Shown one piece after another: positions 1 through 23,808 of a stretch of DNA of 23,808 bases; positions within the stretch are counted from its first letter, which is position 1, and the number at the start of each line of letters is the position of its first letter. The notes under the pieces are model-generated. The model searched no databases. It saw only the letters and a program-made list of their open reading frames with translations, and was not told where the DNA came from. Both the position numbers and the translations under genes were made by a program. The DNA comes from Magnetococcales bacterium (GTDB lineage Bacteria; Pseudomonadota; Magnetococcia; Magnetococcales; UBA8363). The stretch lies in NCBI GenBank assembly GCA_015660855.1, contig JACSDG010000107.1, forward strand, positions 1 to 23,808. Reading direction: 5' to 3'.

Positions 1-98
1 TGGGACGCCAAGAACCGACGCCGTCTCTGAAATACCAAGCAACGGCTGTTTAATGGGTGAAAAACCTGTCAAGCGGGGAAAAACTTGAACATCGAGTG

Positions 99-833
99 TT
101 AGCCATCCATTTTTTTTTGCAAAACCATCCAGGCGAAGGTGTAGTCGCGGTCAAGAAAATGGATGACGCGCTCACTGGCATCAAAATTCAAGGTTCCCAC
201 GGGAAACAATTGGCAGGTTTGAGCCTGTCGCATAAAATGCTCCAATTCCTGACGGGAAAAAATCATCCAATCCATGCCAAACAATTCAATTCCCGTGGTG
301 TCCAACTTTTCCGGCCAATAATCGACCGAGGCCAAAAAATAACCACCGGGCCGCAACAAACGTTTGATCTCTCCCAATAAGGCTGCGGTATTCAAACCAT
401 GTTCAATCACCGAGATGGCCGTAATGGCGGCAAAAGATTCATTCGCAAAAGAGGTGTGCATAAAATTGCCCACCGCATAACGAATGCCCTCCCCCTTGGG
501 CATACGCAGCACCTCTGGATTAAGGTCCACCCCCGTCAAACAGGAAAATCCCAAACGATGCAATACCCCAATGATTTCCGAACCGTAGGCACCGATATCC
601 AAAATTGGATCTTTTTTTTCCAGATATCGCAGGATAAATTCAACACTGTTGAGCAGATCCCAACTTTTACCCCGATCACCCACAAACGGTGCCCGGGTCA
701 ACTTGAAACGTCGCGCCCAACGCAACCATTGGGGACTCAAGCAAGATAGATCTCGCGCTTTCAATACCCCATAAGCCTTTTCAACCTCCCCCTGGTTTTG
801 CAATACCAGGAGCCCTTTTATATTTTCGTTCAT
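99..833 (-). CDS. Class I SAM-dependent methyltransferase (Methyltransf_11/12-like)
   Basis: ORF track 99..869. Motif I 'LDIGAYGSE' and post-I 'LRPGGYFL' are typical of Rossmann SAM methyltransferases. The preferred start is the ATG at 833 (MNENIKG...): an AGAGGA SD sits 4 nt upstream and the ATG overlaps the upstream FkbM stop as ATGA (830-833). The alternative start at 869 has no SD. An A8 run (612-619) encodes EKK inside the gene. Confidence 0.7.
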   Translation of the reverse strand: MNENIKGLLVLQNQGEVEKAYGVLKARDLSCLSPQWLRWARRFKLTRAPFVGDRGKSWDLLNSVEFILRYLEKKDPILDIGAYGSEIIGVLHRLGFSCLTGVDLNPEVLRMPKGEGIRYAVGNFMHTSFANESFAAITAISVIEHGLNTAALLGEIKRLLRPGGYFLASVDYWPEKLDTTGIELFGMDWMIFSRQELEHFMRQAQTCQLFPVGTLNFDASERVIHFLDRDYTFAWMVLQKKMDG

Positions 834-1714
834 GGCATCCTCTGATCCGCCCCCGCCAAAGGTCGCCATTGGGGTAACAACAATACCGGCCCGATATAAA
901 AAAGATTCTCCCTGAATTCTGTATGTTCCTGGAAAAACATATCCAAGGCGCGATATTTTTTTTCCCGAAGCAGATCACCTATTTCCCGACCCGTCGTGCC
1001 AAACCTTTTCCAGGCGAAAGGGTGCATTTCGCAATAGATTTTACCATGGTGAAGCTTTTCCCAGGGCAAGCCGTGCAAAACCTGCATCTCCGCTCCCTCC
1101 ACATCAATCATGAGGAGATCGACCCGGTCGATGCCATGTTTCTCCAACAGGGTCGTCAACGTCGTGACTGTTACCGTTTCTGCATGGGAAGATGGTTTTT
1201 CGGTAAGAAAGCTTTCATTGCCGCGACCTTGGATGGATCCTTGCCCGTCATAATCGGCCACCGCCACGTTTTCGCAGATGACGGTATCTTGCAGACCGTT
1301 TAAACGAACATTTTCCTTAAGTATGGCAAATTGCCCCGCATGCGGTTCCACGGCAAGCACCTGGCCGCCTTTTTCCTGAATGATTTTTCCCAGGATCACG
1401 GCGTAGACACCGTGAAAGGCACCGACATCGACAAACACCGGCCTTCCCGGCAGGCTCAGGGCATCGCAGACCACCGCCAGGGTTTGAACATGGTCGGCAT
1501 GAGCGACGATTCCCTCCAGGAGATGTCCAGCACCGAACGCTGCCGGGTCAAACGTTTGCGAAGCCGCCGAGAAGCGGTACTCTCTGCCGAAGACACCGAC
1601 TTTTCGCCCCCCCATGAAAACCCACCAAGGTTTGACCAGACCGGTGTGCATGATGCGAAGCAGACGCCTGAAAATTCGCCCATGAAGGGATGGGATCGAG
1701 GAATTGACCATCAT
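830..1714 (-). CDS. FkbM-family methyltransferase
   Basis: 294-aa ORF with 'VFVDVGAFHGVYA' and 'LLMIDVEGAEMQVL' motifs characteristic of the FkbM methyltransferase family. The start ATG at 1714 overlaps the stop of the upstream GT as ATGA (1711-1714). An A8 tract (956-963) encodes EKK near the C-terminus. Confidence 0.7.
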   Translation of the reverse strand: MMVNSSIPSLHGRIFRRLLRIMHTGLVKPWWVFMGGRKVGVFGREYRFSAASQTFDPAAFGAGHLLEGIVAHADHVQTLAVVCDALSLPGRPVFVDVGAFHGVYAVILGKIIQEKGGQVLAVEPHAGQFAILKENVRLNGLQDTVICENVAVADYDGQGSIQGRGNESFLTEKPSSHAETVTVTTLTTLLEKHGIDRVDLLMIDVEGAEMQVLHGLPWEKLHHGKIYCEMHPFAWKRFGTTGREIGDLLREKKYRALDMFFQEHTEFRENLFYIGPVLLLPQWRPLAGADQRMP

Positions 1715-2832
1715 ACAGGGACACCGAAATCGCGCCAGAATTGAAGTAACCGGTCAAACAGCCTGGCGGGGGTAAAATGGTTCTCCCAGACACGGCGTGC
1801 CACCCGCCCTGTTTCCGGAACAGTATGGGGGTGTTGACAACAATGGATCATGGCCCGTGCCAGATCCCAGGTATCGGCACGACGGACGACCCAGCCCCCT
1901 CCCAGTTGTTCCAATACTTCACGGCTGGATCCCACATCGGTGGCAATCACCGGCCTGCCACGCGACATCAGTTCCAGCATGACCAAACCAAAACCTTCAA
2001 AAATGGAAGATAACAGCCCCACATCGATGGATTCCACCAGATCATCCATTTCCTGCCGCTGGTAGCCGCCGTGGAAAGACACACGAGCTGCCAGTCCCAG
2101 GCTGTCCACGAGTTCCCGGGCGGAACAGGCTTCGGGTCCATCGCCAAAAAAGTGCAGCTCGGCGTCATGTCCCGCCTCGATCACCTGCGCAAAGGCCCCG
2201 ATAACGAAGGGGATTCCTTTCATGGAATAAAGCCTGCCAAATTGCCCGAAACGCAGCGTGCCCTGTTGGCGTGCGGGCAGGGGCATCCGAAGCGGGGGTG
2301 CCGATGCGGGCCAAAGAGGTCGCACCGGACAGGAGAGACGATAATGGTCGGCAGCCCCAAGGGACTGACGGCGACCATGTACCGACAGACCGGAGATTCG
2401 AGCGCAAACCTGAAACCAGAGGGGGTGGTAATGAGGGGTGCGGGCTGAAGCCTCGCCCGGATCATGCACAAAAAAAGGGGGGGCATCGACAGGCATGATC
2501 GCCAGGGCGGCACAGGTCATTTGGGCGTTGTCGGGAGACCAGACGAGGGTGGGACGATGACGGCGCACAAACCACCACAGACGCCAGGCCAGCCAATAAT
2601 GGGGTGCCAGCCGACCGGTCAAAAACCAAAAGCCGGGTTGATGCACCCGTACACCGGCGTGGTCCAAAAATGTCCGCCATGCCGAGCGGCCAGGGTGATA
2701 ACACGCACTGAACAAATCCACCCGCCAACCACGCCGAACCGCCTCTTCCATCACCAGAGCAGCCAGAGTTTCCGTGCCGTGGGGAAAGTCCATCTCGTTG
2801 ATGACCATGACCATGGCGTATCGATTTTGCAT
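1711..2832 (-). CDS. Glycosyltransferase family 4 (GT-B, retaining type)
   Basis: 373-aa ORF. The C-terminal block 'EGFGLVMLELMSRGRPVIATDVGSSREVL' is the canonical GT4/GT1 E-x7-E region. The N-terminus 'MVMVINEMDFPHGTETLAALVMEEAVRRGWRV' matches the GT4 N-domain. A GGGAGA SD lies 8 nt upstream of the ATG at 2832. Confidence 0.8.
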   Translation of the reverse strand: MQNRYAMVMVINEMDFPHGTETLAALVMEEAVRRGWRVDLFSACYHPGRSAWRTFLDHAGVRVHQPGFWFLTGRLAPHYWLAWRLWWFVRRHRPTLVWSPDNAQMTCAALAIMPVDAPPFFVHDPGEASARTPHYHPLWFQVCARISGLSVHGRRQSLGAADHYRLSCPVRPLWPASAPPLRMPLPARQQGTLRFGQFGRLYSMKGIPFVIGAFAQVIEAGHDAELHFFGDGPEACSARELVDSLGLAARVSFHGGYQRQEMDDLVESIDVGLLSSIFEGFGLVMLELMSRGRPVIATDVGSSREVLEQLGGGWVVRRADTWDLARAMIHCCQHPHTVPETGRVARRVWENHFTPARLFDRLLQFWRDFGVPV

Positions 2833-2882
2833 GGCCGTTTTCTCCCACCTGTCAGTTTCAAGAGTCGGAAATCAATCCATTT

Positions 2883-4004
2883 TCAAGCAAACATCTCCGC
2901 CAATTTTTCTCCACGCTTTTCCCATGTGTGGAATTTCGACTCCCCAAAGCGCGCCGCACGCAAACCATCATCAAATTGCCGCGCTGCCAATGATACAAGG
3001 GTTTCCGTCAGTTGTACCGGGGTTCGGCACATAGTGACCCAAGGTTCAAACTCTTCGAGTTGGCGGCAACCAGGGGTCGCCAGAATGGGCTGGCCGAACG
3101 GCAGTTGACAAAACAACCGTACCGGACTGGATGCGGGGTTAATCCCTTCATTTTTGAAGGGAATCAACGCAACATCGAAAGATGCGGCAAAATCAAACAG
3201 TCTTTCATAGGGAATGTACCCTGTAAAACAGCAGCGCGGATGCGATTGAAGATAAATAAAATCGACCTGATCTTCGGGATGAATGTTTTCGACAGGCCCA
3301 ACAAAAACCCAATGGAGCCAAGGCAAAGTTTCCACCGCCTGACGCAACCAGGCAATATGCAACCGACTGGAAAAAGTTCCCAGAACCCCCGCCAAAGGCC
3401 TGAAGGTGGAAGGTACAGGTTGTGGAGAGGGTAGAGGAATGGAAGAAAACTGTTGGGGAATGGCGGCTTCCGGTACCCCATTGGGGACAATGAGAATGCG
3501 ATCCCGGGGCATGTGGTACAACATTTCAAACCGTTCCGCCAATGCTTTTGACACCACAATGACCCGTTGCACTTTTGTAACGATACGGCTTTCCCAGGTT
3601 CGGACATGATCGCTGGACCAACCATAGGCGGTGGAAAAATCATCGCTGGCGTAATAGATCGCCCAAGGGCAACGCAACCCGGACAAAATGCCCCATTGAT
3701 TGGGAAAGGTAAGGACAACCGCTCCGGGATTGGGACAAACCCGGCGGATGGCCAATCCGGTCAGCGGCGACATCCAGTGGGAGAACCGACCCAAGGCGTG
3801 GGATGGAAGAAAAATTTTGTGTTGTGACCAGCCGACCTGTGGCACCGCCTTGGGGTTAGCCAACCAGTGCCAAGCATGCAACTCTGGACCCAGTCCCATG
3901 GTTGGCATCCGTGCTCCCAAAGCTTTAAAGGGTTCACGAATCCAAACGTTTTTCGTATCCAGGACAAGAATCGGTCCAATCATGGGGGGCTTCAGTCGGA
4001 ACAT
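2883..4004 (-). CDS. Glycosyltransferase (GT-B fold, GT4-like)
   Basis: 373-aa ORF. The N-terminus 'MIGPILVLDT' and the C-terminal block 'DVALIPFKNEGINPASSPVRLFCQLPFGQPILATP' fit a GT-B nucleotide-sugar-binding domain. An AAGGG SD precedes the ATG at 4004. It is the first gene of the operon, directly downstream (same strand) of tRNA-Lys. Confidence 0.65.
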   Translation of the reverse strand: MFRLKPPMIGPILVLDTKNVWIREPFKALGARMPTMGLGPELHAWHWLANPKAVPQVGWSQHKIFLPSHALGRFSHWMSPLTGLAIRRVCPNPGAVVLTFPNQWGILSGLRCPWAIYYASDDFSTAYGWSSDHVRTWESRIVTKVQRVIVVSKALAERFEMLYHMPRDRILIVPNGVPEAAIPQQFSSIPLPSPQPVPSTFRPLAGVLGTFSSRLHIAWLRQAVETLPWLHWVFVGPVENIHPEDQVDFIYLQSHPRCCFTGYIPYERLFDFAASFDVALIPFKNEGINPASSPVRLFCQLPFGQPILATPGCRQLEEFEPWVTMCRTPVQLTETLVSLAARQFDDGLRAARFGESKFHTWEKRGEKLAEMFA

Positions 4005-4094
4005 GCCGCCCTTCGGGCAAAAACCAAAACCTTGGCGGGCTGCCGCCTCCGAAACGTGAACGTCTGGCGGGTGGGGTTAAACCCCTGTTTTTAT

Positions 4095-4170
<76 letters not shown>

Positions 4171-4239
4171 AAAAAAACCGGCAGACAATCCCGCCCGGAG
4201 CACCACGTCTCGAAACAACATCCCCGAAGATCCGGCGGC

Positions 4240-4269
4240 ATTATGTGGGGTTGATAGCTTTAAAGTCAA
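4240..4269 (-). promoter_or_regulatory. Candidate sigma70-type promoter for tRNA-Lys / downstream glycan operon
   Basis: On the minus strand TTGACT (plus 4264-4269) is followed by an 18-nt spacer and CATAAT (plus 4240-4245). The predicted TSS is ~60 nt upstream of the tRNA 5' end. This is a sequence match only. Confidence 0.3.
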
Positions 4270-4537
4270 GCATTGTCGTTTAAGCCTGATACGTTCGTGG
4301 GTTGCCCCAGAGGTCCATAATGGCATCTTCTTAGTTGGGCAAGAATTGGCCACGACAAGTTCTACAACTGGTGCGACCGCTACGGCCAGAGCCATTGCCA
4401 CAACGGTTCTACTCTAAAGGAATTCTTTGGTTGGAAGAGCGAGAAAAAGCCGCGATAATAACAATTTATCACGAATATCGAAAAGACGGCTATCGGAAAT
4501 GGCCTTTTGTCGGATTTCCGCTAAACCAGCACAAGAG

Positions 4538-4589
4538 AAAAAAAAAGCCAGGGGCCGATAGAGGGGGGAGAGGGTAACCGGCCCCTGGC
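4538..4589 (-). terminator. Rho-independent terminator (minus strand)
   Basis: A perfect 11-bp GC-rich stem (GCCAGGGGCCG 4547-4557 and CGGCCCCTGGC 4579-4589) encloses a 21-nt loop. On the minus strand it is followed immediately by a T9 run (plus A9 at 4538-4546). Confidence 0.6.
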
Positions 4590-4640
4590 CATAGGCGTGA
4601 ATAAACACAACCTATGTCAAACAGCTCACGAAGGAGCTAA

Positions 4641-4678
4641 GCCAGGGACGGATGAAGGGGGGTACGCCCGTCCCTGGC
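4641..4678. repeat. GC-rich palindromic element, second copy of the hairpin at 4547-4589
   Basis: An 11-bp perfect stem (GCCAGGGACGG 4641-4651 and CCGTCCCTGGC 4668-4678) with a 16-nt loop. Both copies carry a GGGGGG in the loop. The two copies share the arm consensus GCCAGGGRCSG, so this may be a REP-like element or part of a structured sRNA. Confidence 0.45.
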
Positions 4679-4835
4679 AAGGACGGAGACTTTCATCTCA
4701 CATCCTCACGTCAACCGGGAAGCCCACACCGGTTAAGTCAAAAACAAATCCCGCACACTGTGTCCAGCACTACCATCCTGCCTGAGCAACCTTCTATTAA
4801 CGTATTATCAAGATTCGGACCATATTTTAATATCA

Positions 4836-4848
4836 TTAAATATCAATA
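4836..4848. repeat. 13-nt exact direct repeat TTAAATATCAATA (copy 1) in an AT-rich tract
   Basis: An exact copy recurs at 4958-4970, 122 bp away. Its function is unknown. It may be a protein-binding site or chance in AT-rich DNA. Confidence 0.35.
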
Positions 4849-4957
4849 CGATACAATACAGAATCGTCGGAAATCCCTTGCCTGTGTTATTTTTTTTTCC
4901 AGATTGCCCGCGAATTAAAGAAAAAAATGGGGACAAAATGTTCATAACATTTTGATT

Positions 4958-4970
4958 TTAAATATCAATA
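4958..4970. repeat. 13-nt exact direct repeat TTAAATATCAATA (copy 2)
   Basis: Identical to 4836-4848. It lies adjacent to the palindrome ATGTTcatAACAT (4938-4950). Confidence 0.35.
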
Positions 4971-5041
4971 AAAGAAAATGTAATTTTTTTTCCGAAAGGA
5001 TCAACATGTGCAAAATTCGACACTAGGTTGAAATTTGCCCC

Positions 5042-8000
5042 TTAAAGGATTTTAGTCGGCGCAACCCCAGACTTTTTTCCCCCAAGAAAATCGAGCATCC
5101 GTTCCAAATGTTGCAGGCGCAACAGAGGATCTTCCCAGTACCGCTCACGAAAAGTAAGCAGATTTTTCTCCTGGTTAAACACCACCGAACCTCCACCCTG
5201 GCGAATCATGTCGATCAAAACGGCAGGCTGAATGTTGGGCTGGGAATGAAAGGTCAGGACGGCCCCTTTGGGACCCGCTTCCAGTTTGAGTACCTTGAGT
5301 TTGATACACCTTCGCTTGATGGCCACCACCTTCAATAAATTTTCCACCGAATCGGGCAGAGAGCCAAAACGATCGGTAAACTCCACCTTCATCTCCGCTG
5401 TTTCATCAGGCGTTTTTAATTCGGCCACCCGTTTGTACATGGTCAATCGTAAATTCATGTCGGTGATGTAAGTGTCGGGAATGTTGGTGGAAAGATTCAG
5501 ATTGATGATGGGGACAATTTCTTCCTCCTGGGGGCTGCCACCCCGATCGGCCATCGTCCCCGCACCATAAGCCTCCACCGCTTCCTTCAACATTTGGTTG
5601 TACAGTTCAAAACCTATTTCCTTGATGTGTCCCGATTGTTCTTCCCCCAACACGTTGCCTACGCCACGAATTTCCATGTCGTGGCTGGCAAGCATGAAAC
5701 CCGATCCCAACTCCCCCAAAGCTTCGATGGCCTCCAGACGTTTACGAGCATCGGCGGATTGGGCCTGAATGGGGGGGGTGAGCAGATAGGCATAAGCCCG
5801 GTGTCGCGAACGCCCCACCCGTCCGCGCAACTGGTGCAATTGGGCCAGACCAAAATGATCGGCCCGATGGATGATGATGGTATTGGCACTGGGAATGTCA
5901 ACCCCGTTCTCAATGATGGTGGTACACAGCAACAAGTTGAATTCCTGGCGATAAAAGGCCACCATGATCCGTTCAAGGCGACCAACGGGCATTTGACCGT
6001 GGGCGATGCCGATTTTGGCTTCGGGGACCAGTTCTGCGATGCGGATGGCCATGCGTTCAATTTCCTGGACCTTGTTGAACACATAAAACACCTGACCACC
6101 ACGATAAATTTCCCTGAGAATCGCCTCACGGATACGGGCGGAATTGTATTCAGTGACAAAGGTACGGATTGCCAGGCGATTGGTTGGGGGGGTGGCAATG
6201 ATGGATATGTCGCGAATGCCCGACATGGCCATATGCAAGGTGCGGGGAATGGGGGTTGCGGTCAAGGTCAGAATATCAACGTTGGCGCGCATGGCTTTAA
6301 TGCGTTCCTTGTGGCTGACACCAAAACGTTGCTCTTCATCAACTATGAGCAACCCCAAATCTTTGAAAGCGATGTCCTTTTGCAGCAGGCGATGGGTGCC
6401 GATGACAATATCCGCCTTGCCCTCACCAATTTTTTCCGCAAGTTCATCCATTTGTTTTGCGGTGCGAAACCGAGACATCATGGCGACGTTGACGGGATAG
6501 GGGGAAAACCGTCGGGAAAAAGTTTCGTAGTGTTGTTGCGCCAGAATGGTCGTGGGGGTAAGAACGGCCACCTGCTTGCCATCCATGACGCAACGAAACG
6601 CCGCACGCAAAGCCACCTCGGTCTTGCCAAACCCGACATCGCCGCAAATCAACCGGTCCATGGGACGCAACGAGGCCATGTCCGACAATACCGCTTCGAT
6701 GGCCTGGGCCTGATCGGGAGTTTCATCGTAGGGAAACGCAGTGGCAAATTCATGGTCCACGGCATGGGGACTGGAAAACCGGATTCCTTTGGCGGTTTCA
6801 CGCTTGGCTTGCACTTCGACCAGTTCCGCCGCCATTTCCAATAATTTTTTCTGGACCTTTTGGCGGGTTTTTTTCCATTTAGTCCCCCCCAGTTTGTCCA
6901 GAATCACTTCGTCAGACCCGGCGTATTTGCTGACCCGGTCCAGGTTTTCCACCGGCACGTAGAGTTTATCCGACCCGGCGTAGGTCAAAAGGAGAAAATC
7001 GTTTTGAATCCCCCCCACCGCCAAAGTATGCAATCCCCCGAAACAACCAATGCCATGGTCGGCATGAACGACAAAACTGCCCTCCTTCAAATTGCGAAAG
7101 GTGGCCAGGATACGGTCCAGGTATTGGGGATCGGTATGTTTGCGACGTGCCCTGGTTCCCAAAACGGCGTCTTCGTTGAAGACCGCCAGTCGCAGACCCG
7201 CATGGACAAAACCACTGGCCAAGTCCCCCAAAACCAATTGTATACGCTTGGAAGAAACCAACAGGGCATCCTGCCAACTTGCGGCACTTTCAGTCTTATG
7301 ACCATGATCGGCCAGCAATTCGGCCACCCGATCCCGTTGCCCCATGGAACGGGTGGAAATCACAATGCGGTGCTGCTGTTTTTGTTGCGTCTGAATAAAG
7401 TTGACAACCCGTTCCACCACGGAATGTCCCGACAGAACATCCTCGCCGGCAGGATCAAAAAAATCGGGAACGCGGTCAAATCCCAGAGAACAACCAGGTT
7501 CATCGGGATTGTCCTTGATTTGCAGTACCTGAAAATGCGCCAAAGATGCAAAAAGTTGCTGTGCCGTGATATAGAATCGGTGGACCGGCAACAGGCGCAG
7601 ATGGGACGCATCTTCTTCCTTGAGCAACAATTCCCTTTGGTTATTCACTTTTTCCTCGAAAGCGACCCCAGCCGGTTCCACATCGGCATCGAGAAGAATT
7701 TGGCTGCCTTCGGGAAGATAATCGACCAAAAGGTCGGTGGTGTCGTAGAACAGCGGCAAAAACCGCTCCATCCCCTGAAATTTTCCCCCGGTGGAAACCA
7801 CCTTGTAAATTTCATCGCTGGCCGCCTTGCCGCCAAAGGTTTCCCGGTAGAAAGTGCGAAAACAACGGATGGTCTCCTCGGTCAAAAGAACCTCGCTCAT
7901 GGGCAAGGTCTCAACCTTGGAATTTCTTTGGGTGGAACGTTGGGTTTGGATGTCAAAATGGCGGATGGTTTCCACCTGGTCGCCAAAAAGTTCCACCCGC

Positions 8001-8623
8001 ACCGGTTCTTCATAGCCGGGAGGAAACAGATCGATGATGCCACCACGCGCGGCGAATTCACCCGGTTCTTCAATCTGGGCGGAGGATCGGTAGCCGGAGG
8101 CGATTAAAAATTGTTTGAAGGCGGGAAGATCAATCTGATCCGATTCCCGGATGGCAAATCCATGTTGCGCCAAGAGATGCCGGGGCATGAGTCTTTGCAT
8201 CAGGGCCATGGGGGTCGTAATGATGATGGCTTGTTGGTATCCCGCATTATTTTCGGGGCGAACCACGCCAAATCCAAGCATTTGGGTCAGACGATACAGG
8301 GTGGCAATGCGTTCACCGACGATGGGACCATAGGGTGACAAAGGTTCAAACGGCAATATTTCCCACGCCGGAAAAGGGAGAATGGCGACGGGACGGTGTC
8401 GATCCCCCTGAAACAACAACAACTCTCGATAGATAGCCTCGGCCCGTGTGGTTTTTCCGGTGACGATGACCAGGGGGCTTGTGCGGGTCGCCGCCCACTC
8501 TTTGACAAACAAACTCAGCGTCGCCCCCGGCAAATCTTTCAGCACACCGAAAGGGTGACCAGGTGTTTTGGGCAGGGGAGCCAACAGTTTGGAAAACAGG
8601 GAAGCGAACGGGCTTGGATCCAT
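5042..8623 (-). CDS. mfd: Transcription-repair coupling factor Mfd
   Basis: 1193-aa ORF. It has an SF2 helicase core with Walker A 'GDVGFGKTEVALRAAF' and motif II 'LLIVDEEQRFGVSHKE'. The UvrB-homology N-terminus, RNA-polymerase-interacting region, TRG motif region and C-terminal D7 domain follow in the expected order. The length is typical for Mfd. Confidence 0.95.
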   Translation of the reverse strand: MDPSPFASLFSKLLAPLPKTPGHPFGVLKDLPGATLSLFVKEWAATRTSPLVIVTGKTTRAEAIYRELLLFQGDRHRPVAILPFPAWEILPFEPLSPYGPIVGERIATLYRLTQMLGFGVVRPENNAGYQQAIIITTPMALMQRLMPRHLLAQHGFAIRESDQIDLPAFKQFLIASGYRSSAQIEEPGEFAARGGIIDLFPPGYEEPVRVELFGDQVETIRHFDIQTQRSTQRNSKVETLPMSEVLLTEETIRCFRTFYRETFGGKAASDEIYKVVSTGGKFQGMERFLPLFYDTTDLLVDYLPEGSQILLDADVEPAGVAFEEKVNNQRELLLKEEDASHLRLLPVHRFYITAQQLFASLAHFQVLQIKDNPDEPGCSLGFDRVPDFFDPAGEDVLSGHSVVERVVNFIQTQQKQQHRIVISTRSMGQRDRVAELLADHGHKTESAASWQDALLVSSKRIQLVLGDLASGFVHAGLRLAVFNEDAVLGTRARRKHTDPQYLDRILATFRNLKEGSFVVHADHGIGCFGGLHTLAVGGIQNDFLLLTYAGSDKLYVPVENLDRVSKYAGSDEVILDKLGGTKWKKTRQKVQKKLLEMAAELVEVQAKRETAKGIRFSSPHAVDHEFATAFPYDETPDQAQAIEAVLSDMASLRPMDRLICGDVGFGKTEVALRAAFRCVMDGKQVAVLTPTTILAQQHYETFSRRFSPYPVNVAMMSRFRTAKQMDELAEKIGEGKADIVIGTHRLLQKDIAFKDLGLLIVDEEQRFGVSHKERIKAMRANVDILTLTATPIPRTLHMAMSGIRDISIIATPPTNRLAIRTFVTEYNSARIREAILREIYRGGQVFYVFNKVQEIERMAIRIAELVPEAKIGIAHGQMPVGRLERIMVAFYRQEFNLLLCTTIIENGVDIPSANTIIIHRADHFGLAQLHQLRGRVGRSRHRAYAYLLTPPIQAQSADARKRLEAIEALGELGSGFMLASHDMEIRGVGNVLGEEQSGHIKEIGFELYNQMLKEAVEAYGAGTMADRGGSPQEEEIVPIINLNLSTNIPDTYITDMNLRLTMYKRVAELKTPDETAEMKVEFTDRFGSLPDSVENLLKVVAIKRRCIKLKVLKLEAGPKGAVLTFHSQPNIQPAVLIDMIRQGGGSVVFNQEKNLLTFRERYWEDPLLRLQHLERMLDFLGGKKSGVAPTKIL

Positions 8624-8877
8624 AAGGCGTCAGTAACAACCACCATCGGCTTGCAGGACAGATCGATGGGGCATGGGTTAAGGTGGATTTGAGTGGGGAT
8701 GGTCGGACTGTTTAGGGCCCCTGGTCAAGGAATCATGATCAAATGACCCGCAATTATCGCCGCACCATTGGAAAAACCCTACCGGCTGACCCTGTCGGTT
8801 TGGGTTGACATGGGCGAAAAAACGTTTCAAAACTCAGCCAGATATTCAAGCTGAACAACCAACTGGAGGTCCATTCC

Positions 8878-9138
8878 ATGTCGCAAACTCAATGGTCCCT
8901 GCAAGATGCCAAAAATCGCTTCAGCCGTGTCGTTAAAGCCGCGCAGCAAGGTTACCCACAGACGGTTACCAAGCGTGGCATCCCTGCTGTCGTCGTTATC
9001 GCCACCGAAGAATACGAACGCCTGCAATGTCTCGAAAAAAGGCATCTTCCTTCGTTTATCGACCACCTCCTGGCGATACCGAAGGATGATGAGAGTTTTG
9101 AAAGCTCGATCATTCAACCTCGAAATTTAATTTTGTGA
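8878..9138 (+). CDS. Type II toxin-antitoxin system Phd/YefM-family antitoxin, apparently orphan
   Basis: 86-aa protein 'MSQTQWSLQDAKNRFSRVVKAAQQGYPQTVTKRGIPAVVVIATEEYERLQ' matches the Phd/YefM (VapB-type) antitoxin N-domain pattern (W-LQ-AK--FS-vv--A--G-PQ-vT--G-PaVVV----EYERL). A GGAGG SD lies 8 nt upstream (8865-8869). A possible -35 TTGACA is at 8805-8810. No PIN or ParE/RelE toxin ORF follows. Confidence 0.75.
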   Translation: MSQTQWSLQDAKNRFSRVVKAAQQGYPQTVTKRGIPAVVVIATEEYERLQCLEKRHLPSFIDHLLAIPKDDESFESSIIQPRNLIL

Positions 9139-10259
9139 GCCAGCGGATCCATCGCCAGATCATCGTTGTCGGCGGGGGACCGGGTGGATCCATGACGGCA
9201 TGGAAGCTGGCTTTGGCCGGATGTGAAGTCCTGCTCATCGAAGCCAAAACGTTTCCCCGCTCCAAACCCTGTGCCGGCTGGATCACCTGTGCTGCCATGC
9301 AGGCCATGGCGTTTGACGCAACCACCTATCCCCATCTTTTGGTTCCCATCACCCGTGTCGCCATTGGTCTTCACGATGGTTTGCACGTCACCCACTGGCC
9401 CAACCCGGTGAGCTACGGCATTTTGCGGCGGGAGCTGGATGATTTTCTCCTGCAACGGGCCAGGGCGGCGGGGGCGGAAATCTGGCTGGGACGGCGGGTG
9501 GATCGGGTTGAACTCGGACAGGATGATGCCCTCGTCGTTGTGGGCGCAACCCAGGTCCGTGGAAAATGGGTTGTGGGTGCCGGTGGTGCAAGCTGCCCGG
9601 TCGCACGCGCCGTGGGGGGGAAATCATTTTGGCAACACCGCACCATGGTCGCATCACAAACGAGCGAAACCCCCATAGGTATCCGCCAACTGGAAAATTC
9701 CGGGCTGGGGACCGGTCTGCCGGTGCTGTTTCCCGAACCGGAAGCAGATGGATATGCCTGGTATTTTACCAAGGGGGATCATCTAAACATTGGGGTGGGG
9801 GCGTTGGGTGGCGGACCTGCCATTCCCATGCGCCGGCAACGTTTCCTGGAACGTCTGCAACGCGCAGGCACCCTGGACCCCTCCTGGAAGCTGGCCCCGT
9901 TCATCGGCCATTCTTATGCCCTCTGGCGCGGATTGCGGCAACCGTTGGCGGGTCGCAACCATCTATTGGTGGGCGATGCCGCCGGCCTGGCACGGGATTT
10001 CAGTGGTGAAGGAATTGGACCCGCCGTCCGCAGTGGTTCCCTGGCGGCCAATTTTATCCTTTCCCAACCATCGGGCGATAGCGAAGCCAACGACCATACC
10101 CGACAATTGGCACGCCTCCAGGGCCATGGTTTGATCACAAAAATGGGGGGAATCCTGGAAAAACTGCCCCAATCCTTCCGCCGCACCCTGGTTGAAAGTC
10201 TGTGCCGATCCCCCTGGTTGCGGCGACGGTGGGTGTTGGAAAAAGCGTTCCTGGGGTAG
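9135..10259 (+). CDS. FAD-dependent oxidoreductase, geranylgeranyl reductase family
   Basis: 374-aa ORF. It has an N-terminal dinucleotide-binding fold 'IIVVGGGPGGSMTAW' and the 'KPCAGWI' motif. The geranylgeranyl-reductase-family signature 'HLLVGDAAGLARDFSGEGIGPAVRSGSLAA' is present. The GTG start at 9135 overlaps the antitoxin stop (GTGA). No earlier in-frame start can include the Rossmann motif. Confidence 0.75.
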   Translation: MSQRIHRQIIVVGGGPGGSMTAWKLALAGCEVLLIEAKTFPRSKPCAGWITCAAMQAMAFDATTYPHLLVPITRVAIGLHDGLHVTHWPNPVSYGILRRELDDFLLQRARAAGAEIWLGRRVDRVELGQDDALVVVGATQVRGKWVVGAGGASCPVARAVGGKSFWQHRTMVASQTSETPIGIRQLENSGLGTGLPVLFPEPEADGYAWYFTKGDHLNIGVGALGGGPAIPMRRQRFLERLQRAGTLDPSWKLAPFIGHSYALWRGLRQPLAGRNHLLVGDAAGLARDFSGEGIGPAVRSGSLAANFILSQPSGDSEANDHTRQLARLQGHGLITKMGGILEKLPQSFRRTLVESLCRSPWLRRRWVLEKAFLG

Positions 10260-10264
10260 GTCGG

Positions 10265-11419
10265 TCAGGCAAGATTTTCCAGGGCACTTTGGGTACGCCG
10301 AATCTGATGGAGCATTATTTTTTCACACCCGTCCCAACTTGTCTGCTCCCCCAGGCTAAAGCGTAGCCATTCGTTACGGCGCAACGAAAAATTGATGCCA
10401 CCATTGCCAAACATGCCGTGCATATGGGGATACCGTTGCAACCAGGCATGCACCCCCGGTCCCACATCGATGGCGCGACCCACGGGATAGGCCAAAAAAT
10501 GGATCAATGGAATTTTTTGTTGTTCCCAATAGTGGCTATTGTCTTCGATGGCCATGGCCACTTGGTCAGGGGTTTGATGCGAGAGGAGACGATGGGCGCG
10601 GGTATGGTTGCCGATTTCCCAGCCTGCGCGATGCAACCGCTCCACCCCATCCCGATCCAAGTGTACGTTAAGGTGGTTGGGATCTCCCAAGCATTCCCGG
10701 TAGGTTGCGTCGGTCACCTCCTCCATCACATCGGCGGCGTAATGGCCTTTCATCAGGCTTTGGAGTGCCGCCCCATCATCAGGCCAATCCTGTCCAGGCA
10801 ATTGCGCACGCAGGTTCGCCGCCAACCGCGCCGCGTATCCTTTAAGCACCAACACCCCCGCCAGAACTCGATACAAACTTTGGCGTTTCCGGGCAAACTC
10901 GGAACAGACAAAAACAGTCGGATGCAACCCCAATTGTTGAATAATGGGACCCGCCTGGGTCAGATTGTTGGTGAATCCATCATCAAAGGTCACCGCGAAA
11001 ACAGATTTCTCAAGACTCCCGTTGGCCCACAAACCTGGCAGTTCACTCAAGGCAACGGCGGGCATATGGGACAGCATAAATTTCAGTTGTTCTTGCAACT
11101 GTAAAATGGTCGTCTCCCCTTTGCGATAACCCTGTTCCCACAATTCACGCTGGTTGGGATCGACGACGCTGTGATAGAGCAGAATATAAACTCCCTTGGG
11201 AATTTTTTTTCTCACCCGTTTGACAAATATCCCAGGAAGGCACTTTCCGAGGCTTCGGGTAAGGAAAGATTGCGGCGGGGCGGGGGGAACCGGGGTTTTT
11301 TCAATGGTTTTTTGCAGATTCGGCCAATGCTCGTTCGGTGGGACGGTAGGGTGATTCATGGGGGAGGCCGGTTTTTTTTGGTCAGAGTAGACAAAATCCA
11401 GGGGATACGCCGCAACCAT
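10265..11419 (-). CDS. Polysaccharide deacetylase (NodB homology domain, carbohydrate esterase family 4)
   Basis: NodB motifs are present: 'TFDDGFTNN' (catalytic Asp and metal ligand) and 'GWEIGNHTRAH' (His ligands). The ORF-track start is 11419. An alternative ATG at 11359 (MNHPTV...) would overlap the upstream GT stop as ATGA. Neither start has a clear SD. Confidence 0.8.
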   Translation of the reverse strand: MVAAYPLDFVYSDQKKPASPMNHPTVPPNEHWPNLQKTIEKTPVPPAPPQSFLTRSLGKCLPGIFVKRVRKKIPKGVYILLYHSVVDPNQRELWEQGYRKGETTILQLQEQLKFMLSHMPAVALSELPGLWANGSLEKSVFAVTFDDGFTNNLTQAGPIIQQLGLHPTVFVCSEFARKRQSLYRVLAGVLVLKGYAARLAANLRAQLPGQDWPDDGAALQSLMKGHYAADVMEEVTDATYRECLGDPNHLNVHLDRDGVERLHRAGWEIGNHTRAHRLLSHQTPDQVAMAIEDNSHYWEQQKIPLIHFLAYPVGRAIDVGPGVHAWLQRYPHMHGMFGNGGINFSLRRNEWLRFSLGEQTSWDGCEKIMLHQIRRTQSALENLA

Positions 11420-12408
11420 CGACGCTGGGCCAAAATCCGGGGTCTCTGGGCCAGCAACTGTTGAAAAAGGTCATGGTAGTTCTGGCACATGCGTTGGGCG
11501 GTATGCGGAAAACCGACCATGCGTGCGGCCCACTGCGGGAAAGTCTGGAGCATTTCTTCCAGTTTGGCCTCCAAGGTTTCGGGGGTATATTCAATCCCAT
11601 AACCATTGCAGTATTCGACCATGGAGCCGCTGTCAAGGTAGAGCAATGGCAAACCGCACAACCCCGCCTCCAGGTTGTGGTTCCCCCCCGATTCGTGCCT
11701 GGCGGCGGTAATATAGGCATCGTGTCGGCGCAACTCCTGGGCGAGGGCCTCCCCCGAGAGCGGTTCGATAAGGCGCGCCCGTTCAAAATGAAAATCCTTA
11801 GGCACGCGACCAATATAGGTAAATTCAATCCGCTCTGCCCATTGGGGATCGGCGAGCAATCGATCCAATTGTTGGTAAACGTCAAAGCCTTTGTTCCAAT
11901 GGTTGCTCCAATGATGGGTCACCAGTTTTAATAGTTTTTCCTGTTTTTTTTGGGGGGGTTCTCCAGGTTGCCAAAGGTGATGATCGCCGCCGTTGAGGAT
12001 GACACTCCAGGGACGCAAACGATTAAAACCGGATTCCAGGTAACGATCTTTGACCCATTGACTGACGAAGACGGTGTGGTCGGCGATTTGGTTGGCGTGA
12101 ATGCGATAATGATTGAATGTTTTGGCAAGGTCGTCACGGGCTTCGCTGGTGTTGTTGATGCGGTGGACAACGATGGCGTTGGGATTTTTCAGCAGGAGAT
12201 AGAGGAGGATATCACGATGGTCATAGGCGGAGATACGCAACCGGGCATCGGGTTCGGCCAACAGAATGATATCCAAATCCCGGTCTTCCAGGTCATGGCT
12301 CACCCGTTCCCCCTGGTCTCCCAGGTATTGCGTCAAAGCCTTGCCAAACTGATTTCCCCCACCCCAAGCCCCCGATTGGAGGCTCATGCCGATGCTTATT
12401 TTTGTCAA
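11356..12408 (-). CDS. Glycosyltransferase, GT-B fold (GT4-like)
   Basis: 350-aa ORF. The N-terminus 'ISIGMSLQSGAWGGGNQFGKALTQYL' resembles the GT4 N-domain. The C-terminal block 'ESGGNHNLEAGLCGLPLLYLDSG' resembles the GT-B E-x7-E/donor-binding region. The TTG start at 12408 is preceded by a GAGGA SD and overlaps the upstream stop as TTGA. A C7A8 tract (plus 11944-11958) encodes PPQKK. Confidence 0.65.
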   Translation of the reverse strand: MTKISIGMSLQSGAWGGGNQFGKALTQYLGDQGERVSHDLEDRDLDIILLAEPDARLRISAYDHRDILLYLLLKNPNAIVVHRINNTSEARDDLAKTFNHYRIHANQIADHTVFVSQWVKDRYLESGFNRLRPWSVILNGGDHHLWQPGEPPQKKQEKLLKLVTHHWSNHWNKGFDVYQQLDRLLADPQWAERIEFTYIGRVPKDFHFERARLIEPLSGEALAQELRRHDAYITAARHESGGNHNLEAGLCGLPLLYLDSGSMVEYCNGYGIEYTPETLEAKLEEMLQTFPQWAARMVGFPHTAQRMCQNYHDLFQQLLAQRPRILAQRRWLRRIPWILSTLTKKNRPPP

Positions 12409-13361
12409 TGTTTTTCCTCACTGTTGCATGCGGCGTTGAGATTCCGCCTGATCTCATCGGAAGTGCTTTGAGAATCCAGTTCATCGACAATTTCATAAAT
12501 TCTTTCCCAATAGGGGGGCAATTCTCCCAACACCCGATCCCGTTGCAAAGGTTTATCGGAAATAGCCAAGTGCAGCGTATAGGGAAGGGTAAACATGGGA
12601 GGAAACAGTTCCTTCCTGGGCACCCCCTCCCGGGAATCGTCATCCAAAGGCAAGCAATAACTCTTAACCACATCCACCCCCCGTTGCAACGCCTCCCTGG
12701 TCTCTGGTTGATCATGAAAATGCGAGGGAACGGGGGAAAAAATAATCATTGCCTTGGAGGAATACAAACCTAGCCGTATGTTCTCATCACGGAGACTTTT
12801 CAATGTTTCATCAAGACCGGCAATGTTTTGGTGATTCAGGCCGGAGACCAGAACGATCCGGTCTGCCATATATCCCATGGTTAAATCCACCAAATCCAGA
12901 TAACCGGGACAACAATCGATGAGCACATAATCAACTCCACGATCAGCCCCTTCCGGCTTGAACGCCGCCAAATCTTCAATAAATTTTTGCGCATAAAAAC
13001 GCAACGCCCATTCTTCCAGGCTTTCGTTTGCACGTCCTTCCTTGGGGGGAACTTTGTGGGTTCTCGATTCACTGAATTTTTGAATCTGAAACTGGTTGGT
13101 TTTACCTGCCGGCAATACAAGAAAACGCCCGTTGGATCCCCATATTCCTTTGGGATCATCGGACTTCCTGTCGCGTAAAAGTTTGCTCGGGGGGTAAAAA
13201 TTAAAAGTGCCTTTTTCAAGATCCCGACTAGAATAGAATTCGGCAAGCAAATCACCGACGCCCAATTCATTCAATTTTTCATCGGGATGTTTACGCAGGT
13301 TGGGGGAATAGCTGATGCCGGGGGCATGGATATCCATATCCACCAAGTGCCGTGCGCCCAA
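12405..13361 (-). CDS. ParA/MinD-fold P-loop NTPase-like protein with degenerate Walker A (putative pseudo-ATPase)
   Basis: A strong Walker B / ParA signature 'RGVDYVLIDCCPGYLDLVDLTMGYMADRIVLVS' is present, and the 'FLVLPAG' segment corresponds to the ParA switch region. The position where the deviant Walker A 'KGGVGKT' should sit (residues ~8-20) reads 'DMDIHAPGISYSPNL', with no lysines and no GK[ST]. No Walker A is found in other frames upstream. The start is uncertain: the TTG at 13361 lies only 2 nt after a GGGAGGAG SD. Confidence 0.5.
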   Translation of the reverse strand: MGARHLVDMDIHAPGISYSPNLRKHPDEKLNELGVGDLLAEFYSSRDLEKGTFNFYPPSKLLRDRKSDDPKGIWGSNGRFLVLPAGKTNQFQIQKFSESRTHKVPPKEGRANESLEEWALRFYAQKFIEDLAAFKPEGADRGVDYVLIDCCPGYLDLVDLTMGYMADRIVLVSGLNHQNIAGLDETLKSLRDENIRLGLYSSKAMIIFSPVPSHFHDQPETREALQRGVDVVKSYCLPLDDDSREGVPRKELFPPMFTLPYTLHLAISDKPLQRDRVLGELPPYWERIYEIVDELDSQSTSDEIRRNLNAACNSEEKH

Positions 13362-13415
13362 CTCCTCCCTTGAATGAATAGAAGGTGTAAACTTTCATAT
13401 AATGACCTATTGCCT

Positions 13416-14105
13416 TCATGCCGCGCTTTTAAAGTCAACCACAACCACATTTGGGAACGGACTTTTAAACACATCCTGAATTCCCCCCATTTCTTTTGAA
13501 GAAGAATTCTGTCCCGCTGCCGCCGCAGCAATGCGTTTCTCTCTACCAGCATCGGGAAAATAATCGAGTGCCCGTGGCCCGAAGGTTAAATATTTTTCAC
13601 GTCCCACTTTGTGCCGGGAGATCAGTTCCCAATCTTCCAACTGATTCAAAATGCGCGTCAGATTGGCCGGCTTCAGGGCCAACTTTTCACCCAGATCTTT
13701 TTGTAAAACATATTTTGCCTCACCGATCTGTTCCATGATCTTGCACACATGCTCCCGGTTGAGGATTTCCTCCGGAATTTCCATGTGCCGCGCCACCACT
13801 CTGTCGTGCAGAACATTCTGAAATGCCAACCAACGGGTAGCATAGGCTTCGCTCATGCCGTTGAGTATTTTTTTCCGGGAAGCGTCCGCAGCCACACTTT
13901 CCAGGTGCAGAGACAATGTTTCCATCTCTTTAACATGGGCATGATCCCACAGGGCAATATACAGCTTCCAACGGTAGGCAAAATCCAATTTCTGGGCAAT
14001 CGATTCATCCCATCGCTCAATTTTCTTAACAGCATCTAAAATGCCGTCAAGATCGGATATTTCCGAAAGCCAAAGCGGGTCTATCGTGTCAAGGTCAATC
14101 GCCAT
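13416..14105 (-). CDS. Hypothetical protein with central winged-helix (MarR-like) DNA-binding motif
   Basis: 229-aa ORF. The segment 'YVLQKDLGEKLALKPANLTRILNQLEDWELISRHKVGREKYLTF' has the helix-turn-helix plus wing pattern of MarR/PadR-type wHTH. The flanking domains have no motif I recognise. It sits directly upstream of the ParA-like gene in the same frame, but the two are separated by several stop codons. Confidence 0.45.
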   Translation of the reverse strand: MAIDLDTIDPLWLSEISDLDGILDAVKKIERWDESIAQKLDFAYRWKLYIALWDHAHVKEMETLSLHLESVAADASRKKILNGMSEAYATRWLAFQNVLHDRVVARHMEIPEEILNREHVCKIMEQIGEAKYVLQKDLGEKLALKPANLTRILNQLEDWELISRHKVGREKYLTFGPRALDYFPDAGREKRIAAAAAGQNSSSKEMGGIQDVFKSPFPNVVVVDFKSAA

Positions 14106-14429
14106 GAAGAAAACCTTTGTAAATCATTTTACTGAAGACGCGCACACCATCATTCACAACACTTTACACCATCTTCGGTTTTCCTGCACACGCCTTCGTT
14201 ATTGCGCATATAAAAACCTCAATTAATAAAAAAACTCACAATAGATTTCCAAGCGTAGCAAAGGCATTGATCATTTTCAACACGAATCGCTCACTCACGC
14301 AAAAAAAACGGCATTAACCTTGCATTAATCATGAAGAAAATCCACGCAGACTGTTGGCCCCCATCCTGCCACCCTCGCGCCAAATTAAAAAATGAACAAC
14401 CTTCAACCCGTTCTTCCAAGGTGCCTGTC

Positions 14430-15194
14430 ATGATGGTCGATTACATCCCATGCGCTGACTCCAGTACAGTAAAAAAATGTGCCAGAAAAATTCCTTGGCT
14501 CCCCTTCCTTCTGGTTCTCGCCTGCGTTTGCCAGCCGGTCCTCGCCGAAGAAGGCATCTTCAACGATGAACGAAATTCCGGTTTCAACAATCGCTGGGTC
14601 GAACCCAATAATACCAGTGCCCATGAAATCGGTTTGTCCAAAGGTGCCGCAAAACCATCGTTCGTCCCCGCCCACCACGTCATCCATTGGCGTTGGGATA
14701 AGACTGTCTTTTCCTATTCCAACTATTCATGGGGTATGCAATGGCGCGGTTGCAACGAACCCATCGATTTCCTGTCCATCCTCTATATGGACCGGCCACC
14801 CGCAGAAATGACTTTGGAATATTATAAAAATTTTACCAGACGCGCCGAACAGGTGGCCCTCAAATTTGAACTCATCCTGGCCGATGACGATTTCTCTGGC
14901 AAAGCCATCAACGTCCGGTTTGATATGGTCGGCGACATCCCCTCCGAAGATGTCAATATTCTTGAACACCTCTACTCCCACGACCATCCCCACCCCCCCA
15001 TCACCATCTACCCCAAAGCCCCCAATCTGGGATTGGAAAAAAAACGTCCCTATGAAGTCATCATCAACTTCATCGACTTCGCATTCCTGGAGCAAGGATT
15101 GGATCTGACAAAAATGAAACAAATTGTGTTCAGCATACCCAAAGATGGACCGAAAAAAGGAGATATCTTTCTCTACAATATTCGTATCGAATAA
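14430..15194 (+). CDS. Secreted hypothetical protein (Sec signal peptide)
   Basis: The ORF track gives 14331..15194. The preferred start is the ATG at 14430 (MMVDY...), with an AAGGTG SD 6 nt upstream. The signal peptide is 'KKCARKIPWLPFLLVLACVCQPVLA|EEG'. The mature protein is hydrophilic with an 'HDHPHPP' patch and a C-terminus 'GDIFLYNIRIE'. I recognise no family. Confidence 0.5.
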   Translation: MMVDYIPCADSSTVKKCARKIPWLPFLLVLACVCQPVLAEEGIFNDERNSGFNNRWVEPNNTSAHEIGLSKGAAKPSFVPAHHVIHWRWDKTVFSYSNYSWGMQWRGCNEPIDFLSILYMDRPPAEMTLEYYKNFTRRAEQVALKFELILADDDFSGKAINVRFDMVGDIPSEDVNILEHLYSHDHPHPPITIYPKAPNLGLEKKRPYEVIINFIDFAFLEQGLDLTKMKQIVFSIPKDGPKKGDIFLYNIRIE

Positions 15195-15201
15195 TCCCCC
15201 C

Positions 15202-16218
15202 TCATGGAGGTGGATTCGTGGAATCTTTCAGTGCCCGTTTAAAATCACGATGGTAGATGAGGTAAAAAACAAAACCTGGCAGCAAAGCCATGGAGGAAAC
15301 AATGCGAAAAACCAAAAAAATGGTGCCGTAGCCCGTCACTGAAGGAATGGTCTCCAGCAGGCGGGCAATCTGATCAAAACTACCCTCGCCCACCCCAAGC
15401 CCTCCCGGCGTCACCGGCAAGGCATTGGCCGCCGTTGACCAAAGCGTCACCAATACGTAATCCGCCCCGCTGAGCGTCCCTATACCACTGGAAAAGACGA
15501 TCACAATGATACAGGCAATGGTCAGCAAATGATTCAATACTGCCAACAAAAGGACCAAAACCATCCGTTTAGGGGTCTTCTTGTAGAGATCAATCGCATG
15601 GACCAACCGGTCCAAAATCCAGCGCAACTGTGTCGAAGGGACGCTAGAAAGCAGCCACTCCCCCCATGAAGTGTGACTCCAGCGAAGAAAAACATACGCC
15701 GCCAACGGCAGTCCAAAAGTGACTCCCGTGGCAAATATCCACAATATTTTCAGAGGCACATGCTGATTGGCGGCGTCCAAATAGAAAAAAGAAAAAACAA
15801 AACAAAGCAAAAATTGTGAATAAACCCCAATCATCCGGTCGAAAAAAATGGACCACGCCGCCGCAGTGCGTTGATCCGGAGTTTCCTGGACCACATAGGC
15901 GGTACGCAGGGCGTCGGAAGTGACAAATCCGCCGGGGAGAAAAATGGAGAAAAATACCGTAATAAACAGAATCTGTACCGATTTGAACGCCGAAACCTGA
16001 ATCCCTTGGCACGAAAGCAACAAAAACCAACGCCAACCCGACAATACCATCGCCACCAAAACGATAACCACAATCTGCAATACCACCATGGGGTGCGTCA
16101 CCAGTTGCCGCAACATGACAAAATCAATCACGTCACCAAAATAGAGTGCCGCCAACAATCCCGCCGCAATAACCAGCTTAACGCCGGGCGTCATGATCCG
16201 CTCCATCGACAAATTCAC
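15202..16218 (-). CDS. Flippase-like domain membrane protein (UPF0104 / lysylphosphatidylglycerol-synthase TM-region family)
   Basis: The protein is polytopic and hydrophobic, with about 8 predicted TM helices. The family signature 'LPVTPGGLGVGEG' is present. The GTG start at 16218 has an AGGAGA SD 5 nt upstream. Confidence 0.7.
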   Translation of the reverse strand: MNLSMERIMTPGVKLVIAAGLLAALYFGDVIDFVMLRQLVTHPMVVLQIVVIVLVAMVLSGWRWFLLLSCQGIQVSAFKSVQILFITVFFSIFLPGGFVTSDALRTAYVVQETPDQRTAAAWSIFFDRMIGVYSQFLLCFVFSFFYLDAANQHVPLKILWIFATGVTFGLPLAAYVFLRWSHTSWGEWLLSSVPSTQLRWILDRLVHAIDLYKKTPKRMVLVLLLAVLNHLLTIACIIVIVFSSGIGTLSGADYVLVTLWSTAANALPVTPGGLGVGEGSFDQIARLLETIPSVTGYGTIFLVFRIVSSMALLPGFVFYLIYHRDFKRALKDSTNPPP

Positions 16219-16298
16219 AGTCTCTCCTGTCTTATGTAACCTTGTAGAAAATCATCCGGGTAACTATTCAGTCCGCCCCCTCCTTTTTCAAGGTTCAA

Positions 16299-17459
16299 TT
16301 ATTCAATGCCGCTTTGATTTGGCTCTCCGAAAAACCACCAGAGTCCACCGATAAGCGCACCGACGGCCACGACCGTCAGGGTGATCTTGACCCAACTGTA
16401 GGGTCGTTCTCCCTGAACTTCGCCGCTGCGACCGTTGATTAAAAATGGATAACCGCGATTGCCAAAACGATAGGTACTGAGCCAAATGGGCAACAGAATG
16501 TGTTTGAAGGTGACATCGCTGTATCGGGTGTTCAGATGGTCAATCCTTTGCTCATCGCCGCCAATGTCGCGTTGAACCAATCTTTTGATGGTTTCGGCCA
16601 TCCGTTCCGTGGCCTGACCGAATCCTTCTTGCAATCCCAACCGATAACTCTGGGCGCAAAATCCACTGACATAGTCGGAATCGTAGGCCACAAGATTTTC
16701 CAAATCCCAGGGTTCCAGATGGTTGGCCATGTCCTTGGGCAAAAGATCACTCGCCATGACCAGGACATCGTCAAACCCATGGGCCACATGACCGCTGGTG
16801 GAAGTCCATCGGGTGCGGGTAACGGTGCGGGTTTTTTGGACGGTTTGTCCCCCTTCGGTGGTGGTATAGGTCTCCTGTACATGGTAATGAACCCCCCTTT
16901 GCCCCCGATAATCACTGTGGGTTTGGGTATCGAAGGTCCAATAGGGGACGTACAAACCATTCAAGGGGGTATCACTGCGTGCCGCCATTTTAAGTTTGTT
17001 GGGGGCAAACCAGCGGCTTGAAACCCATTTTACAAAATGATCACGGGCTTGTTTTTTATCCACCTTGAAAGGTAGCAGGCTCGAAGGTTTGATCTGACGC
17101 TTGGACGTTTCCTGAAGATCCATGGCCATGCCGCAAAAAGGACAGGCCAAGGCAATGGTTCCCCGTTCAGGCTTCACCGTGGCACCACAACCGGCGCACT
17201 GGACCACGACAACGTCCTCTACGCGACCGTCCGCTTCGGCTTTTTGCAGCCAAGCGTCAAAATCAAGCTCTTTGATTTCTCCCCTGCTGAGTGGCACCTC
17301 CTGGGCATGGCCACAATGTTCGCAAACCAGGGAAGTGGTTCCGGGGACGAAGCCCAAGTGGGCACCGCATTGGGTACAAGGGAATTGCTGCGGCCCAGGG
17401 TTGGTATGACCCGGTACGGTGGGAATTTTTTTTTCCTGCGGGTGCGACTTTGGGTTCAT
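16299..17459 (-). CDS. Double zinc-ribbon protein with C-terminal transmembrane anchor (B. subtilis YdjG-like)
   Basis: There are two CxxC...CxxC ribbons: 'CTQCGAHL...CEHCGHA' and 'CAGCGATV...CPFCGMA'. A conserved-looking middle domain includes 'LYVPYWTFDTQ', and the C-terminal TM helix is 'ITLTVVAVGALIGGLWWFF'. The preferred start is the ATG at 17459 (MNPKS), with an AGGAAG SD, 13 nt after the SPFH gene stop. The ORF track extends to 17501. An A9 run (17426-17434) lies in codons ~9-12. Confidence 0.6.
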   Translation of the reverse strand: MNPKSHPQEKKIPTVPGHTNPGPQQFPCTQCGAHLGFVPGTTSLVCEHCGHAQEVPLSRGEIKELDFDAWLQKAEADGRVEDVVVVQCAGCGATVKPERGTIALACPFCGMAMDLQETSKRQIKPSSLLPFKVDKKQARDHFVKWVSSRWFAPNKLKMAARSDTPLNGLYVPYWTFDTQTHSDYRGQRGVHYHVQETYTTTEGGQTVQKTRTVTRTRWTSTSGHVAHGFDDVLVMASDLLPKDMANHLEPWDLENLVAYDSDYVSGFCAQSYRLGLQEGFGQATERMAETIKRLVQRDIGGDEQRIDHLNTRYSDVTFKHILLPIWLSTYRFGNRGYPFLINGRSGEVQGERPYSWVKITLTVVAVGALIGGLWWFFGEPNQSGIE

Positions 17460-17472
17460 GGAGACTTCCTTA

Positions 17473-18570
17473 TCAAGGAACGGGCAAAGGTGGCGGTCCA
17501 CCCGCAGCAGGTTGCGTCACCAGAGTTCCCCATTCGGGGAGTTGCGCAAGTGCAACCCATTGGGGCATGCCGGGTTTCCAGGCAAGGGTTTGGCCCGAAA
17601 TCTGACCGGAGGCAAGCCATTGCCGCACCCCCGCCAGATCATAAGGCCCTTGCTGTTGCCCCTGGATGACCAGATGATACTGGGATGCGGTCGGAAGTGG
17701 GGGCGGCGCAAGTGGAGCTTGTATAGCGGGAGCGGCTGCCTGTTGCCCCATGGCCATTCCTATCCCCATCCCCATCATCCCACCGGCCTGACCTGGGTTT
17801 TCCGCCGCTTTTTCCATGGCCACGGCGGTCTGGAAACGATTGAACGCCCCCAAGTCGCCAATCATCCCCATGCTGGTTCGTTTATCCAACATTTTTTCCA
17901 CTTCTTCGGGGAGGGAAATATTTTCCACCAGGGGTTTCGCAAGTTCCAGGCCGTACTCCTGAAACTCGGGACCGATGCGTTTTTGCAGCATCACCCCAAG
18001 CTCGTCGTATTGGGTGGAAAGATCCAACAGAGGAATTCGGCTTTCCGCCAGGGCGTCGGCAAATCGGGAGACAAACAGGGATCTTAACTGTTCGGTGATT
18101 TCATCCAGAGTGAAACGACCGTCGGTACCGACCACCGCCGCCACCAGTTTTCCAGGGTCTGCCACCCGTATGGAAAAACTGCCAAAACCACGCAGACGGA
18201 CCGGACCAAATTCAGGGTCGCGCAAAATGATCGGGTTCTTGGTACCCCATTTAAGATCGGTAAAGGTGCGCAGACTGACAAAATAGACTTCCGCTTTGAA
18301 CGGGCTGGAAAAACCGTATTTCCATCCCTTGAGGGTGGTAAGAACGGGAATGTTGCGGGTTTCCAAAGTGTAGAGGCCGGGATTGAAACCGTCGGCGAGT
18401 TGGCCTTCGTTGACAAAAAGGGCATGCTGCCCCGCACGCACCACCAGTTGGGCACCATATTTGATTTCGTTGTCGTAGCGTTCAAAACGATAGACGAGGG
18501 TGTCGGCAGAATCATCGGTCCATTCGATGATATCGATGAATTCCCCGGCGATTTTTGAAAAAAAACCCAT
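17473..18570 (-). CDS. SPFH/band-7 domain protein of the COG4260 'virion core protein-like' type (YdjI-like) with C-terminal GYF-like (DUF4339) domain
   Basis: The start 'MGFFSKIAGEFIDIIEWTDDS' is the characteristic N-terminus of this SPFH subfamily, and the SPFH core follows. A Gly/Met-rich linker leads into 'YHLVIQGQQQGPYDLAGVRQWLASGQISGQTLAWKPGMPQWVALAQLPE' (GYF-like) and a Pro-rich tail. A GGAGA SD lies 7 nt upstream of the ATG at 18570. The ORF-track N-terminal extension to 18816 has no support. An A8/T8 run occupies codons 3-5. Confidence 0.75.
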   Translation of the reverse strand: MGFFSKIAGEFIDIIEWTDDSADTLVYRFERYDNEIKYGAQLVVRAGQHALFVNEGQLADGFNPGLYTLETRNIPVLTTLKGWKYGFSSPFKAEVYFVSLRTFTDLKWGTKNPIILRDPEFGPVRLRGFGSFSIRVADPGKLVAAVVGTDGRFTLDEITEQLRSLFVSRFADALAESRIPLLDLSTQYDELGVMLQKRIGPEFQEYGLELAKPLVENISLPEEVEKMLDKRTSMGMIGDLGAFNRFQTAVAMEKAAENPGQAGGMMGMGIGMAMGQQAAAPAIQAPLAPPPLPTASQYHLVIQGQQQGPYDLAGVRQWLASGQISGQTLAWKPGMPQWVALAQLPEWGTLVTQPAAGGPPPLPVP

Positions 18571-19059
18571 AATTTTTTCTCCCCGTTCCCCGTCGGTTGA
18601 TGATGCCATCCCTTCTTGCAAGGACGGCATGGCTTGGCATCCTGTTGGCGTCAATCTATCATTTTCAACGGCTTCACTGCACCTTAAAAGCAGGGGCCGC
18701 TCCACCATTCTACCCGTTTTATTTGACAATTCCAGCCGGCGGCGACCCACCGTCGGTGCCCTGCCTTCATCCATATGGATTTCTACGCCATGGAGAAAAA
18801 AGTTAAAACTATACATTATTAATTACCAATGAATGCAAAAAACGTACTTGGATTCATTCATAATTTAAATTATTATTTGCAAGTCATTCTTGGTTTTATT
18901 ATTATTAAAATTGGATGGCAAGTTGTTGCCTGGGGGACTCTTTGACTTTTCTTTTTTTAAAGGGTATAGTCCCCACCCTGGCATTTCGTGGTGGATGCGA
19001 AAGGAGCTGTATGATATTATTGTGGATCAACAGGGAGATGCAACAAAGGCTGTCGTTTC

Positions 19060-19283
19060 TTCCTCATGCGGTCCGGGCCATGAAAGAAATTACCGCAAAG
19101 ATCAGCATCATCGAAGAAATTGCCCGACAGACCAACCTGTTAGCTTTGAATGCGGCCATTGAAGCCGCGCGCGCCGGCGAGAGTCATGCGTCTGCCGGGG
19201 CATTGCCTTCGCCGTCTTCCAAATCCGGTGGGGCTGACCTGGATATGGGGTCGTCTGCGGTGGATGAATTTGAATCTTTCTGA
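19060..19283 (+). pseudogene. Remnant of a methyl-accepting chemotaxis protein signalling domain (frameshifted and truncated)
   Basis: '[34 protein letters not shown]' is the highly conserved MCP hairpin-tip core. The expected following 'GRGFAVVA' appears shifted into another frame ('RGIAFAV'), then the reading frame collapses. No HAMP, sensor or TM region lies upstream. The AT-rich tract 18800-18960 flanks it. Confidence 0.55.
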
Positions 19284-19317
19284 CCAGGGGGAGACATGAT
19301 GTTCGGTAGATAACAAA

Positions 19318-19752
19318 ATGAGAAGACCCAAGCGCACATTCAACCCAAAAAGAGAGGTTCGTCCTGTACCGGGTACAGACACCGAGCGGGAAAATCTTGT
19401 GAGTTTGGCATCCAAGGTTGTCTATGGTGGTAATCCCGAGCACAAACGCAACCCCGGTGACTTTGGCTTAACTCCTCCGAGTAGTCCAAGACAGGGAAAG
19501 ACTTTGTGTGATTCGGTCGGTATTTTTACTCAGCGAGAGTCTACCAAGTTGCTTCGGGAAGGGGTGCGACGCGGGGTAATCAGTCGCCGTGAAAAAAATG
19601 GATGGCCTCAAAATGTATGGGCTGTTGACGCCAACGGTATGCCCATGGAAGCTCAATTGGAAAACGCTGAACGGGGGATTTATCATGGTTACCCAATGCC
19701 AGAAACCGATATTTTCCGAGAAAAGATTCTAGAACGCTGGGGGCAACATTGA
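19318..19752 (+). CDS. Hypothetical small basic protein (144 aa), first gene of an uncharacterised two-gene cassette
   Basis: The N-terminus 'MRRPKRTFNPKREVRP' is strongly basic. It is followed by 'KVVYGGNPEHKRNPGDFG' and the C-terminal 'ERGIYHGYPMPETD'. I recognise no family. The RBS is weak. The stop overlaps the downstream start (TTGA). Confidence 0.45.
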   Translation: MRRPKRTFNPKREVRPVPGTDTERENLVSLASKVVYGGNPEHKRNPGDFGLTPPSSPRQGKTLCDSVGIFTQRESTKLLREGVRRGVISRREKNGWPQNVWAVDANGMPMEAQLENAERGIYHGYPMPETDIFREKILERWGQH

Positions 19753-21110
19753 GTGAACTCTTCGTCATCACTCCCCTGAAGTGGACACCCGCTGTCTACG
19801 GACCGGAAGAGGTACGGCAAACGTCAGCAATATTACAGTTCACCGTCAATAACCGTCTGGTAACCAGGGTCGATAACGATTGGACAAGAGTAGTCGATAA
19901 AACAGTATGTCTTTCTGCATACCCTCTAGCTCTTTGGCTTGTTTCTTCTTGGTGGCGTTTGCATTGGGAACCGGTACCAGCTGGGATACCCAATATTGAA
20001 TGGCGTATAGCCCACGAAATGGGGAGCGCAGGCCATGGGTTTCTCTGGCCACCTGTGCGGTTCGAGTCTGATGGGGAGATGGTCACAGTCCATTGTACGC
20101 CATCCTCGGCTGAGTCCAATGAACCCATTCGTTACCTGAATCGGCTGCACGAGTCAATACCATCCGCTGAATTTACCAAAGGGATTGTGGATTTTATCCA
20201 AATTGTCATCGACAGGCTGGATTCCGTTGGTATTCAGGATACGGAGTTGCACACACTGTGGCGAGAAGTGGGCGGCGAACGGACAAACCCAAAGACAGCT
20301 TCTTACCGCAAAATGGAGGCCCTGCTCGGGTTTGACCCCGACGAAGGGCCGGAAACGATTGTTGATACACTCCTGAATTTGTCTATGGCGGTTGGGGATG
20401 CGGCAGTAGCAGAGATTGCTGCCAGTACGTCTTCCCCCCTGCACTTGAATCAGGTGTTGGAGAGTGCCAGATCTGCGGGTCTCCAAGGAAACCTCTCTGG
20501 TATTTATGCCCTGATGCCGCAAGCAACCTGGTGTCATTACACAACGGCAACCCCCTGGGACCGGGGCCGAGACTTGGCCCGAACAGTACGTCAACACTTG
20601 AGCTTATATTCTGCGCCCGTCTCCAACCGCCTCCTGAGTGACATTTTAGGGCTAGAGGAACGGGGTCTGGCCGATGGTGATGCGCCTATGGCCGGGACTG
20701 ATTTAAGCTTGGCAATCAAATCGGAAGAGGGGGATCAGGTCAATCTGCTTTTTCGCCGTAAGCGTCCAAACGGGCGACGTTTCGAGGTAGCCCGCTGGAT
20801 GGCTGATGTTCTGCTATCCTCAGCCCAAGACCGTTGGCTACCCGCCACTAACGCAAAAACGGCCCGACAAAAAGTTCAGCGCGCATTTGCCGCTGAGTTC
20901 CTGTCCCCAATTGATGCCCTGAAAACTTACCTGGACAACGATCTGGCCGACGAAGATCGCATTGAGGAGGCTGGAGGTTATTTTGGGGTTTCCCCGTTAA
21001 CCGTCCGGAGCCAATTGGTCAACCATGGTTTGGTTCCGTGGAACGTCATAGGCAACGGTTCTACTCCAAGGGATTCTTGGTTGGAAGAGTGGGAAAAGGT
21101 AAAAGCCTGA
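19749..21110 (+). CDS. Hypothetical protein with C-terminal ImmA/IrrE (M78 peptidase, COG2856)-like domain lacking the HEXXH zinc site
   Basis: 453-aa ORF. The first ~340 aa are unrecognised. The last ~110 aa 'RRFEVARWMADVLLSS-(20)-QKVQRAFAAEFLSPIDALKTYL...GGYFGVSPLTVRSQLVNHGLV' align in spacing and residues with the ImmA/IrrE core 'RFTLAHELGHLLLH-(~25)-EANxFAAELLMP...FGVS.....RL..LGLI'. HELGH is replaced by RWMAD and the downstream Glu ligand is absent. The TTG start is uncertain. Confidence 0.55.
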   Translation: MSELFVITPLKWTPAVYGPEEVRQTSAILQFTVNNRLVTRVDNDWTRVVDKTVCLSAYPLALWLVSSWWRLHWEPVPAGIPNIEWRIAHEMGSAGHGFLWPPVRFESDGEMVTVHCTPSSAESNEPIRYLNRLHESIPSAEFTKGIVDFIQIVIDRLDSVGIQDTELHTLWREVGGERTNPKTASYRKMEALLGFDPDEGPETIVDTLLNLSMAVGDAAVAEIAASTSSPLHLNQVLESARSAGLQGNLSGIYALMPQATWCHYTTATPWDRGRDLARTVRQHLSLYSAPVSNRLLSDILGLEERGLADGDAPMAGTDLSLAIKSEEGDQVNLLFRRKRPNGRRFEVARWMADVLLSSAQDRWLPATNAKTARQKVQRAFAAEFLSPIDALKTYLDNDLADEDRIEEAGGYFGVSPLTVRSQLVNHGLVPWNVIGNGSTPRDSWLEEWEKVKA

Positions 21111-21124
21111 TGTGAGTCCTCCCC

Positions 21125-22966
21125 ATGTGCGGTATCGCCGCCCTGTTTGCCTATCATCCCGATGCCCCCGCCAACGATGTCCAGGAACTGTTGCGCATGC
21201 GCGAAGCCATGGCCCTGCGTGGTCCGGATGCCGCCGGGATCTGGAACAACGAAGACGACAGAGTGACCCTGGGACATCGCCGGTTGGCCATCATCGACCC
21301 GGAGCAACGTGCCAATCAGCCCATGATCAGCCAGGATGGCCGCCATGTGGTGGTCTTTAACGGCGAAATCTATAACCATCCAGCGTTGCGAGAATCCCTG
21401 GGCCGCCTCGGCCATTCCTTTCAAACCCGTTCCGATACCGAAGTGCTGCTCCATCTCTATGCCGAATATGGCGTCGACATGCTGACCCATCTTCGAGGCA
21501 TGTTTGCCTTTGTTCTGTGGGACCGGCTTGCCAAATCCCTGTTGGTTGCCAGAGACCCCTATGGCATCAAACCTCTCTACTACGCCGATGACGGCTCGAC
21601 CATTCGTATCGCCTCCCAGGTCGGGGCACTGTTGGCGGGAGGTCGGGTTTCGCGTCAGCCGGATCCGGCAGGATGGGTCGGGTTTTTCCTGTTTGGCAGC
21701 GTCCAGGAACCCTTTACCCAGTACCAATCCATTCGCGCCTTGCCAGCCGGTTGCTTCCTGCGTGTCACCTCCCAAGGAACAGGCGCGATAACCGAATATT
21801 TTTCCCTGGCCGCCACATTTTTACATGCTGCCAACCATCCCAATCCATGGCAGCCGGAAAAGGTGGCGGAAAATGTACGCGCCATCCTCCGGGATTCGGT
21901 GCAAGCACACCTGACTGCGGATGTCCCCGTCGGAGCCTTTCTTTCCTCCGGGGTGGATTCGGGGGCACTCGTCGGTCTCGCCCAGGAAACCAAAAAAGAA
22001 AAAATCCATACCGTCACCCTCTCCTTTGAAGCCTTCCACCAAGATCAACGCGATGAAGCCCCCCTGGCCCAGCGCGTCGCCGAGCATTACCAAACCCAAC
22101 ATGTCACCCGCATGGTGACACAGCCCGAATTTCACCGCGAAATCCCCGCCATCCTCGCCGCCATGGACCAACCCACCATCGATGGCATCAATACCTGGTT
22201 CGTTAGCAAGGCGGCCAGGGAATTGGGCCTGAAAGTGGCCCTCAGCGGTCTGGGTGGCGATGAACTTTTTGGCGGCTATCCCTCATTCTCAGACATTCCC
22301 CGCTGGCTGAAAATCGCCCGCCTTGCCCGGCATATCCCTTACTCCGGACCGATGTTTCGCCATCTCTCCCTGCCTTTGTTTCAATCCTTGCCCGGCCTGG
22401 GGGCCAAAGGGGCCAGCTTTTTCATGTATGGGGCTTCATTCCCTGGAGCCTATCTGTTGCGTCGGGGAGTGTTCATGCCTTGGGAATTGCCTGCCTTGTT
22501 GGGTGAGGACATGGCAACGGAAGGATTGCAACGCCTGGATGTGCTCGCCCATATCGAAAAATCCATGCCCCCGGCCCCATCGGGAACCTTCGCCCGTATC
22601 GCCTCCATGGAAGCAAGTCTCTACATGCGTAATCAACTCCTCCGCGATACCGATTGGGCCTCTATGGCCCACTCCCTGGAGGTGCGTACCCCCCTGGTGG
22701 ACCGTGTCGTCCTGCAATCCCTGGCACCCTTGTTGATCCAATCGCAGACGGCCCGGGGAAAACAATGGCTCGCCCAGGCCCCAAAGCCTCCCTTGCCTCC
22801 CGAAGTGGTGTATCGTAAAAAAACAGGGTTTACCATACCGGTCCAGGCTTGGCTGTTAAACCATCCCCAACTGGATGGCTGGCGGCATGTCCCCATGCTG
22901 GCTCACCACGGCTGCCATGGATCCCGGCGGTTGGCTTACGCCGTTTATCACCACAGATCACAGTGA
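21125..22966 (+). CDS. Asparagine synthase (glutamine-hydrolysing) family amidotransferase
   Basis: 613-aa ORF. The N-terminal 'MCGIAALF' carries the catalytic Cys2 of the Ntn glutaminase domain. The synthetase domain has a PP-loop 'FLSSGVDSGALVGLA'. The overall length and order are typical of AsnB-family proteins. Such paralogues are common in exopolysaccharide loci. Confidence 0.9.
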   Translation: MCGIAALFAYHPDAPANDVQELLRMREAMALRGPDAAGIWNNEDDRVTLGHRRLAIIDPEQRANQPMISQDGRHVVVFNGEIYNHPALRESLGRLGHSFQTRSDTEVLLHLYAEYGVDMLTHLRGMFAFVLWDRLAKSLLVARDPYGIKPLYYADDGSTIRIASQVGALLAGGRVSRQPDPAGWVGFFLFGSVQEPFTQYQSIRALPAGCFLRVTSQGTGAITEYFSLAATFLHAANHPNPWQPEKVAENVRAILRDSVQAHLTADVPVGAFLSSGVDSGALVGLAQETKKEKIHTVTLSFEAFHQDQRDEAPLAQRVAEHYQTQHVTRMVTQPEFHREIPAILAAMDQPTIDGINTWFVSKAARELGLKVALSGLGGDELFGGYPSFSDIPRWLKIARLARHIPYSGPMFRHLSLPLFQSLPGLGAKGASFFMYGASFPGAYLLRRGVFMPWELPALLGEDMATEGLQRLDVLAHIEKSMPPAPSGTFARIASMEASLYMRNQLLRDTDWASMAHSLEVRTPLVDRVVLQSLAPLLIQSQTARGKQWLAQAPKPPLPPEVVYRKKTGFTIPVQAWLLNHPQLDGWRHVPMLAHHGCHGSRRLAYAVYHHRSQ

Positions 22967-22973
22967 TCCTCCC

Positions 22974-23808
22974 ATGACAGCATTACCTGAAACGCAAAAA
23001 TCACAGAAAAATACGTCCCGAAACGATGCTGCCGATCATGTGGTGATCATCCGTCCCGGTAAAAATTTTCGTCTCCTCAACCTTAAAGAATTATGGAACT
23101 ATCGCGAGCTGCTTTGGGTCTTGGCCATGCGCGATGTCAAAGTACGGTATAAACAAACCGTCCTGGGGGCCGCCTGGGCCATTCTACAGCCGGTTCTGGC
23201 CATGGTGATCTTCACCGTCTTTTTCGGTCGTCTCGCCAAAATGCCCTCGGAGGGGTACCCTTATCCCCTGTTTGTCTATACCGCTCTGCTCCCATGGACC
23301 TTCTTCGCCACCGCCGTAGCCAACTCCGGAAATTCCATGATTGCCTCTGCCAATCTGGTCAGTAAAGTCTATTTTCCCCGTTTGATCATTCCCCTGTCCG
23401 CCATCGGTGCCGGTTTGATGGATTTTGCCATAGCCAGTACCATTTTGTTGGCCATGATGATCGTTTATCAGGTAGGATGGACCCTCAATCTGCTCCTGGT
23501 TCCATTTTTGACGGTGGCGGTCGTCTTTTGTGCCTTGGGGGTAGGGATCCTGCTCGCCGCCCTGAATGTGGCCTATCGAGATTTTCGTTATGTCATCCCC
23601 TTCCTGGTGCAAATCTGGATGTTCGCCACTCCCGTCGTCTATCCGGTCAGTCTGGTGCCGGAATCGTGGCGGTGGATGTTGTTCCTCAACCCCATGGCCG
23701 GCCTGATCGATGGCTTTCGCTCCGCTTTCCTGGGTAAACCCTTCGATGCTTCATCCCTTGGAATCTCCATGGGGGTGGCTTTGGGAATATTTTTATTGGG
23801 GGTGGCCT
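22974..23808 (+). CDS. ABC-2 type transporter permease (Wzm/TagG/KpsM-like polysaccharide export), 3'-truncated by window end
   Basis: The ATG at 22974 opens a stop-free frame to the end of the window; it is not in the ORF track because it is open-ended. 'ELWNYRELLWVLAMRDVKVRYKQTVLGAAWAILQPVLAMVIFTVFFGRL' is the signature N-region of ABC-2 permeases, followed by multiple TM helices. Confidence 0.8.
   Translation, partial: MTALPETQKSQKNTSRNDAADHVVIIRPGKNFRLLNLKELWNYRELLWVLAMRDVKVRYKQTVLGAAWAILQPVLAMVIFTVFFGRLAKMPSEGYPYPLFVYTALLPWTFFATAVANSGNSMIASANLVSKVYFPRLIIPLSAIGAGLMDFAIASTILLAMMIVYQVGWTLNLLLVPFLTVAVVFCALGVGILLAALNVAYRDFRYVIPFLVQIWMFATPVVYPVSLVPESWRWMLFLNPMAGLIDGFRSAFLGKPFDASSLGISMGVALGIFLLGVA

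Follow-up and report, generated by a model that had tools for sequence, protein, structure and literature searches.

What occupies the gap between mfd and the tRNA-Lys(CTT) gene in this Magnetococcales genome? The window, by which we mean the whole 23,808-nt stretch of DNA analysed here, is an ordinary chromosomal stretch in which polysaccharide-synthesis genes are present, and a second assembly of the region (L001) is 99.6% identical to it. The first-pass annotation had described about 870 nt without a credible open reading frame between the two genes; we measured 871 nt, and this gap holds no ORF with a Pfam match or a conserved frame. It had also proposed that a structured RNA transcribed from the minus strand, or else a pair of REP-type elements, lies there. 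We find that the locus is a conserved structured RNA gene that is absent from Rfam and has a conserved regulatory region, for which we give about even odds that it is of the sigma-54 type. Our preferred reading, to which we assign a probability of roughly 0.6, is that positions 5022-4538 on the minus strand form a self-contained, lineage-restricted gene for a small regulatory RNA that acts in trans by base-pairing through C-rich loops. This reading rests on structure, covariation, strand polarity, a single copy per locus, independence from neighbouring genes and conserved upstream blocks (coordinates in Table 1).

Table 1. Positions of the RNA element, its hairpins, upstream blocks and neighbouring genes (window coordinates unless a locus is named).
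Feature	Coordinates	Strand	Sequence	Remarks
mfd	5042-8623	-		
tRNA-Lys(CTT)	4095-4170	-		
Proposed sRNA gene unit	5022-4538	-		~485 nt
RNA segment with homologues	4538-4712	-		~175 nt
Far-upstream block	5008..5022	-	TGTCGAATTTTGCAC (consensus TGTCSAAWTTTGCAC)	~200 nt upstream of promoter-like motif
First A-rich palindrome-like block	4978..4994	-	CGGAAAAAAAATTACAT; TGGAAAAAATCTTTCCA in L036, L121	
Second A-rich palindrome-like block	4884..4902	-	CTGGAAAAAAAAATAACAC; CTGGAAAAAAATTTTCCAG in L036	
Promoter-like -24/-12 motif	4806..4822	-	TGGTCCGAATCTTGATA (consensus TGGYNY-N5-TTGATA)	
Accessory 5' hairpin	4711..4736	-	UUAACCGG...CCGGUUGA	inside variable-length leader 4796-4713
Hairpin B	4680..4706	-	AGGAUGUGAGA-UGAAAG-UCUCCGUCCU	helix 1; first hairpin found in all homologues
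Hairpin H1	4641..4678	-	stem GCCAGGGACGG/CCGUCCCUGGC, loop GCGUACCCCCCUUCAUC	loop is candidate first C-rich seed module
H1 arms	4641-4651/4668-4678		GCCAGGGACGG/CCGTCCCTGGC	inverted repeat
Hairpin H2	4623..4638	-	AGCUC-CUUCGU-GAGCU	helix 3; small spacer
Hairpin H3	4590..4616	-	CAUAGGUUGUG...CACGCCUAUG	helix 4; spacer
Hairpin H4 + terminator	4538..4589	-	stem GCCAGGGGCCGGU/AUCGGCCCCUGGC, loop UACCCUCUCCCCCCUCU, U9 (4546-4538)	helix 5; loop is candidate second C-rich seed module
H4 arms	4547-4557/4579-4589		GCCAGGGGCCG/CGGCCCCTGGC	inverted repeat
Minus-strand ORF from H3, window	4414-4608	-		64 aa
Minus-strand ORF from H3, L075	5503-5916	-		137 aa
Minus-strand ORF from H3, L036	3466-4290	-		274 aa

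The minus strand of 4520-4700 has a minimum free energy of -77.4 kcal/mol, compared to -51.2 +/- 3.9 kcal/mol for 200 dinucleotide shuffles (z = -6.8; none of the 200 as low), and the plus strand of the same segment gives z = -5.2. The two large hairpins, H1 and H4, had been described as having near-identical arms and G6 loops; the arms are indeed at the positions given, and both loops contain G6 on the plus strand, which is C6 on the minus strand. The distance between them is 51 nt (4590-4640) rather than the 47 nt first reported, and both smaller stem-loops placed between them, CATAGG...CCTATG at 4590-4616 and AGCTC...GAGCT at 4623-4638, are present. When H1 and H4 are aligned, 30 of 38 positions are identical, a score equalled by none of 1000 shuffles; judging by this match, they are paralogous modules. 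The 11-mer arm motif is not significant by itself (4 matches against 2.9 expected), and the features that stand out are the hairpin arrangement and, above all, its conservation across genomes.

The T9 tract that had been noted after the second hairpin on the minus strand is confirmed as A9 at plus-strand positions 4538-4546, directly beyond the hairpin (4589 to 4547). Hairpin and tract have the form of a rho-independent terminator, with a 13-bp stem that is fully paired in five genomes and is followed by U9. A simple terminator scanner skipped this site because the H4 loop of 17-21 nt exceeds the scanner's loop limit of 8. The extent originally assigned to the element, 4538-4680, correctly encloses four hairpins and the T9 tract, but it takes in no more than the 3'-terminal two-thirds of the RNA: the conserved unit continues through a fifth hairpin (4706-4680), a sixth (4736-4711) and promoter-region blocks up to 5022. 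The sixth, accessory hairpin is part of the minimum free energy fold of 4530-4800, and an inverted repeat of the AACCGG/CCGGTT type is found at this place in the window and in three of the four homologous loci described below (L075, L121 and L123), being absent from L036.

Copies of the RNA, ~175 nt long and 85-88% identical, occur once per locus in four other Magnetococcales MAGs: DCbin4 (L036), nWRX3bin6 (L075), GCA_015228815.1 (L121) and Magnetococcus sp. THC-1_WYH (L123). The possibility raised at first pass that the palindromic element has no homologues is thereby set aside. For the first two carriers, the intergenic region was compared by BLAST with loci fetched from a genome pattern scan, which picked out two Magnetococcales MAGs sharing an ~150-nt segment at 88% identity. 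The other two were found via contigs fetched for close OadB homologues, and the same fetch yielded four relatives without the element (L122, L124, L125 and L126). In the five-way alignment, conservation sets in abruptly ~30 nt 5' of H1 and ends at the U-tract, and the DNA flanking the RNA is not alignable between genomes. The RNA is 85-88% identical compared to 74-78% for mfd DNA from the same genomes; the element is more conserved than mfd and is therefore under purifying selection.

The abrupt end of conservation also bears on whether the region encodes a conserved small protein, which the first-pass annotation had named as an outcome that would speak against an RNA. Minus-strand ORFs starting inside H3 are found in three genomes and have a common N-terminal stretch. 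However, this stretch stops exactly where nucleotide conservation stops, at the terminator, beyond which the ORFs diverge, reaching lengths of 64, 137 and 274 aa and extending into oadB on its antisense strand. Indels of a single nucleotide change the frame, no Pfam match was obtained, and the substitutions in the stems are compensatory rather than synonymous. We consider a small protein extremely improbable.

The RNAalifold consensus contains five helices (B, H1, H2, H3 and H4) with 53 pairs, 10 of which show compensatory changes on both sides (5 in B, 3 in H1 and 2 in H4). When the alignment is scored against this fixed structure, pairing holds in 93.9% of cells, compared to 37-47% after the 3' partners are displaced by 1-3 columns. 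In 500 column shuffles, neither the observed double-change count nor the observed covariation score was ever reached, support that is nonetheless modest because there are only four distinct sequences from close relatives and the shuffle control ignores phylogeny. Hairpin B is poorly conserved in sequence, yet 5 of its 11 pairs covary, which makes it the most telling of the helices. All 13 pairs of H4 are maintained (100% paired), with two C-G to U-A changes in nWRX3bin6 and THC-1. H3 is likewise 100% paired, with 9 of 10 pairs invariant and one U-A/U-G change, and H2 persists in every genome, the changes in it affecting just one side of a pair (89% of cells paired).

All five genomes have the same apical loop in H1, GCGUACCCCCCUUCAUC, and the same single-stranded UUGA ahead of H3. 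The H4 loop has a conserved C/U-rich core, (G)UUMCCCUCUCCCCCC(C)UCUAYC, within which the C-run of the window is one C shorter than that of the other genomes and the variable position is A in the window and C in the others; its stem-closing end differs (UAUC/UACC), and L121 has one extra U. Each sequence contains 3-7 G-U pairs that are possible only for a minus-strand transcript, and a U-tract follows H4 only on the minus strand. The initial description of a structured minus-strand RNA ending at T9 therefore gains support from homologues, stem covariation, conserved loops and G-U polarity, as well as from the conserved promoter-like region discussed below.

A covariance model of the RNA (R1) recovers one copy at each carrier locus (161-203 bits) and no further copies elsewhere in ~165 kb of Magnetococcales DNA. 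The pattern GCCAGGG..GGGGGG..CCCTGGC, searched in 185,579 species genomes, matches at least 119 loci, nearly all of them by chance and in unrelated taxa; among the matches listed, only two Magnetococcales loci are real, one in each of two genomes. Metagenome scans gave no matches with the strict pattern and 85 with a loops-only pattern, mostly from two samples and none confirmed by the covariance model, and a scan of viral contigs gave none. As far as accessible data show, the RNA family is confined to a small Magnetococcales clade. That the RNA is restricted to a genus-level clade of freshwater Magnetococcales is part of our preferred reading and shares its probability.

These counts are difficult to reconcile with a dispersed palindromic DNA repeat of the REP/BIME or MITE type, the second of the first-pass proposals. 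The element does resemble REP/BIME sequences in consisting of GC-rich imperfect palindromes, two and related to each other, in an intergenic position downstream of a gene; furthermore, the locus has moved between genomes, a tRNA gene adjoins it and an unexplained 45-nt repeat lies nearby. However, the motif occurs nowhere else in the 23.8-kb window, where repeat finding likewise revealed no further copy, one copy per locus is found in the ~165 kb of related DNA, and among the pattern matches listed the two Magnetococcales genomes contribute a single locus apiece. Terminal inverted repeats and target-site duplications are lacking, covariation keeps RNA-type G-U pairs on one strand, and viral contigs hold no match. 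Thus, in contrast to REP/BIME elements, this element is single-copy in the sequence examined, strand-specific and linked to a promoter region of its own that travels along with it, and its loops are constrained in sequence. We regard a dispersed repeat as most improbable.

Two candidates for mobile DNA in the vicinity were also rejected. A transposase relic at 4335-4500, a first impression from the translation, has no Pfam match, and its comparison with the ORF at 19749-21110 revealed no protein-level similarity beyond a 45-nt DNA repeat. A phage or mobile origin is unsupported, with no matches in viral contigs.

The genes next to the RNA differ between genomes. Upstream lies mfd in the window; DCbin4 has an MFS transporter gene there, nWRX3bin6 and THC-1 each have a pilin-like gene, and GCA_015228815.1 has ahcY. 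An unknown gene also counts among these upstream neighbours. Downstream lies tRNA-Lys in the window. In each of the four other genomes this neighbour is oadB, in convergent orientation, and the RNA is positioned 180-220 nt behind this gene, which encodes the beta subunit in an operon for a Na+-translocating decarboxylase (oadB/mmdB type, PF03977). Because the neighbouring genes differ, the RNA is neither a 3'UTR nor a 5' leader. A fixed, co-oriented downstream gene, such as characterises a cis-regulatory leader or riboswitch, was not found.

In the window itself, the region could be taken for nothing more than a long 3'UTR of mfd with its terminator and without independent function: the RNA is co-oriented with mfd, and H4 with U9 is the first strong terminator past that gene. 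The relatives argue against this. The covariance model finds no copy at four of their mfd loci (L128, L129, L130 and L216), two of which belong to carriers (L128 to DCbin4 and L129 to GCA_015228815.1). In these two MAGs, for which both loci were compared, the RNA is at oadB, as it is in nWRX3bin6 and THC-1, and ~300 nt of upstream sequence travels with it. These observations agree with the first-pass judgement that the hairpin is too far away to be merely the mfd terminator, since the RNA of the relatives is not beside mfd. An mfd 3'UTR thus appears very unlikely. Given that the four mfd loci lack the RNA, the unit was relocated in the window genome: in that lineage it left the oadB site and came to lie in the gap between mfd and tRNA-Lys. 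From the mfd stop (5042) to 4823, nothing resembling a terminator was found. Because 5041-4823 holds no obvious mfd terminator, transcripts that read through from mfd could be a further source of the RNA in the window genome.

The position behind oadB suggests another reading, in which the RNA had an ancestral cis or antisense role, stopping or sensing read-through of the convergent operon from 180-220 nt behind it, and the window copy is a displaced relic. Four of five genomes keep the RNA tail-to-tail with oadB even though the gene on the other side differs, as this reading would predict. On the other hand, the hairpins have no U-tract in the direction of oadB, and the operon-bearing relatives L122, L124, L125 and L126 lack the RNA. 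The displaced window copy retains all hairpins, loops and upstream blocks, and its intactness argues for a function independent of oadB. We hold such a cis or antisense role to be quite improbable, and an independent sRNA gene remains our preferred reading.

To characterise the region preceding the RNA, 350 nt of upstream DNA were re-aligned across the five genomes. Approximately 300 nt carry blocks common to all five at matching positions. The far-upstream consensus TGTCSAAWTTTGCAC is matched perfectly (0 mismatches) in all five genomes, always at an equivalent position (-200/-203 in the window, nWRX3bin6 and THC-1), and occurs nowhere else in the ~165 kb of Magnetococcales loci; it is a candidate site for an activator of the enhancer-binding protein type, to which such a protein may bind. 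The first A-rich palindrome is clear in L036, L075, L121 and L123 and degenerate in the window, and is a candidate regulator or bending site. The second precedes the -24/-12 motif by ~80 nt in five genomes. There are thus three conserved blocks, at approximately -80, -175 and -200. Activator sites of sigma-54 promoters are expected about 80-200 nt upstream, and these blocks are candidates for such sites.

Within the promoter-like motif, the five genomes agree on GG, on TTGATA and on the spacing of the two, and differ in the bases between and around these elements. The spacing of GG and TTG is the canonical -24/-12 geometry of sigma-54 promoters, which have GG at -24 and GC at -12, 10 nt apart, in the consensus TGGCAC-N5-TTGCW (PMC4253122, citing Barrios 1999). 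The L121 motif reads TGGCAC-N5-TTGATA, a perfect TGGCAC. At -12, however, all five genomes have A instead of C (TTGATA). A close relative has a canonical promoter at nifH (TGGCAC-N5-CTGCT), which shows that the clade uses sigma-54 and that the promoter of the RNA deviates from the canonical form. Because the -12 element reads TTGAT and not the near-invariant TTGC, we place the odds of sigma-54 dependence at only about even. The motif TGGYNY-N5-TTGATA also occurs three times elsewhere in the ~165 kb, at ORF starts in L122 and L126, matches that we read as coding coincidences.

Other assignments were rejected, and the region contains no -10/-35 pair that is conserved. With TTGATA taken as a sigma-70 -35 element, no conserved -10 element is found at 16-18 nt in any genome, and the sigma-70 promoter TTGATA-16-TATGGT proposed by a scanner at 4846-4819 is not conserved in L121 or L036. 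A NifA-type TGT-N10-ACA in the far-upstream block fits only three of five genomes, and because of this we claim no specific activator.

The predicted transcription start lies near 4796 in the window, which would yield a product of ~260 nt. In L036, the predicted start falls 2-3 nt before hairpin B, for a product of ~170 nt, the shortest among the homologues. Overall, the promoter motif and H1 are separated by anywhere between 40 and 127 nt, depending on the genome, which counts against our reading.

In the mechanism that we propose, transcription would begin near 4796 from the -24/-12 type, sigma-54-like promoter at 4822-4806, served by the conserved enhancer-like sites 80-200 nt upstream, and would end at the H4 hairpin and U9 terminator (4589-4538). 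The resulting RNA would be a row of hairpins in which H1 and H4 display the C/U-rich loops ACCCCCCUUCAU and CCCUCUCCCCCC(C)UCU, with H2 and H3 as spacers between them. These loops contain CUCC/CCUC and runs of C6-7, complementary to GGAG or G-rich ribosome-binding sites, and could pair with G-rich, Shine-Dalgarno-like sites in mRNAs, blocking or modulating translation. Hfq-dependent trans-acting sRNAs bind Hfq through the U-tail of the terminator and internal sites, and pair with targets through an accessible seed. The RNA described here would end in U9 and has conserved loops that are exposed in the fold, and its terminator hairpin with the U-tail may serve as a handle for an Hfq-type chaperone. 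Expression, start site, dependence on sigma-54 or an activator, Hfq binding and targets are all properties that we infer for this RNA. A scan for loop-complementary targets in 137 kb of related DNA, a sample far too small to carry weight, returned only the RNA's own antisense strand.

The same loops could equally present a protein-binding or RNA-sponge surface. The main rival to pairing with ribosome-binding sites is that the RNA is real and acts as a decoy or sponge, its poly-C/CU loops sequestering a protein that binds C-rich RNA (KH-domain, Rho) or a G-rich RNA. Two paralogous stem-loops with near-identical conserved loops form a layout that suits titrating RNAs and multi-seed sRNAs alike, and the 137-kb scan, in which no mRNA target was found, is compatible with a decoy. 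Protein sponges, however, usually carry many modules, and only two are present here. We know of no bacterial poly-C-specific global regulator associated with such RNAs. Moreover, the CUCC/CCUC in the loops are complements of the Shine-Dalgarno sequence, as in RsaE/RoxS (PMC6158497). We therefore judge a decoy unlikely. A broader form of this idea, in which the ~485-nt unit of enhancer-like sites, non-canonical -24/-12 promoter and modular poly-C-loop RNA is a self-contained regulatory cassette that moved as one piece, and in which its RNA acts in some unusual way, such as sequestering a poly-C-binding protein or G-rich RNA elements under an enhancer-binding protein, thereby linking a sigma-54 signal to magnetotactic-coccus physiology, strikes us as more doubtful still.

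Does the RNA of our preferred reading belong to a known family? In Rfam 15, only tRNA-Lys passes the gathering threshold across the window. The covariance search of the element, a check suggested with the first-pass annotation, gave no family at that threshold, and with the cut-off relaxed to E<=10 the top match to 4539-4677 was SorY, with 17.9 bits compared to a gathering score of 111 (E=0.66). The four homologous loci share no recurring Rfam family, and a literature search for regulatory RNAs of Magnetococcales found nothing relevant.

RsaE and RoxS act without Hfq dependence in Firmicutes. They are the closest analogue in seed chemistry, as their duplicated C-rich motifs, unpaired or in loops, pair with G-rich sites containing Shine-Dalgarno sequences (PMC6158497, PMC5419742), the mechanism that we propose here. 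These duplicated unpaired C-rich motifs are all that the two have in common, and membership in the family is not indicated: RsaE/RoxS come from an unrelated phylum and there is no Rfam match, whereas the present RNA is longer, with another fold and another proposed promoter type.

In architecture, the closest analogue is NrsZ of Pseudomonas, whose promoter is of the RpoN/NtrC type and whose three near-identical stem-loops, with two spacer stem-loops between them, pair with the target through their loops (PMC4253122). Like NrsZ, an independent intergenic sRNA of ~200-230 nt, the RNA described here has highly similar stem-loops with a common loop motif, kept apart by small spacers that are themselves stem-loops. 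NrsZ has a -24/-12 promoter with an upstream activator site, and a comparable arrangement is proposed here from the sequence. Its repeated loops are what functions in pairing with targets, a role that is likewise proposed for the loops of the present RNA. In contrast, there is no sequence or covariance-model similarity between them. The loop motif of NrsZ is ACAGGCAG, whereas the present RNA has the poly-C/CU loops ACCCCCCUUCAU and CCCUCUCCCCCCUCU; NrsZ has three modules and this RNA two; the NrsZ gene lies downstream of ntrC and not beside mfd/tRNA-Lys or oadB; and the -12 element is TTGC there and TTGAT here. Qrr, GlmY/GlmZ and CrcZ resemble the RNA in the proposed -24/-12 promoter, upstream sites for enhancer-binding proteins, several hairpins and an intrinsic terminator (CrcZ: PMC4253122). 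However, the RNA matches none of their Rfam models, and its seed composition differs. Qrr has a conserved 32-nt region and CrcZ has A-rich CA motifs, and GlmY/Z act as mimics.

Taken together, the locus most likely encodes a previously undescribed small regulatory RNA common to a few related genomes of magnetotactic bacteria. As an sRNA discovery it is solid but ordinary, and it overturns no concept. For annotation, it means that the seemingly empty 871-nt gap between mfd and tRNA-Lys contains a gene. The Magnetococcales are deep-branching, mostly uncultured magnetotactic Pseudomonadota for which neither our literature search nor Rfam 15 returned a regulatory RNA, and the locus offers a well-delimited candidate with boundaries, structure, seed loops and a covariance model (R1). 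If the -24/-12 reading holds, it would be a further sigma-54-controlled modular sRNA outside the Gammaproteobacteria, and the conserved regulatory region should allow a motif search to find its activator and regulon.

A second public assembly of the window region (L001, ENA ERZ27245799 contig, 11,478 nt) aligns with window positions 2340-13767 at 99.56% identity. Over this same span L001 is ~50 nt longer than the window, and therefore small indels separate the two assemblies. The gap between mfd and the tRNA-Lys gene, in which the proposed small RNA (sRNA) gene lies, is 100% identical in both.

The window also contains a direct repeat of ~45 nt with ~90% identity between its two copies (CAACGGTTCTACTCYAARGGA..TTGGTTGGAAGAG). 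Outside the repeat, no similarity was detected between the two sites at the protein level, and no copy of the repeat was found in the related loci. Upstream of tRNA-Lys, a good match to a sigma-70 promoter is predicted, followed by a terminator-like hairpin and then by the tRNA itself. This order of elements is an unusual layout for a tRNA leader.

Additional features of the window, with positions and strand
Feature	Window position	Strand	Context
Direct repeat, copy 1	4401-4447		Non-coding gap, sRNA terminator to tRNA-Lys
Direct repeat, copy 2	21053-21097		3' end of a 453-aa ORF that has no annotation, immediately ahead of an asparagine-synthase gene
Sigma-70-like promoter (predicted), TTGACT-18-CATAAT, 10/12	4240-4269	-	~70 nt upstream of tRNA-Lys
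Terminator-like hairpin and T-run	4180-4195	-	Between the sigma-70-like promoter and the tRNA-Lys 5' end
Phd/YefM-type antitoxin-like ORF, 86 aa	8878-9138	+	Divergent from mfd; its L001 counterpart is assigned to PF02604

No obvious toxin partner was seen for the antitoxin-like ORF, the end of which overlaps the start of an ORF for an FAD-dependent oxidoreductase.

Among the relatives, two Magnetococcales MAGs, GCA_002753515.1 (L122 1861-9242) and GCA_015228975.1 (L126 3468-9108), have the decarboxylase gene set duplicated in tandem, so that each contains two OAD_beta genes separated by ~4 kb. Neither of these loci carries the sRNA. In Magnetococcus sp. THC-1_WYH, the sRNA gene has a gene of the phage integrase family (L123 6842-7852) ~1.2 kb upstream of it.

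In GCA_002753595.1 (L130 5391-9824), draT and nifHDK come after mfd, and a canonical sigma-54 promoter precedes nifH (TGGCAC-N5-CTGCT, L130 6330-6345). Directly after mfd in GCA_015228815.1 (L129 8774-10908) are a DNA methylase gene and one for a NotI-like restriction endonuclease. What lies downstream of mfd is thus variable within this clade.

Follow-up and report, generated by a model that had tools for sequence, protein, structure and literature searches.

The 23,808-nt stretch of DNA analyzed here (the window), which comes from an uncultured magnetotactic bacterium, contains a small antitoxin gene of the Phd/YefM type, whose stop codon overlaps the start codon of a gene encoding a FAD-dependent oxidoreductase of the geranylgeranyl reductase (GGR) family. 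Upstream of phd, the gene for the transcription-repair coupling factor Mfd lies in divergent orientation, while a polysaccharide deacetylase gene and a glycosyltransferase-like gene converge on the GGR gene from the other side. The coordinates of all features are compiled in Table 1.

Table 1. Genes and sequence elements at the phd/GGR locus (positions refer to the window)
Feature	Position	Strand	Remarks
mfd (transcription-repair coupling factor)	5042..8623	-	1193-aa ORF with the Mfd set of Pfam domains; divergent neighbour
mfd-side conserved element	8696..8740		75% identity over 45 nt (E 0.003) to positions 3850-3894 of L101, the closest relative, upstream of mfd
Block DNA-homologous to phd-vapC cassettes	8797..9140	+	Promoter, operator-like region, Shine-Dalgarno, phd and GTGAGC; alignments with L003, L005, L006
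Cassette promoter, -35 hexamer TTGACA	8805..8810	+	Aligns with the -35 of promoters called in L003, L005, L006
-10 position CAAAAC, degenerate	8828..8833	+	Aligns with CAGAAT, TAGTAT, TAATAT in homologues
Operator-like block TCAGCCAGATATTCAAGCTGAACA	8834..8857	+	Between -10 position and Shine-Dalgarno; conserved across cassettes
Shine-Dalgarno GGAGG of phd	8865..8869	+	8 nt 5' of the ATG; sequence reading
phd	8878..9138	+	ATG start, 86 aa, intact; ORF list
AT-rich 3' end of phd	9105..9134	+	30% GC; GAGG of homologues missing
Probable former vapC initiation site GTGAGC	9135..9140	+	Identical with GGR codons 1-2 (V, S)
GGR-family FAD-dependent oxidoreductase	9135..10259	+	GTG start, 374 aa; GxGxxG at 9171-9188
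Polysaccharide deacetylase	10265..11419	-	Convergent to GGR; Pfam
Glycosyltransferase-like gene	11356..12408	-	Convergent to GGR; Pfam

The 86-aa protein matched the Pfam family PF02604 (E 2.8e-13; 49.9 bits, cut-off 29.8) as well as TIGR01552 (E 7.7e-15; 54 bits, cut-off 20.8), and 609 homologues were obtained, the nearest of which is 72% identical. The closest solved chain was 2odk. As judged from its sequence, the protein has the size (about 80-90 aa) and architecture of small antitoxins, with a predicted N-terminal domain for dimerisation and DNA binding, followed by a C-terminal segment predicted to bind the toxin. When it was scored against 119 homologues, residues 6-49 and 57-75 proved typical and only residues 76-86 atypical; among 120 family members these last 11 residues were the second most atypical, the remaining protein being typical. 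The atypical segment includes the exchange R76S; 91% of the homologues have R at this position. The DNA encoding this end (9105-9134) has a GC content of 0.30 versus 0.51 in the rest of phd, while the same stretch reaches 0.47-0.73 in 11 homologous loci.

The phd gene ends with ATT TTG TGA, and the GTG at 9135-9137 overlaps the TGA at 9136-9138, resulting in a 4-nt stop/start overlap (GTGA, 9135-9138). Farther upstream, the GGR frame is closed by a TGA at 9099-9101, and between this codon and position 9135 neither ATG nor GTG nor TTG occurs. Thus, of the canonical starts, GTG 9135 alone lies 5' of the GxGxxG motif, which comprises residues G13-G18 and is present in all orthologues. Public gene calls place the start of the flavoprotein at ATG 9192, giving a product of 355 aa. 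As a practical point, the publicly annotated start is 19 codons late and removes the FAD-binding motif. The N-termini of the GGR orthologues are even 4-11 residues longer than that of the window protein. The same junction was present in two more assemblies, one from ENA (L001, 99.99% identity over 10.5 kb) and one from Logan (L002, run SRR7072777, 100% over 3.1 kb), and thus in three assemblies including the NCBI contig. These data bear out the first-pass annotation, which had described an intact Phd/YefM-type gene with a good Shine-Dalgarno sequence, its overlap with a 374-aa oxidoreductase at GTGA, and a coupling not attributable to a wrongly called start.

Hallmarks of geranylgeranyl reductases are an N-terminal FAD-binding GxGxxG, a conserved cysteine at the catalytic site and an aromatic YxWxF motif. 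The 374-aa protein was aligned with the TIGR02032 profile of this family over its full length (residues 9-308 to profile positions 3-297 of 297), reaching 151.1 bits, which is slightly under the curated cut-off of 158.8. The family includes archaeal GGR and digeranylgeranylglycerophospholipid reductase (PDB 3atq/4opc and 3oz2), ChlP/BchP and MenJ, and these archaeal enzymes were also the nearest solved structures. Shared with the family are the GxGxxG motif (GGGPGG at G13-G18), the cysteine of FPRxKxCAGW (FPRSKPCAGW), GYAWYF and GDAAG; none of these varies among the orthologues. The window gene resides beside a polysaccharide deacetylase/glycosyltransferase cluster and not among genes for chlorophyll, quinones or archaeal lipids. 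The order of GGR followed by a convergent deacetylase gene and a gene of about 347 aa recurs in the loci L008, L009, L010 and L012. Five Magnetococcales orthologues, 59-69% identical to the window protein, retain the downstream deacetylase and glycosyltransferase-like genes, while their upstream genes all differ; phd was absent upstream of GGR in each of the five loci. Scans of contigs with a single-protein query gave no loci, whereas an alignment query gave 80, none of which carried phd. Altogether, a Phd of the window subfamily was found in none of about 85 loci of GGR homologues, when 3 kb of flanking DNA were inspected on each side. The Magnetococcales orthologues are stand-alone genes of a conserved envelope-glycan cluster. 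This context suggests a lipid-linked glycan pathway as the setting of the enzyme, whose putative activity would be the reduction of double bonds in polyprenyl chains.

On the other side of phd, the Mfd protein is 76-82% identical to Magnetococcales Mfd proteins. The first-pass annotation had assigned phd to a promoter region shared with mfd. This view had to be abandoned, as the phd unit possesses a -35 hexamer of its own, from which the conserved element on the mfd side is separate. No consensus promoter or terminator was detected in a scan of positions 8500-10500, and Rfam disclosed one tRNA only in the window. Because of the degenerate -10 region and the failure to detect a consensus promoter or terminator, transcription from the cassette promoter is not assured. 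The block that separates the -10 position from the Shine-Dalgarno sequence is a putative operator to which Phd may bind. In more distant cassettes the corresponding position is occupied by the perfect palindrome CCTAGCCAGT-TAG-ACTGGCTAGG. The arrangement of the half-sites differs among sub-groups of the cassettes.

Attempts were also made to find a toxin gene. Nine overlapping, antisense or upstream ORFs within 8396-9455 did not match any toxin family in Pfam, nor did the other small ORFs of the window. A vapC remnant was not found by tblastn with two VapC queries of the cognate type anywhere in the window. The best match (E 0.004) was located in frame inside mfd and is a chance match. Thus, PIN, ParE/RelE, Doc or other toxins were detected on neither strand of the window, and the first-pass annotation was correct in stating that no PIN or ParE/RelE toxin follows the antitoxin; neither the toxin remnants for which it had proposed a search nor a cognate toxin on the other strand came to light. 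Since no toxin gene was detected on either strand, the locus is regarded as a remnant and no longer as a type II toxin-antitoxin module.

The origin of this remnant became apparent by comparison with the relatives of phd. In 10 of the 11 loci harboring the closest Phd homologues with available DNA, a full PIN/VapC gene directly follows phd. The three closest cassettes exhibit the GTGA overlap and a vapC gene beginning with GTG AGC TAT. Two of them (L003, 3257-3951; L005, 4001-4665, Magnetococcales GCA_015231215) encode 86-aa Phd proteins 63-69% identical to that of the window and share with it the promoter layout, the Shine-Dalgarno sequence, the GTGA and the GTG AGC. Homology of the DNA starts near GGTTT..TTGAC (about position 8797) and stops after GTGAGC (9140), with a mean column identity of 76%. 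Directly 3' of GTGAGC the window and the cassettes L003, L005 and L006 diverge completely: the latter read GTGAGC|TAT CTG (VapC beginning V-S-Y-L-L-D-T), the window GTGAGC|CAG CGG. The deletion junction was accordingly placed at 9138-9141. Past the phd stop, the window and vapC agree in no more than two nucleotides (GC), which by chance alone would happen in about 1 of 16 cases. Unlike the cassettes L003 and L005, the window has kept only the first two vapC codons, encodes a 374-aa flavoenzyme in the toxin slot, has a diverged Phd tail and has lost the internal Shine-Dalgarno sequence, a GAGG located 7 nt 5' of the vapC GTG in L003, L005 and L006.

A metagenome scan for Phd gave eight loci, 47-62% identical and all with vapC; a strain-level variant of the window still carrying vapC was not among them. 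The closest Mfd relatives have different neighbours and lack phd-vapC at the orthologous site, so that the junction of mfd with phd-GGR is a lineage-specific synteny break. The expectation that a phd-toxin pair would be met in relatives held for related cassettes, where vapC follows phd, and failed for the window site itself, at which no orthologous phd-vapC pair was found. A close relative whose genome retains vapC at this site was not found, and the ancestral state is therefore deduced from paralogous cassettes and not from the orthologous locus.

We concluded that the locus is probably what a phd-vapC type II toxin-antitoxin cassette left behind after deletion of its toxin gene. The first-pass annotation had offered the replacement of a toxin by an unrelated enzyme as one of two explanations. 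This one is corroborated by the vapC genes with GTGA overlap behind the relatives of phd, by the end of homology at GTGAGC and by the GGR loci devoid of phd. Rather than an insertion of the enzyme, the most fitting description is a deletion of vapC by which GGR became fused to the place where vapC translation was initiated. The deletion would have removed the DNA from just past GTG AGC, with which vapC began, up to the 5' end of GGR as the following gene. In this way the GGR reading frame would have acquired the former initiation codon of vapC, which overlaps the phd stop; direction and mechanism of the deletion we infer. As the route, slippage may tentatively be proposed between GTGAGC at the start of vapC and ATGAGC at a native start of GGR. 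In one orthologue (P0127) the protein begins with M-S-Q-R (ATG AGT CAA CGA), while the window GGR begins with V-S-Q-R. This match is with the most distant orthologue, and the starts of closer ones differ.

As a consequence of the deletion, phd and GGR would be transcribed together from the cassette's own promoter. Since GGR has no Shine-Dalgarno sequence of its own, we propose that ribosomes terminating phd translation at UGA would re-initiate at the overlapping GUG; the missing Shine-Dalgarno sequence and the lack of an alternative start both point to translational coupling of the two genes. In the minimum-free-energy fold, positions 9120-9136 are unpaired. Phd probably still binds the cassette operator; because its toxin co-repressor is gone, it would be at most a weak autoregulator. 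The loss of the vapC Shine-Dalgarno sequence, the AT-rich last 30 nt of phd, the atypical Phd tail and the degenerate -10 region are signs of later drift or adaptation.

Besides deletion with simple retention of phd, a domestication of Phd was considered, by which it would have been selected as a stress-labile repressor and translational gate of GGR, and thereby of the glycan cluster, forming a functional unit. The intact phd gene, the family-typical DNA-binding N-terminal domain and the largely kept operator-like block are in agreement with this idea; so is the dependence of GGR expression on the phd unit, which follows from the lack of an own Shine-Dalgarno sequence or promoter, and the AT-rich tail of phd might have been adapted to re-initiation independent of a Shine-Dalgarno sequence. 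However, the arrangement occurs in one lineage only, and the -10 box has degenerated, as has part of the operator symmetry. Moreover, the retention of Phd, which the first-pass annotation had explained by a role as transcriptional regulator, could equally reflect a recent relic, or the dependence of GGR on the promoter and translation of phd, as an intact ORF is equally expected of a recent relic and also if translation of phd, not the Phd protein, is needed. We thus regard domestication as rather unlikely. Doubtful, too, is a function in trans, by which the orphan Phd would serve anti-addiction or cross-neutralise VapC paralogues that are encoded at other sites of the genome or arrive on mobile elements. 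Such a role has been proposed for orphan antitoxins (PMC7354431), close paralogous phd-vapC cassettes occur in Magnetococcales, and the toxin-binding residues 57-75 (PSFxDHLLAxPxDDxxFE) are typical of VapC-paired homologues. The C-terminus of the protein is nevertheless highly atypical, including R76S, and vapC is absent from the 23.8-kb window.

It appears quite improbable that Phd, as a protease-labile DNA-binding protein, is a co-opted relic serving both as a repressor that responds to stress and as a leader whose translation is obligatory for that of a polyprenyl-reductase-like enzyme of an envelope-glycan pathway, the AT-rich 3' end of its gene, devoid of a Shine-Dalgarno sequence, having been shaped by selection for re-initiation or for a -1 frameshift at A_AAT_TTA that would give a Phd-flavoenzyme fusion. 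The programmed frameshift taken by itself, which would join Phd(1-84) to GGR, is very improbable. The heptamer in the phd frame (9123-9129) matches the slippery pattern X_XXY_YYZ, the GGR frame is open from 9102, and in the minimum-free-energy fold a stem begins 7 nt 3' of the heptamer. Yet shuffled sequences fold as stably as 9095-9235 (z = 0.18), so that a frameshift stimulator is unsupported; the heptamer sits in an AT-rich run, where such patterns are common by chance, and none of the 120 Phd homologues listed exceeds 110 aa, leaving the fusion without precedent. The second explanation of the first-pass annotation, a genuine non-canonical pair in which the flavoprotein would be the toxic or regulated partner of Phd, has in its favor the operon-like layout with a 4-nt overlap as sole support. 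Against it stand the loci of GGR homologues without phd, the stand-alone position of the GGR orthologues in a conserved glycan cluster, the homology to phd-vapC cassettes ending exactly at the vapC start, and a Phd C-terminus which, its drifting tail aside, resembles those of VapC-binding homologues; we dismissed this pairing as highly improbable. An assembly chimera of a toxin-antitoxin cassette with an unrelated locus might be suspected from the metagenomic origin and the synteny break, but has a close to negligible probability in view of the recurrence of the junction in the three assemblies and the in-frame fusion preserving a full-length enzyme.

The loss of vapC from a phd-vapC cassette recurs within this Phd subfamily, as indicated by a second orphan in Magnetococcus sp. 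YQC-3 (P0033; L006/L007, 4001-4261). Its Phd is 63% identical to that of the window, and its toxin has likewise been deleted. Different from the window, a vapC stump of 34 codons is left there, and the next gene, encoding a Peptidase_C14 protein, begins 130 nt farther downstream without any overlap. Orphan type II antitoxins from decayed modules have been recorded for Klebsiella, Acinetobacter, Bartonella and metagenome-assembled genomes of marine origin; the YefM type ranks among the most frequent ones, and numerous orphans were judged to be degraded canonical systems (PMC7354431, PMC12654330). The window shares with them an intact antitoxin gene that is not accompanied by a cognate toxin. 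It differs from them in that the breakpoint could be located to within 2-3 nt, and that the next non-toxin gene is not merely adjacent and has taken over the initiation codon and the coupling of the toxin. Since orphan antitoxins and pairings of antitoxins with non-toxin genes are already widely catalogued, the locus does not establish a new principle. It provides a clean snapshot of toxin-antitoxin decay, in which the toxin was lost and the antitoxin retained, while the start codon and the translational coupling of the toxin, and probably the cassette promoter too, passed to a neighbouring housekeeping gene. This is one route by which antitoxins turn into orphans, and on which they could drift into ordinary gene regulation.

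Two overlapping genes on the forward strand constitute the locus (see table). An intact Phd/YefM-like antitoxin gene with a good Shine-Dalgarno sequence had been proposed in the first-pass annotation, and this was borne out: in profile searches the 86-aa protein matched PF02604 (E 2.8e-13) and TIGR01552 (E 7.7e-15), both above the curated cut-offs, which identify it as a member of the Phd/YefM antitoxin family, and GGAGG (8865-8869) lies 8 nt upstream of the ATG. The gene ends with ...ATT TTG TGA, whose TGA (9136-9138) is overlapped by the GTG (9135-9137) of the flavoprotein gene, so that the GTGA overlap at 9135-9138 could be read as annotated before. The 374-aa protein aligned over its full length with TIGR02032, the geranylgeranyl reductase (GGR) family, at 151 bits, just below the cut-off of 158.8; its closest solved structures are archaeal geranylgeranyl reductases. 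As the flavoprotein frame contains a TGA at 9099-9101 and then no other canonical start before 9135, GTG 9135 is the sole start keeping the FAD-binding GGGPGG (residues 13-18), which is present in every orthologue. The start is thus no calling artefact, as already maintained. Public calls (NCBI, ENA, Logan) place it at ATG 9192 and so yield a 355-aa protein devoid of the GxGxxG FAD-binding motif; the homologues P0124 and P0128 are seemingly truncated likewise.

Coordinates of the overlapping antitoxin and flavoprotein genes
Feature	Position	Strand	Basis
phd ORF, 86 aa, ATG start	8878..9138	+	ORF reading
Flavoprotein (GGR) ORF, 374 aa, GTG start	9135..10259	+	ORF reading

The absence of a PIN or ParE/RelE toxin behind phd was affirmed, also for the other strand. 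No toxin family was found among nine overlapping, antisense or upstream ORFs (8396-9455) or among the other small ORFs of the window, and tblastn with two cognate-type VapC proteins disclosed no vapC remnant in the 23.8 kb, the only match with E < 0.1 lying in frame within mfd. Because the toxin is absent, the phd locus does not constitute a toxin-antitoxin module by definition; it is the remnant of one, with a Phd/YefM family member.

The window belongs to a metagenome-assembled genome of the Magnetococcales. Phd homologues numbered 609, the closest being 72% identical. Directly downstream of the phd homologue, a complete PIN-domain vapC is present in 10 of the 11 loci with DNA available, and the eleventh, in Magnetococcus sp. 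YQC-3, has kept a 34-codon vapC stump ending in a stop. The YQC-3 Phd (P0033; L006/L007, 4001-4400) belongs to the same subfamily and is a second orphan, which indicates that vapC loss recurs in Magnetococcales; a Peptidase_C14 (caspase-like) gene comes next, 130 nt downstream. In the three closest cassettes phd stop and vapC start overlap as GTGA, and VapC begins with GTG AGC TAT CTG (V-S-Y-L-L-D-T). DNA alignment revealed that homology of the window to the cassettes begins at ~8797, just upstream of the TTGACA -35 box, covers an operator-like block, the Shine-Dalgarno sequence and the whole phd gene, and stops at GTGAGC (9135-9140), with a mean column identity of 76% over ~8797-9140. Thereafter the window reads CAG CGG ATC and the cassettes TAT CTG CTT, similarity being wholly lost. 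Since only GC is common to both past the phd stop, the breakpoint resides at 9138-9141.

Five Magnetococcales GGR orthologues (59-69% identical) share the downstream neighbours of the window, a convergent polysaccharide deacetylase gene and a ~347-aa glycosyltransferase-like gene; upstream, the genes differ in every case, phd never being among them. Nor did tblastn with 120 Phd proteins detect a Phd at 85 GGR-homologue loci with 3-kb flanks. By synteny, the flavoprotein gene is a resident one and no partner of Phd. Upstream of mfd, the closest Mfd relatives (76-82% identical) contain a PCMT, Fic/LysR or hypothetical gene and neither phd nor GGR, which makes the junction of mfd with phd-GGR a break in synteny specific to this lineage. 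The sequence upstream of mfd in the nearest relative is matched by a short element at 8696-8740, so that the left boundary of the cassette falls between 8740 and 8797. In the closest relative, Magnetococcales DCbin4 (L101, 2632-3471), a gene for a 279-aa Fic-domain protein is divergent from mfd, from which it is separated by 450 nt.

The stop codons of the convergent flavoprotein and deacetylase genes are 5 nt apart (10259-10265) without a terminator-like hairpin between them; in two relatives the genes overlap by 40-48 nt (L010, 8102-8149; L012, 1174-1214). The envelope-glycan neighbourhood of GGR (99-4004 and 10265-16218) encodes two methyltransferases, GT4 glycosyltransferases, the deacetylase, the glycosyltransferase-like protein, ParA-like and MarR proteins and an LPG_synthase_TM protein. 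The gene content of the Magnetococcales-wide GGR-deacetylase-glycosyltransferase core hints at polyprenyl carrier lipid reduction. At 13344/13345 the window lacks ~50 nt present in the ENA assembly of this locus (L001, 10469-10517), owing either to misassembly or to variation within the population; the gap disrupts the N-terminal part of a ParA/CbiA-like ATPase gene (354 aa in L001, a 318-aa ORF, 12405..13361, in the window). Elsewhere, a tRNA-Lys(CTT) gene (4095-4170, minus strand) lies inside a 155-aa ORF (3934..4401, minus strand), publicly annotated as a 153-aa protein without Pfam match and probably a spurious call, and a 122-aa ORF (18915-19283, plus strand) matching only positions 17-66 of the 172-position MCP signalling domain profile is possibly a truncated chemoreceptor pseudogene.

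We propose that a phd-vapC cassette formerly stood upstream of the GGR gene and that a deletion removed vapC from its third codon on, together with whatever lay between vapC and GGR, whereby the GGR reading frame would have been fused to the vapC initiation site. The first-pass suggestion that an enzyme replaced the toxin while the antitoxin was kept is supported by the cassette homology and by the breakpoint at the vapC start, and is sharpened in that the event would have been a deletion rather than a replacement by design. All orthologues have a longer GGR N-terminus than the window, by 4-11 residues. Orthologue P0127 starts with M-S-Q-R (ATG AGT CAA CGA) versus V-S-Q-R in the window, so GGR may originally have started with ATGAGC; that the deletion arose through slippage of GTGAGC against this ATGAGC is a tentative suggestion, somewhat under an even chance, because closer orthologues have different starts. 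Both genes would be transcribed as a single unit from the promoter of the cassette. As GGR has no Shine-Dalgarno sequence, its translation would need ribosomes that finish phd at the UGA and then start anew at the GUG overlapping it; termination-re-initiation at 4-nt overlaps is a known mechanism.

Several features of the window may have changed since the loss of vapC. In the window, GAAATTTAATTTT stands in place of the GAGG that the three closest cassettes carry 7 nt ahead of the vapC GTG. The GC content is 30% in the final 30 nt of phd and 51% in the remainder of the gene, compared with 47-73% for the same 3′ stretch in 11 homologues. Phd residues 6-49 and 57-75 are typical of the family; residues 76-86 rank second in atypicality among 120 members and include R76S at a position occupied by R in 91% of homologues. 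The -35 box is perfect and the aligned -10 box reads CAAAAC; a promoter scan called promoters at the aligned site in the cassettes L003, L005 and L006, whereas in the window, scanned from 8500 to 10500, it called none. These changes could reflect a loosening of constraint on toxin binding and vapC translation signals, or alternatively an adaptation of the 3′ end to Shine-Dalgarno-independent re-initiation, both being equally compatible with the data.

A deletion origin is compatible with Phd being now a domesticated regulator, which we regard as unlikely, and equally with a trans-acting or anti-addiction antitoxin, a slightly less likely role. That Phd and the flavoprotein form a true toxin-antitoxin-like pair, the non-canonical pairing considered in the first-pass annotation, is very improbable: phd is missing from all 85 GGR-homologue loci compared, and the DNA homology breakpoint also contradicts it. 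A -1 frameshift producing a Phd-GGR fusion is just as improbable. The phd-frame heptamer A_AAT_TTA (9123-9129) is formally a slippery site into the GGR frame, open from 9102; however, no long Phd fusion occurs among the Phd homologues listed, and as the downstream fold does not surpass that of shuffled sequences (z = 0.18), the heptamer is probably due to chance in an AT-rich run. An assembly chimera is the least credible, as the junction is identical in the ENA and Logan assemblies, making three concordant assemblies, and therefore does not stem from one assembler.

Orphan antitoxins of type II are frequent, and in marine metagenome-assembled genomes those of the YefM type rank among the most prevalent; many orphans are judged to originate from degraded canonical modules, antitoxins paired with non-toxin proteins have already been noted, and roles in regulation or anti-addiction were proposed (PMC7354431, PMC12654330). 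Compared with these known orphans, the window locus is particular in the 2-3 nt resolution of its breakpoint and in that the neighbouring GGR gene took over the start codon of the toxin and, as we infer, its coupling.

Follow-up and report, generated by a model that had tools for sequence, protein, structure and literature searches.

A KGGVGR-motif MinD/ParA-fold ATPase gene split by a 50-nt deletion next to its winged-helix partner gene in a Magnetococcales contig

Does this Magnetococcales bacterium encode, among its polysaccharide genes, a MinD/ParA-like protein that has lost its ATP-binding lysine and works with a DNA-binding partner of its own? The window that we analysed (the whole stretch of 23,808 nucleotides, contig JACSDG010000107.1) contains on the minus strand an ORF at 12405..13361 that starts with TTG and stays open for 318 codons. 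Its product contains DYVLIDCCPGYLDLV...ADRIVLVS and no GK[ST], so the ORF call and the translation agree with the initial annotation in that a ParA/MinD Walker B/switch region is found here in a protein that has no canonical P-loop. The TGA stop of this ORF overlaps, as TTGA, the TTG with which the downstream ORF begins (11356..12408, minus strand, 350 aa), which confirms the overlap that had been reported. On the other side lies an ORF for a 229-aa winged-helix (wHTH) protein at 13416..14105, also on the minus strand. The 318-aa product had been proposed to be a pseudo-ATPase or a highly divergent P-loop protein, and the pair a regulatory variant or a decaying fusion gene.

However, the P-loop described as missing is encoded in the same DNA. 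In a different frame from that of the 318-aa ORF, translation from the ATG at 13398 gives MKVYTFYSFKGGVGRTALGGYGYPCPRHQLFPQPA followed by a stop; positions 13398..13345 encode the P-loop MKVYTFYSFKGGVGRTAL and positions 13351..13371 the motif KGGVGRT, both on the minus strand, and the claim that P-loop and signature lysine had been lost does not hold. The 35-aa ORF that carries the motif (13291..13398, minus strand) is a 5' fragment of a KGGVGR ATPase gene. Its residues 1-18 are identical to those of an intact 347-aa protein (P0001), and it follows the correct frame as far as 13346, running out of frame beyond that until the stop. The 3' part of the same gene (12405..13343, minus strand) is identical to residues 36-347 of P0001 and carries the Walker A' (DMD), the Walker B (DYVLID) and the NxQN motif. 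The 318-aa ORF is this 3' part plus six spurious codons, an out-of-frame reading over the P-loop DNA. The segment DMDIHAPG, to which the Walker A position had been assigned, aligns instead to the Walker A'/switch I DxD of MinD (VVVVDMDIHAPG here, VLAVDGDLTMAN in 1g3q). A P-loop is thus present but offset from its assigned place, and the "lysine-less" protein is the 3' remainder of a broken gene, read from a fortuitous TTG.

The intact protein comes from a near-identical MAG contig, DUZR01000023.1 (ENA ERZ27245799 k141_222306, 11,478 nt, Magnetococcales), that shows a single mismatch with the window in 11.4 kb. DNA alignment, BLAST HSPs and a base-level check all place the difference between the two genes at one junction, between 13346 and 13345 on the minus strand, where the 50 nt TTTGACTCATCTTGCTGTGCAGTGGGCCGACAGGGGGCGCGTCGTGGTGG of DUZR01000023.1 are missing from the window. 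The junction reads GGCACT directly followed by TGGTGGAT, without the 50-nt insert, and at the protein level P0001 and the window gene are identical except for LTHLAVQWADRGRVVVV. The deletion takes out residues 19-35 (helix alpha1 and strand beta2, which in the AlphaFold model of P0001 correspond to helix 15-28 and strand 32-38) and shifts the frame. Since this 17-residue segment is present in all homologues, the intact form is the ancestral one. As judged from these alignments the window gene is a copy broken by a 50-nt deletion rather than a novel type of protein, and as encoded here it is unable to give a folded ATPase. We therefore favor, with a probability of roughly 0.85, the reading that the window holds a wHTH gene and an NF047398 ATPase gene (a family described below) broken by this deletion, a decaying relic that merely lies beside glycosyltransferase genes. 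The locus would originally have been a minus-strand pair, the gene of a MarR-like wHTH protein followed by that of the KGGVGR ATPase, in which the loss of 50 nt right after the P-loop would have left a 35-aa P-loop stub and the 318-aa ORF. The suspicion that the locus was decaying is, for this sequence, borne out. The apparent lysine-less pseudo-ATPase is then a consequence of ORF calling across the deletion, and as originally described it matters little; what the window does reveal is a gene-breaking indel when it is set against a public assembly of this organism.

It is a separate matter whether the organism itself carries the deletion or whether this assembly alone does, and the sequence may be reconciled with both. 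The deletion could be an artefact of assembly or consensus calling, or else a variant carried by a minority of the population and picked up by the assembler, the organism itself having the intact 347-aa gene; we consider this the less likely origin, though one to be taken seriously, and as it concerns only how the break arose it is compatible with the rest of the preferred reading. In its favor, the independent assembly of essentially the same genome is intact with only one other base different, the missing segment is exactly 50 nt long with almost no flanking microhomology (1 nt), and the remainder of the window ATPase gene has no other lesions. On the other hand, clean 50-nt deletions in unique sequence are rarely made by short-read assemblers, and the right end of this one falls inside a (GTG)4 run, the kind of site at which replication does make errors. 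Furthermore, even P0001 has DCCPG at a place where the family has DxRTG and is found without C-terminal repeats or a nitrilase partner, which fits a relaxed constraint on this gene. When JGI metagenome contigs were scanned for exact copies of a 38-mer upstream of the junction none was found, which left no third assembly to compare, and in the genome-contig scan the best of the matches listed was 51% identical.

P0001 belongs to a family that NCBI has already named. It scores 108.8 bits against NCBIfam NF047398, "KGGVGR-motif variant AAA ATPase", above the curated cut-off of 90 bits. Because the deletion splits the gene no single ORF of the window reaches that value: the 318-aa ORF obtains 52.2 bits (model positions 36-189) and the 35-aa stub 24.1 bits (model positions 2-18). 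A conceptual in-frame join of both fragments gives 73.6 bits, also below the cut-off. By descent, to judge from its identity with P0001, the window locus is nonetheless a member of NF047398, although no window ORF qualifies. The family is found in at least 431 loci among species representatives. A literature search for the motif name returned nothing relevant, and we found neither published biochemistry nor any experimental characterisation of the family.

Seventy-four family sequences were compared position by position. The signature lysine K10 is present in all of them (74/74), and G11, G12, G14, D37, D39 and D178 are likewise invariant. The canonical GK[ST] lysine is replaced by arginine (R15) in 73 of the 74 and by glutamine in the other one. 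The motif encoded on the minus strand of the window, FYSFKGGVGRT, is accordingly a KGGVGR[ST] P-loop that ends in GRT. The supposed lack of a lysine was therefore half correct: the signature lysine is there, and the canonical P-loop lysine is indeed absent, as it is family-wide. A Walker A region was found intact at the orthologous locus, in P0001, with Arg replacing Lys. P0001 shares with the family the FYSFKGGVGR[ST] P-loop, the DxDLxAPG Walker A' region, the Walker B Asp and NxQN; the DCCPG mentioned above is its deviation from near-invariant residues. All the ATPase relatives start with MK(V/I)xxFYSFKGG. With arginine in place of the catalytic lysine throughout the family, ATP binding with slow turnover would be expected, and since the signature lysine, the Walker A'/B Asp and the P-loop glycines are kept, the intact ATPase is probably a nucleotide-gated dimerisation switch. 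It probably acts with the HTH protein encoded directly upstream.

The AlphaFold model of P0001 (pLDDT 84.8) has a MinD/ParA (SIMIBI) fold, with the DxD of Walker A' and the Walker B Asp in place (D37, D39 and D178), and its top Foldseek matches are FlhG, MinD, FleN, Soj and ParA, with a probability of 1.0 and target TM-scores of 0.63-0.75. The MinD/ParA assignment made originally is thus upheld by the NF047398 match, the model and the structural matches to FlhG, MinD, FleN and Soj. With these proteins P0001 shares, besides the fold, the signature lysine, the P-loop glycines, the Walker A'/B Asp and the association with a partner protein. It differs from them in the Arg at the GK[ST] lysine, in large insertions (around residues 45-165), in having no MinE/ParB-type partner and in having relatives with TPR or WD40 fusions. 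Other NCBIfam profiles stayed far from their cut-offs: 35.8 against 180 for the ParA partition profile NF041546, 20.5 against 212.9 for MinD (TIGR01968) and 20.2 against 157.85 for BcsQ (TIGR03371), all three confined to the P-loop region. BcsRQ (6yay) was also among the structural matches. BcsQ and TadZ/CpaE have the MinD/ParA fold with a degenerate Walker A and are nucleotide-bound scaffolds rather than fast ATPases, and BcsQ is part of a polysaccharide system in which its partner is a small protein whose gene lies directly upstream. However, BcsQ is devoid of both lysines, while the KGGVGR family keeps the signature one, and there are no bcs or tad genes near the ATPase gene of the window.

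The 229-aa protein encoded upstream matches Pfam MarR (PF01047) with 27.7 bits, above the gathering score of 24.6, over residues 123-165. It consists of an N-terminal helical region (approximately residues 1-110) and a MarR-like winged helix (approximately 118-176), which the AlphaFold model renders as three helices and a beta-hairpin at 118-175 with pLDDT of 79-84; outside the wHTH the model is of low confidence (pLDDT 57). Typical MarR proteins have about 140-160 aa with flanking dimerisation helices, whereas this one has 229 aa and resembles them only in the wHTH core. A homology search with the single sequence gave no match, and a profile search gave nine. Homologues were located directly upstream of the ATPase gene in seven loci, at 32-36% identity in L002, L004 and L005 and with weaker similarity in L068, L065 and L061. 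Thus the proposal that the wHTH protein is a dedicated partner finds support in the comparison, and by the criterion of conserved position its gene is a genuine, conserved and separate partner of the ATPase. In 13 further loci, including Rhizobium plasmids, a different HTH protein (MqsA-like/HTH_3) is encoded directly upstream of the ATPase. IclR-type regulators encoded about 3 kb upstream in Binatia loci were considered as partners and discarded, as these are generic wHTH matches and not adjacent.

In the relatives the pair is preceded by a gene (c4) of the nitrilase superfamily, which matches Pfam CN_hydrolase with up to 32.9 bits and conserves the catalytic residues (E/K/E/C columns). In L005 an intact set of three genes (nitrilase-like, wHTH, ATPase-TPR) occupies 3866..8856. 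Most of the ATPase relatives have 400-1800 aa and end in TPR or WD40 repeats; only 2 of 49 complete ones are shorter than 400 aa. P0001 and the window copy have neither the C-terminal repeats nor the nitrilase partner. Stand-alone proteins of about 300-340 aa do occur in the wider family; rather than being truncated, the short form without repeats may naturally stand alone. An architecture of nitrilase, wHTH, ATPase and repeats resembles, by analogy, that typical of sensor-NTPase-effector conflict systems or toxin-antitoxin-like modules. P0001 also has a weak match (55 bits) to the PADLOC defence candidate PDC-M28B, a name for which a literature search ('PDC-M28') returned nothing relevant. 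'Inactive MinD/ParA-like' domains have been described in conflict systems (Kaur et al. 2020, PMC7159879). The likeness to those systems lies in the relatives, which combine a variant MinD/ParA domain with TPR/WD40 repeats, a putative effector and an HTH protein; the window copy lacks repeats and effector, and its link to them or to PDC-M28 would be one of analogy.

On the strength of the architecture, the weak PADLOC match and this analogy we tentatively propose, as a possibility rather than as the expected outcome, that an HTH protein and a KGGVGR ATPase form the core of an uncharacterised three-component family of toxin-antitoxin-like or defence modules, of which the window would hold a stripped-down and inactivated relic. 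As effector there would be the nitrilase-superfamily protein or else a small protein encoded beside the MqsA-like antitoxin. It would be accompanied by the HTH regulator or antitoxin and by an Arg-for-Lys MinD/ParA-fold switch fused to TPR/WD40 sensor repeats, whose ATPase domain would be a slow, nucleotide-gated dimerisation switch controlling the HTH protein or the effector. Of these parts the window copy would have lost the nitrilase gene and the repeats, and its reading frame as well in the present sequence; compared with other NF047398 members it is split, repeat-less and has DCCPG for DxRTG. Most likely the locus is what remains, reduced and inactivated, of an uncharacterised conflict-like module of three genes, or else an intact gene altered by an assembly artefact. 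The KGGVGR family is widespread, has an arginine for the catalytic P-loop lysine while retaining the signature lysine, and nearly always comes with an HTH protein encoded upstream, with sensor repeats and with putative effectors. A new conflict-system or switch mechanism may therefore reasonably be sought in the intact relatives, and not in the window copy.

The intact pair could also be a positioning or partition system of ParA/ParB type, the wHTH protein being the adaptor to DNA or cargo and the ATPase the motor. The nearest folds (MinD, FlhG, FleN, Soj, ParA) all have a partner protein that often binds DNA, and HTH genes of two different kinds are found repeatedly in the position directly upstream. 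Nevertheless we find this unlikely: the canonical catalytic lysine is replaced family-wide, the score with the ParA partition HMM falls well short as given above, the adaptor gene comes first, and relatives of 400-1800 aa with TPR/WD40 repeats, linked to nitrilase-superfamily proteins or MqsA-like antitoxins, are unlike partition systems.

Much less probable is a genuine P-loop-less and lysine-less pseudo-ATPase, translated from the TTG at 13361 and serving, together with the wHTH protein, as a regulatory variation on the BY-kinase-type ATPases that polysaccharide loci carry. The 318 open codons, the overlap with the next ORF and a GGAGG upstream of the TTG speak for it, but the GGAGG lies only 2 nt from the start codon, the P-loop sits upstream in the other frame and the intact allele differs by the 50-nt deletion. 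Going by the P0001 model, the 318-aa product would be left without strand beta1, P-loop, helix alpha1 and strand beta2 of the core. BY-kinases (Wzc, CpsD, EpsG) do belong to the same broad class of MinD-like P-loop NTPases and are encoded near glycosyltransferase genes. Yet P0001 has no GK[ST], no C-terminal tyrosine cluster (two scattered Tyr in the last 40 residues, none in the tail) and no transmembrane activator partner, and it matches neither TIGR01007 nor TIGR03018 in NCBIfam at E <= 0.01; the idea of a degenerate BY-kinase paralogue has to be abandoned. The relatives do not adjoin polysaccharide genes either: none of those in the window recurs beside them, and the comparison therefore lends no support to the polysaccharide-regulator role that had been suggested.

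A fused ancestor, that is, a single wHTH-ParA polypeptide later split by stop codons, is more improbable still. The two ORFs do lie in the same frame, as the initial annotation observed, and are 54 nt apart with three stops between them. However, this frame relation is a mere by-product of the deletion (50 mod 3 = 2), the wHTH and ATPase genes being in different frames in the intact allele. In L001 (the DUZR01000023.1 locus), L002, L004, L005, L061, L065 and L068 both are separate genes with their own starts, so that the search for an HTH-ParA fusion in these seven loci found no continuous polypeptide, and the conserved MK(V/I)xxFYSFKGG is the protein start in all relatives. Least credible of all is a programmed +1 ribosomal frameshift at CUU-G joining the P-loop stub to the downstream frame: at the junction GCA CTT G GTG a +1 shift after CUU would restore that frame, but the zero frame offers no slow or stop codon, the SD-like GGGAGGAG lies 17 nt upstream instead of about 3 nt, the product would still be deprived of 17 conserved core residues and the intact allele needs no frameshift.

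The 350-aa downstream ORF is weakly glycosyltransferase-like. The GT4 label it had received goes back solely to sub-threshold Pfam GT1 matches (19.2 bits where the cut-off is 27, and 18.4 where it is 26.4) and is not sustained; the ORF gave no match in NCBIfam or PDB, and a tblastn search beside the ATPase relatives matched only L001. A scan for promoters and terminators in 10200..14400 yielded no more than expected by chance. The wHTH, ATPase, glycosyltransferase-like and deacetylase genes overlap one another or lie end to end, as would the genes of a single transcript, and a lineage-specific tie of the wHTH-ATPase pair to polysaccharide genes is therefore conceivable.

All of the relevant genes (the ATPase pieces, the winged-helix gene and the downstream ORF) are on the minus strand. 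The 318-aa ORF (12405..13361, TTG start) carries DYVLIDCCPGYLDLV...ADRIVLVS without any GK[ST], as the initial annotation had described from its translation, and its stop does overlap the TTG start of the next, glycosyltransferase-like ORF (11356..12408). Three in-frame stops in 54 nt separate it from the 229-aa ORF of the winged-helix gene (13416..14105). However, the P-loop and signature lysine that were claimed to be missing are present in another frame. Translation of the other frames revealed a 35-aa stub starting at an ATG at 13398, MKVYTFYSFKGGVGRTALGGYGYPCPRHQLFPQPA followed by a stop, and the sequence KGGVGRT (13351..13371) is a textbook deviant Walker A including the signature lysine. 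Its DNA sits immediately 5' of the 318-aa ORF, with which it partly overlaps in a different frame.

A homology search with a conceptual in-frame join of both pieces as query retrieved an intact protein of 347 aa (P0001) from another Magnetococcales MAG (GCA_013349385.1, contig DUZR01000023.1). P0001 consists of the two window pieces, identical, plus 17 residues, LTHLAVQWADRGRVVVV, between ...GRTAL and VDMDIHAPG.... In the DNA alignment exactly 50 nt, TTTGACTCATCTTGCTGTGCAGTGGGCCGACAGGGGGCGCGTCGTGGTGG, are missing from the window, and since 50 mod 3 is 2 the frame is shifted. The deletion junction lies between 13346 and 13345, with a microhomology of 1 nt, and its right end falls within a (GTG)4 run. 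Through the same shift the 3' remainder came to share a frame with the winged-helix gene, so that the common frame noted across the stops holds in the window and not in the intact allele, where the frames differ. The 17-residue segment is present in all homologues, indicating that the intact allele is the ancestral state. According to the AlphaFold model of P0001 (pLDDT 84.8, pTM 0.86), the deletion takes out the larger part of helix 15-28 and strand 32-38, the elements of the nucleotide-binding core that come after the P-loop; without them, both the 35-aa stub and the 318-aa remainder are excluded as functional ATPases. The decay of the locus that had been suspected is borne out in this sequence, in the form of a gene split by the deletion.

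The contig carrying P0001 is a public MAG contig of 11,478 nt, and the window reaches past both its ends. Window positions 2405..13767 correspond to it with one mismatch and the 50-nt deletion, so essentially the same genome is represented. The single base difference in the remaining 11.4 kb, at 8692, is intergenic, upstream of mfd. That the deletion is an assembly artefact or a minority variant is an alternative that we consider less likely than not. A metagenome scan for the deletion region gave no match to arbitrate between the two. Whether the deletion is biological or artefactual, the "lysine-less ParA" of 318 aa does not represent a protein type of its own. It belongs to a gene of an already named family, the KGGVGR-motif variant AAA ATPases (NCBIfam NF047398), here in disrupted form; no experimental characterisation of this family was found in the literature searched. 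The initial observation is thus confirmed in part, and its interpretation partly supported.

Against the NF047398 cut-off of 90 bits, P0001 scored 108.8 bits, the conceptual join 73.6, the 318-aa ORF 52.2 (model positions 36-189 only) and the stub 24.1 (positions 2-18). Pfam gave only weak AAA_31, CbiA and ParA similarity. In a PDB sequence search SFKGGVGRT aligned with SGKGGTGKT of Pyrococcus MinD (1g3q) and VVVVDMDIHAPG with VLAVDGDLTMAN, so DMDIHAPG, previously placed at the Walker A site, belongs to the Walker A'/switch I DxD region. Foldseek neighbours of the P0001 model were FlhG, MinD, FleN, Soj and ParA (probability 1.0, target TM-score 0.63-0.75), agreeing with the family match and the PDB alignment on the MinD/ParA fold originally proposed. 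Among 74 aligned family members K10, G11, G12, G14, D37 and D178 are invariant and R15 is found in 73 (Gln in P0004), from which it follows that the signature lysine is kept and the catalytic lysine replaced family-wide. By analogy with ParA/MinD K-to-R mutants, we would expect the KGGVGR family to bind nucleotide but to hydrolyse it poorly. A BY-kinase role can be dismissed, P0001 having neither a BY-kinase HMM match nor a C-terminal tyrosine cluster.

A scan of species-representative genomes detected the family at no fewer than 431 loci. In close relatives (L005, L006, L010) the ATPase domain occupies the first ~330 residues of a protein of 850-1000 aa whose C-terminal part has TPR repeats, and in Rickettsiales locus L068 it is part of a 1777-aa protein with WD40 propellers; of 49 complete relatives, just 2 fall below 400 aa by crude ORF calling. 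The 229-aa partner has a MarR-type winged helix (Pfam 27.7 bits, cut-off 24.6; residues 118-176 modelled at pLDDT about 80) after an N-terminal helical region of 110 residues of unassigned type. Genes for its homologues immediately precede the ATPase gene in Magnetococcales L002, L004 and L005 (32-36% identity, full alignment) and, more distantly related, in Rickettsiales (L068), Nitrospinales (L065) and Thermoanaerobaculaceae (L061) MAGs, which upholds the idea of a dedicated DNA-binding partner. The proposed decaying fusion is unsupported, because the two genes are separate in every homologous locus.

Loci with the winged-helix gene have, ahead of it, a conserved gene for a nitrilase (CN_hydrolase) superfamily protein of 440-530 aa (Pfam up to 32.9 bits, cut-off 23.2; E, K, E and C columns conserved). 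The order of this three-gene module is nitrilase-superfamily protein (with a ~200-aa N-terminal extension), winged-helix protein and KGGVGR ATPase with TPR or WD40 repeats. It is found at L005 (3866..8856) and also at L002, L004, L061, L065, L068, L047 and L009, scattered among Magnetococcales, Rickettsiales, Nitrospinales, Thermoanaerobaculaceae and Competibacteraceae MAGs; no description of it was found in the literature searched. It would combine a putative effector enzyme with an HTH protein and a variant NTPase that bears sensor repeats, and in this architecture it looks more like conflict or toxin-antitoxin-like modules than like partition or polysaccharide machinery. P0001 matched the PADLOC defence candidate PDC-M28B weakly (55 bits). 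"Inactive MinD/ParA-like" domains have been described in NTP-dependent conflict systems (Kaur et al. 2020, PMC7159879), which may be of the same family as the KGGVGR ATPases. The intact relatives, which may represent a new switch or conflict module, are of moderate interest; this locus itself is of low interest.

We read the window pair as a reduced relic of this module that lies beside glycosyltransferase genes by chance, because no nitrilase-like gene or TPR remnant was found in the window by tblastn, the ATPase is a short form, it alone has DCCPG where the family has a near-invariant DxRTG, and its neighbours do not recur. On its upstream side the winged-helix gene is bordered only by a 225-nt spacer and then a divergent ORF. 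The polysaccharide role initially suggested is not sustained, as no neighbouring window gene (glycosyltransferase-like, polysaccharide deacetylase, FAD enzyme) recurs beside any relative of the ATPase, and the surroundings are a loose mix of GT4s, methyltransferases, deacetylase, asparagine synthase, mfd, a Phd/YefM antitoxin gene and an SPFH protein. Only sub-threshold matches underlie the naming of the downstream ORF as "GT4". The winged-helix, ATPase, glycosyltransferase-like and deacetylase genes are tightly spaced, and a lineage-specific co-transcription is possible.

Other upstream partners were found elsewhere in the family. A different HTH protein, MqsA-antitoxin-like (HTH_3), lies directly upstream of the ATPase in 13 further loci (L040, L043, L045, L051, L062, L064 and others), including Rhizobium plasmids (L086, R. 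gallicum pRgalR602b, 3492..5860). Its gene often overlaps that of the 450-650-aa ATPase and often follows one for a conserved protein of ~120 aa, a possible toxin without a Pfam match. Another Magnetococcales clade (L006-L008, L012-L014; clusters c5, c9) has a conserved upstream pair of ~270-aa and ~320-aa proteins, and the cyanobacterial clade (L022-L050, cluster c1; 20 loci, downstream of groES-groEL) a likewise conserved ~145-aa upstream protein, all without Pfam match.

As for the other window genes, the longest deacetylase ORF (10265..11419, minus) shares 64 nt with the end of the glycosyltransferase-like ORF; its true start probably lies further downstream, given that the products in public annotations are shorter (316 or 364 aa). 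A GT4 glycosyltransferase (1711..2832, minus) passes Pfam GT4-conflict (PF20706, 28.6 bits, cut-off 26), and general GT1 models score far higher. ORFs 14331..15194 (plus, 287 aa) and 19749..21110 (plus, 453 aa) have no Pfam match; the former, divergent from the winged-helix gene, carries a hydrophobic segment at its N-terminus, and no homologue of it lies beside the relatives. An 86-aa Phd/YefM-type antitoxin gene (8878..9138, plus) overlaps by 4 nt an FAD-binding monooxygenase-like gene (9135..10259, plus), which follows it in place of a recognisable toxin gene. Finally, a 447-aa SPFH/Band 7 protein with a C-terminal GYF_2 domain (17473..18816, minus) overlaps a 400-aa protein with zinc-ribbon matches (16299..17501, minus), possibly a two-gene unit separate from the ATPase finding.

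Follow-up and report, generated by a model that had tools for sequence, protein, structure and literature searches.

A mobile two-gene cassette from a Magnetococcales bacterium: a putative BECR-like toxin coupled to a protein with an inactivated M78 protease domain

Among the described systems closest to the locus considered here, ImmA-domain antitoxins constitute a hub of the NetFlax network (D25), in which the toxins are swappable and often unrecognisable and are encoded first in 58% of cases (PMC10440598); such systems, RosmerTA (RmrT/RmrA) among them, are linked to defence islands and mobile genetic elements (PMC10440598). COG2856 proteins, patchily distributed and mobile, recur beside RelE and PIN toxins (Makarova, Wolf and Koonin 2009, PMC2701414); the COG2856(-Xre) proteins are about 160 aa long, keep the HExxH motif and mostly have an Xre HTH fused to them or encoded next to them, and their operons have been proposed as three-component systems with an active protease (PMC2701414). 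On the toxin side, Ntox50 (YxiD-CT/YxxD, PDB 9V8I) combines K446-H447 with H528 in an HxVP motif (PMC12700104; PMC3482391), and secreted LXG/MafB/Rhs toxins carry its domains as their C-terminal cargo (Zhang et al. 2012, PMC3482391; PMC12700104). Similarly, BECR-Tox2-like proteins have a BECR core that follows a poorly structured N-terminal extension with a Lys/His motif, carry another conserved His where beta-4 begins and are enriched in defence contexts; most BECR-Tox2 domains lie at the C-terminal end of Menshen PIN proteins or of polymorphic toxins accompanied by a small immunity protein (bioRxiv 10.64898/2026.08.28.747851). That preprint mentions neither YxiD, Ntox50 nor M78, and nothing on M78 partners is said in the RelE/ParE defence-toxin paper.

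The window, a stretch of 23,808 nucleotides from a Magnetococcales bacterium, contains two plus-strand genes joined stop to start, with the following features at and before the junction:

19318 to 19752, plus strand: small gene in the ORF list, ATG start, 144 aa, net charge +7
19749 to 21110, plus strand: large gene in the ORF list, TTG start, 453 aa, net charge -15, 16 Trp
19749 to 19752, plus strand: TTGA stop/start overlap, with the TTG start of the large gene at 19749-19751 and the TGA stop of the small gene at 19750-19752
18876 to 18970, plus strand: promoter-like sites TTGACT-17-TATAGT and TTTGCA-18-TATTAT, from a consensus scan of the AT-rich tract

The two overlapping frames had been pointed out in the initial annotation, and both the ORF list and the DNA bear them out, the junction around the small-gene stop and the large-gene start reading caacaTTGAgtg. 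The overlap recurs beyond chance, as the junctions of 74 of 79 related loci overlap in one form or another; the overlap measures 4 nt (ATGA or GTGA) in 40 of the 79 and 8 nt in 20, hence 4 or 8 nt in 60. Judged from these junctions, the TTGA overlap indicates translational coupling of the two genes that is conserved among their relatives. An independent ENA assembly shows the identical locus, with the MCP fragment included.

The surroundings agree with those first described, namely a decayed MCP gene, an AT-rich tract and an amidotransferase: the match of the ORF at 18915-19283 to MCPsignal is confined to positions 17-66 of 172, the GC content of 18800-18960 is 0.261 versus 0.526 contig-wide, and the ORF at 21125-22966 consists of Asn_synthase and GATase. 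The MCP remnant is not a part of the cassette, because only contigs of the source organism carry it, and together with the AT-rich tract it is local context outside the cassette. GC3 is 0.43 in the small gene and 0.53 in the large gene versus 0.56-0.65 in their neighbours. The consensus promoter scan returned 7 sites where 2.3 were expected, and a terminator search from the promoter-like sites to 21400 found none; these sites are tentatively assigned as a possible promoter of the operon.

The small gene occurs in about 390 of 185,579 species' genomes, and the module comprises more than 2,000 protein clusters in Proteobacteria, Acidobacteria, Chloroflexi, Planctomycetes, Verrucomicrobia, Cyanobacteria and other phyla, with at least 707 clusters of large-protein homologs. 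A check of gene neighbourhoods, which the initial annotation had advised, shows that the pairing is real and obligate: 80 loci were fetched, and in all 79 that can be tested (the remaining one ends 161 nt past the small gene) the large gene lies directly 3' of the small gene on the same strand. A distant clade, whose large protein shares only about 25% identity, has the pair as well, and the distance matrices of the two proteins correlate with r = 0.60, a value reached by none of 999 permutations. The related loci share no conserved third gene; clusters present in 56, 25 and 22 loci were set aside as such, being apparently antisense shadow ORFs inside the pair.

The description of the pair as an acquired accessory module proved apt. 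None of the related loci shares a flank with the window locus, even within Magnetococcales, and individual copies are found in an integrative and conjugative element (ICE) with Phd/PIN, FitA and MazE genes, beside ParE/Phd, in an integrase/recombinase/ParB island adjoining AbiEi/AbiEii, on a plasmid near DptFGH, patatin and a PD-(D/E)XK nuclease, and near two restriction endonucleases and an integrase. The pair is a self-contained, horizontally mobile cassette, and it displays the patchy distribution, variable context, presence on mobile genetic elements and conserved linkage of adjacent co-directional genes by which type II-like toxin-antitoxin (TA) systems are generically defined. Plasmid carriage is rare (5 of 72,556 records), and phage carriage was rejected, with no family member in 50,697 phage records and one locus among the viral contigs of IMG/VR. 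This scarcity on phages, viral contigs and plasmids was counted against a TA reading.

No family can be named for the small protein, as had been conceded from the outset: neither it nor the large protein has a usable match in Pfam, NCBIfam, PADLOC or PHROGs, the sole NCBIfam line (an IS5 transposase at E 0.074 and 12.6 bits versus a cut-off of 110) being noise. Thirty members of the small family, searched against Pfam at E up to 10, likewise returned noise only, a Herpes_US8A match in 4 of the 30 included, with no RelE/ParE, HigB or Ntox family among the matches and none to PF15542 (Ntox50). PDB sequence-profile searches with both family alignments yielded chance matches only, uL24 (E 0.054) and a designed protein (E 0.84) being dismissed as such, and no PDB sequence relative of the small protein was found. 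Its N-terminus, MRRPKRTFNPKREVRP, is as basic as reported, with 7 Lys/Arg versus 1 Asp/Glu, and the two Gly/His/Tyr patches that had looked conserved are the most conserved segments of the family in alignment A3, whose members are 28-54% identical and in which Y36, H42, K43, C64, P97, W101, Y122, H123 and G124 are invariant.

In the AlphaFold2 (AF2) model, the small protein is an alpha/beta protein composed of one helix (residues 72-85) and four strands (88-97, which is broken, 99-103, 109-116 and 121-126), with pLDDT 89-96 over this core; a conserved 70-residue N-terminal extension precedes the core, and residues 40-70 have pLDDT 58-66. The core is predicted to have BECR-type topology, that is, one helix with a four-stranded sheet. 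Foldseek returned no significant match of the model among all PDB chains, and the best fold matches were toxins. The remark that the small partner is not an HTH protein stands, no HTH being found in the AF2 model or by Pfam in 30 members. The residues that may be catalytic are encoded as follows:

19441 to 19446, plus strand: codons of H42-K43 (in NPEHK), candidate catalytic residues; the dyad is invariant and lies in the N-terminal extension, which is poorly structured
19648 to 19650, plus strand: codon of E111, third strand, nearly invariant, possible general base
19681 to 19695, plus strand: codons of Y122-H123-G124-Y125-P126 (YHGYP), start of the last strand, candidate catalytic Tyr and His

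H42 is kept in 80 of 81 loci, and the H42-K43 dyad is also kept in a distant Agrobacterium/Tistrella clade. E111 is at least 90% conserved in A3 and present in 81 of 81 loci; in the Agrobacterium/Tistrella clade E111 is lost and H123 is replaced by Lys (YKGWP), and the candidate catalytic set is therefore not universal, a point that was counted against the RNase-toxin reading. The top 150 of 785 small-protein representatives have the size of a stand-alone protein of about 140 aa and include no polymorphic-toxin fusion; nine of the ten longest family members carry no additional Pfam domain, and the tenth (P0280) has a cNMP-binding domain. The small protein is more constrained than its partner, with a mean identity of 57% versus 37%. 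Its high conservation across phyla (52-70%) is odd for an arms-race toxin, and it was counted against reading the protein as one.

The AF2 model of the large protein has pLDDT 89.1 and pTM 0.88 and resolves three regions, the last of which contains the remnants of two M78 motifs:

19749 to 20162, plus strand: residues 1-138, beta-rich and Trp-rich N-terminal domain with an SSWWRLRWE helix
20163 to 20552, plus strand: residues 139-268, all-helical middle region according to the AF2 secondary structure
20553 to 21050, plus strand: residues ~269-434, M78 (ImmA/IrrE)-fold pseudo-protease domain
20778 to 20807, plus strand: R344-F345-E346-V-A-R349-W350-M-A-D353, remnant of the M78 'RFxxAHExxH' motif
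20868 to 20909, plus strand: Q374-P387 (QKVQRAFAAEFLSP), remnant of the M78 'ExxANxFAxxLLMP' motif

Residues 1-138 are proposed, from the model, to adopt a CdiI/Imm23-like immunity fold, with no Pfam Imm family matched at E up to 10 in 34 members of the large family; residues 139-268 have no specific fold match. For the C-terminal domain, CapP and IrrE are the best fold matches, PrpR is among the top structural matches, and the fold is that of M78. The window protein itself matches nothing in Pfam at E up to 1, PF06114 included, and lies below the gathering threshold; its relatives match PF06114 weakly (best E 0.001), and one of them is labelled ImmA/IrrE metallo-endopeptidase by NCBI. A regex search found no genuine M78 protein in the fetched loci, and the true M78 reference segments were those of CapP and IrrE from the PDB, retrieved with a bait consensus. 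In the hhalign mapping, the first His of the protease motif falls on R349, the catalytic Glu on W350 and the second His on D353; a reading of F345-E346-x-x-R349 as the former HExxH was dropped because the profile-profile alignment anchors the RF of 'RFxxAHExxH'. All 34 members of the large family have RFExxR and none has HExxH, and the Glu that serves as third zinc ligand of M78 is replaced in them by an invariant Q374. The M78 domain is thus real and catalytically dead, as the initial annotation had claimed, with all zinc ligands and the catalytic Glu lost, and its pocket is lined by invariant R344, E346, R349, R373, Q374, Q377, R378 and E383. No HTH or DNA-binding domain was detected by Pfam in the window protein and 34 family members. 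The large protein differs in this respect from classical type II antitoxins, a point that was counted against a TA reading.

The pair is best explained, with a probability of roughly 0.55, as a toxin-first TA or TA-type defence module that combines a BECR-like RNase toxin with a pseudo-protease antitoxin. The earlier proposal of an undescribed TA, defence or regulatory pair is supported by the lack of a library name for either protein, by their pairing in every testable locus and by the dead M78 site. The small basic protein is likely the toxin, and its predicted BECR-type core would make it a metal-independent endoribonuclease of the RelE-like kind, in which the N-terminal extension would supply H42-K43 to the active site and Y122-H123 of the last strand, possibly with E111, would complete it. 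The large acidic protein, likely the antitoxin, would be synthesised from the overlapping start codon through coupled translation and would neutralise the toxin through direct binding, the CdiI/Imm23-like domain being the likely toxin-binding part. The remodelled Arg/Gln-rich M78 pocket most likely serves for binding or sensing, be it of a ligand, of a toxin peptide segment or of a phage or stress trigger.

A rather unlikely alternative is that no toxin is involved and that an enzyme of a housekeeping-like kind, or one of stress response, is paired with its regulator or chaperone; an RNA-processing or nucleotide-modifying activity gated by a ligand-sensing pseudo-M78 protein would be an example. 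The 52-70% identity of small proteins across phyla would suit such an enzyme, as would the copies that lie among ordinary metabolic genes (which were counted against the TA reading), the absence from phage records and near absence from viral contigs, the lack of a PADLOC model match, and the structural match to PrpR, which has an M78-like ligand-binding domain. It is made less likely by the patchy distribution of the module, by flanks that are unrelated even among Magnetococcales, by the recurrence in ICEs and integrase islands and beside restriction, Dpt and AbiE systems, and by the immunity-like and toxin-type folds assigned to the large and small proteins, respectively.

An unlikely, more specific version of the toxin-antitoxin reading would make the pair a new class of TA-type immune module. 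The inactivated M78 cleft would clamp the toxin loop YGGNPEHKRNPGDFGL, taken as the conserved catalytic loop that contains H42-K43, as a pseudo-substrate and thereby leave the RNase disassembled; a phage or stress ligand, or a peptide, would compete for the cleft and free the active toxin. The small protein, with its split active site, would then represent a new lineage of stand-alone BECR proteins.

It is quite improbable that the polarity is reversed, with the small basic protein as antitoxin or regulator and the large protein as a toxin that acts through its Trp-rich N-terminal domain or its M78 pocket. The small gene does lie upstream, as antitoxin genes of type II systems mostly do, the basic N-terminus of its product could bind DNA, the low-confidence residues 40-70 resemble the binding segments of many antitoxins, and many polar residues of the large protein are invariant (T25, T39, S56, S67, E74 and H89 besides those of the M78 pocket); against this, the small protein is the more conserved partner, forms a compact alpha/beta core, keeps His, Lys, Tyr and His residues invariant and has toxins as its best fold matches, whereas the folds of the large protein are those of an immunity-type domain and a dead protease. 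Decayed copies point the same way. The sole change of H42 (H42Q) is found in a locus (L008) in which the large gene is frameshifted, and in P0129 all that is left of the small protein is its first ~50 residues, fused to an intact large protein; judged from these sequences, both cases fit a toxic small protein. In a second locus (L065), the large gene is doubly frameshifted and the small gene apparently intact, which was counted against the TA reading; the contig name suggests that this may be a long-read assembly. Indel errors are common in long-read assemblies.

A protease-controlled switch, in which the large protein would cleave the small one on a signal, is very improbable despite the M78 fold, its CapP and IrrE matches and the NCBI name of one relative, because the catalytic site is missing, with both His ligands, the catalytic Glu and the third-ligand Glu all replaced, and the small partner has neither an HTH nor a Pfam match.

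In the records examined, both genes are annotated as hypothetical, save for the occasional and misleading 'ImmA/IrrE metallo-endopeptidase' label, and no database names the pair. Recognition of the module would correct these annotations, and the TA and defence catalogues would gain a toxin family and an antitoxin architecture. Moreover, the module would be a clean natural example of a pseudo-protease kept for binding instead of catalysis, and its strictly conserved remodelled pocket and unusually constrained putative toxin are direct targets for mutagenesis, structure determination and phage challenge.

Compared with known systems, the analogies first drawn for the pair hold in part. The mechanism of ImmR/ImmA, DdrO/IrrE and CapH/CapP is inapplicable because the cassette has no active protease and no XRE substrate, its small partner being no XRE HTH protein; the likeness to antitoxins of the COG2856-associated kind is retained in the best reading. 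PrpR of Mycobacterium tuberculosis (PDB 6D2S/6CYJ) has an Xre HTH and acts as a transcription factor, with no toxin partner. The toxin-first RelE-superfamily systems HigBA, MqsRA and BrnTA have Xre or RHH DNA binders of ~100-130 aa as antitoxins; no sequence similarity to them was found, and RelE-like toxins lack the 70-residue N-terminal extension. Like Ntox50/Ntox19, the small protein has a His in its N-terminal part and another on its C-terminal strand, where YHGYP resembles HxVP; in contrast to Ntox50, to which it has no detectable sequence relationship, its dyad reads HK instead of KH, and it is a stand-alone cytoplasmic protein whose partner is a 450-aa multidomain protein and not a small immunity protein. 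It also fits the description of BECR-Tox2-like proteins, compared by description only, with the motif again HK here and KH there.

As in the COG2856-RelE/PIN operons, an M78-family protein is linked to an RNase toxin (here a predicted one) in a patchy, mobile distribution, whereas the COG2856(-Xre) operons differ from the present pair in that the latter has two components, a dead protease and no Xre. RosmerTA offers the same two-gene arrangement, with an M78/ImmA-domain protein as the antitoxin, a role proposed here for the large protein. The pair departs from it in several respects: neither protein matches any family of PADLOC-DB v2 at E up to 1, the Rosmer models and thus the RmrA profile included; the M78 domain has neither HExxH nor zinc ligands; no N-terminal HTH was detected, CdiI-like and helical domains preceding the M78 domain instead; and the toxin family is distinct. 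The best reading is that the pair belongs with the RosmerTA or COG2856-associated kind, as an unnamed variant.

The two genes lie on a contig of a Magnetococcales MAG (small protein, NCBI HW380_2949), in the following surroundings.

5042-8623: 1193-aa ORF
18915-19283, plus strand: MCP fragment ORF, with an MCPsignal match at model positions 17-66 of 172 only
19318-19752, plus strand: small gene, ATG start, 144 aa
19749-21110, plus strand: large gene, TTG start, 453 aa
21125-22966: Asn_synthase/GATase amidotransferase ORF

The junction reads caT TGA gtg, with the TTG start (19749-19751) overlapping the TGA stop (19750-19752); together with the ORF calls, this bears out the stop-to-start overlap described in the initial annotation. 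Its basic small-protein N-terminus (Lys/Arg at 7 of 16 residues) is likewise upheld, as is its view that the small protein could not be placed: neither protein is matched in Pfam, NCBIfam, PADLOC or PHROGs searches. Model match, GC content and domains also confirmed the context that it named, namely an MCP remnant, an AT-rich tract and an amidotransferase gene. The tract (18800-18960; GC 0.261 versus 0.526 for the contig) is a divergent intergenic region upstream of the cassette with promoter-like sites, and the GC3 of the two cassette genes (0.43 and 0.53) lies below the 0.56-0.65 of their neighbours. An independent ENA assembly (contig L093) shows the same order of Band_7, MCP fragment, 144-aa gene and 453-aa gene, which rules out an assembly artefact at this locus. 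The MCP fragment is confined to this organism, with an identical copy in L093 and none at any other locus; it and the tract are local context, outside the cassette proper.

Within the 122-aa MCP ORF, residues 41-90 alone match MCPsignal, the frame diverges past AARAGE, and another frame resembles the usual GRGFAVVA continuation, suggesting from sequence that 18915-19283 is a frameshifted MCP pseudogene fragment. Further upstream, the genes at 9135-18816 (FAD oxidoreductase, polysaccharide deacetylase, MarR-like protein, LPG_synthase_TM, zinc-ribbon protein, Band_7/GYF_2) resemble a gene neighbourhood of envelope or exopolysaccharide type, and no Pfam match was obtained for ORFs 11356-12408, 12405-13361 and 14331-15194. 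The small protein was returned from the protein database at 100%; the best match of the large protein was 76%, with no 100% entry, and the large gene is annotated in L093 with a length of 453 aa. TTG is an unusual start codon for this family, ATG or GTG being used in 78 of 79 loci.

Homologs of the small protein fall into 2181 clusters, every one devoid of Pfam domains, with identities of 55-70% in Magnetococcales, Acidobacteria, Verrucomicrobia, Armatimonadetes, Achromobacter and Syntrophobacteraceae; those of the large protein fall into at least 707. Scanning a single genome for each species gave 390 loci in many phyla. Co-occurrence in other genomes, raised as a check in the initial annotation, was found in 79 of 80 fetched loci, where the small gene is immediately followed, in the same orientation, by a large-protein homolog; in the lone exception, the sequence stops 161 nt past the small gene. 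Because 74 of the 79 junctions overlap (40 by 4 nt, as ATGA/GTGA, and 20 by 8 nt), translational coupling is a family trait rather than chance. Clustering of all flanking ORFs yielded no third conserved gene, the remaining large clusters being apparently antisense shadow ORFs within the pair, and none of the window's flank genes recurs elsewhere, not even in other Magnetococcales. Between the two proteins, pairwise identities are correlated (r 0.60, reached by 0 of 999 permutations), and the small protein is under much tighter constraint (mean identity 57% versus 37%).

The best-supported reading is a toxin-first TA or TA-type defence module, in which the small protein, as a basic BECR-like RNase, would be the toxin and would be neutralised by its acidic multidomain partner, which would join an immunity-type domain to a pseudo-M78 binding or sensor domain; RNase activity, toxicity, the direction of neutralisation and the pocket's ligand are what we infer here. 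The AF2 model of the small protein (pLDDT 82.7) contains a 70-residue N-terminal extension, with one helix (21-31) and a low-confidence stretch (40-70), and a core of helix 72-85 and strands 88-97, 99-103, 109-116 and 121-126, then a C-terminal helix. As modelled, this core has the order of a helix and four strands by which the BECR fold is defined (PMC12700104), and it may tentatively be assigned to that fold. Members 28-54% identical share invariant Y36, H42, K43, C64, P97, W101, Y122, H123 and G124, with D65 and E111 near-invariant. Ntox50 toxins have K446-H447 plus H528 in HxVP (PMC12700104; PMC3482391), and the small protein similarly has an N-terminal His beside Lys and a C-terminal-strand His in H-x-hydrophobic-P; the published description of the BECR-Tox2-like group (bioRxiv 10.64898/2026.08.28.747851), compared by description only, also fits. 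A deep HMM search gave 785 small-family representatives, of which the best 150 are essentially all stand-alone proteins of ~140 aa, with no polymorphic-toxin cargo among them. In one 222-aa representative, P0280, small-family residues 36-125 directly follow a cNMP-binding domain (PF00027, E 3e-12), which may reflect either a true fusion or an artefact of gene calling.

The genomic settings bear on an enzyme-plus-regulator pair without toxicity, the rival that survives best, though improbable. In an Achromobacter ICE (TraI, TraG, TraU), the cassette lies between FitA, Phd/PIN and MazE genes, and elsewhere near ParE/Phd; in an Acidobacteria island that carries integrase, serine recombinase and ParB/RepB genes, it adjoins AbiEi/AbiEii; on a Massilia plasmid, DptFGH directly precedes it, with a patatin-like phospholipase and a PD-(D/E)XK nuclease beside; and on an Agrobacterium plasmid, it is flanked by two restriction endonucleases and an integrase. 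Other copies sit among ordinary metabolic genes, and some loci look housekeeping-like, which favours the non-toxic rival. The defence-island association raised initially is seen at the loci with AbiE, Dpt or restriction neighbours. Carriage was rare on plasmids (5 of 72,556 records), nil in 50,697 phage records, and limited to one contig in IMG/VR.

Two unrelated settings have a patatin-like phospholipase gene near the pair: in L086/L087 (5553-6860) it lies directly upstream, and in the Massilia plasmid L091 (9631-11502) it lies ~0.9 kb downstream on the opposite strand. Two extra small unannotated genes lie just upstream in loci L088 (6322-7004), where they overlap one another as well as the small gene's start, and L002 (6744-7858); they are not conserved across loci.

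A reversal of toxin and antitoxin is less probable still. H42 is substituted in 1 of 81 small genes (H42Q), in L008 (6001-7723, Syntrophobacteraceae MAG), where a frameshift interrupts the large gene near residue 370. In P0129 (Magnetococcales MAG, HQL64_07455; alignment A2 columns 1-51), the first ~50 small-protein residues, through NPGDFGL, run in frame into a full-length large protein, by natural fusion or deletion; the toxin core is gone and the partner retained. That MAG also holds a second large-gene copy, P0131. The only other locus with a frameshifted large gene, L065, has two frameshifts and a small gene that looks intact; sequencing error may account for the frameshifts, as the contig name suggests a long-read assembly. 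Judged by sequence, these few decay cases would fit a toxin unable to persist without its partner.

A tblastn search of plasmids with the large protein found homologs ~25% identical in a distant sister clade.

L097 2987-4640: Agrobacterium pAt2 pair
L096 2939-4697: Tistrella pTM2 pair

The Agrobacterium 134-aa gene upstream of the large homolog is a divergent small-family member (hhalign probability 96%, E 2e-9), and the Tistrella small-family gene overlaps its large gene's start. Both small proteins keep Y36, EHK, C64, P97, W101 and Y122, have YKGWP in place of YHGYP and lack E111; HExxH is also missing from both large proteins. Since this clade keeps the pair and has YKGWP, the pairing is ancient and the second His is replaceable by Lys. 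RefSeq labels the Tistrella large protein an ImmA/IrrE family metallo-endopeptidase despite its lack of HExxH.

The large protein is acidic (net -15; 16 Trp), and its AF2 model, which is confident (pLDDT 89.1, pTM 0.88), is rich in beta structure and Trp towards the N-terminus, helical in the middle and alpha/beta towards the C-terminus. Reference M78 segments (CapP, IrrE, 9vzy) were taken from the PDB with a bait consensus and aligned; profile-profile comparison gave E 4.7e-5 across residues 339-429 and placed the M78 'RFxxAHExxH' on R344-F345, with these equivalences.

R349: in place of the first zinc-binding His
W350: in place of the catalytic Glu (members have W, F or L)
D353: in place of the second zinc-binding His (a variable position)
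Q374: in place of the Glu that is the third ligand (invariant)

HExxH is absent at any position in every member examined and the ligand positions are replaced; the C-terminal domain is therefore a pseudo-protease, as the initial description of a catalytically dead M78-like domain had it, and an active protease switch is very improbable. RFExxR and Q[KRQ]xQRAFAxE[FL]LxP occur in all members, and R344, E346, R349, R373, Q374, Q377, R378 and E383 form an invariant remodelled pocket. A 231-aa protein on Acidithiobacillus caldus plasmid pLAtc3 (L098 3103-4196; likewise NC_010600.1 56293-56682) is homologous to large-protein residues 1-177 only; upstream of its gene is one for a very hydrophobic protein of 89 aa, an N-6 DNA methylase gene comes after it, and the immunity-like domain may there be paired with a different, membrane-type partner.

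The resemblance first proposed to ImmR/ImmA, DdrO/IrrE and CapH/CapP fails, as both defining features are absent. The pair's PADLOC search gave no match to the RmrA model of RosmerTA, and the large protein differs from RosmerTA/ImmA antitoxins in having neither HExxH nor a detectable HTH; Pfam searches placed the putative toxin in no described family. The pair thus stands outside those families as defined. COG2856 proteins recurrently adjoin RelE and PIN toxins (PMC2701414), and the hub made up of ImmA-domain antitoxins, RosmerTA among them, is promiscuous and often toxin-first (PMC10440598); by analogy, the pair falls within this known kind, an M78/ImmA-type partner beside a putative toxin.

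What the first reader, a model, noticed from the sequence alone, without database searches (positions are those of the whole stretch)
20775..21020. ImmA/IrrE-like (M78) domain with HEXXH replaced by RWMAD: a probable pseudo-protease
The C-terminal ~110 aa of the 453-aa protein reproduce the ImmA/IrrE core layout. The block R-F-x-hydrophobic-A is followed by a 5-residue site, hydrophobics, a ~26-aa spacer, then xFAAEhLxP and a distal FGVS...RL..LGL helix.

The zinc-binding HExxH is ARWMAD (20790-20807). The downstream E of the 'EANxFAAELL' element reads 'VQRAFAAEFL'.

Loss of all three metal ligands with retention of the fold-defining residues suggests a non-catalytic sensor or scaffold role, not a peptidase. 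Dead M78 domains are rarely annotated. One here could mark a regulatory module that binds but does not cleave its partner.
Basis: partly seen in the sequence, partly recalled or inferred. Interest (0 to 1): 0.6.

Follow-up and report, generated by a model that had tools for sequence, protein, structure and literature searches.

The report
Dead M78 protease domain, toxin-like partner
The last third of a 453-residue protein has the fold of ImmA/IrrE-type zinc proteases, but its zinc-binding and catalytic residues are replaced by an equally conserved arginine-centred motif, and the gene always sits beside a small RNase-toxin-like gene as a mobile, uncharacterised two-gene cassette found in hundreds of bacterial species.

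Summary

The alignment puts R349, W350 and D353 on His, Glu and His of HExxH.

None of 120 homologues, nor any of 82 further genomic copies, has an HExxH anywhere. The replaced site (R344, F345, R349, W363, R373, Q374, Q377, R378, E383) is invariant and is the most conserved stretch of the protein. It is a selected, re-purposed site, not a decaying relic.

The gene overlaps by 4 nt a 144-aa basic protein with a weakly RelE/CdiA-CT-like fold. This pair is syntenic in essentially every locus examined: at least 493 species in more than 12 phyla, in unrelated neighbourhoods.

My best reading, which is inferred, is a toxin-antitoxin-like cassette. The large acidic protein would neutralise the small one, using a CdiI-immunity-like N-terminal domain, a helical middle domain and the dead M78 domain as a non-cleaving binding or sensing module.

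PrpR (non-catalytic M78) and VapB52 (M78 antitoxin) are precedents. I rate it a new variant of a known kind.

The parts
19318..19752 (+). Partner gene: a 144-aa basic protein (pI about 9.9), the putative toxin or effector. Conserved motifs are YGGNPEHKRNPGDFGL.PP, K.LCD, GWPQNVWAV and G.YHGYP.
19749..19752 (+). TTGA overlap: the start codon of the 453-aa gene overlaps the stop codon of the 144-aa gene, which suggests translational coupling.
   Evidence: Sequence. The same 4-nt overlap is seen in called genes at L001, L003, L086 and L088.
19749..21110 (+). 453-aa three-domain protein, acidic overall (pI 5.2).
19749..20162 (+). N-terminal beta-rich, Trp-rich domain (residues 1-138; SAYPLALW..SWWRLRWEP, W.xAHE, G.G.LWP). 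It is CdiI-immunity-like.
20163..20543 (+). Middle all-helical, strongly acidic domain (residues 139-265).
   Evidence: Helices 139-240. Median charge -10. It is the least conserved domain.
20553..21038 (+). M78 (ImmA/IrrE)-fold domain without a zinc site (residues 269-430).
20766..20816 (+). Former active-site helix (residues 340-356). R344-F345 are retained. HExxH is replaced by R349-W350-M351-A352-D353 (nt 20793-20807).
   Evidence: Alignment to IrrE 'QRFTLAHEISH'. R344, F345 and R349 are present in 120/120. Position 350 is F/W/L/M/I/Y. Position 353 is D 94, E 21.
20862..20909 (+). Second site helix (residues 372-387, ARQKVQRAFAAEFLSP). Q374 (nt 20868-20870) occupies the position of the third zinc ligand Glu, and R378 that of the conserved Asn.
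   Evidence: hhalign. R373, Q374, Q377, R378, F380, E383 and P387 are present in 120/120.
20982..21032 (+). Terminal helix-turn-helix-like motif of the M78 family (FGVSPLTVRSQLVNHGL). The protein ends about 25 residues later, so there is no GAF domain.
   Evidence: PF06114 profile positions 69/70-119 match here in the five homologues inspected. Helices 402-412 and 416-425, with the tail at pLDDT<50.

Best explanation
The 453-aa protein is the large, acidic, non-catalytic partner in a self-contained, horizontally mobile two-gene cassette that works like a toxin-antitoxin (toxin-immunity) pair.

Shown:
- Its C-terminal 160 residues are a bona fide M78/IrrE-fold domain.
- The zincin machinery is permanently replaced: His1 by an invariant Arg, the catalytic Glu by a hydrophobic residue, His2 by Asp/Glu, and the ligand Glu by an invariant Gln. 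It cannot be a canonical metallopeptidase.
- The replaced site is the most constrained part of the protein.
- The gene is obligately coupled to the upstream 144-aa gene.

Inferred:
- The small basic protein is an RNase-type (BECR/RelE-like) toxin or effector.
- The large protein keeps it inert, with the CdiI-like N-terminal domain acting as the immunity module.
- The ex-protease domain serves as a non-cleaving recognition module. It could clamp a substrate-like segment of the partner, for example the invariant but poorly modelled stretch 36-65 of the small protein. Or it could sense a trigger, as the related active domains of CapP, PprI and VapB52 sense ssDNA.
- Release of the toxin would then depend on ligand-induced rearrangement or on degradation of the large protein, not on self-cleavage.
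For: Fold and dead site:
- hhalign E 8.4e-6, with R349/W350/D353/Q374 on H/E/H/E.
- No HExxH in 120 + 82 homologues.

Selection on the site:
- Residues 330-390 have the highest conservation in the protein (0.73, against 0.53-0.63 for the domains), with 13 positions at >=98%.

Obligate pairing:
- The big gene lies directly downstream in 77/77 testable loci seeded with the small protein.
- The small gene lies directly upstream in nearly all 80 GTDB loci seeded with the big protein.
- The 4-nt start/stop overlap is conserved.

Mobility:
- At least 493 species genomes across more than 12 phyla.
- Flanking genes are unrelated in every locus inspected, including an insertion between dioxygenase alpha and beta subunit genes.
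- Two copies sit on one contig.

Polarity (small = toxin):
- The small protein is more conserved than its partner in the same loci, about 50-60% against 35-50% identity.
- It is basic, while the partner is acidic.
- Its best structural neighbours are CdiA-CT, RelE, MqsR, YoeB and HigB toxins.
- The partner's second-best fold class is CdiI immunity proteins.
- The small gene is deleted, frameshifted or carries a nonsense codon with the big gene intact in 13 loci. These include 5 independent stops at codons 91-96. The reverse case occurs in 2 loci.

Precedent:
- COG2856-Xre proteins are genomically linked to RelE and PIN toxins (PMC2701414).
- VapB52 is an M78-containing antitoxin (PMC13273310).
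- PrpR carries an IrrE-like domain without HEXXH that is used for ligand binding (PMC6765138).
Against: - Toxicity, neutralisation and physical interaction were not tested, and could not be tested here.
- The decay asymmetry is confounded by how loci were seeded. The big-seeded set is biased towards an intact big gene and the small-seeded set towards an intact small gene. Within the small-seeded set alone the count is 3 against 2. MAG frameshifts may be sequencing errors.
- One locus (L092) has a clearly decayed big gene beside an intact small gene.
- Neither protein matches any PADLOC defence model.
- The cassette is not consistently in defence islands and is almost absent from viral contigs: 1 hit.
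- Which domain contacts the small protein is unknown. An exploratory covariation scan was dominated by clade signal.
- No DNA-binding or autoregulatory domain typical of type II antitoxins was identified.
Confidence: 0.5

Rival explanations
1. The ex-active site is a neo-functionalised ligand pocket, or a new metal-independent or carboxylate-metal catalytic centre. The domain would be a small-molecule or nucleic-acid sensor, or an enzyme of a new kind, as PrpR uses its HEXXH-less IrrE-like domain to bind CoA. The pair would be a signalling or regulatory module rather than a toxin-antitoxin pair.
For: - Polar residues lining the former site are invariant: R349, R373, Q374, Q377, R378 and E383 are 120/120. 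E346, D/E353, D/E361 and D/E368 are 106-119 of 120. That is more than fold maintenance requires.
- A basic run, FRKRNRxGRRF, precedes the site helix. In PprI the nearby R85 binds ssDNA (PMC10904395).
- PrpR is the third-best structural match and binds CoA in the homologous cavity (PMC6765138).
Against: - The protein lacks the GAF domain that forms the other wall of the ligand or ssDNA groove in IrrE, CapP and PrpR. It ends about 25 residues after the HTH-like motif.
- PprI R85 itself aligns with G342, not with a conserved base.
- No ligand can be inferred from sequence alone.
- This rival is not exclusive of the best explanation, since a sensor pocket could gate toxin release.
Confidence: 0.25
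2. The cassette is a non-toxic accessory regulator pair. The small basic protein would be a nucleic-acid-binding factor and the large acidic protein its anti-factor or chaperone. The M78-like domain would be kept only as a stable scaffold.
For: - The small protein has a basic N-terminal tail (NPKRR) and a pI above 9.
- Genomic neighbourhoods are mostly metabolic, not defence or mobile-element genes.
- One locus keeps the small gene beside a decayed big gene.
Against: - Patchy distribution across more than 12 phyla with unrelated flanks, and duplication on a single contig, are typical of selfish modules.
- The small gene is preferentially inactivated, including five independent nonsense mutations, while the partner stays intact.
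- The large protein contains an immunity-protein-like fold.
- The site residues are too conserved for a mere scaffold.
Confidence: 0.17
3. The domain is still an active metallopeptidase that uses non-canonical ligands (for example D/E353, E346 and E383) and cleaves the small protein or itself, like VapB52 or ImmA.
For: - Several conserved carboxylates remain around the site.
- All characterised relatives are proteases acting on an adjacent small partner (PMC2701414, PMC13273310, bioRxiv 10.64898/2026.05.16.725639).
Against: - The general-base Glu of HExxH is always a bulky hydrophobic residue (F71, W23, L17, M4, I3, Y2).
- His1 is always Arg, whose side chain would occupy or repel a cation.
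- The third ligand is always Gln.
- No member of the family retains an HExxH.
- Some members have Gly at position 353 (ARFIVG).
Confidence: 0.05
4. The M78 resemblance is a chance motif match and the domain is unrelated.
For: - The window protein has no Pfam hit at E<=10.
- A profile of the family finds no M78 chain in PDB by sequence.
Against: - Foldseek gives the same families.
- hhalign gives E 8.4e-6 with motif-for-motif register.
- 16/30 homologues hit PF06114. In the five inspected, the hit lies in the same stretch.
Confidence: 0.02

Closest known systems
CapP (CBASS-associated IrrE-family peptidase; PDB 7T5T) and IrrE/PprI of Deinococcus (3DTE, 8SLM/8SLN)
   Different: The Zn ligands and catalytic Glu are all replaced. 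In CapP these are H97/H101/E128 + E98, and in PprI H92/E93/H96. There is no cysteine-switch loop and no C-terminal GAF domain, so the peptidase/GAF ssDNA groove is absent. Instead there are about 265 extra N-terminal residues forming two domains. The partner is not an XRE-family repressor.
M. tuberculosis PrpR / RamB (XRE HTH + IrrE-like domain + GAF-like domain; PDB 6D2S, 6CYJ)
   Different: PrpR is a tetrameric transcription factor with an N-terminal HTH, a GAF-like domain and a [4Fe4S] cluster. None of these is evident here. PrpR sits in a metabolic regulon, not in a mobile two-gene cassette.
VapB52 antitoxin of M. tuberculosis (XRE-M78-HTH-CTD) with VapC52
   Same: It is a large multi-domain antitoxin containing an IrrE-family domain. 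A separate N-terminal domain binds the toxin, and the zinc motif is dispensable for toxin binding (PMC13273310). This is the same logic as proposed here.
   Different: VapB52 keeps HEXXH and Zn and self-cleaves on ssDNA binding. Its toxin is a PIN-domain RNase. The architecture and gene family differ.
COG2856-Xre proteins linked to RelE/PIN toxins (predicted three-component TA systems, Makarova et al. 2009)
   Same: An M78-type domain is genomically linked with a RelE-superfamily-like small protein in mobile operons (PMC2701414).
   Different: Those proteins are about 160-aa active-site-bearing peptidases, usually fused to or adjacent to an Xre HTH. Here there is no Xre domain and no HExxH, and the system has two components.
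CdiI immunity proteins (Imm23 family 5FFP; E. cloacae CdiI 4NTQ) and BECR/RelE-fold toxins (CdiA-CT, MqsR, YoeB, HigB)

Membership tests
Peptidase family M78 / ImmA-IrrE (Pfam PF06114, COG2856) | IrrE/ImmA-type zincin fold (3-stranded sheet, active-site helix, second ligand helix, terminal HTH-like motif) | tested here: met
Peptidase family M78 / ImmA-IrrE (Pfam PF06114, COG2856) | Significant match to the family HMM (PF06114 gathering score 22 bits) | tested here: not met
   The window protein has no hit at E<=10. Homologues score 13-16 bits, best E 0.001, and where inspected match only profile positions 69/70-119. Profile-profile comparison with four solved members gives E 8.4e-6, so homology is supported but the family threshold is not reached.
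Peptidase family M78 / ImmA-IrrE (Pfam PF06114, COG2856) | HExxH motif (two His zinc ligands plus catalytic Glu) | tested here: not met
   The aligned residues are R349-W350-M351-A352-D353. R349 is 120/120, position 350 is always hydrophobic, and no HExxH occurs anywhere in 120 + 82 homologues.
Peptidase family M78 / ImmA-IrrE (Pfam PF06114, COG2856) | Third zinc ligand Glu on the following helix (IrrE E113-equivalent, CapP E128) | tested here: not met
   It aligns with Q374, which is invariant in 120/120.
Peptidase family M78 / ImmA-IrrE (Pfam PF06114, COG2856) | Metal-dependent cleavage of a partner repressor or of itself | not testable with these tools
   This needs biochemistry. From the sequence, the canonical mechanism is excluded.
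IrrE/CapP subfamily (peptidase-HTH-GAF, ssDNA-activated) | C-terminal GAF-like domain forming the ssDNA groove with the peptidase domain | tested here: not met
   The protein ends about 25 residues after the HTH-like motif, and that tail has pLDDT<50. PprI R85 aligns with G342.
IrrE/CapP/ImmA systems | Adjacent XRE-family HTH repressor as substrate (DdrO, CapH, ImmR) | tested here: not met
   The adjacent 144-aa protein and 23 homologues have no HTH or other Pfam match. The model has an alpha + beta-sheet core, not an XRE fold.
Type II toxin-antitoxin-like module | Two adjacent co-oriented genes, conserved as a pair, translationally coupled | tested here: met
   77/77 testable loci and nearly all of 80 GTDB loci are syntenic, with a 4-nt overlap.
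Type II toxin-antitoxin-like module | Patchy, horizontally mobile distribution in unrelated neighbourhoods, with multiple copies | tested here: met
   At least 493 species in more than 12 phyla. Flanks are variable. Two copies sit on one contig. Two homologues carry locus tags of the same MAG, HQL64.
Type II toxin-antitoxin-like module | One product is toxic and the other neutralises it by direct binding | not testable with these tools
   Only indirect indications are available: weak toxin-like fold, immunity-like fold, charge complementarity and preferential decay of the small gene.
Type II toxin-antitoxin-like module | Antitoxin carries a DNA-binding domain for autoregulation | tested here: inconclusive
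Known anti-phage defence systems (PADLOC-DB v2) | Match to any defence-system protein model | tested here: not met
   Both proteins have 0 families at E<=10.

The most novel reading that the evidence does not exclude
This would be an undescribed, widely distributed family of toxin-immunity-type cassettes. In it a zincin protease domain has been evolutionarily 'frozen' into a substrate trap. The invariant Arg349, Gln374 and Arg378 would fill the former zinc site, and the retained substrate-binding cleft would permanently clamp an invariant, intrinsically extended segment of a new RNase-like toxin. Release would be triggered by a signal sensed by the large protein. That makes it a pseudo-protease antitoxin, mechanistically distinct from both labile classical antitoxins and self-cleaving M78 antitoxins such as VapB52.
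Probability: 0.25. Interest if true: 0.7.

Novelty: new variant of a known kind. Interest (0 to 1): 0.55.

Why it matters
M78/ImmA-IrrE proteases are the switches that de-repress prophages, ICEs, the Deinococcus radiation response and many anti-phage operons. M78 domains are normally assumed to be proteases; one homologue here is already named a metallo-endopeptidase.

This family shows a second, clearly selected, non-proteolytic lineage of the fold, the other being PrpR/RamB. It is embedded in a two-gene cassette present in at least about 500 species, and no Pfam, NCBIfam, PADLOC or PHROG model covers either protein.

If the toxin-antitoxin reading is right, three things follow:
- a new toxin family;
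- a new way of building an antitoxin, from an immunity-like domain plus a pseudo-protease;
- a natural experiment in how a metal site is replaced by an arginine network.

It also warns against naming such proteins 'metallo-endopeptidase'.

Tried and rejected
- **Single-sequence and profile searches of PDB sequences** with the whole protein, the family profile and the C-terminal profile found no M78 chain. They returned only noise (chaperonin, ankyrin, PDZ).
- **tblastn of an M78 consensus against phage records** found nothing. I obtained real M78 segments through the PDB sequence search instead.
- **A second 415-aa + 145-aa gene pair in L005** looked like a possible paralogue in reverse order. 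It has no similarity to this pair, so I rejected it.
- **Longer members of the small-protein family** were scanned for informative fusions. I found only one cNMP-binding fusion, which is probably a gene-calling or frameshift artefact, and nothing toxin-delivery related.
- **The 1.84-billion-protein profile search with the small protein** gave 772 relatives. The 150 listed are all the same stand-alone family (E<=1.5e-24), so it gave no bridge to a named toxin family.
- **A borderline match of the small protein to ribosomal protein uL24** (E 0.053) was judged noise.
- **The AFDB fold library was unavailable**.
- **Inter-protein mutual-information scan on 110 pairs.** The top pairs favour the N-terminal and M78 domains and avoid the middle domain. 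However, they are dominated by one clade-defining position (small W96), so I treat the result as inconclusive.
- **Flanking repeats, promoters, terminators and GC content** around the cassette show nothing distinctive.
- **A literature search** for catalytically inactive ImmA/IrrE proteins in toxin systems found no description of this family.
Full report
**What is at the coordinates**

The finding lies inside ORF 19749..21110 (+), which has a TTG start and encodes 453 aa. The public record of this contig carries exactly this protein as 'hypothetical protein HW380_2950' from a Magnetococcales MAG.

Nucleotides 20790-20807 encode A348-R349-W350-M351-A352-D353. 'QRAFAAEFLSP' is residues 377-387 and 'FGVSPLTVRSQLVNHGL' is residues 412-428. 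The literal observation is therefore correct.

**Is it an M78 domain?**

On its own the window protein matches nothing in Pfam, NCBIfam or PADLOC, even at E<=10.

The protein belongs to a large family: more than 700 clusters of about 435 aa, none with a precomputed Pfam domain. Sixteen of 30 members give sub-threshold PF06114 hits (best E 0.001). In the five members inspected individually, the hits scored 13-16 bits against a gathering score of 22 and all covered profile positions 69/70-119.

Foldseek independently ranks IrrE 3dte/3dti first, with probability 0.96-0.98, followed by PrpR and PprI.

I recovered real IrrE, PprI, CapP and 9vzy sequence segments through a PDB sequence search and aligned them. 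hhalign of the family's C-terminal profile (alignment A3) against them gives probability 83% and E 8.4e-6. The fold assignment is therefore secure.

**The catalytic columns**

In the hhalign alignment 'GRRFEVARWMAD' pairs with IrrE 'RQRFTLAHEISH'. This puts R349 on the first His, W350 on the catalytic Glu and D353 on the second His.

The third ligand is the Glu four residues before the conserved Asn: 'IETLCNVGAAALLMP' in IrrE and 'IEAQADLFASYLLMP' in CapP. CapP's ligands are H97, H101 and E128, with E98 as the catalytic residue (bioRxiv 10.64898/2026.05.16.725639). That Glu pairs with Q374, and the Asn pairs with R378. The conclusion that no carboxylate ligand is present still stands.

D353 could in principle bind a metal. 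However, the general base is always a bulky hydrophobic residue and His1 is always Arg, so the zincin mechanism is excluded.

**Conserved or sporadic?**

I examined 120 homologues.
- R344, F345, R349, W363, R373, Q374, Q377, R378, F380, E383 and P387 are present in 120/120.
- Position 350 is F/W/L/M/I/Y.
- Position 353 is D 94, E 21.
- No sequence has an HExxH anywhere, and neither do 82 further copies translated from genomic loci. Those loci were found with patterns that include RQKxQRAFA, so that set is biased towards this site type.

Residues 330-390 are the most conserved stretch of the protein. Their mean top-residue frequency is 0.73, against 0.63, 0.53 and 0.62 for the three domains. 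The site has been rebuilt and is under strong purifying selection. This is a selected pseudo-enzyme or a neo-functional site, not decay.

**The rest of the protein**

The model has three parts:
- a beta-rich, Trp-rich N-terminal domain (residues 1-138);
- an acidic helical middle domain (139-265);
- the M78-like domain (269-430), which ends with the family's HTH-like motif.

There is no GAF domain. GAF forms the other wall of the ssDNA or ligand groove in PprI, CapP and PrpR (PMC10904395; bioRxiv 10.64898/2026.05.16.725639; PMC6765138).

**The partner gene**

The TTG start overlaps the TGA stop of ORF 19318..19752 (+, 144 aa) in the sequence TTGA.

That small protein belongs to an even larger and more conserved family. 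It has more than 2181 clusters, about 60% identical across phyla, and 772 representatives at 50% identity clustering. It matches no Pfam, NCBIfam, PADLOC or PHROG family.

Its model has pLDDT 84. It shows a basic N-terminal tail and an invariant but poorly modelled segment (residues about 36-65; pLDDT<50 at 46-49). A helix and a three-stranded sheet carrying the G.YHGYP motif follow.

The small protein is basic, with a median pI of 9.2. The large one is acidic, with pI 5.3 and N-terminal and middle domain charges of -4 and -10.

**Linkage and distribution**

A scan of one genome per GTDB species found at least 493 genomes encoding the large protein. They include Magnetococcales, Rhodospirillales, Burkholderiales/Rhodocyclales, Methylococcales, Desulfovibrionaceae, Acidobacteriota, Cyanobacteria, Verrucomicrobiota, Spirochaetota, Armatimonadota, Hydrogenedentota, Dehalococcoidia, Synergistaceae, Oscillospiraceae and Binatia. 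Cultured carriers include Zoogloea ramigera, Rhodocyclus purpureus and Pollutimonas bauzanensis.

In these loci the small gene lies directly upstream on the same strand in nearly every case. In 80 metagenome loci seeded with the small protein, the large gene follows in 77 of 77 testable cases.

Flanking genes are unrelated from locus to locus. In one case the cassette sits between the alpha and beta subunit genes of a ring-hydroxylating dioxygenase. One metagenome contig carries two near-identical copies. Only one of 2.9 million viral contigs carries the cassette.

This is a self-contained, horizontally mobile two-gene cassette.

**Which partner looks like the toxin?**

Four lines of evidence point to the small protein, and none is decisive:
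- It is more conserved than its partner in the same loci.
- It has the weak toxin-like fold and the basic charge, while its partner carries an immunity-like domain.
- It is the gene that decays, as detailed below.
- The literature links COG2856-type proteins to RelE and PIN toxins (PMC2701414). It also describes VapB52, an M78-containing antitoxin whose separate N-terminal domain binds the toxin (PMC13273310).

For the decay evidence, 13 loci have a deleted, frameshifted or nonsense-mutated small gene next to an intact large gene:
- deletions in L010, L012 and L072;
- frameshifts or truncations in L028, L062, L064, L065 and L078;
- five independent stop codons (TAA, TAG, TGA) at codons 91-96 in L019, L055, L098, L162 and L167.

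Against these there are two loci of the opposite kind, L092 and L166.

There are caveats. Seeding biases the two locus sets in opposite directions. Within the small-seeded set alone the count is 3 against 2. MAG frameshifts can be sequencing errors.

**Mechanism proposed**

Shown: the fold, the dead canonical site, the conservation of the rebuilt site, and the obligate pairing and mobility.

Inferred: the cassette works like a toxin-antitoxin or toxin-immunity pair. The large protein sequesters the small RNase-like protein. The ex-protease domain acts as a non-cleaving recognition or sensing module. It might hold a substrate-like segment of the partner in the retained cleft, or respond to a trigger as the active relatives respond to ssDNA.

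I give this overall reading about 0.5. I put the structural core of the claim, an M78 fold that is not a canonical metallopeptidase, at about 0.9 or higher.

The rivals are:
- a neo-functional ligand or catalytic pocket, like PrpR (0.25; not exclusive of the main reading);
- a non-toxic regulator and anti-factor pair (0.17);
- a still-active non-canonical metallopeptidase (0.05);
- a chance resemblance (0.02).

**Comparison with known systems and novelty**

By fold and descent this is an M78/IrrE-family domain. It fails three defining features of the peptidase family that I tested: HExxH, the third ligand, and the HMM threshold. It also fails two features of the IrrE/CapP/ImmA systems: the GAF domain and an XRE partner. 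It should not be filed or annotated as a metallo-endopeptidase, although one homologue already is.

Non-catalytic M78 domains are not unprecedented, because PrpR/RamB exist (PMC6765138). M78-bearing antitoxins are not unprecedented either, because of VapB52 (PMC13273310).

What is new is the combination:
- an undescribed and widespread two-protein family;
- a dead but highly constrained M78 site;
- an immunity-like N-terminal domain;
- a novel toxin-like partner.

I rate it a new variant of a known kind, with interest 0.55.

Noticed in passing
window 18915-19283 (+): A 122-aa ORF lies in the 500-bp gap just upstream of the cassette. It matches only positions 17-66 of the 172-position MCPsignal profile (E 2.6e-14...[21 protein letters not shown], then diverges). 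It looks like a truncated remnant of a methyl-accepting chemotaxis protein gene, possibly a scar of the cassette's insertion.
   Followed up: partly
L019, L055, L098, L162, L167 (small gene, codons 91-96 in window numbering): Five independent in-frame stop codons (TAG, TGA, TAA, TGA, TAG) cluster just before the beta-sheet core of otherwise well-conserved small genes. The large gene is intact in each locus. The clustering may mean that an N-terminal fragment is tolerated or useful while the C-terminal core is selected against.
   Followed up: partly
window 20013-20018 (H89-E90 of the 453-aa protein): The only invariant His of the protein sits in an 'AHE' triplet (W.xAHEM..AG.G.LWP) in the N-terminal beta-rich domain, not in the M78 domain. 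It is not an HExxH, because position +4 is not His, but it is a conserved polar pair of unknown role.
   Followed up: no
L090 and L117 (both from contig Ga0302319_10009568): Two complete copies of the cassette lie about 7 kb apart on one 18.6-kb metagenome contig. They are 90% (small) and 96% (large) identical, so this is a recent duplication. In these copies the His2-equivalent is Gly (ARFIVG).
   Followed up: partly
L087 7594-9320: The cassette is inserted between a Rieske/Ring_hydroxyl_A gene and a Ring_hydroxyl_B gene of an aromatic dioxygenase operon. The small gene was not called by the source annotation here, nor in L005 and L089, so automated annotation misses it in some records.
   Followed up: partly
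L086 6894-8004: In this locus two extra small ORFs (115 and 112 aa, no Pfam) are chained by 4-nt overlaps directly upstream of the small gene. This forms an apparent four-gene operon not seen elsewhere.
   Followed up: no
L170 (IMGVR_UViG_3300025126_000720): This is the only viral-collection contig, out of 2.9 million, that carries the cassette. Its copy is divergent: 49% (small) and 32% (large) identity to the window proteins.
   Followed up: no
window 17473-18816 (-) and 21125-22966 (+): The immediate neighbours are an SPFH/Band_7_1 protein with a C-terminal GYF_2 domain and an asparagine synthase (GATase + Asn_synthase). Neither recurs next to the cassette in other loci.
   Followed up: yes
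window 4098-4170 (-): A tRNA gene (Rfam RF00005, 71 bits) is the only Rfam hit in the window. A 1193-aa ORF lies nearby at 5042-8623 (-). Neither was examined.
   Followed up: no
P0009 and P0011: Two different homologues of the large protein carry locus tags of the same Magnetococcales MAG (HQL64_07455 and HQL64_16900). At least some genomes therefore hold more than one copy of the cassette.
   Followed up: no
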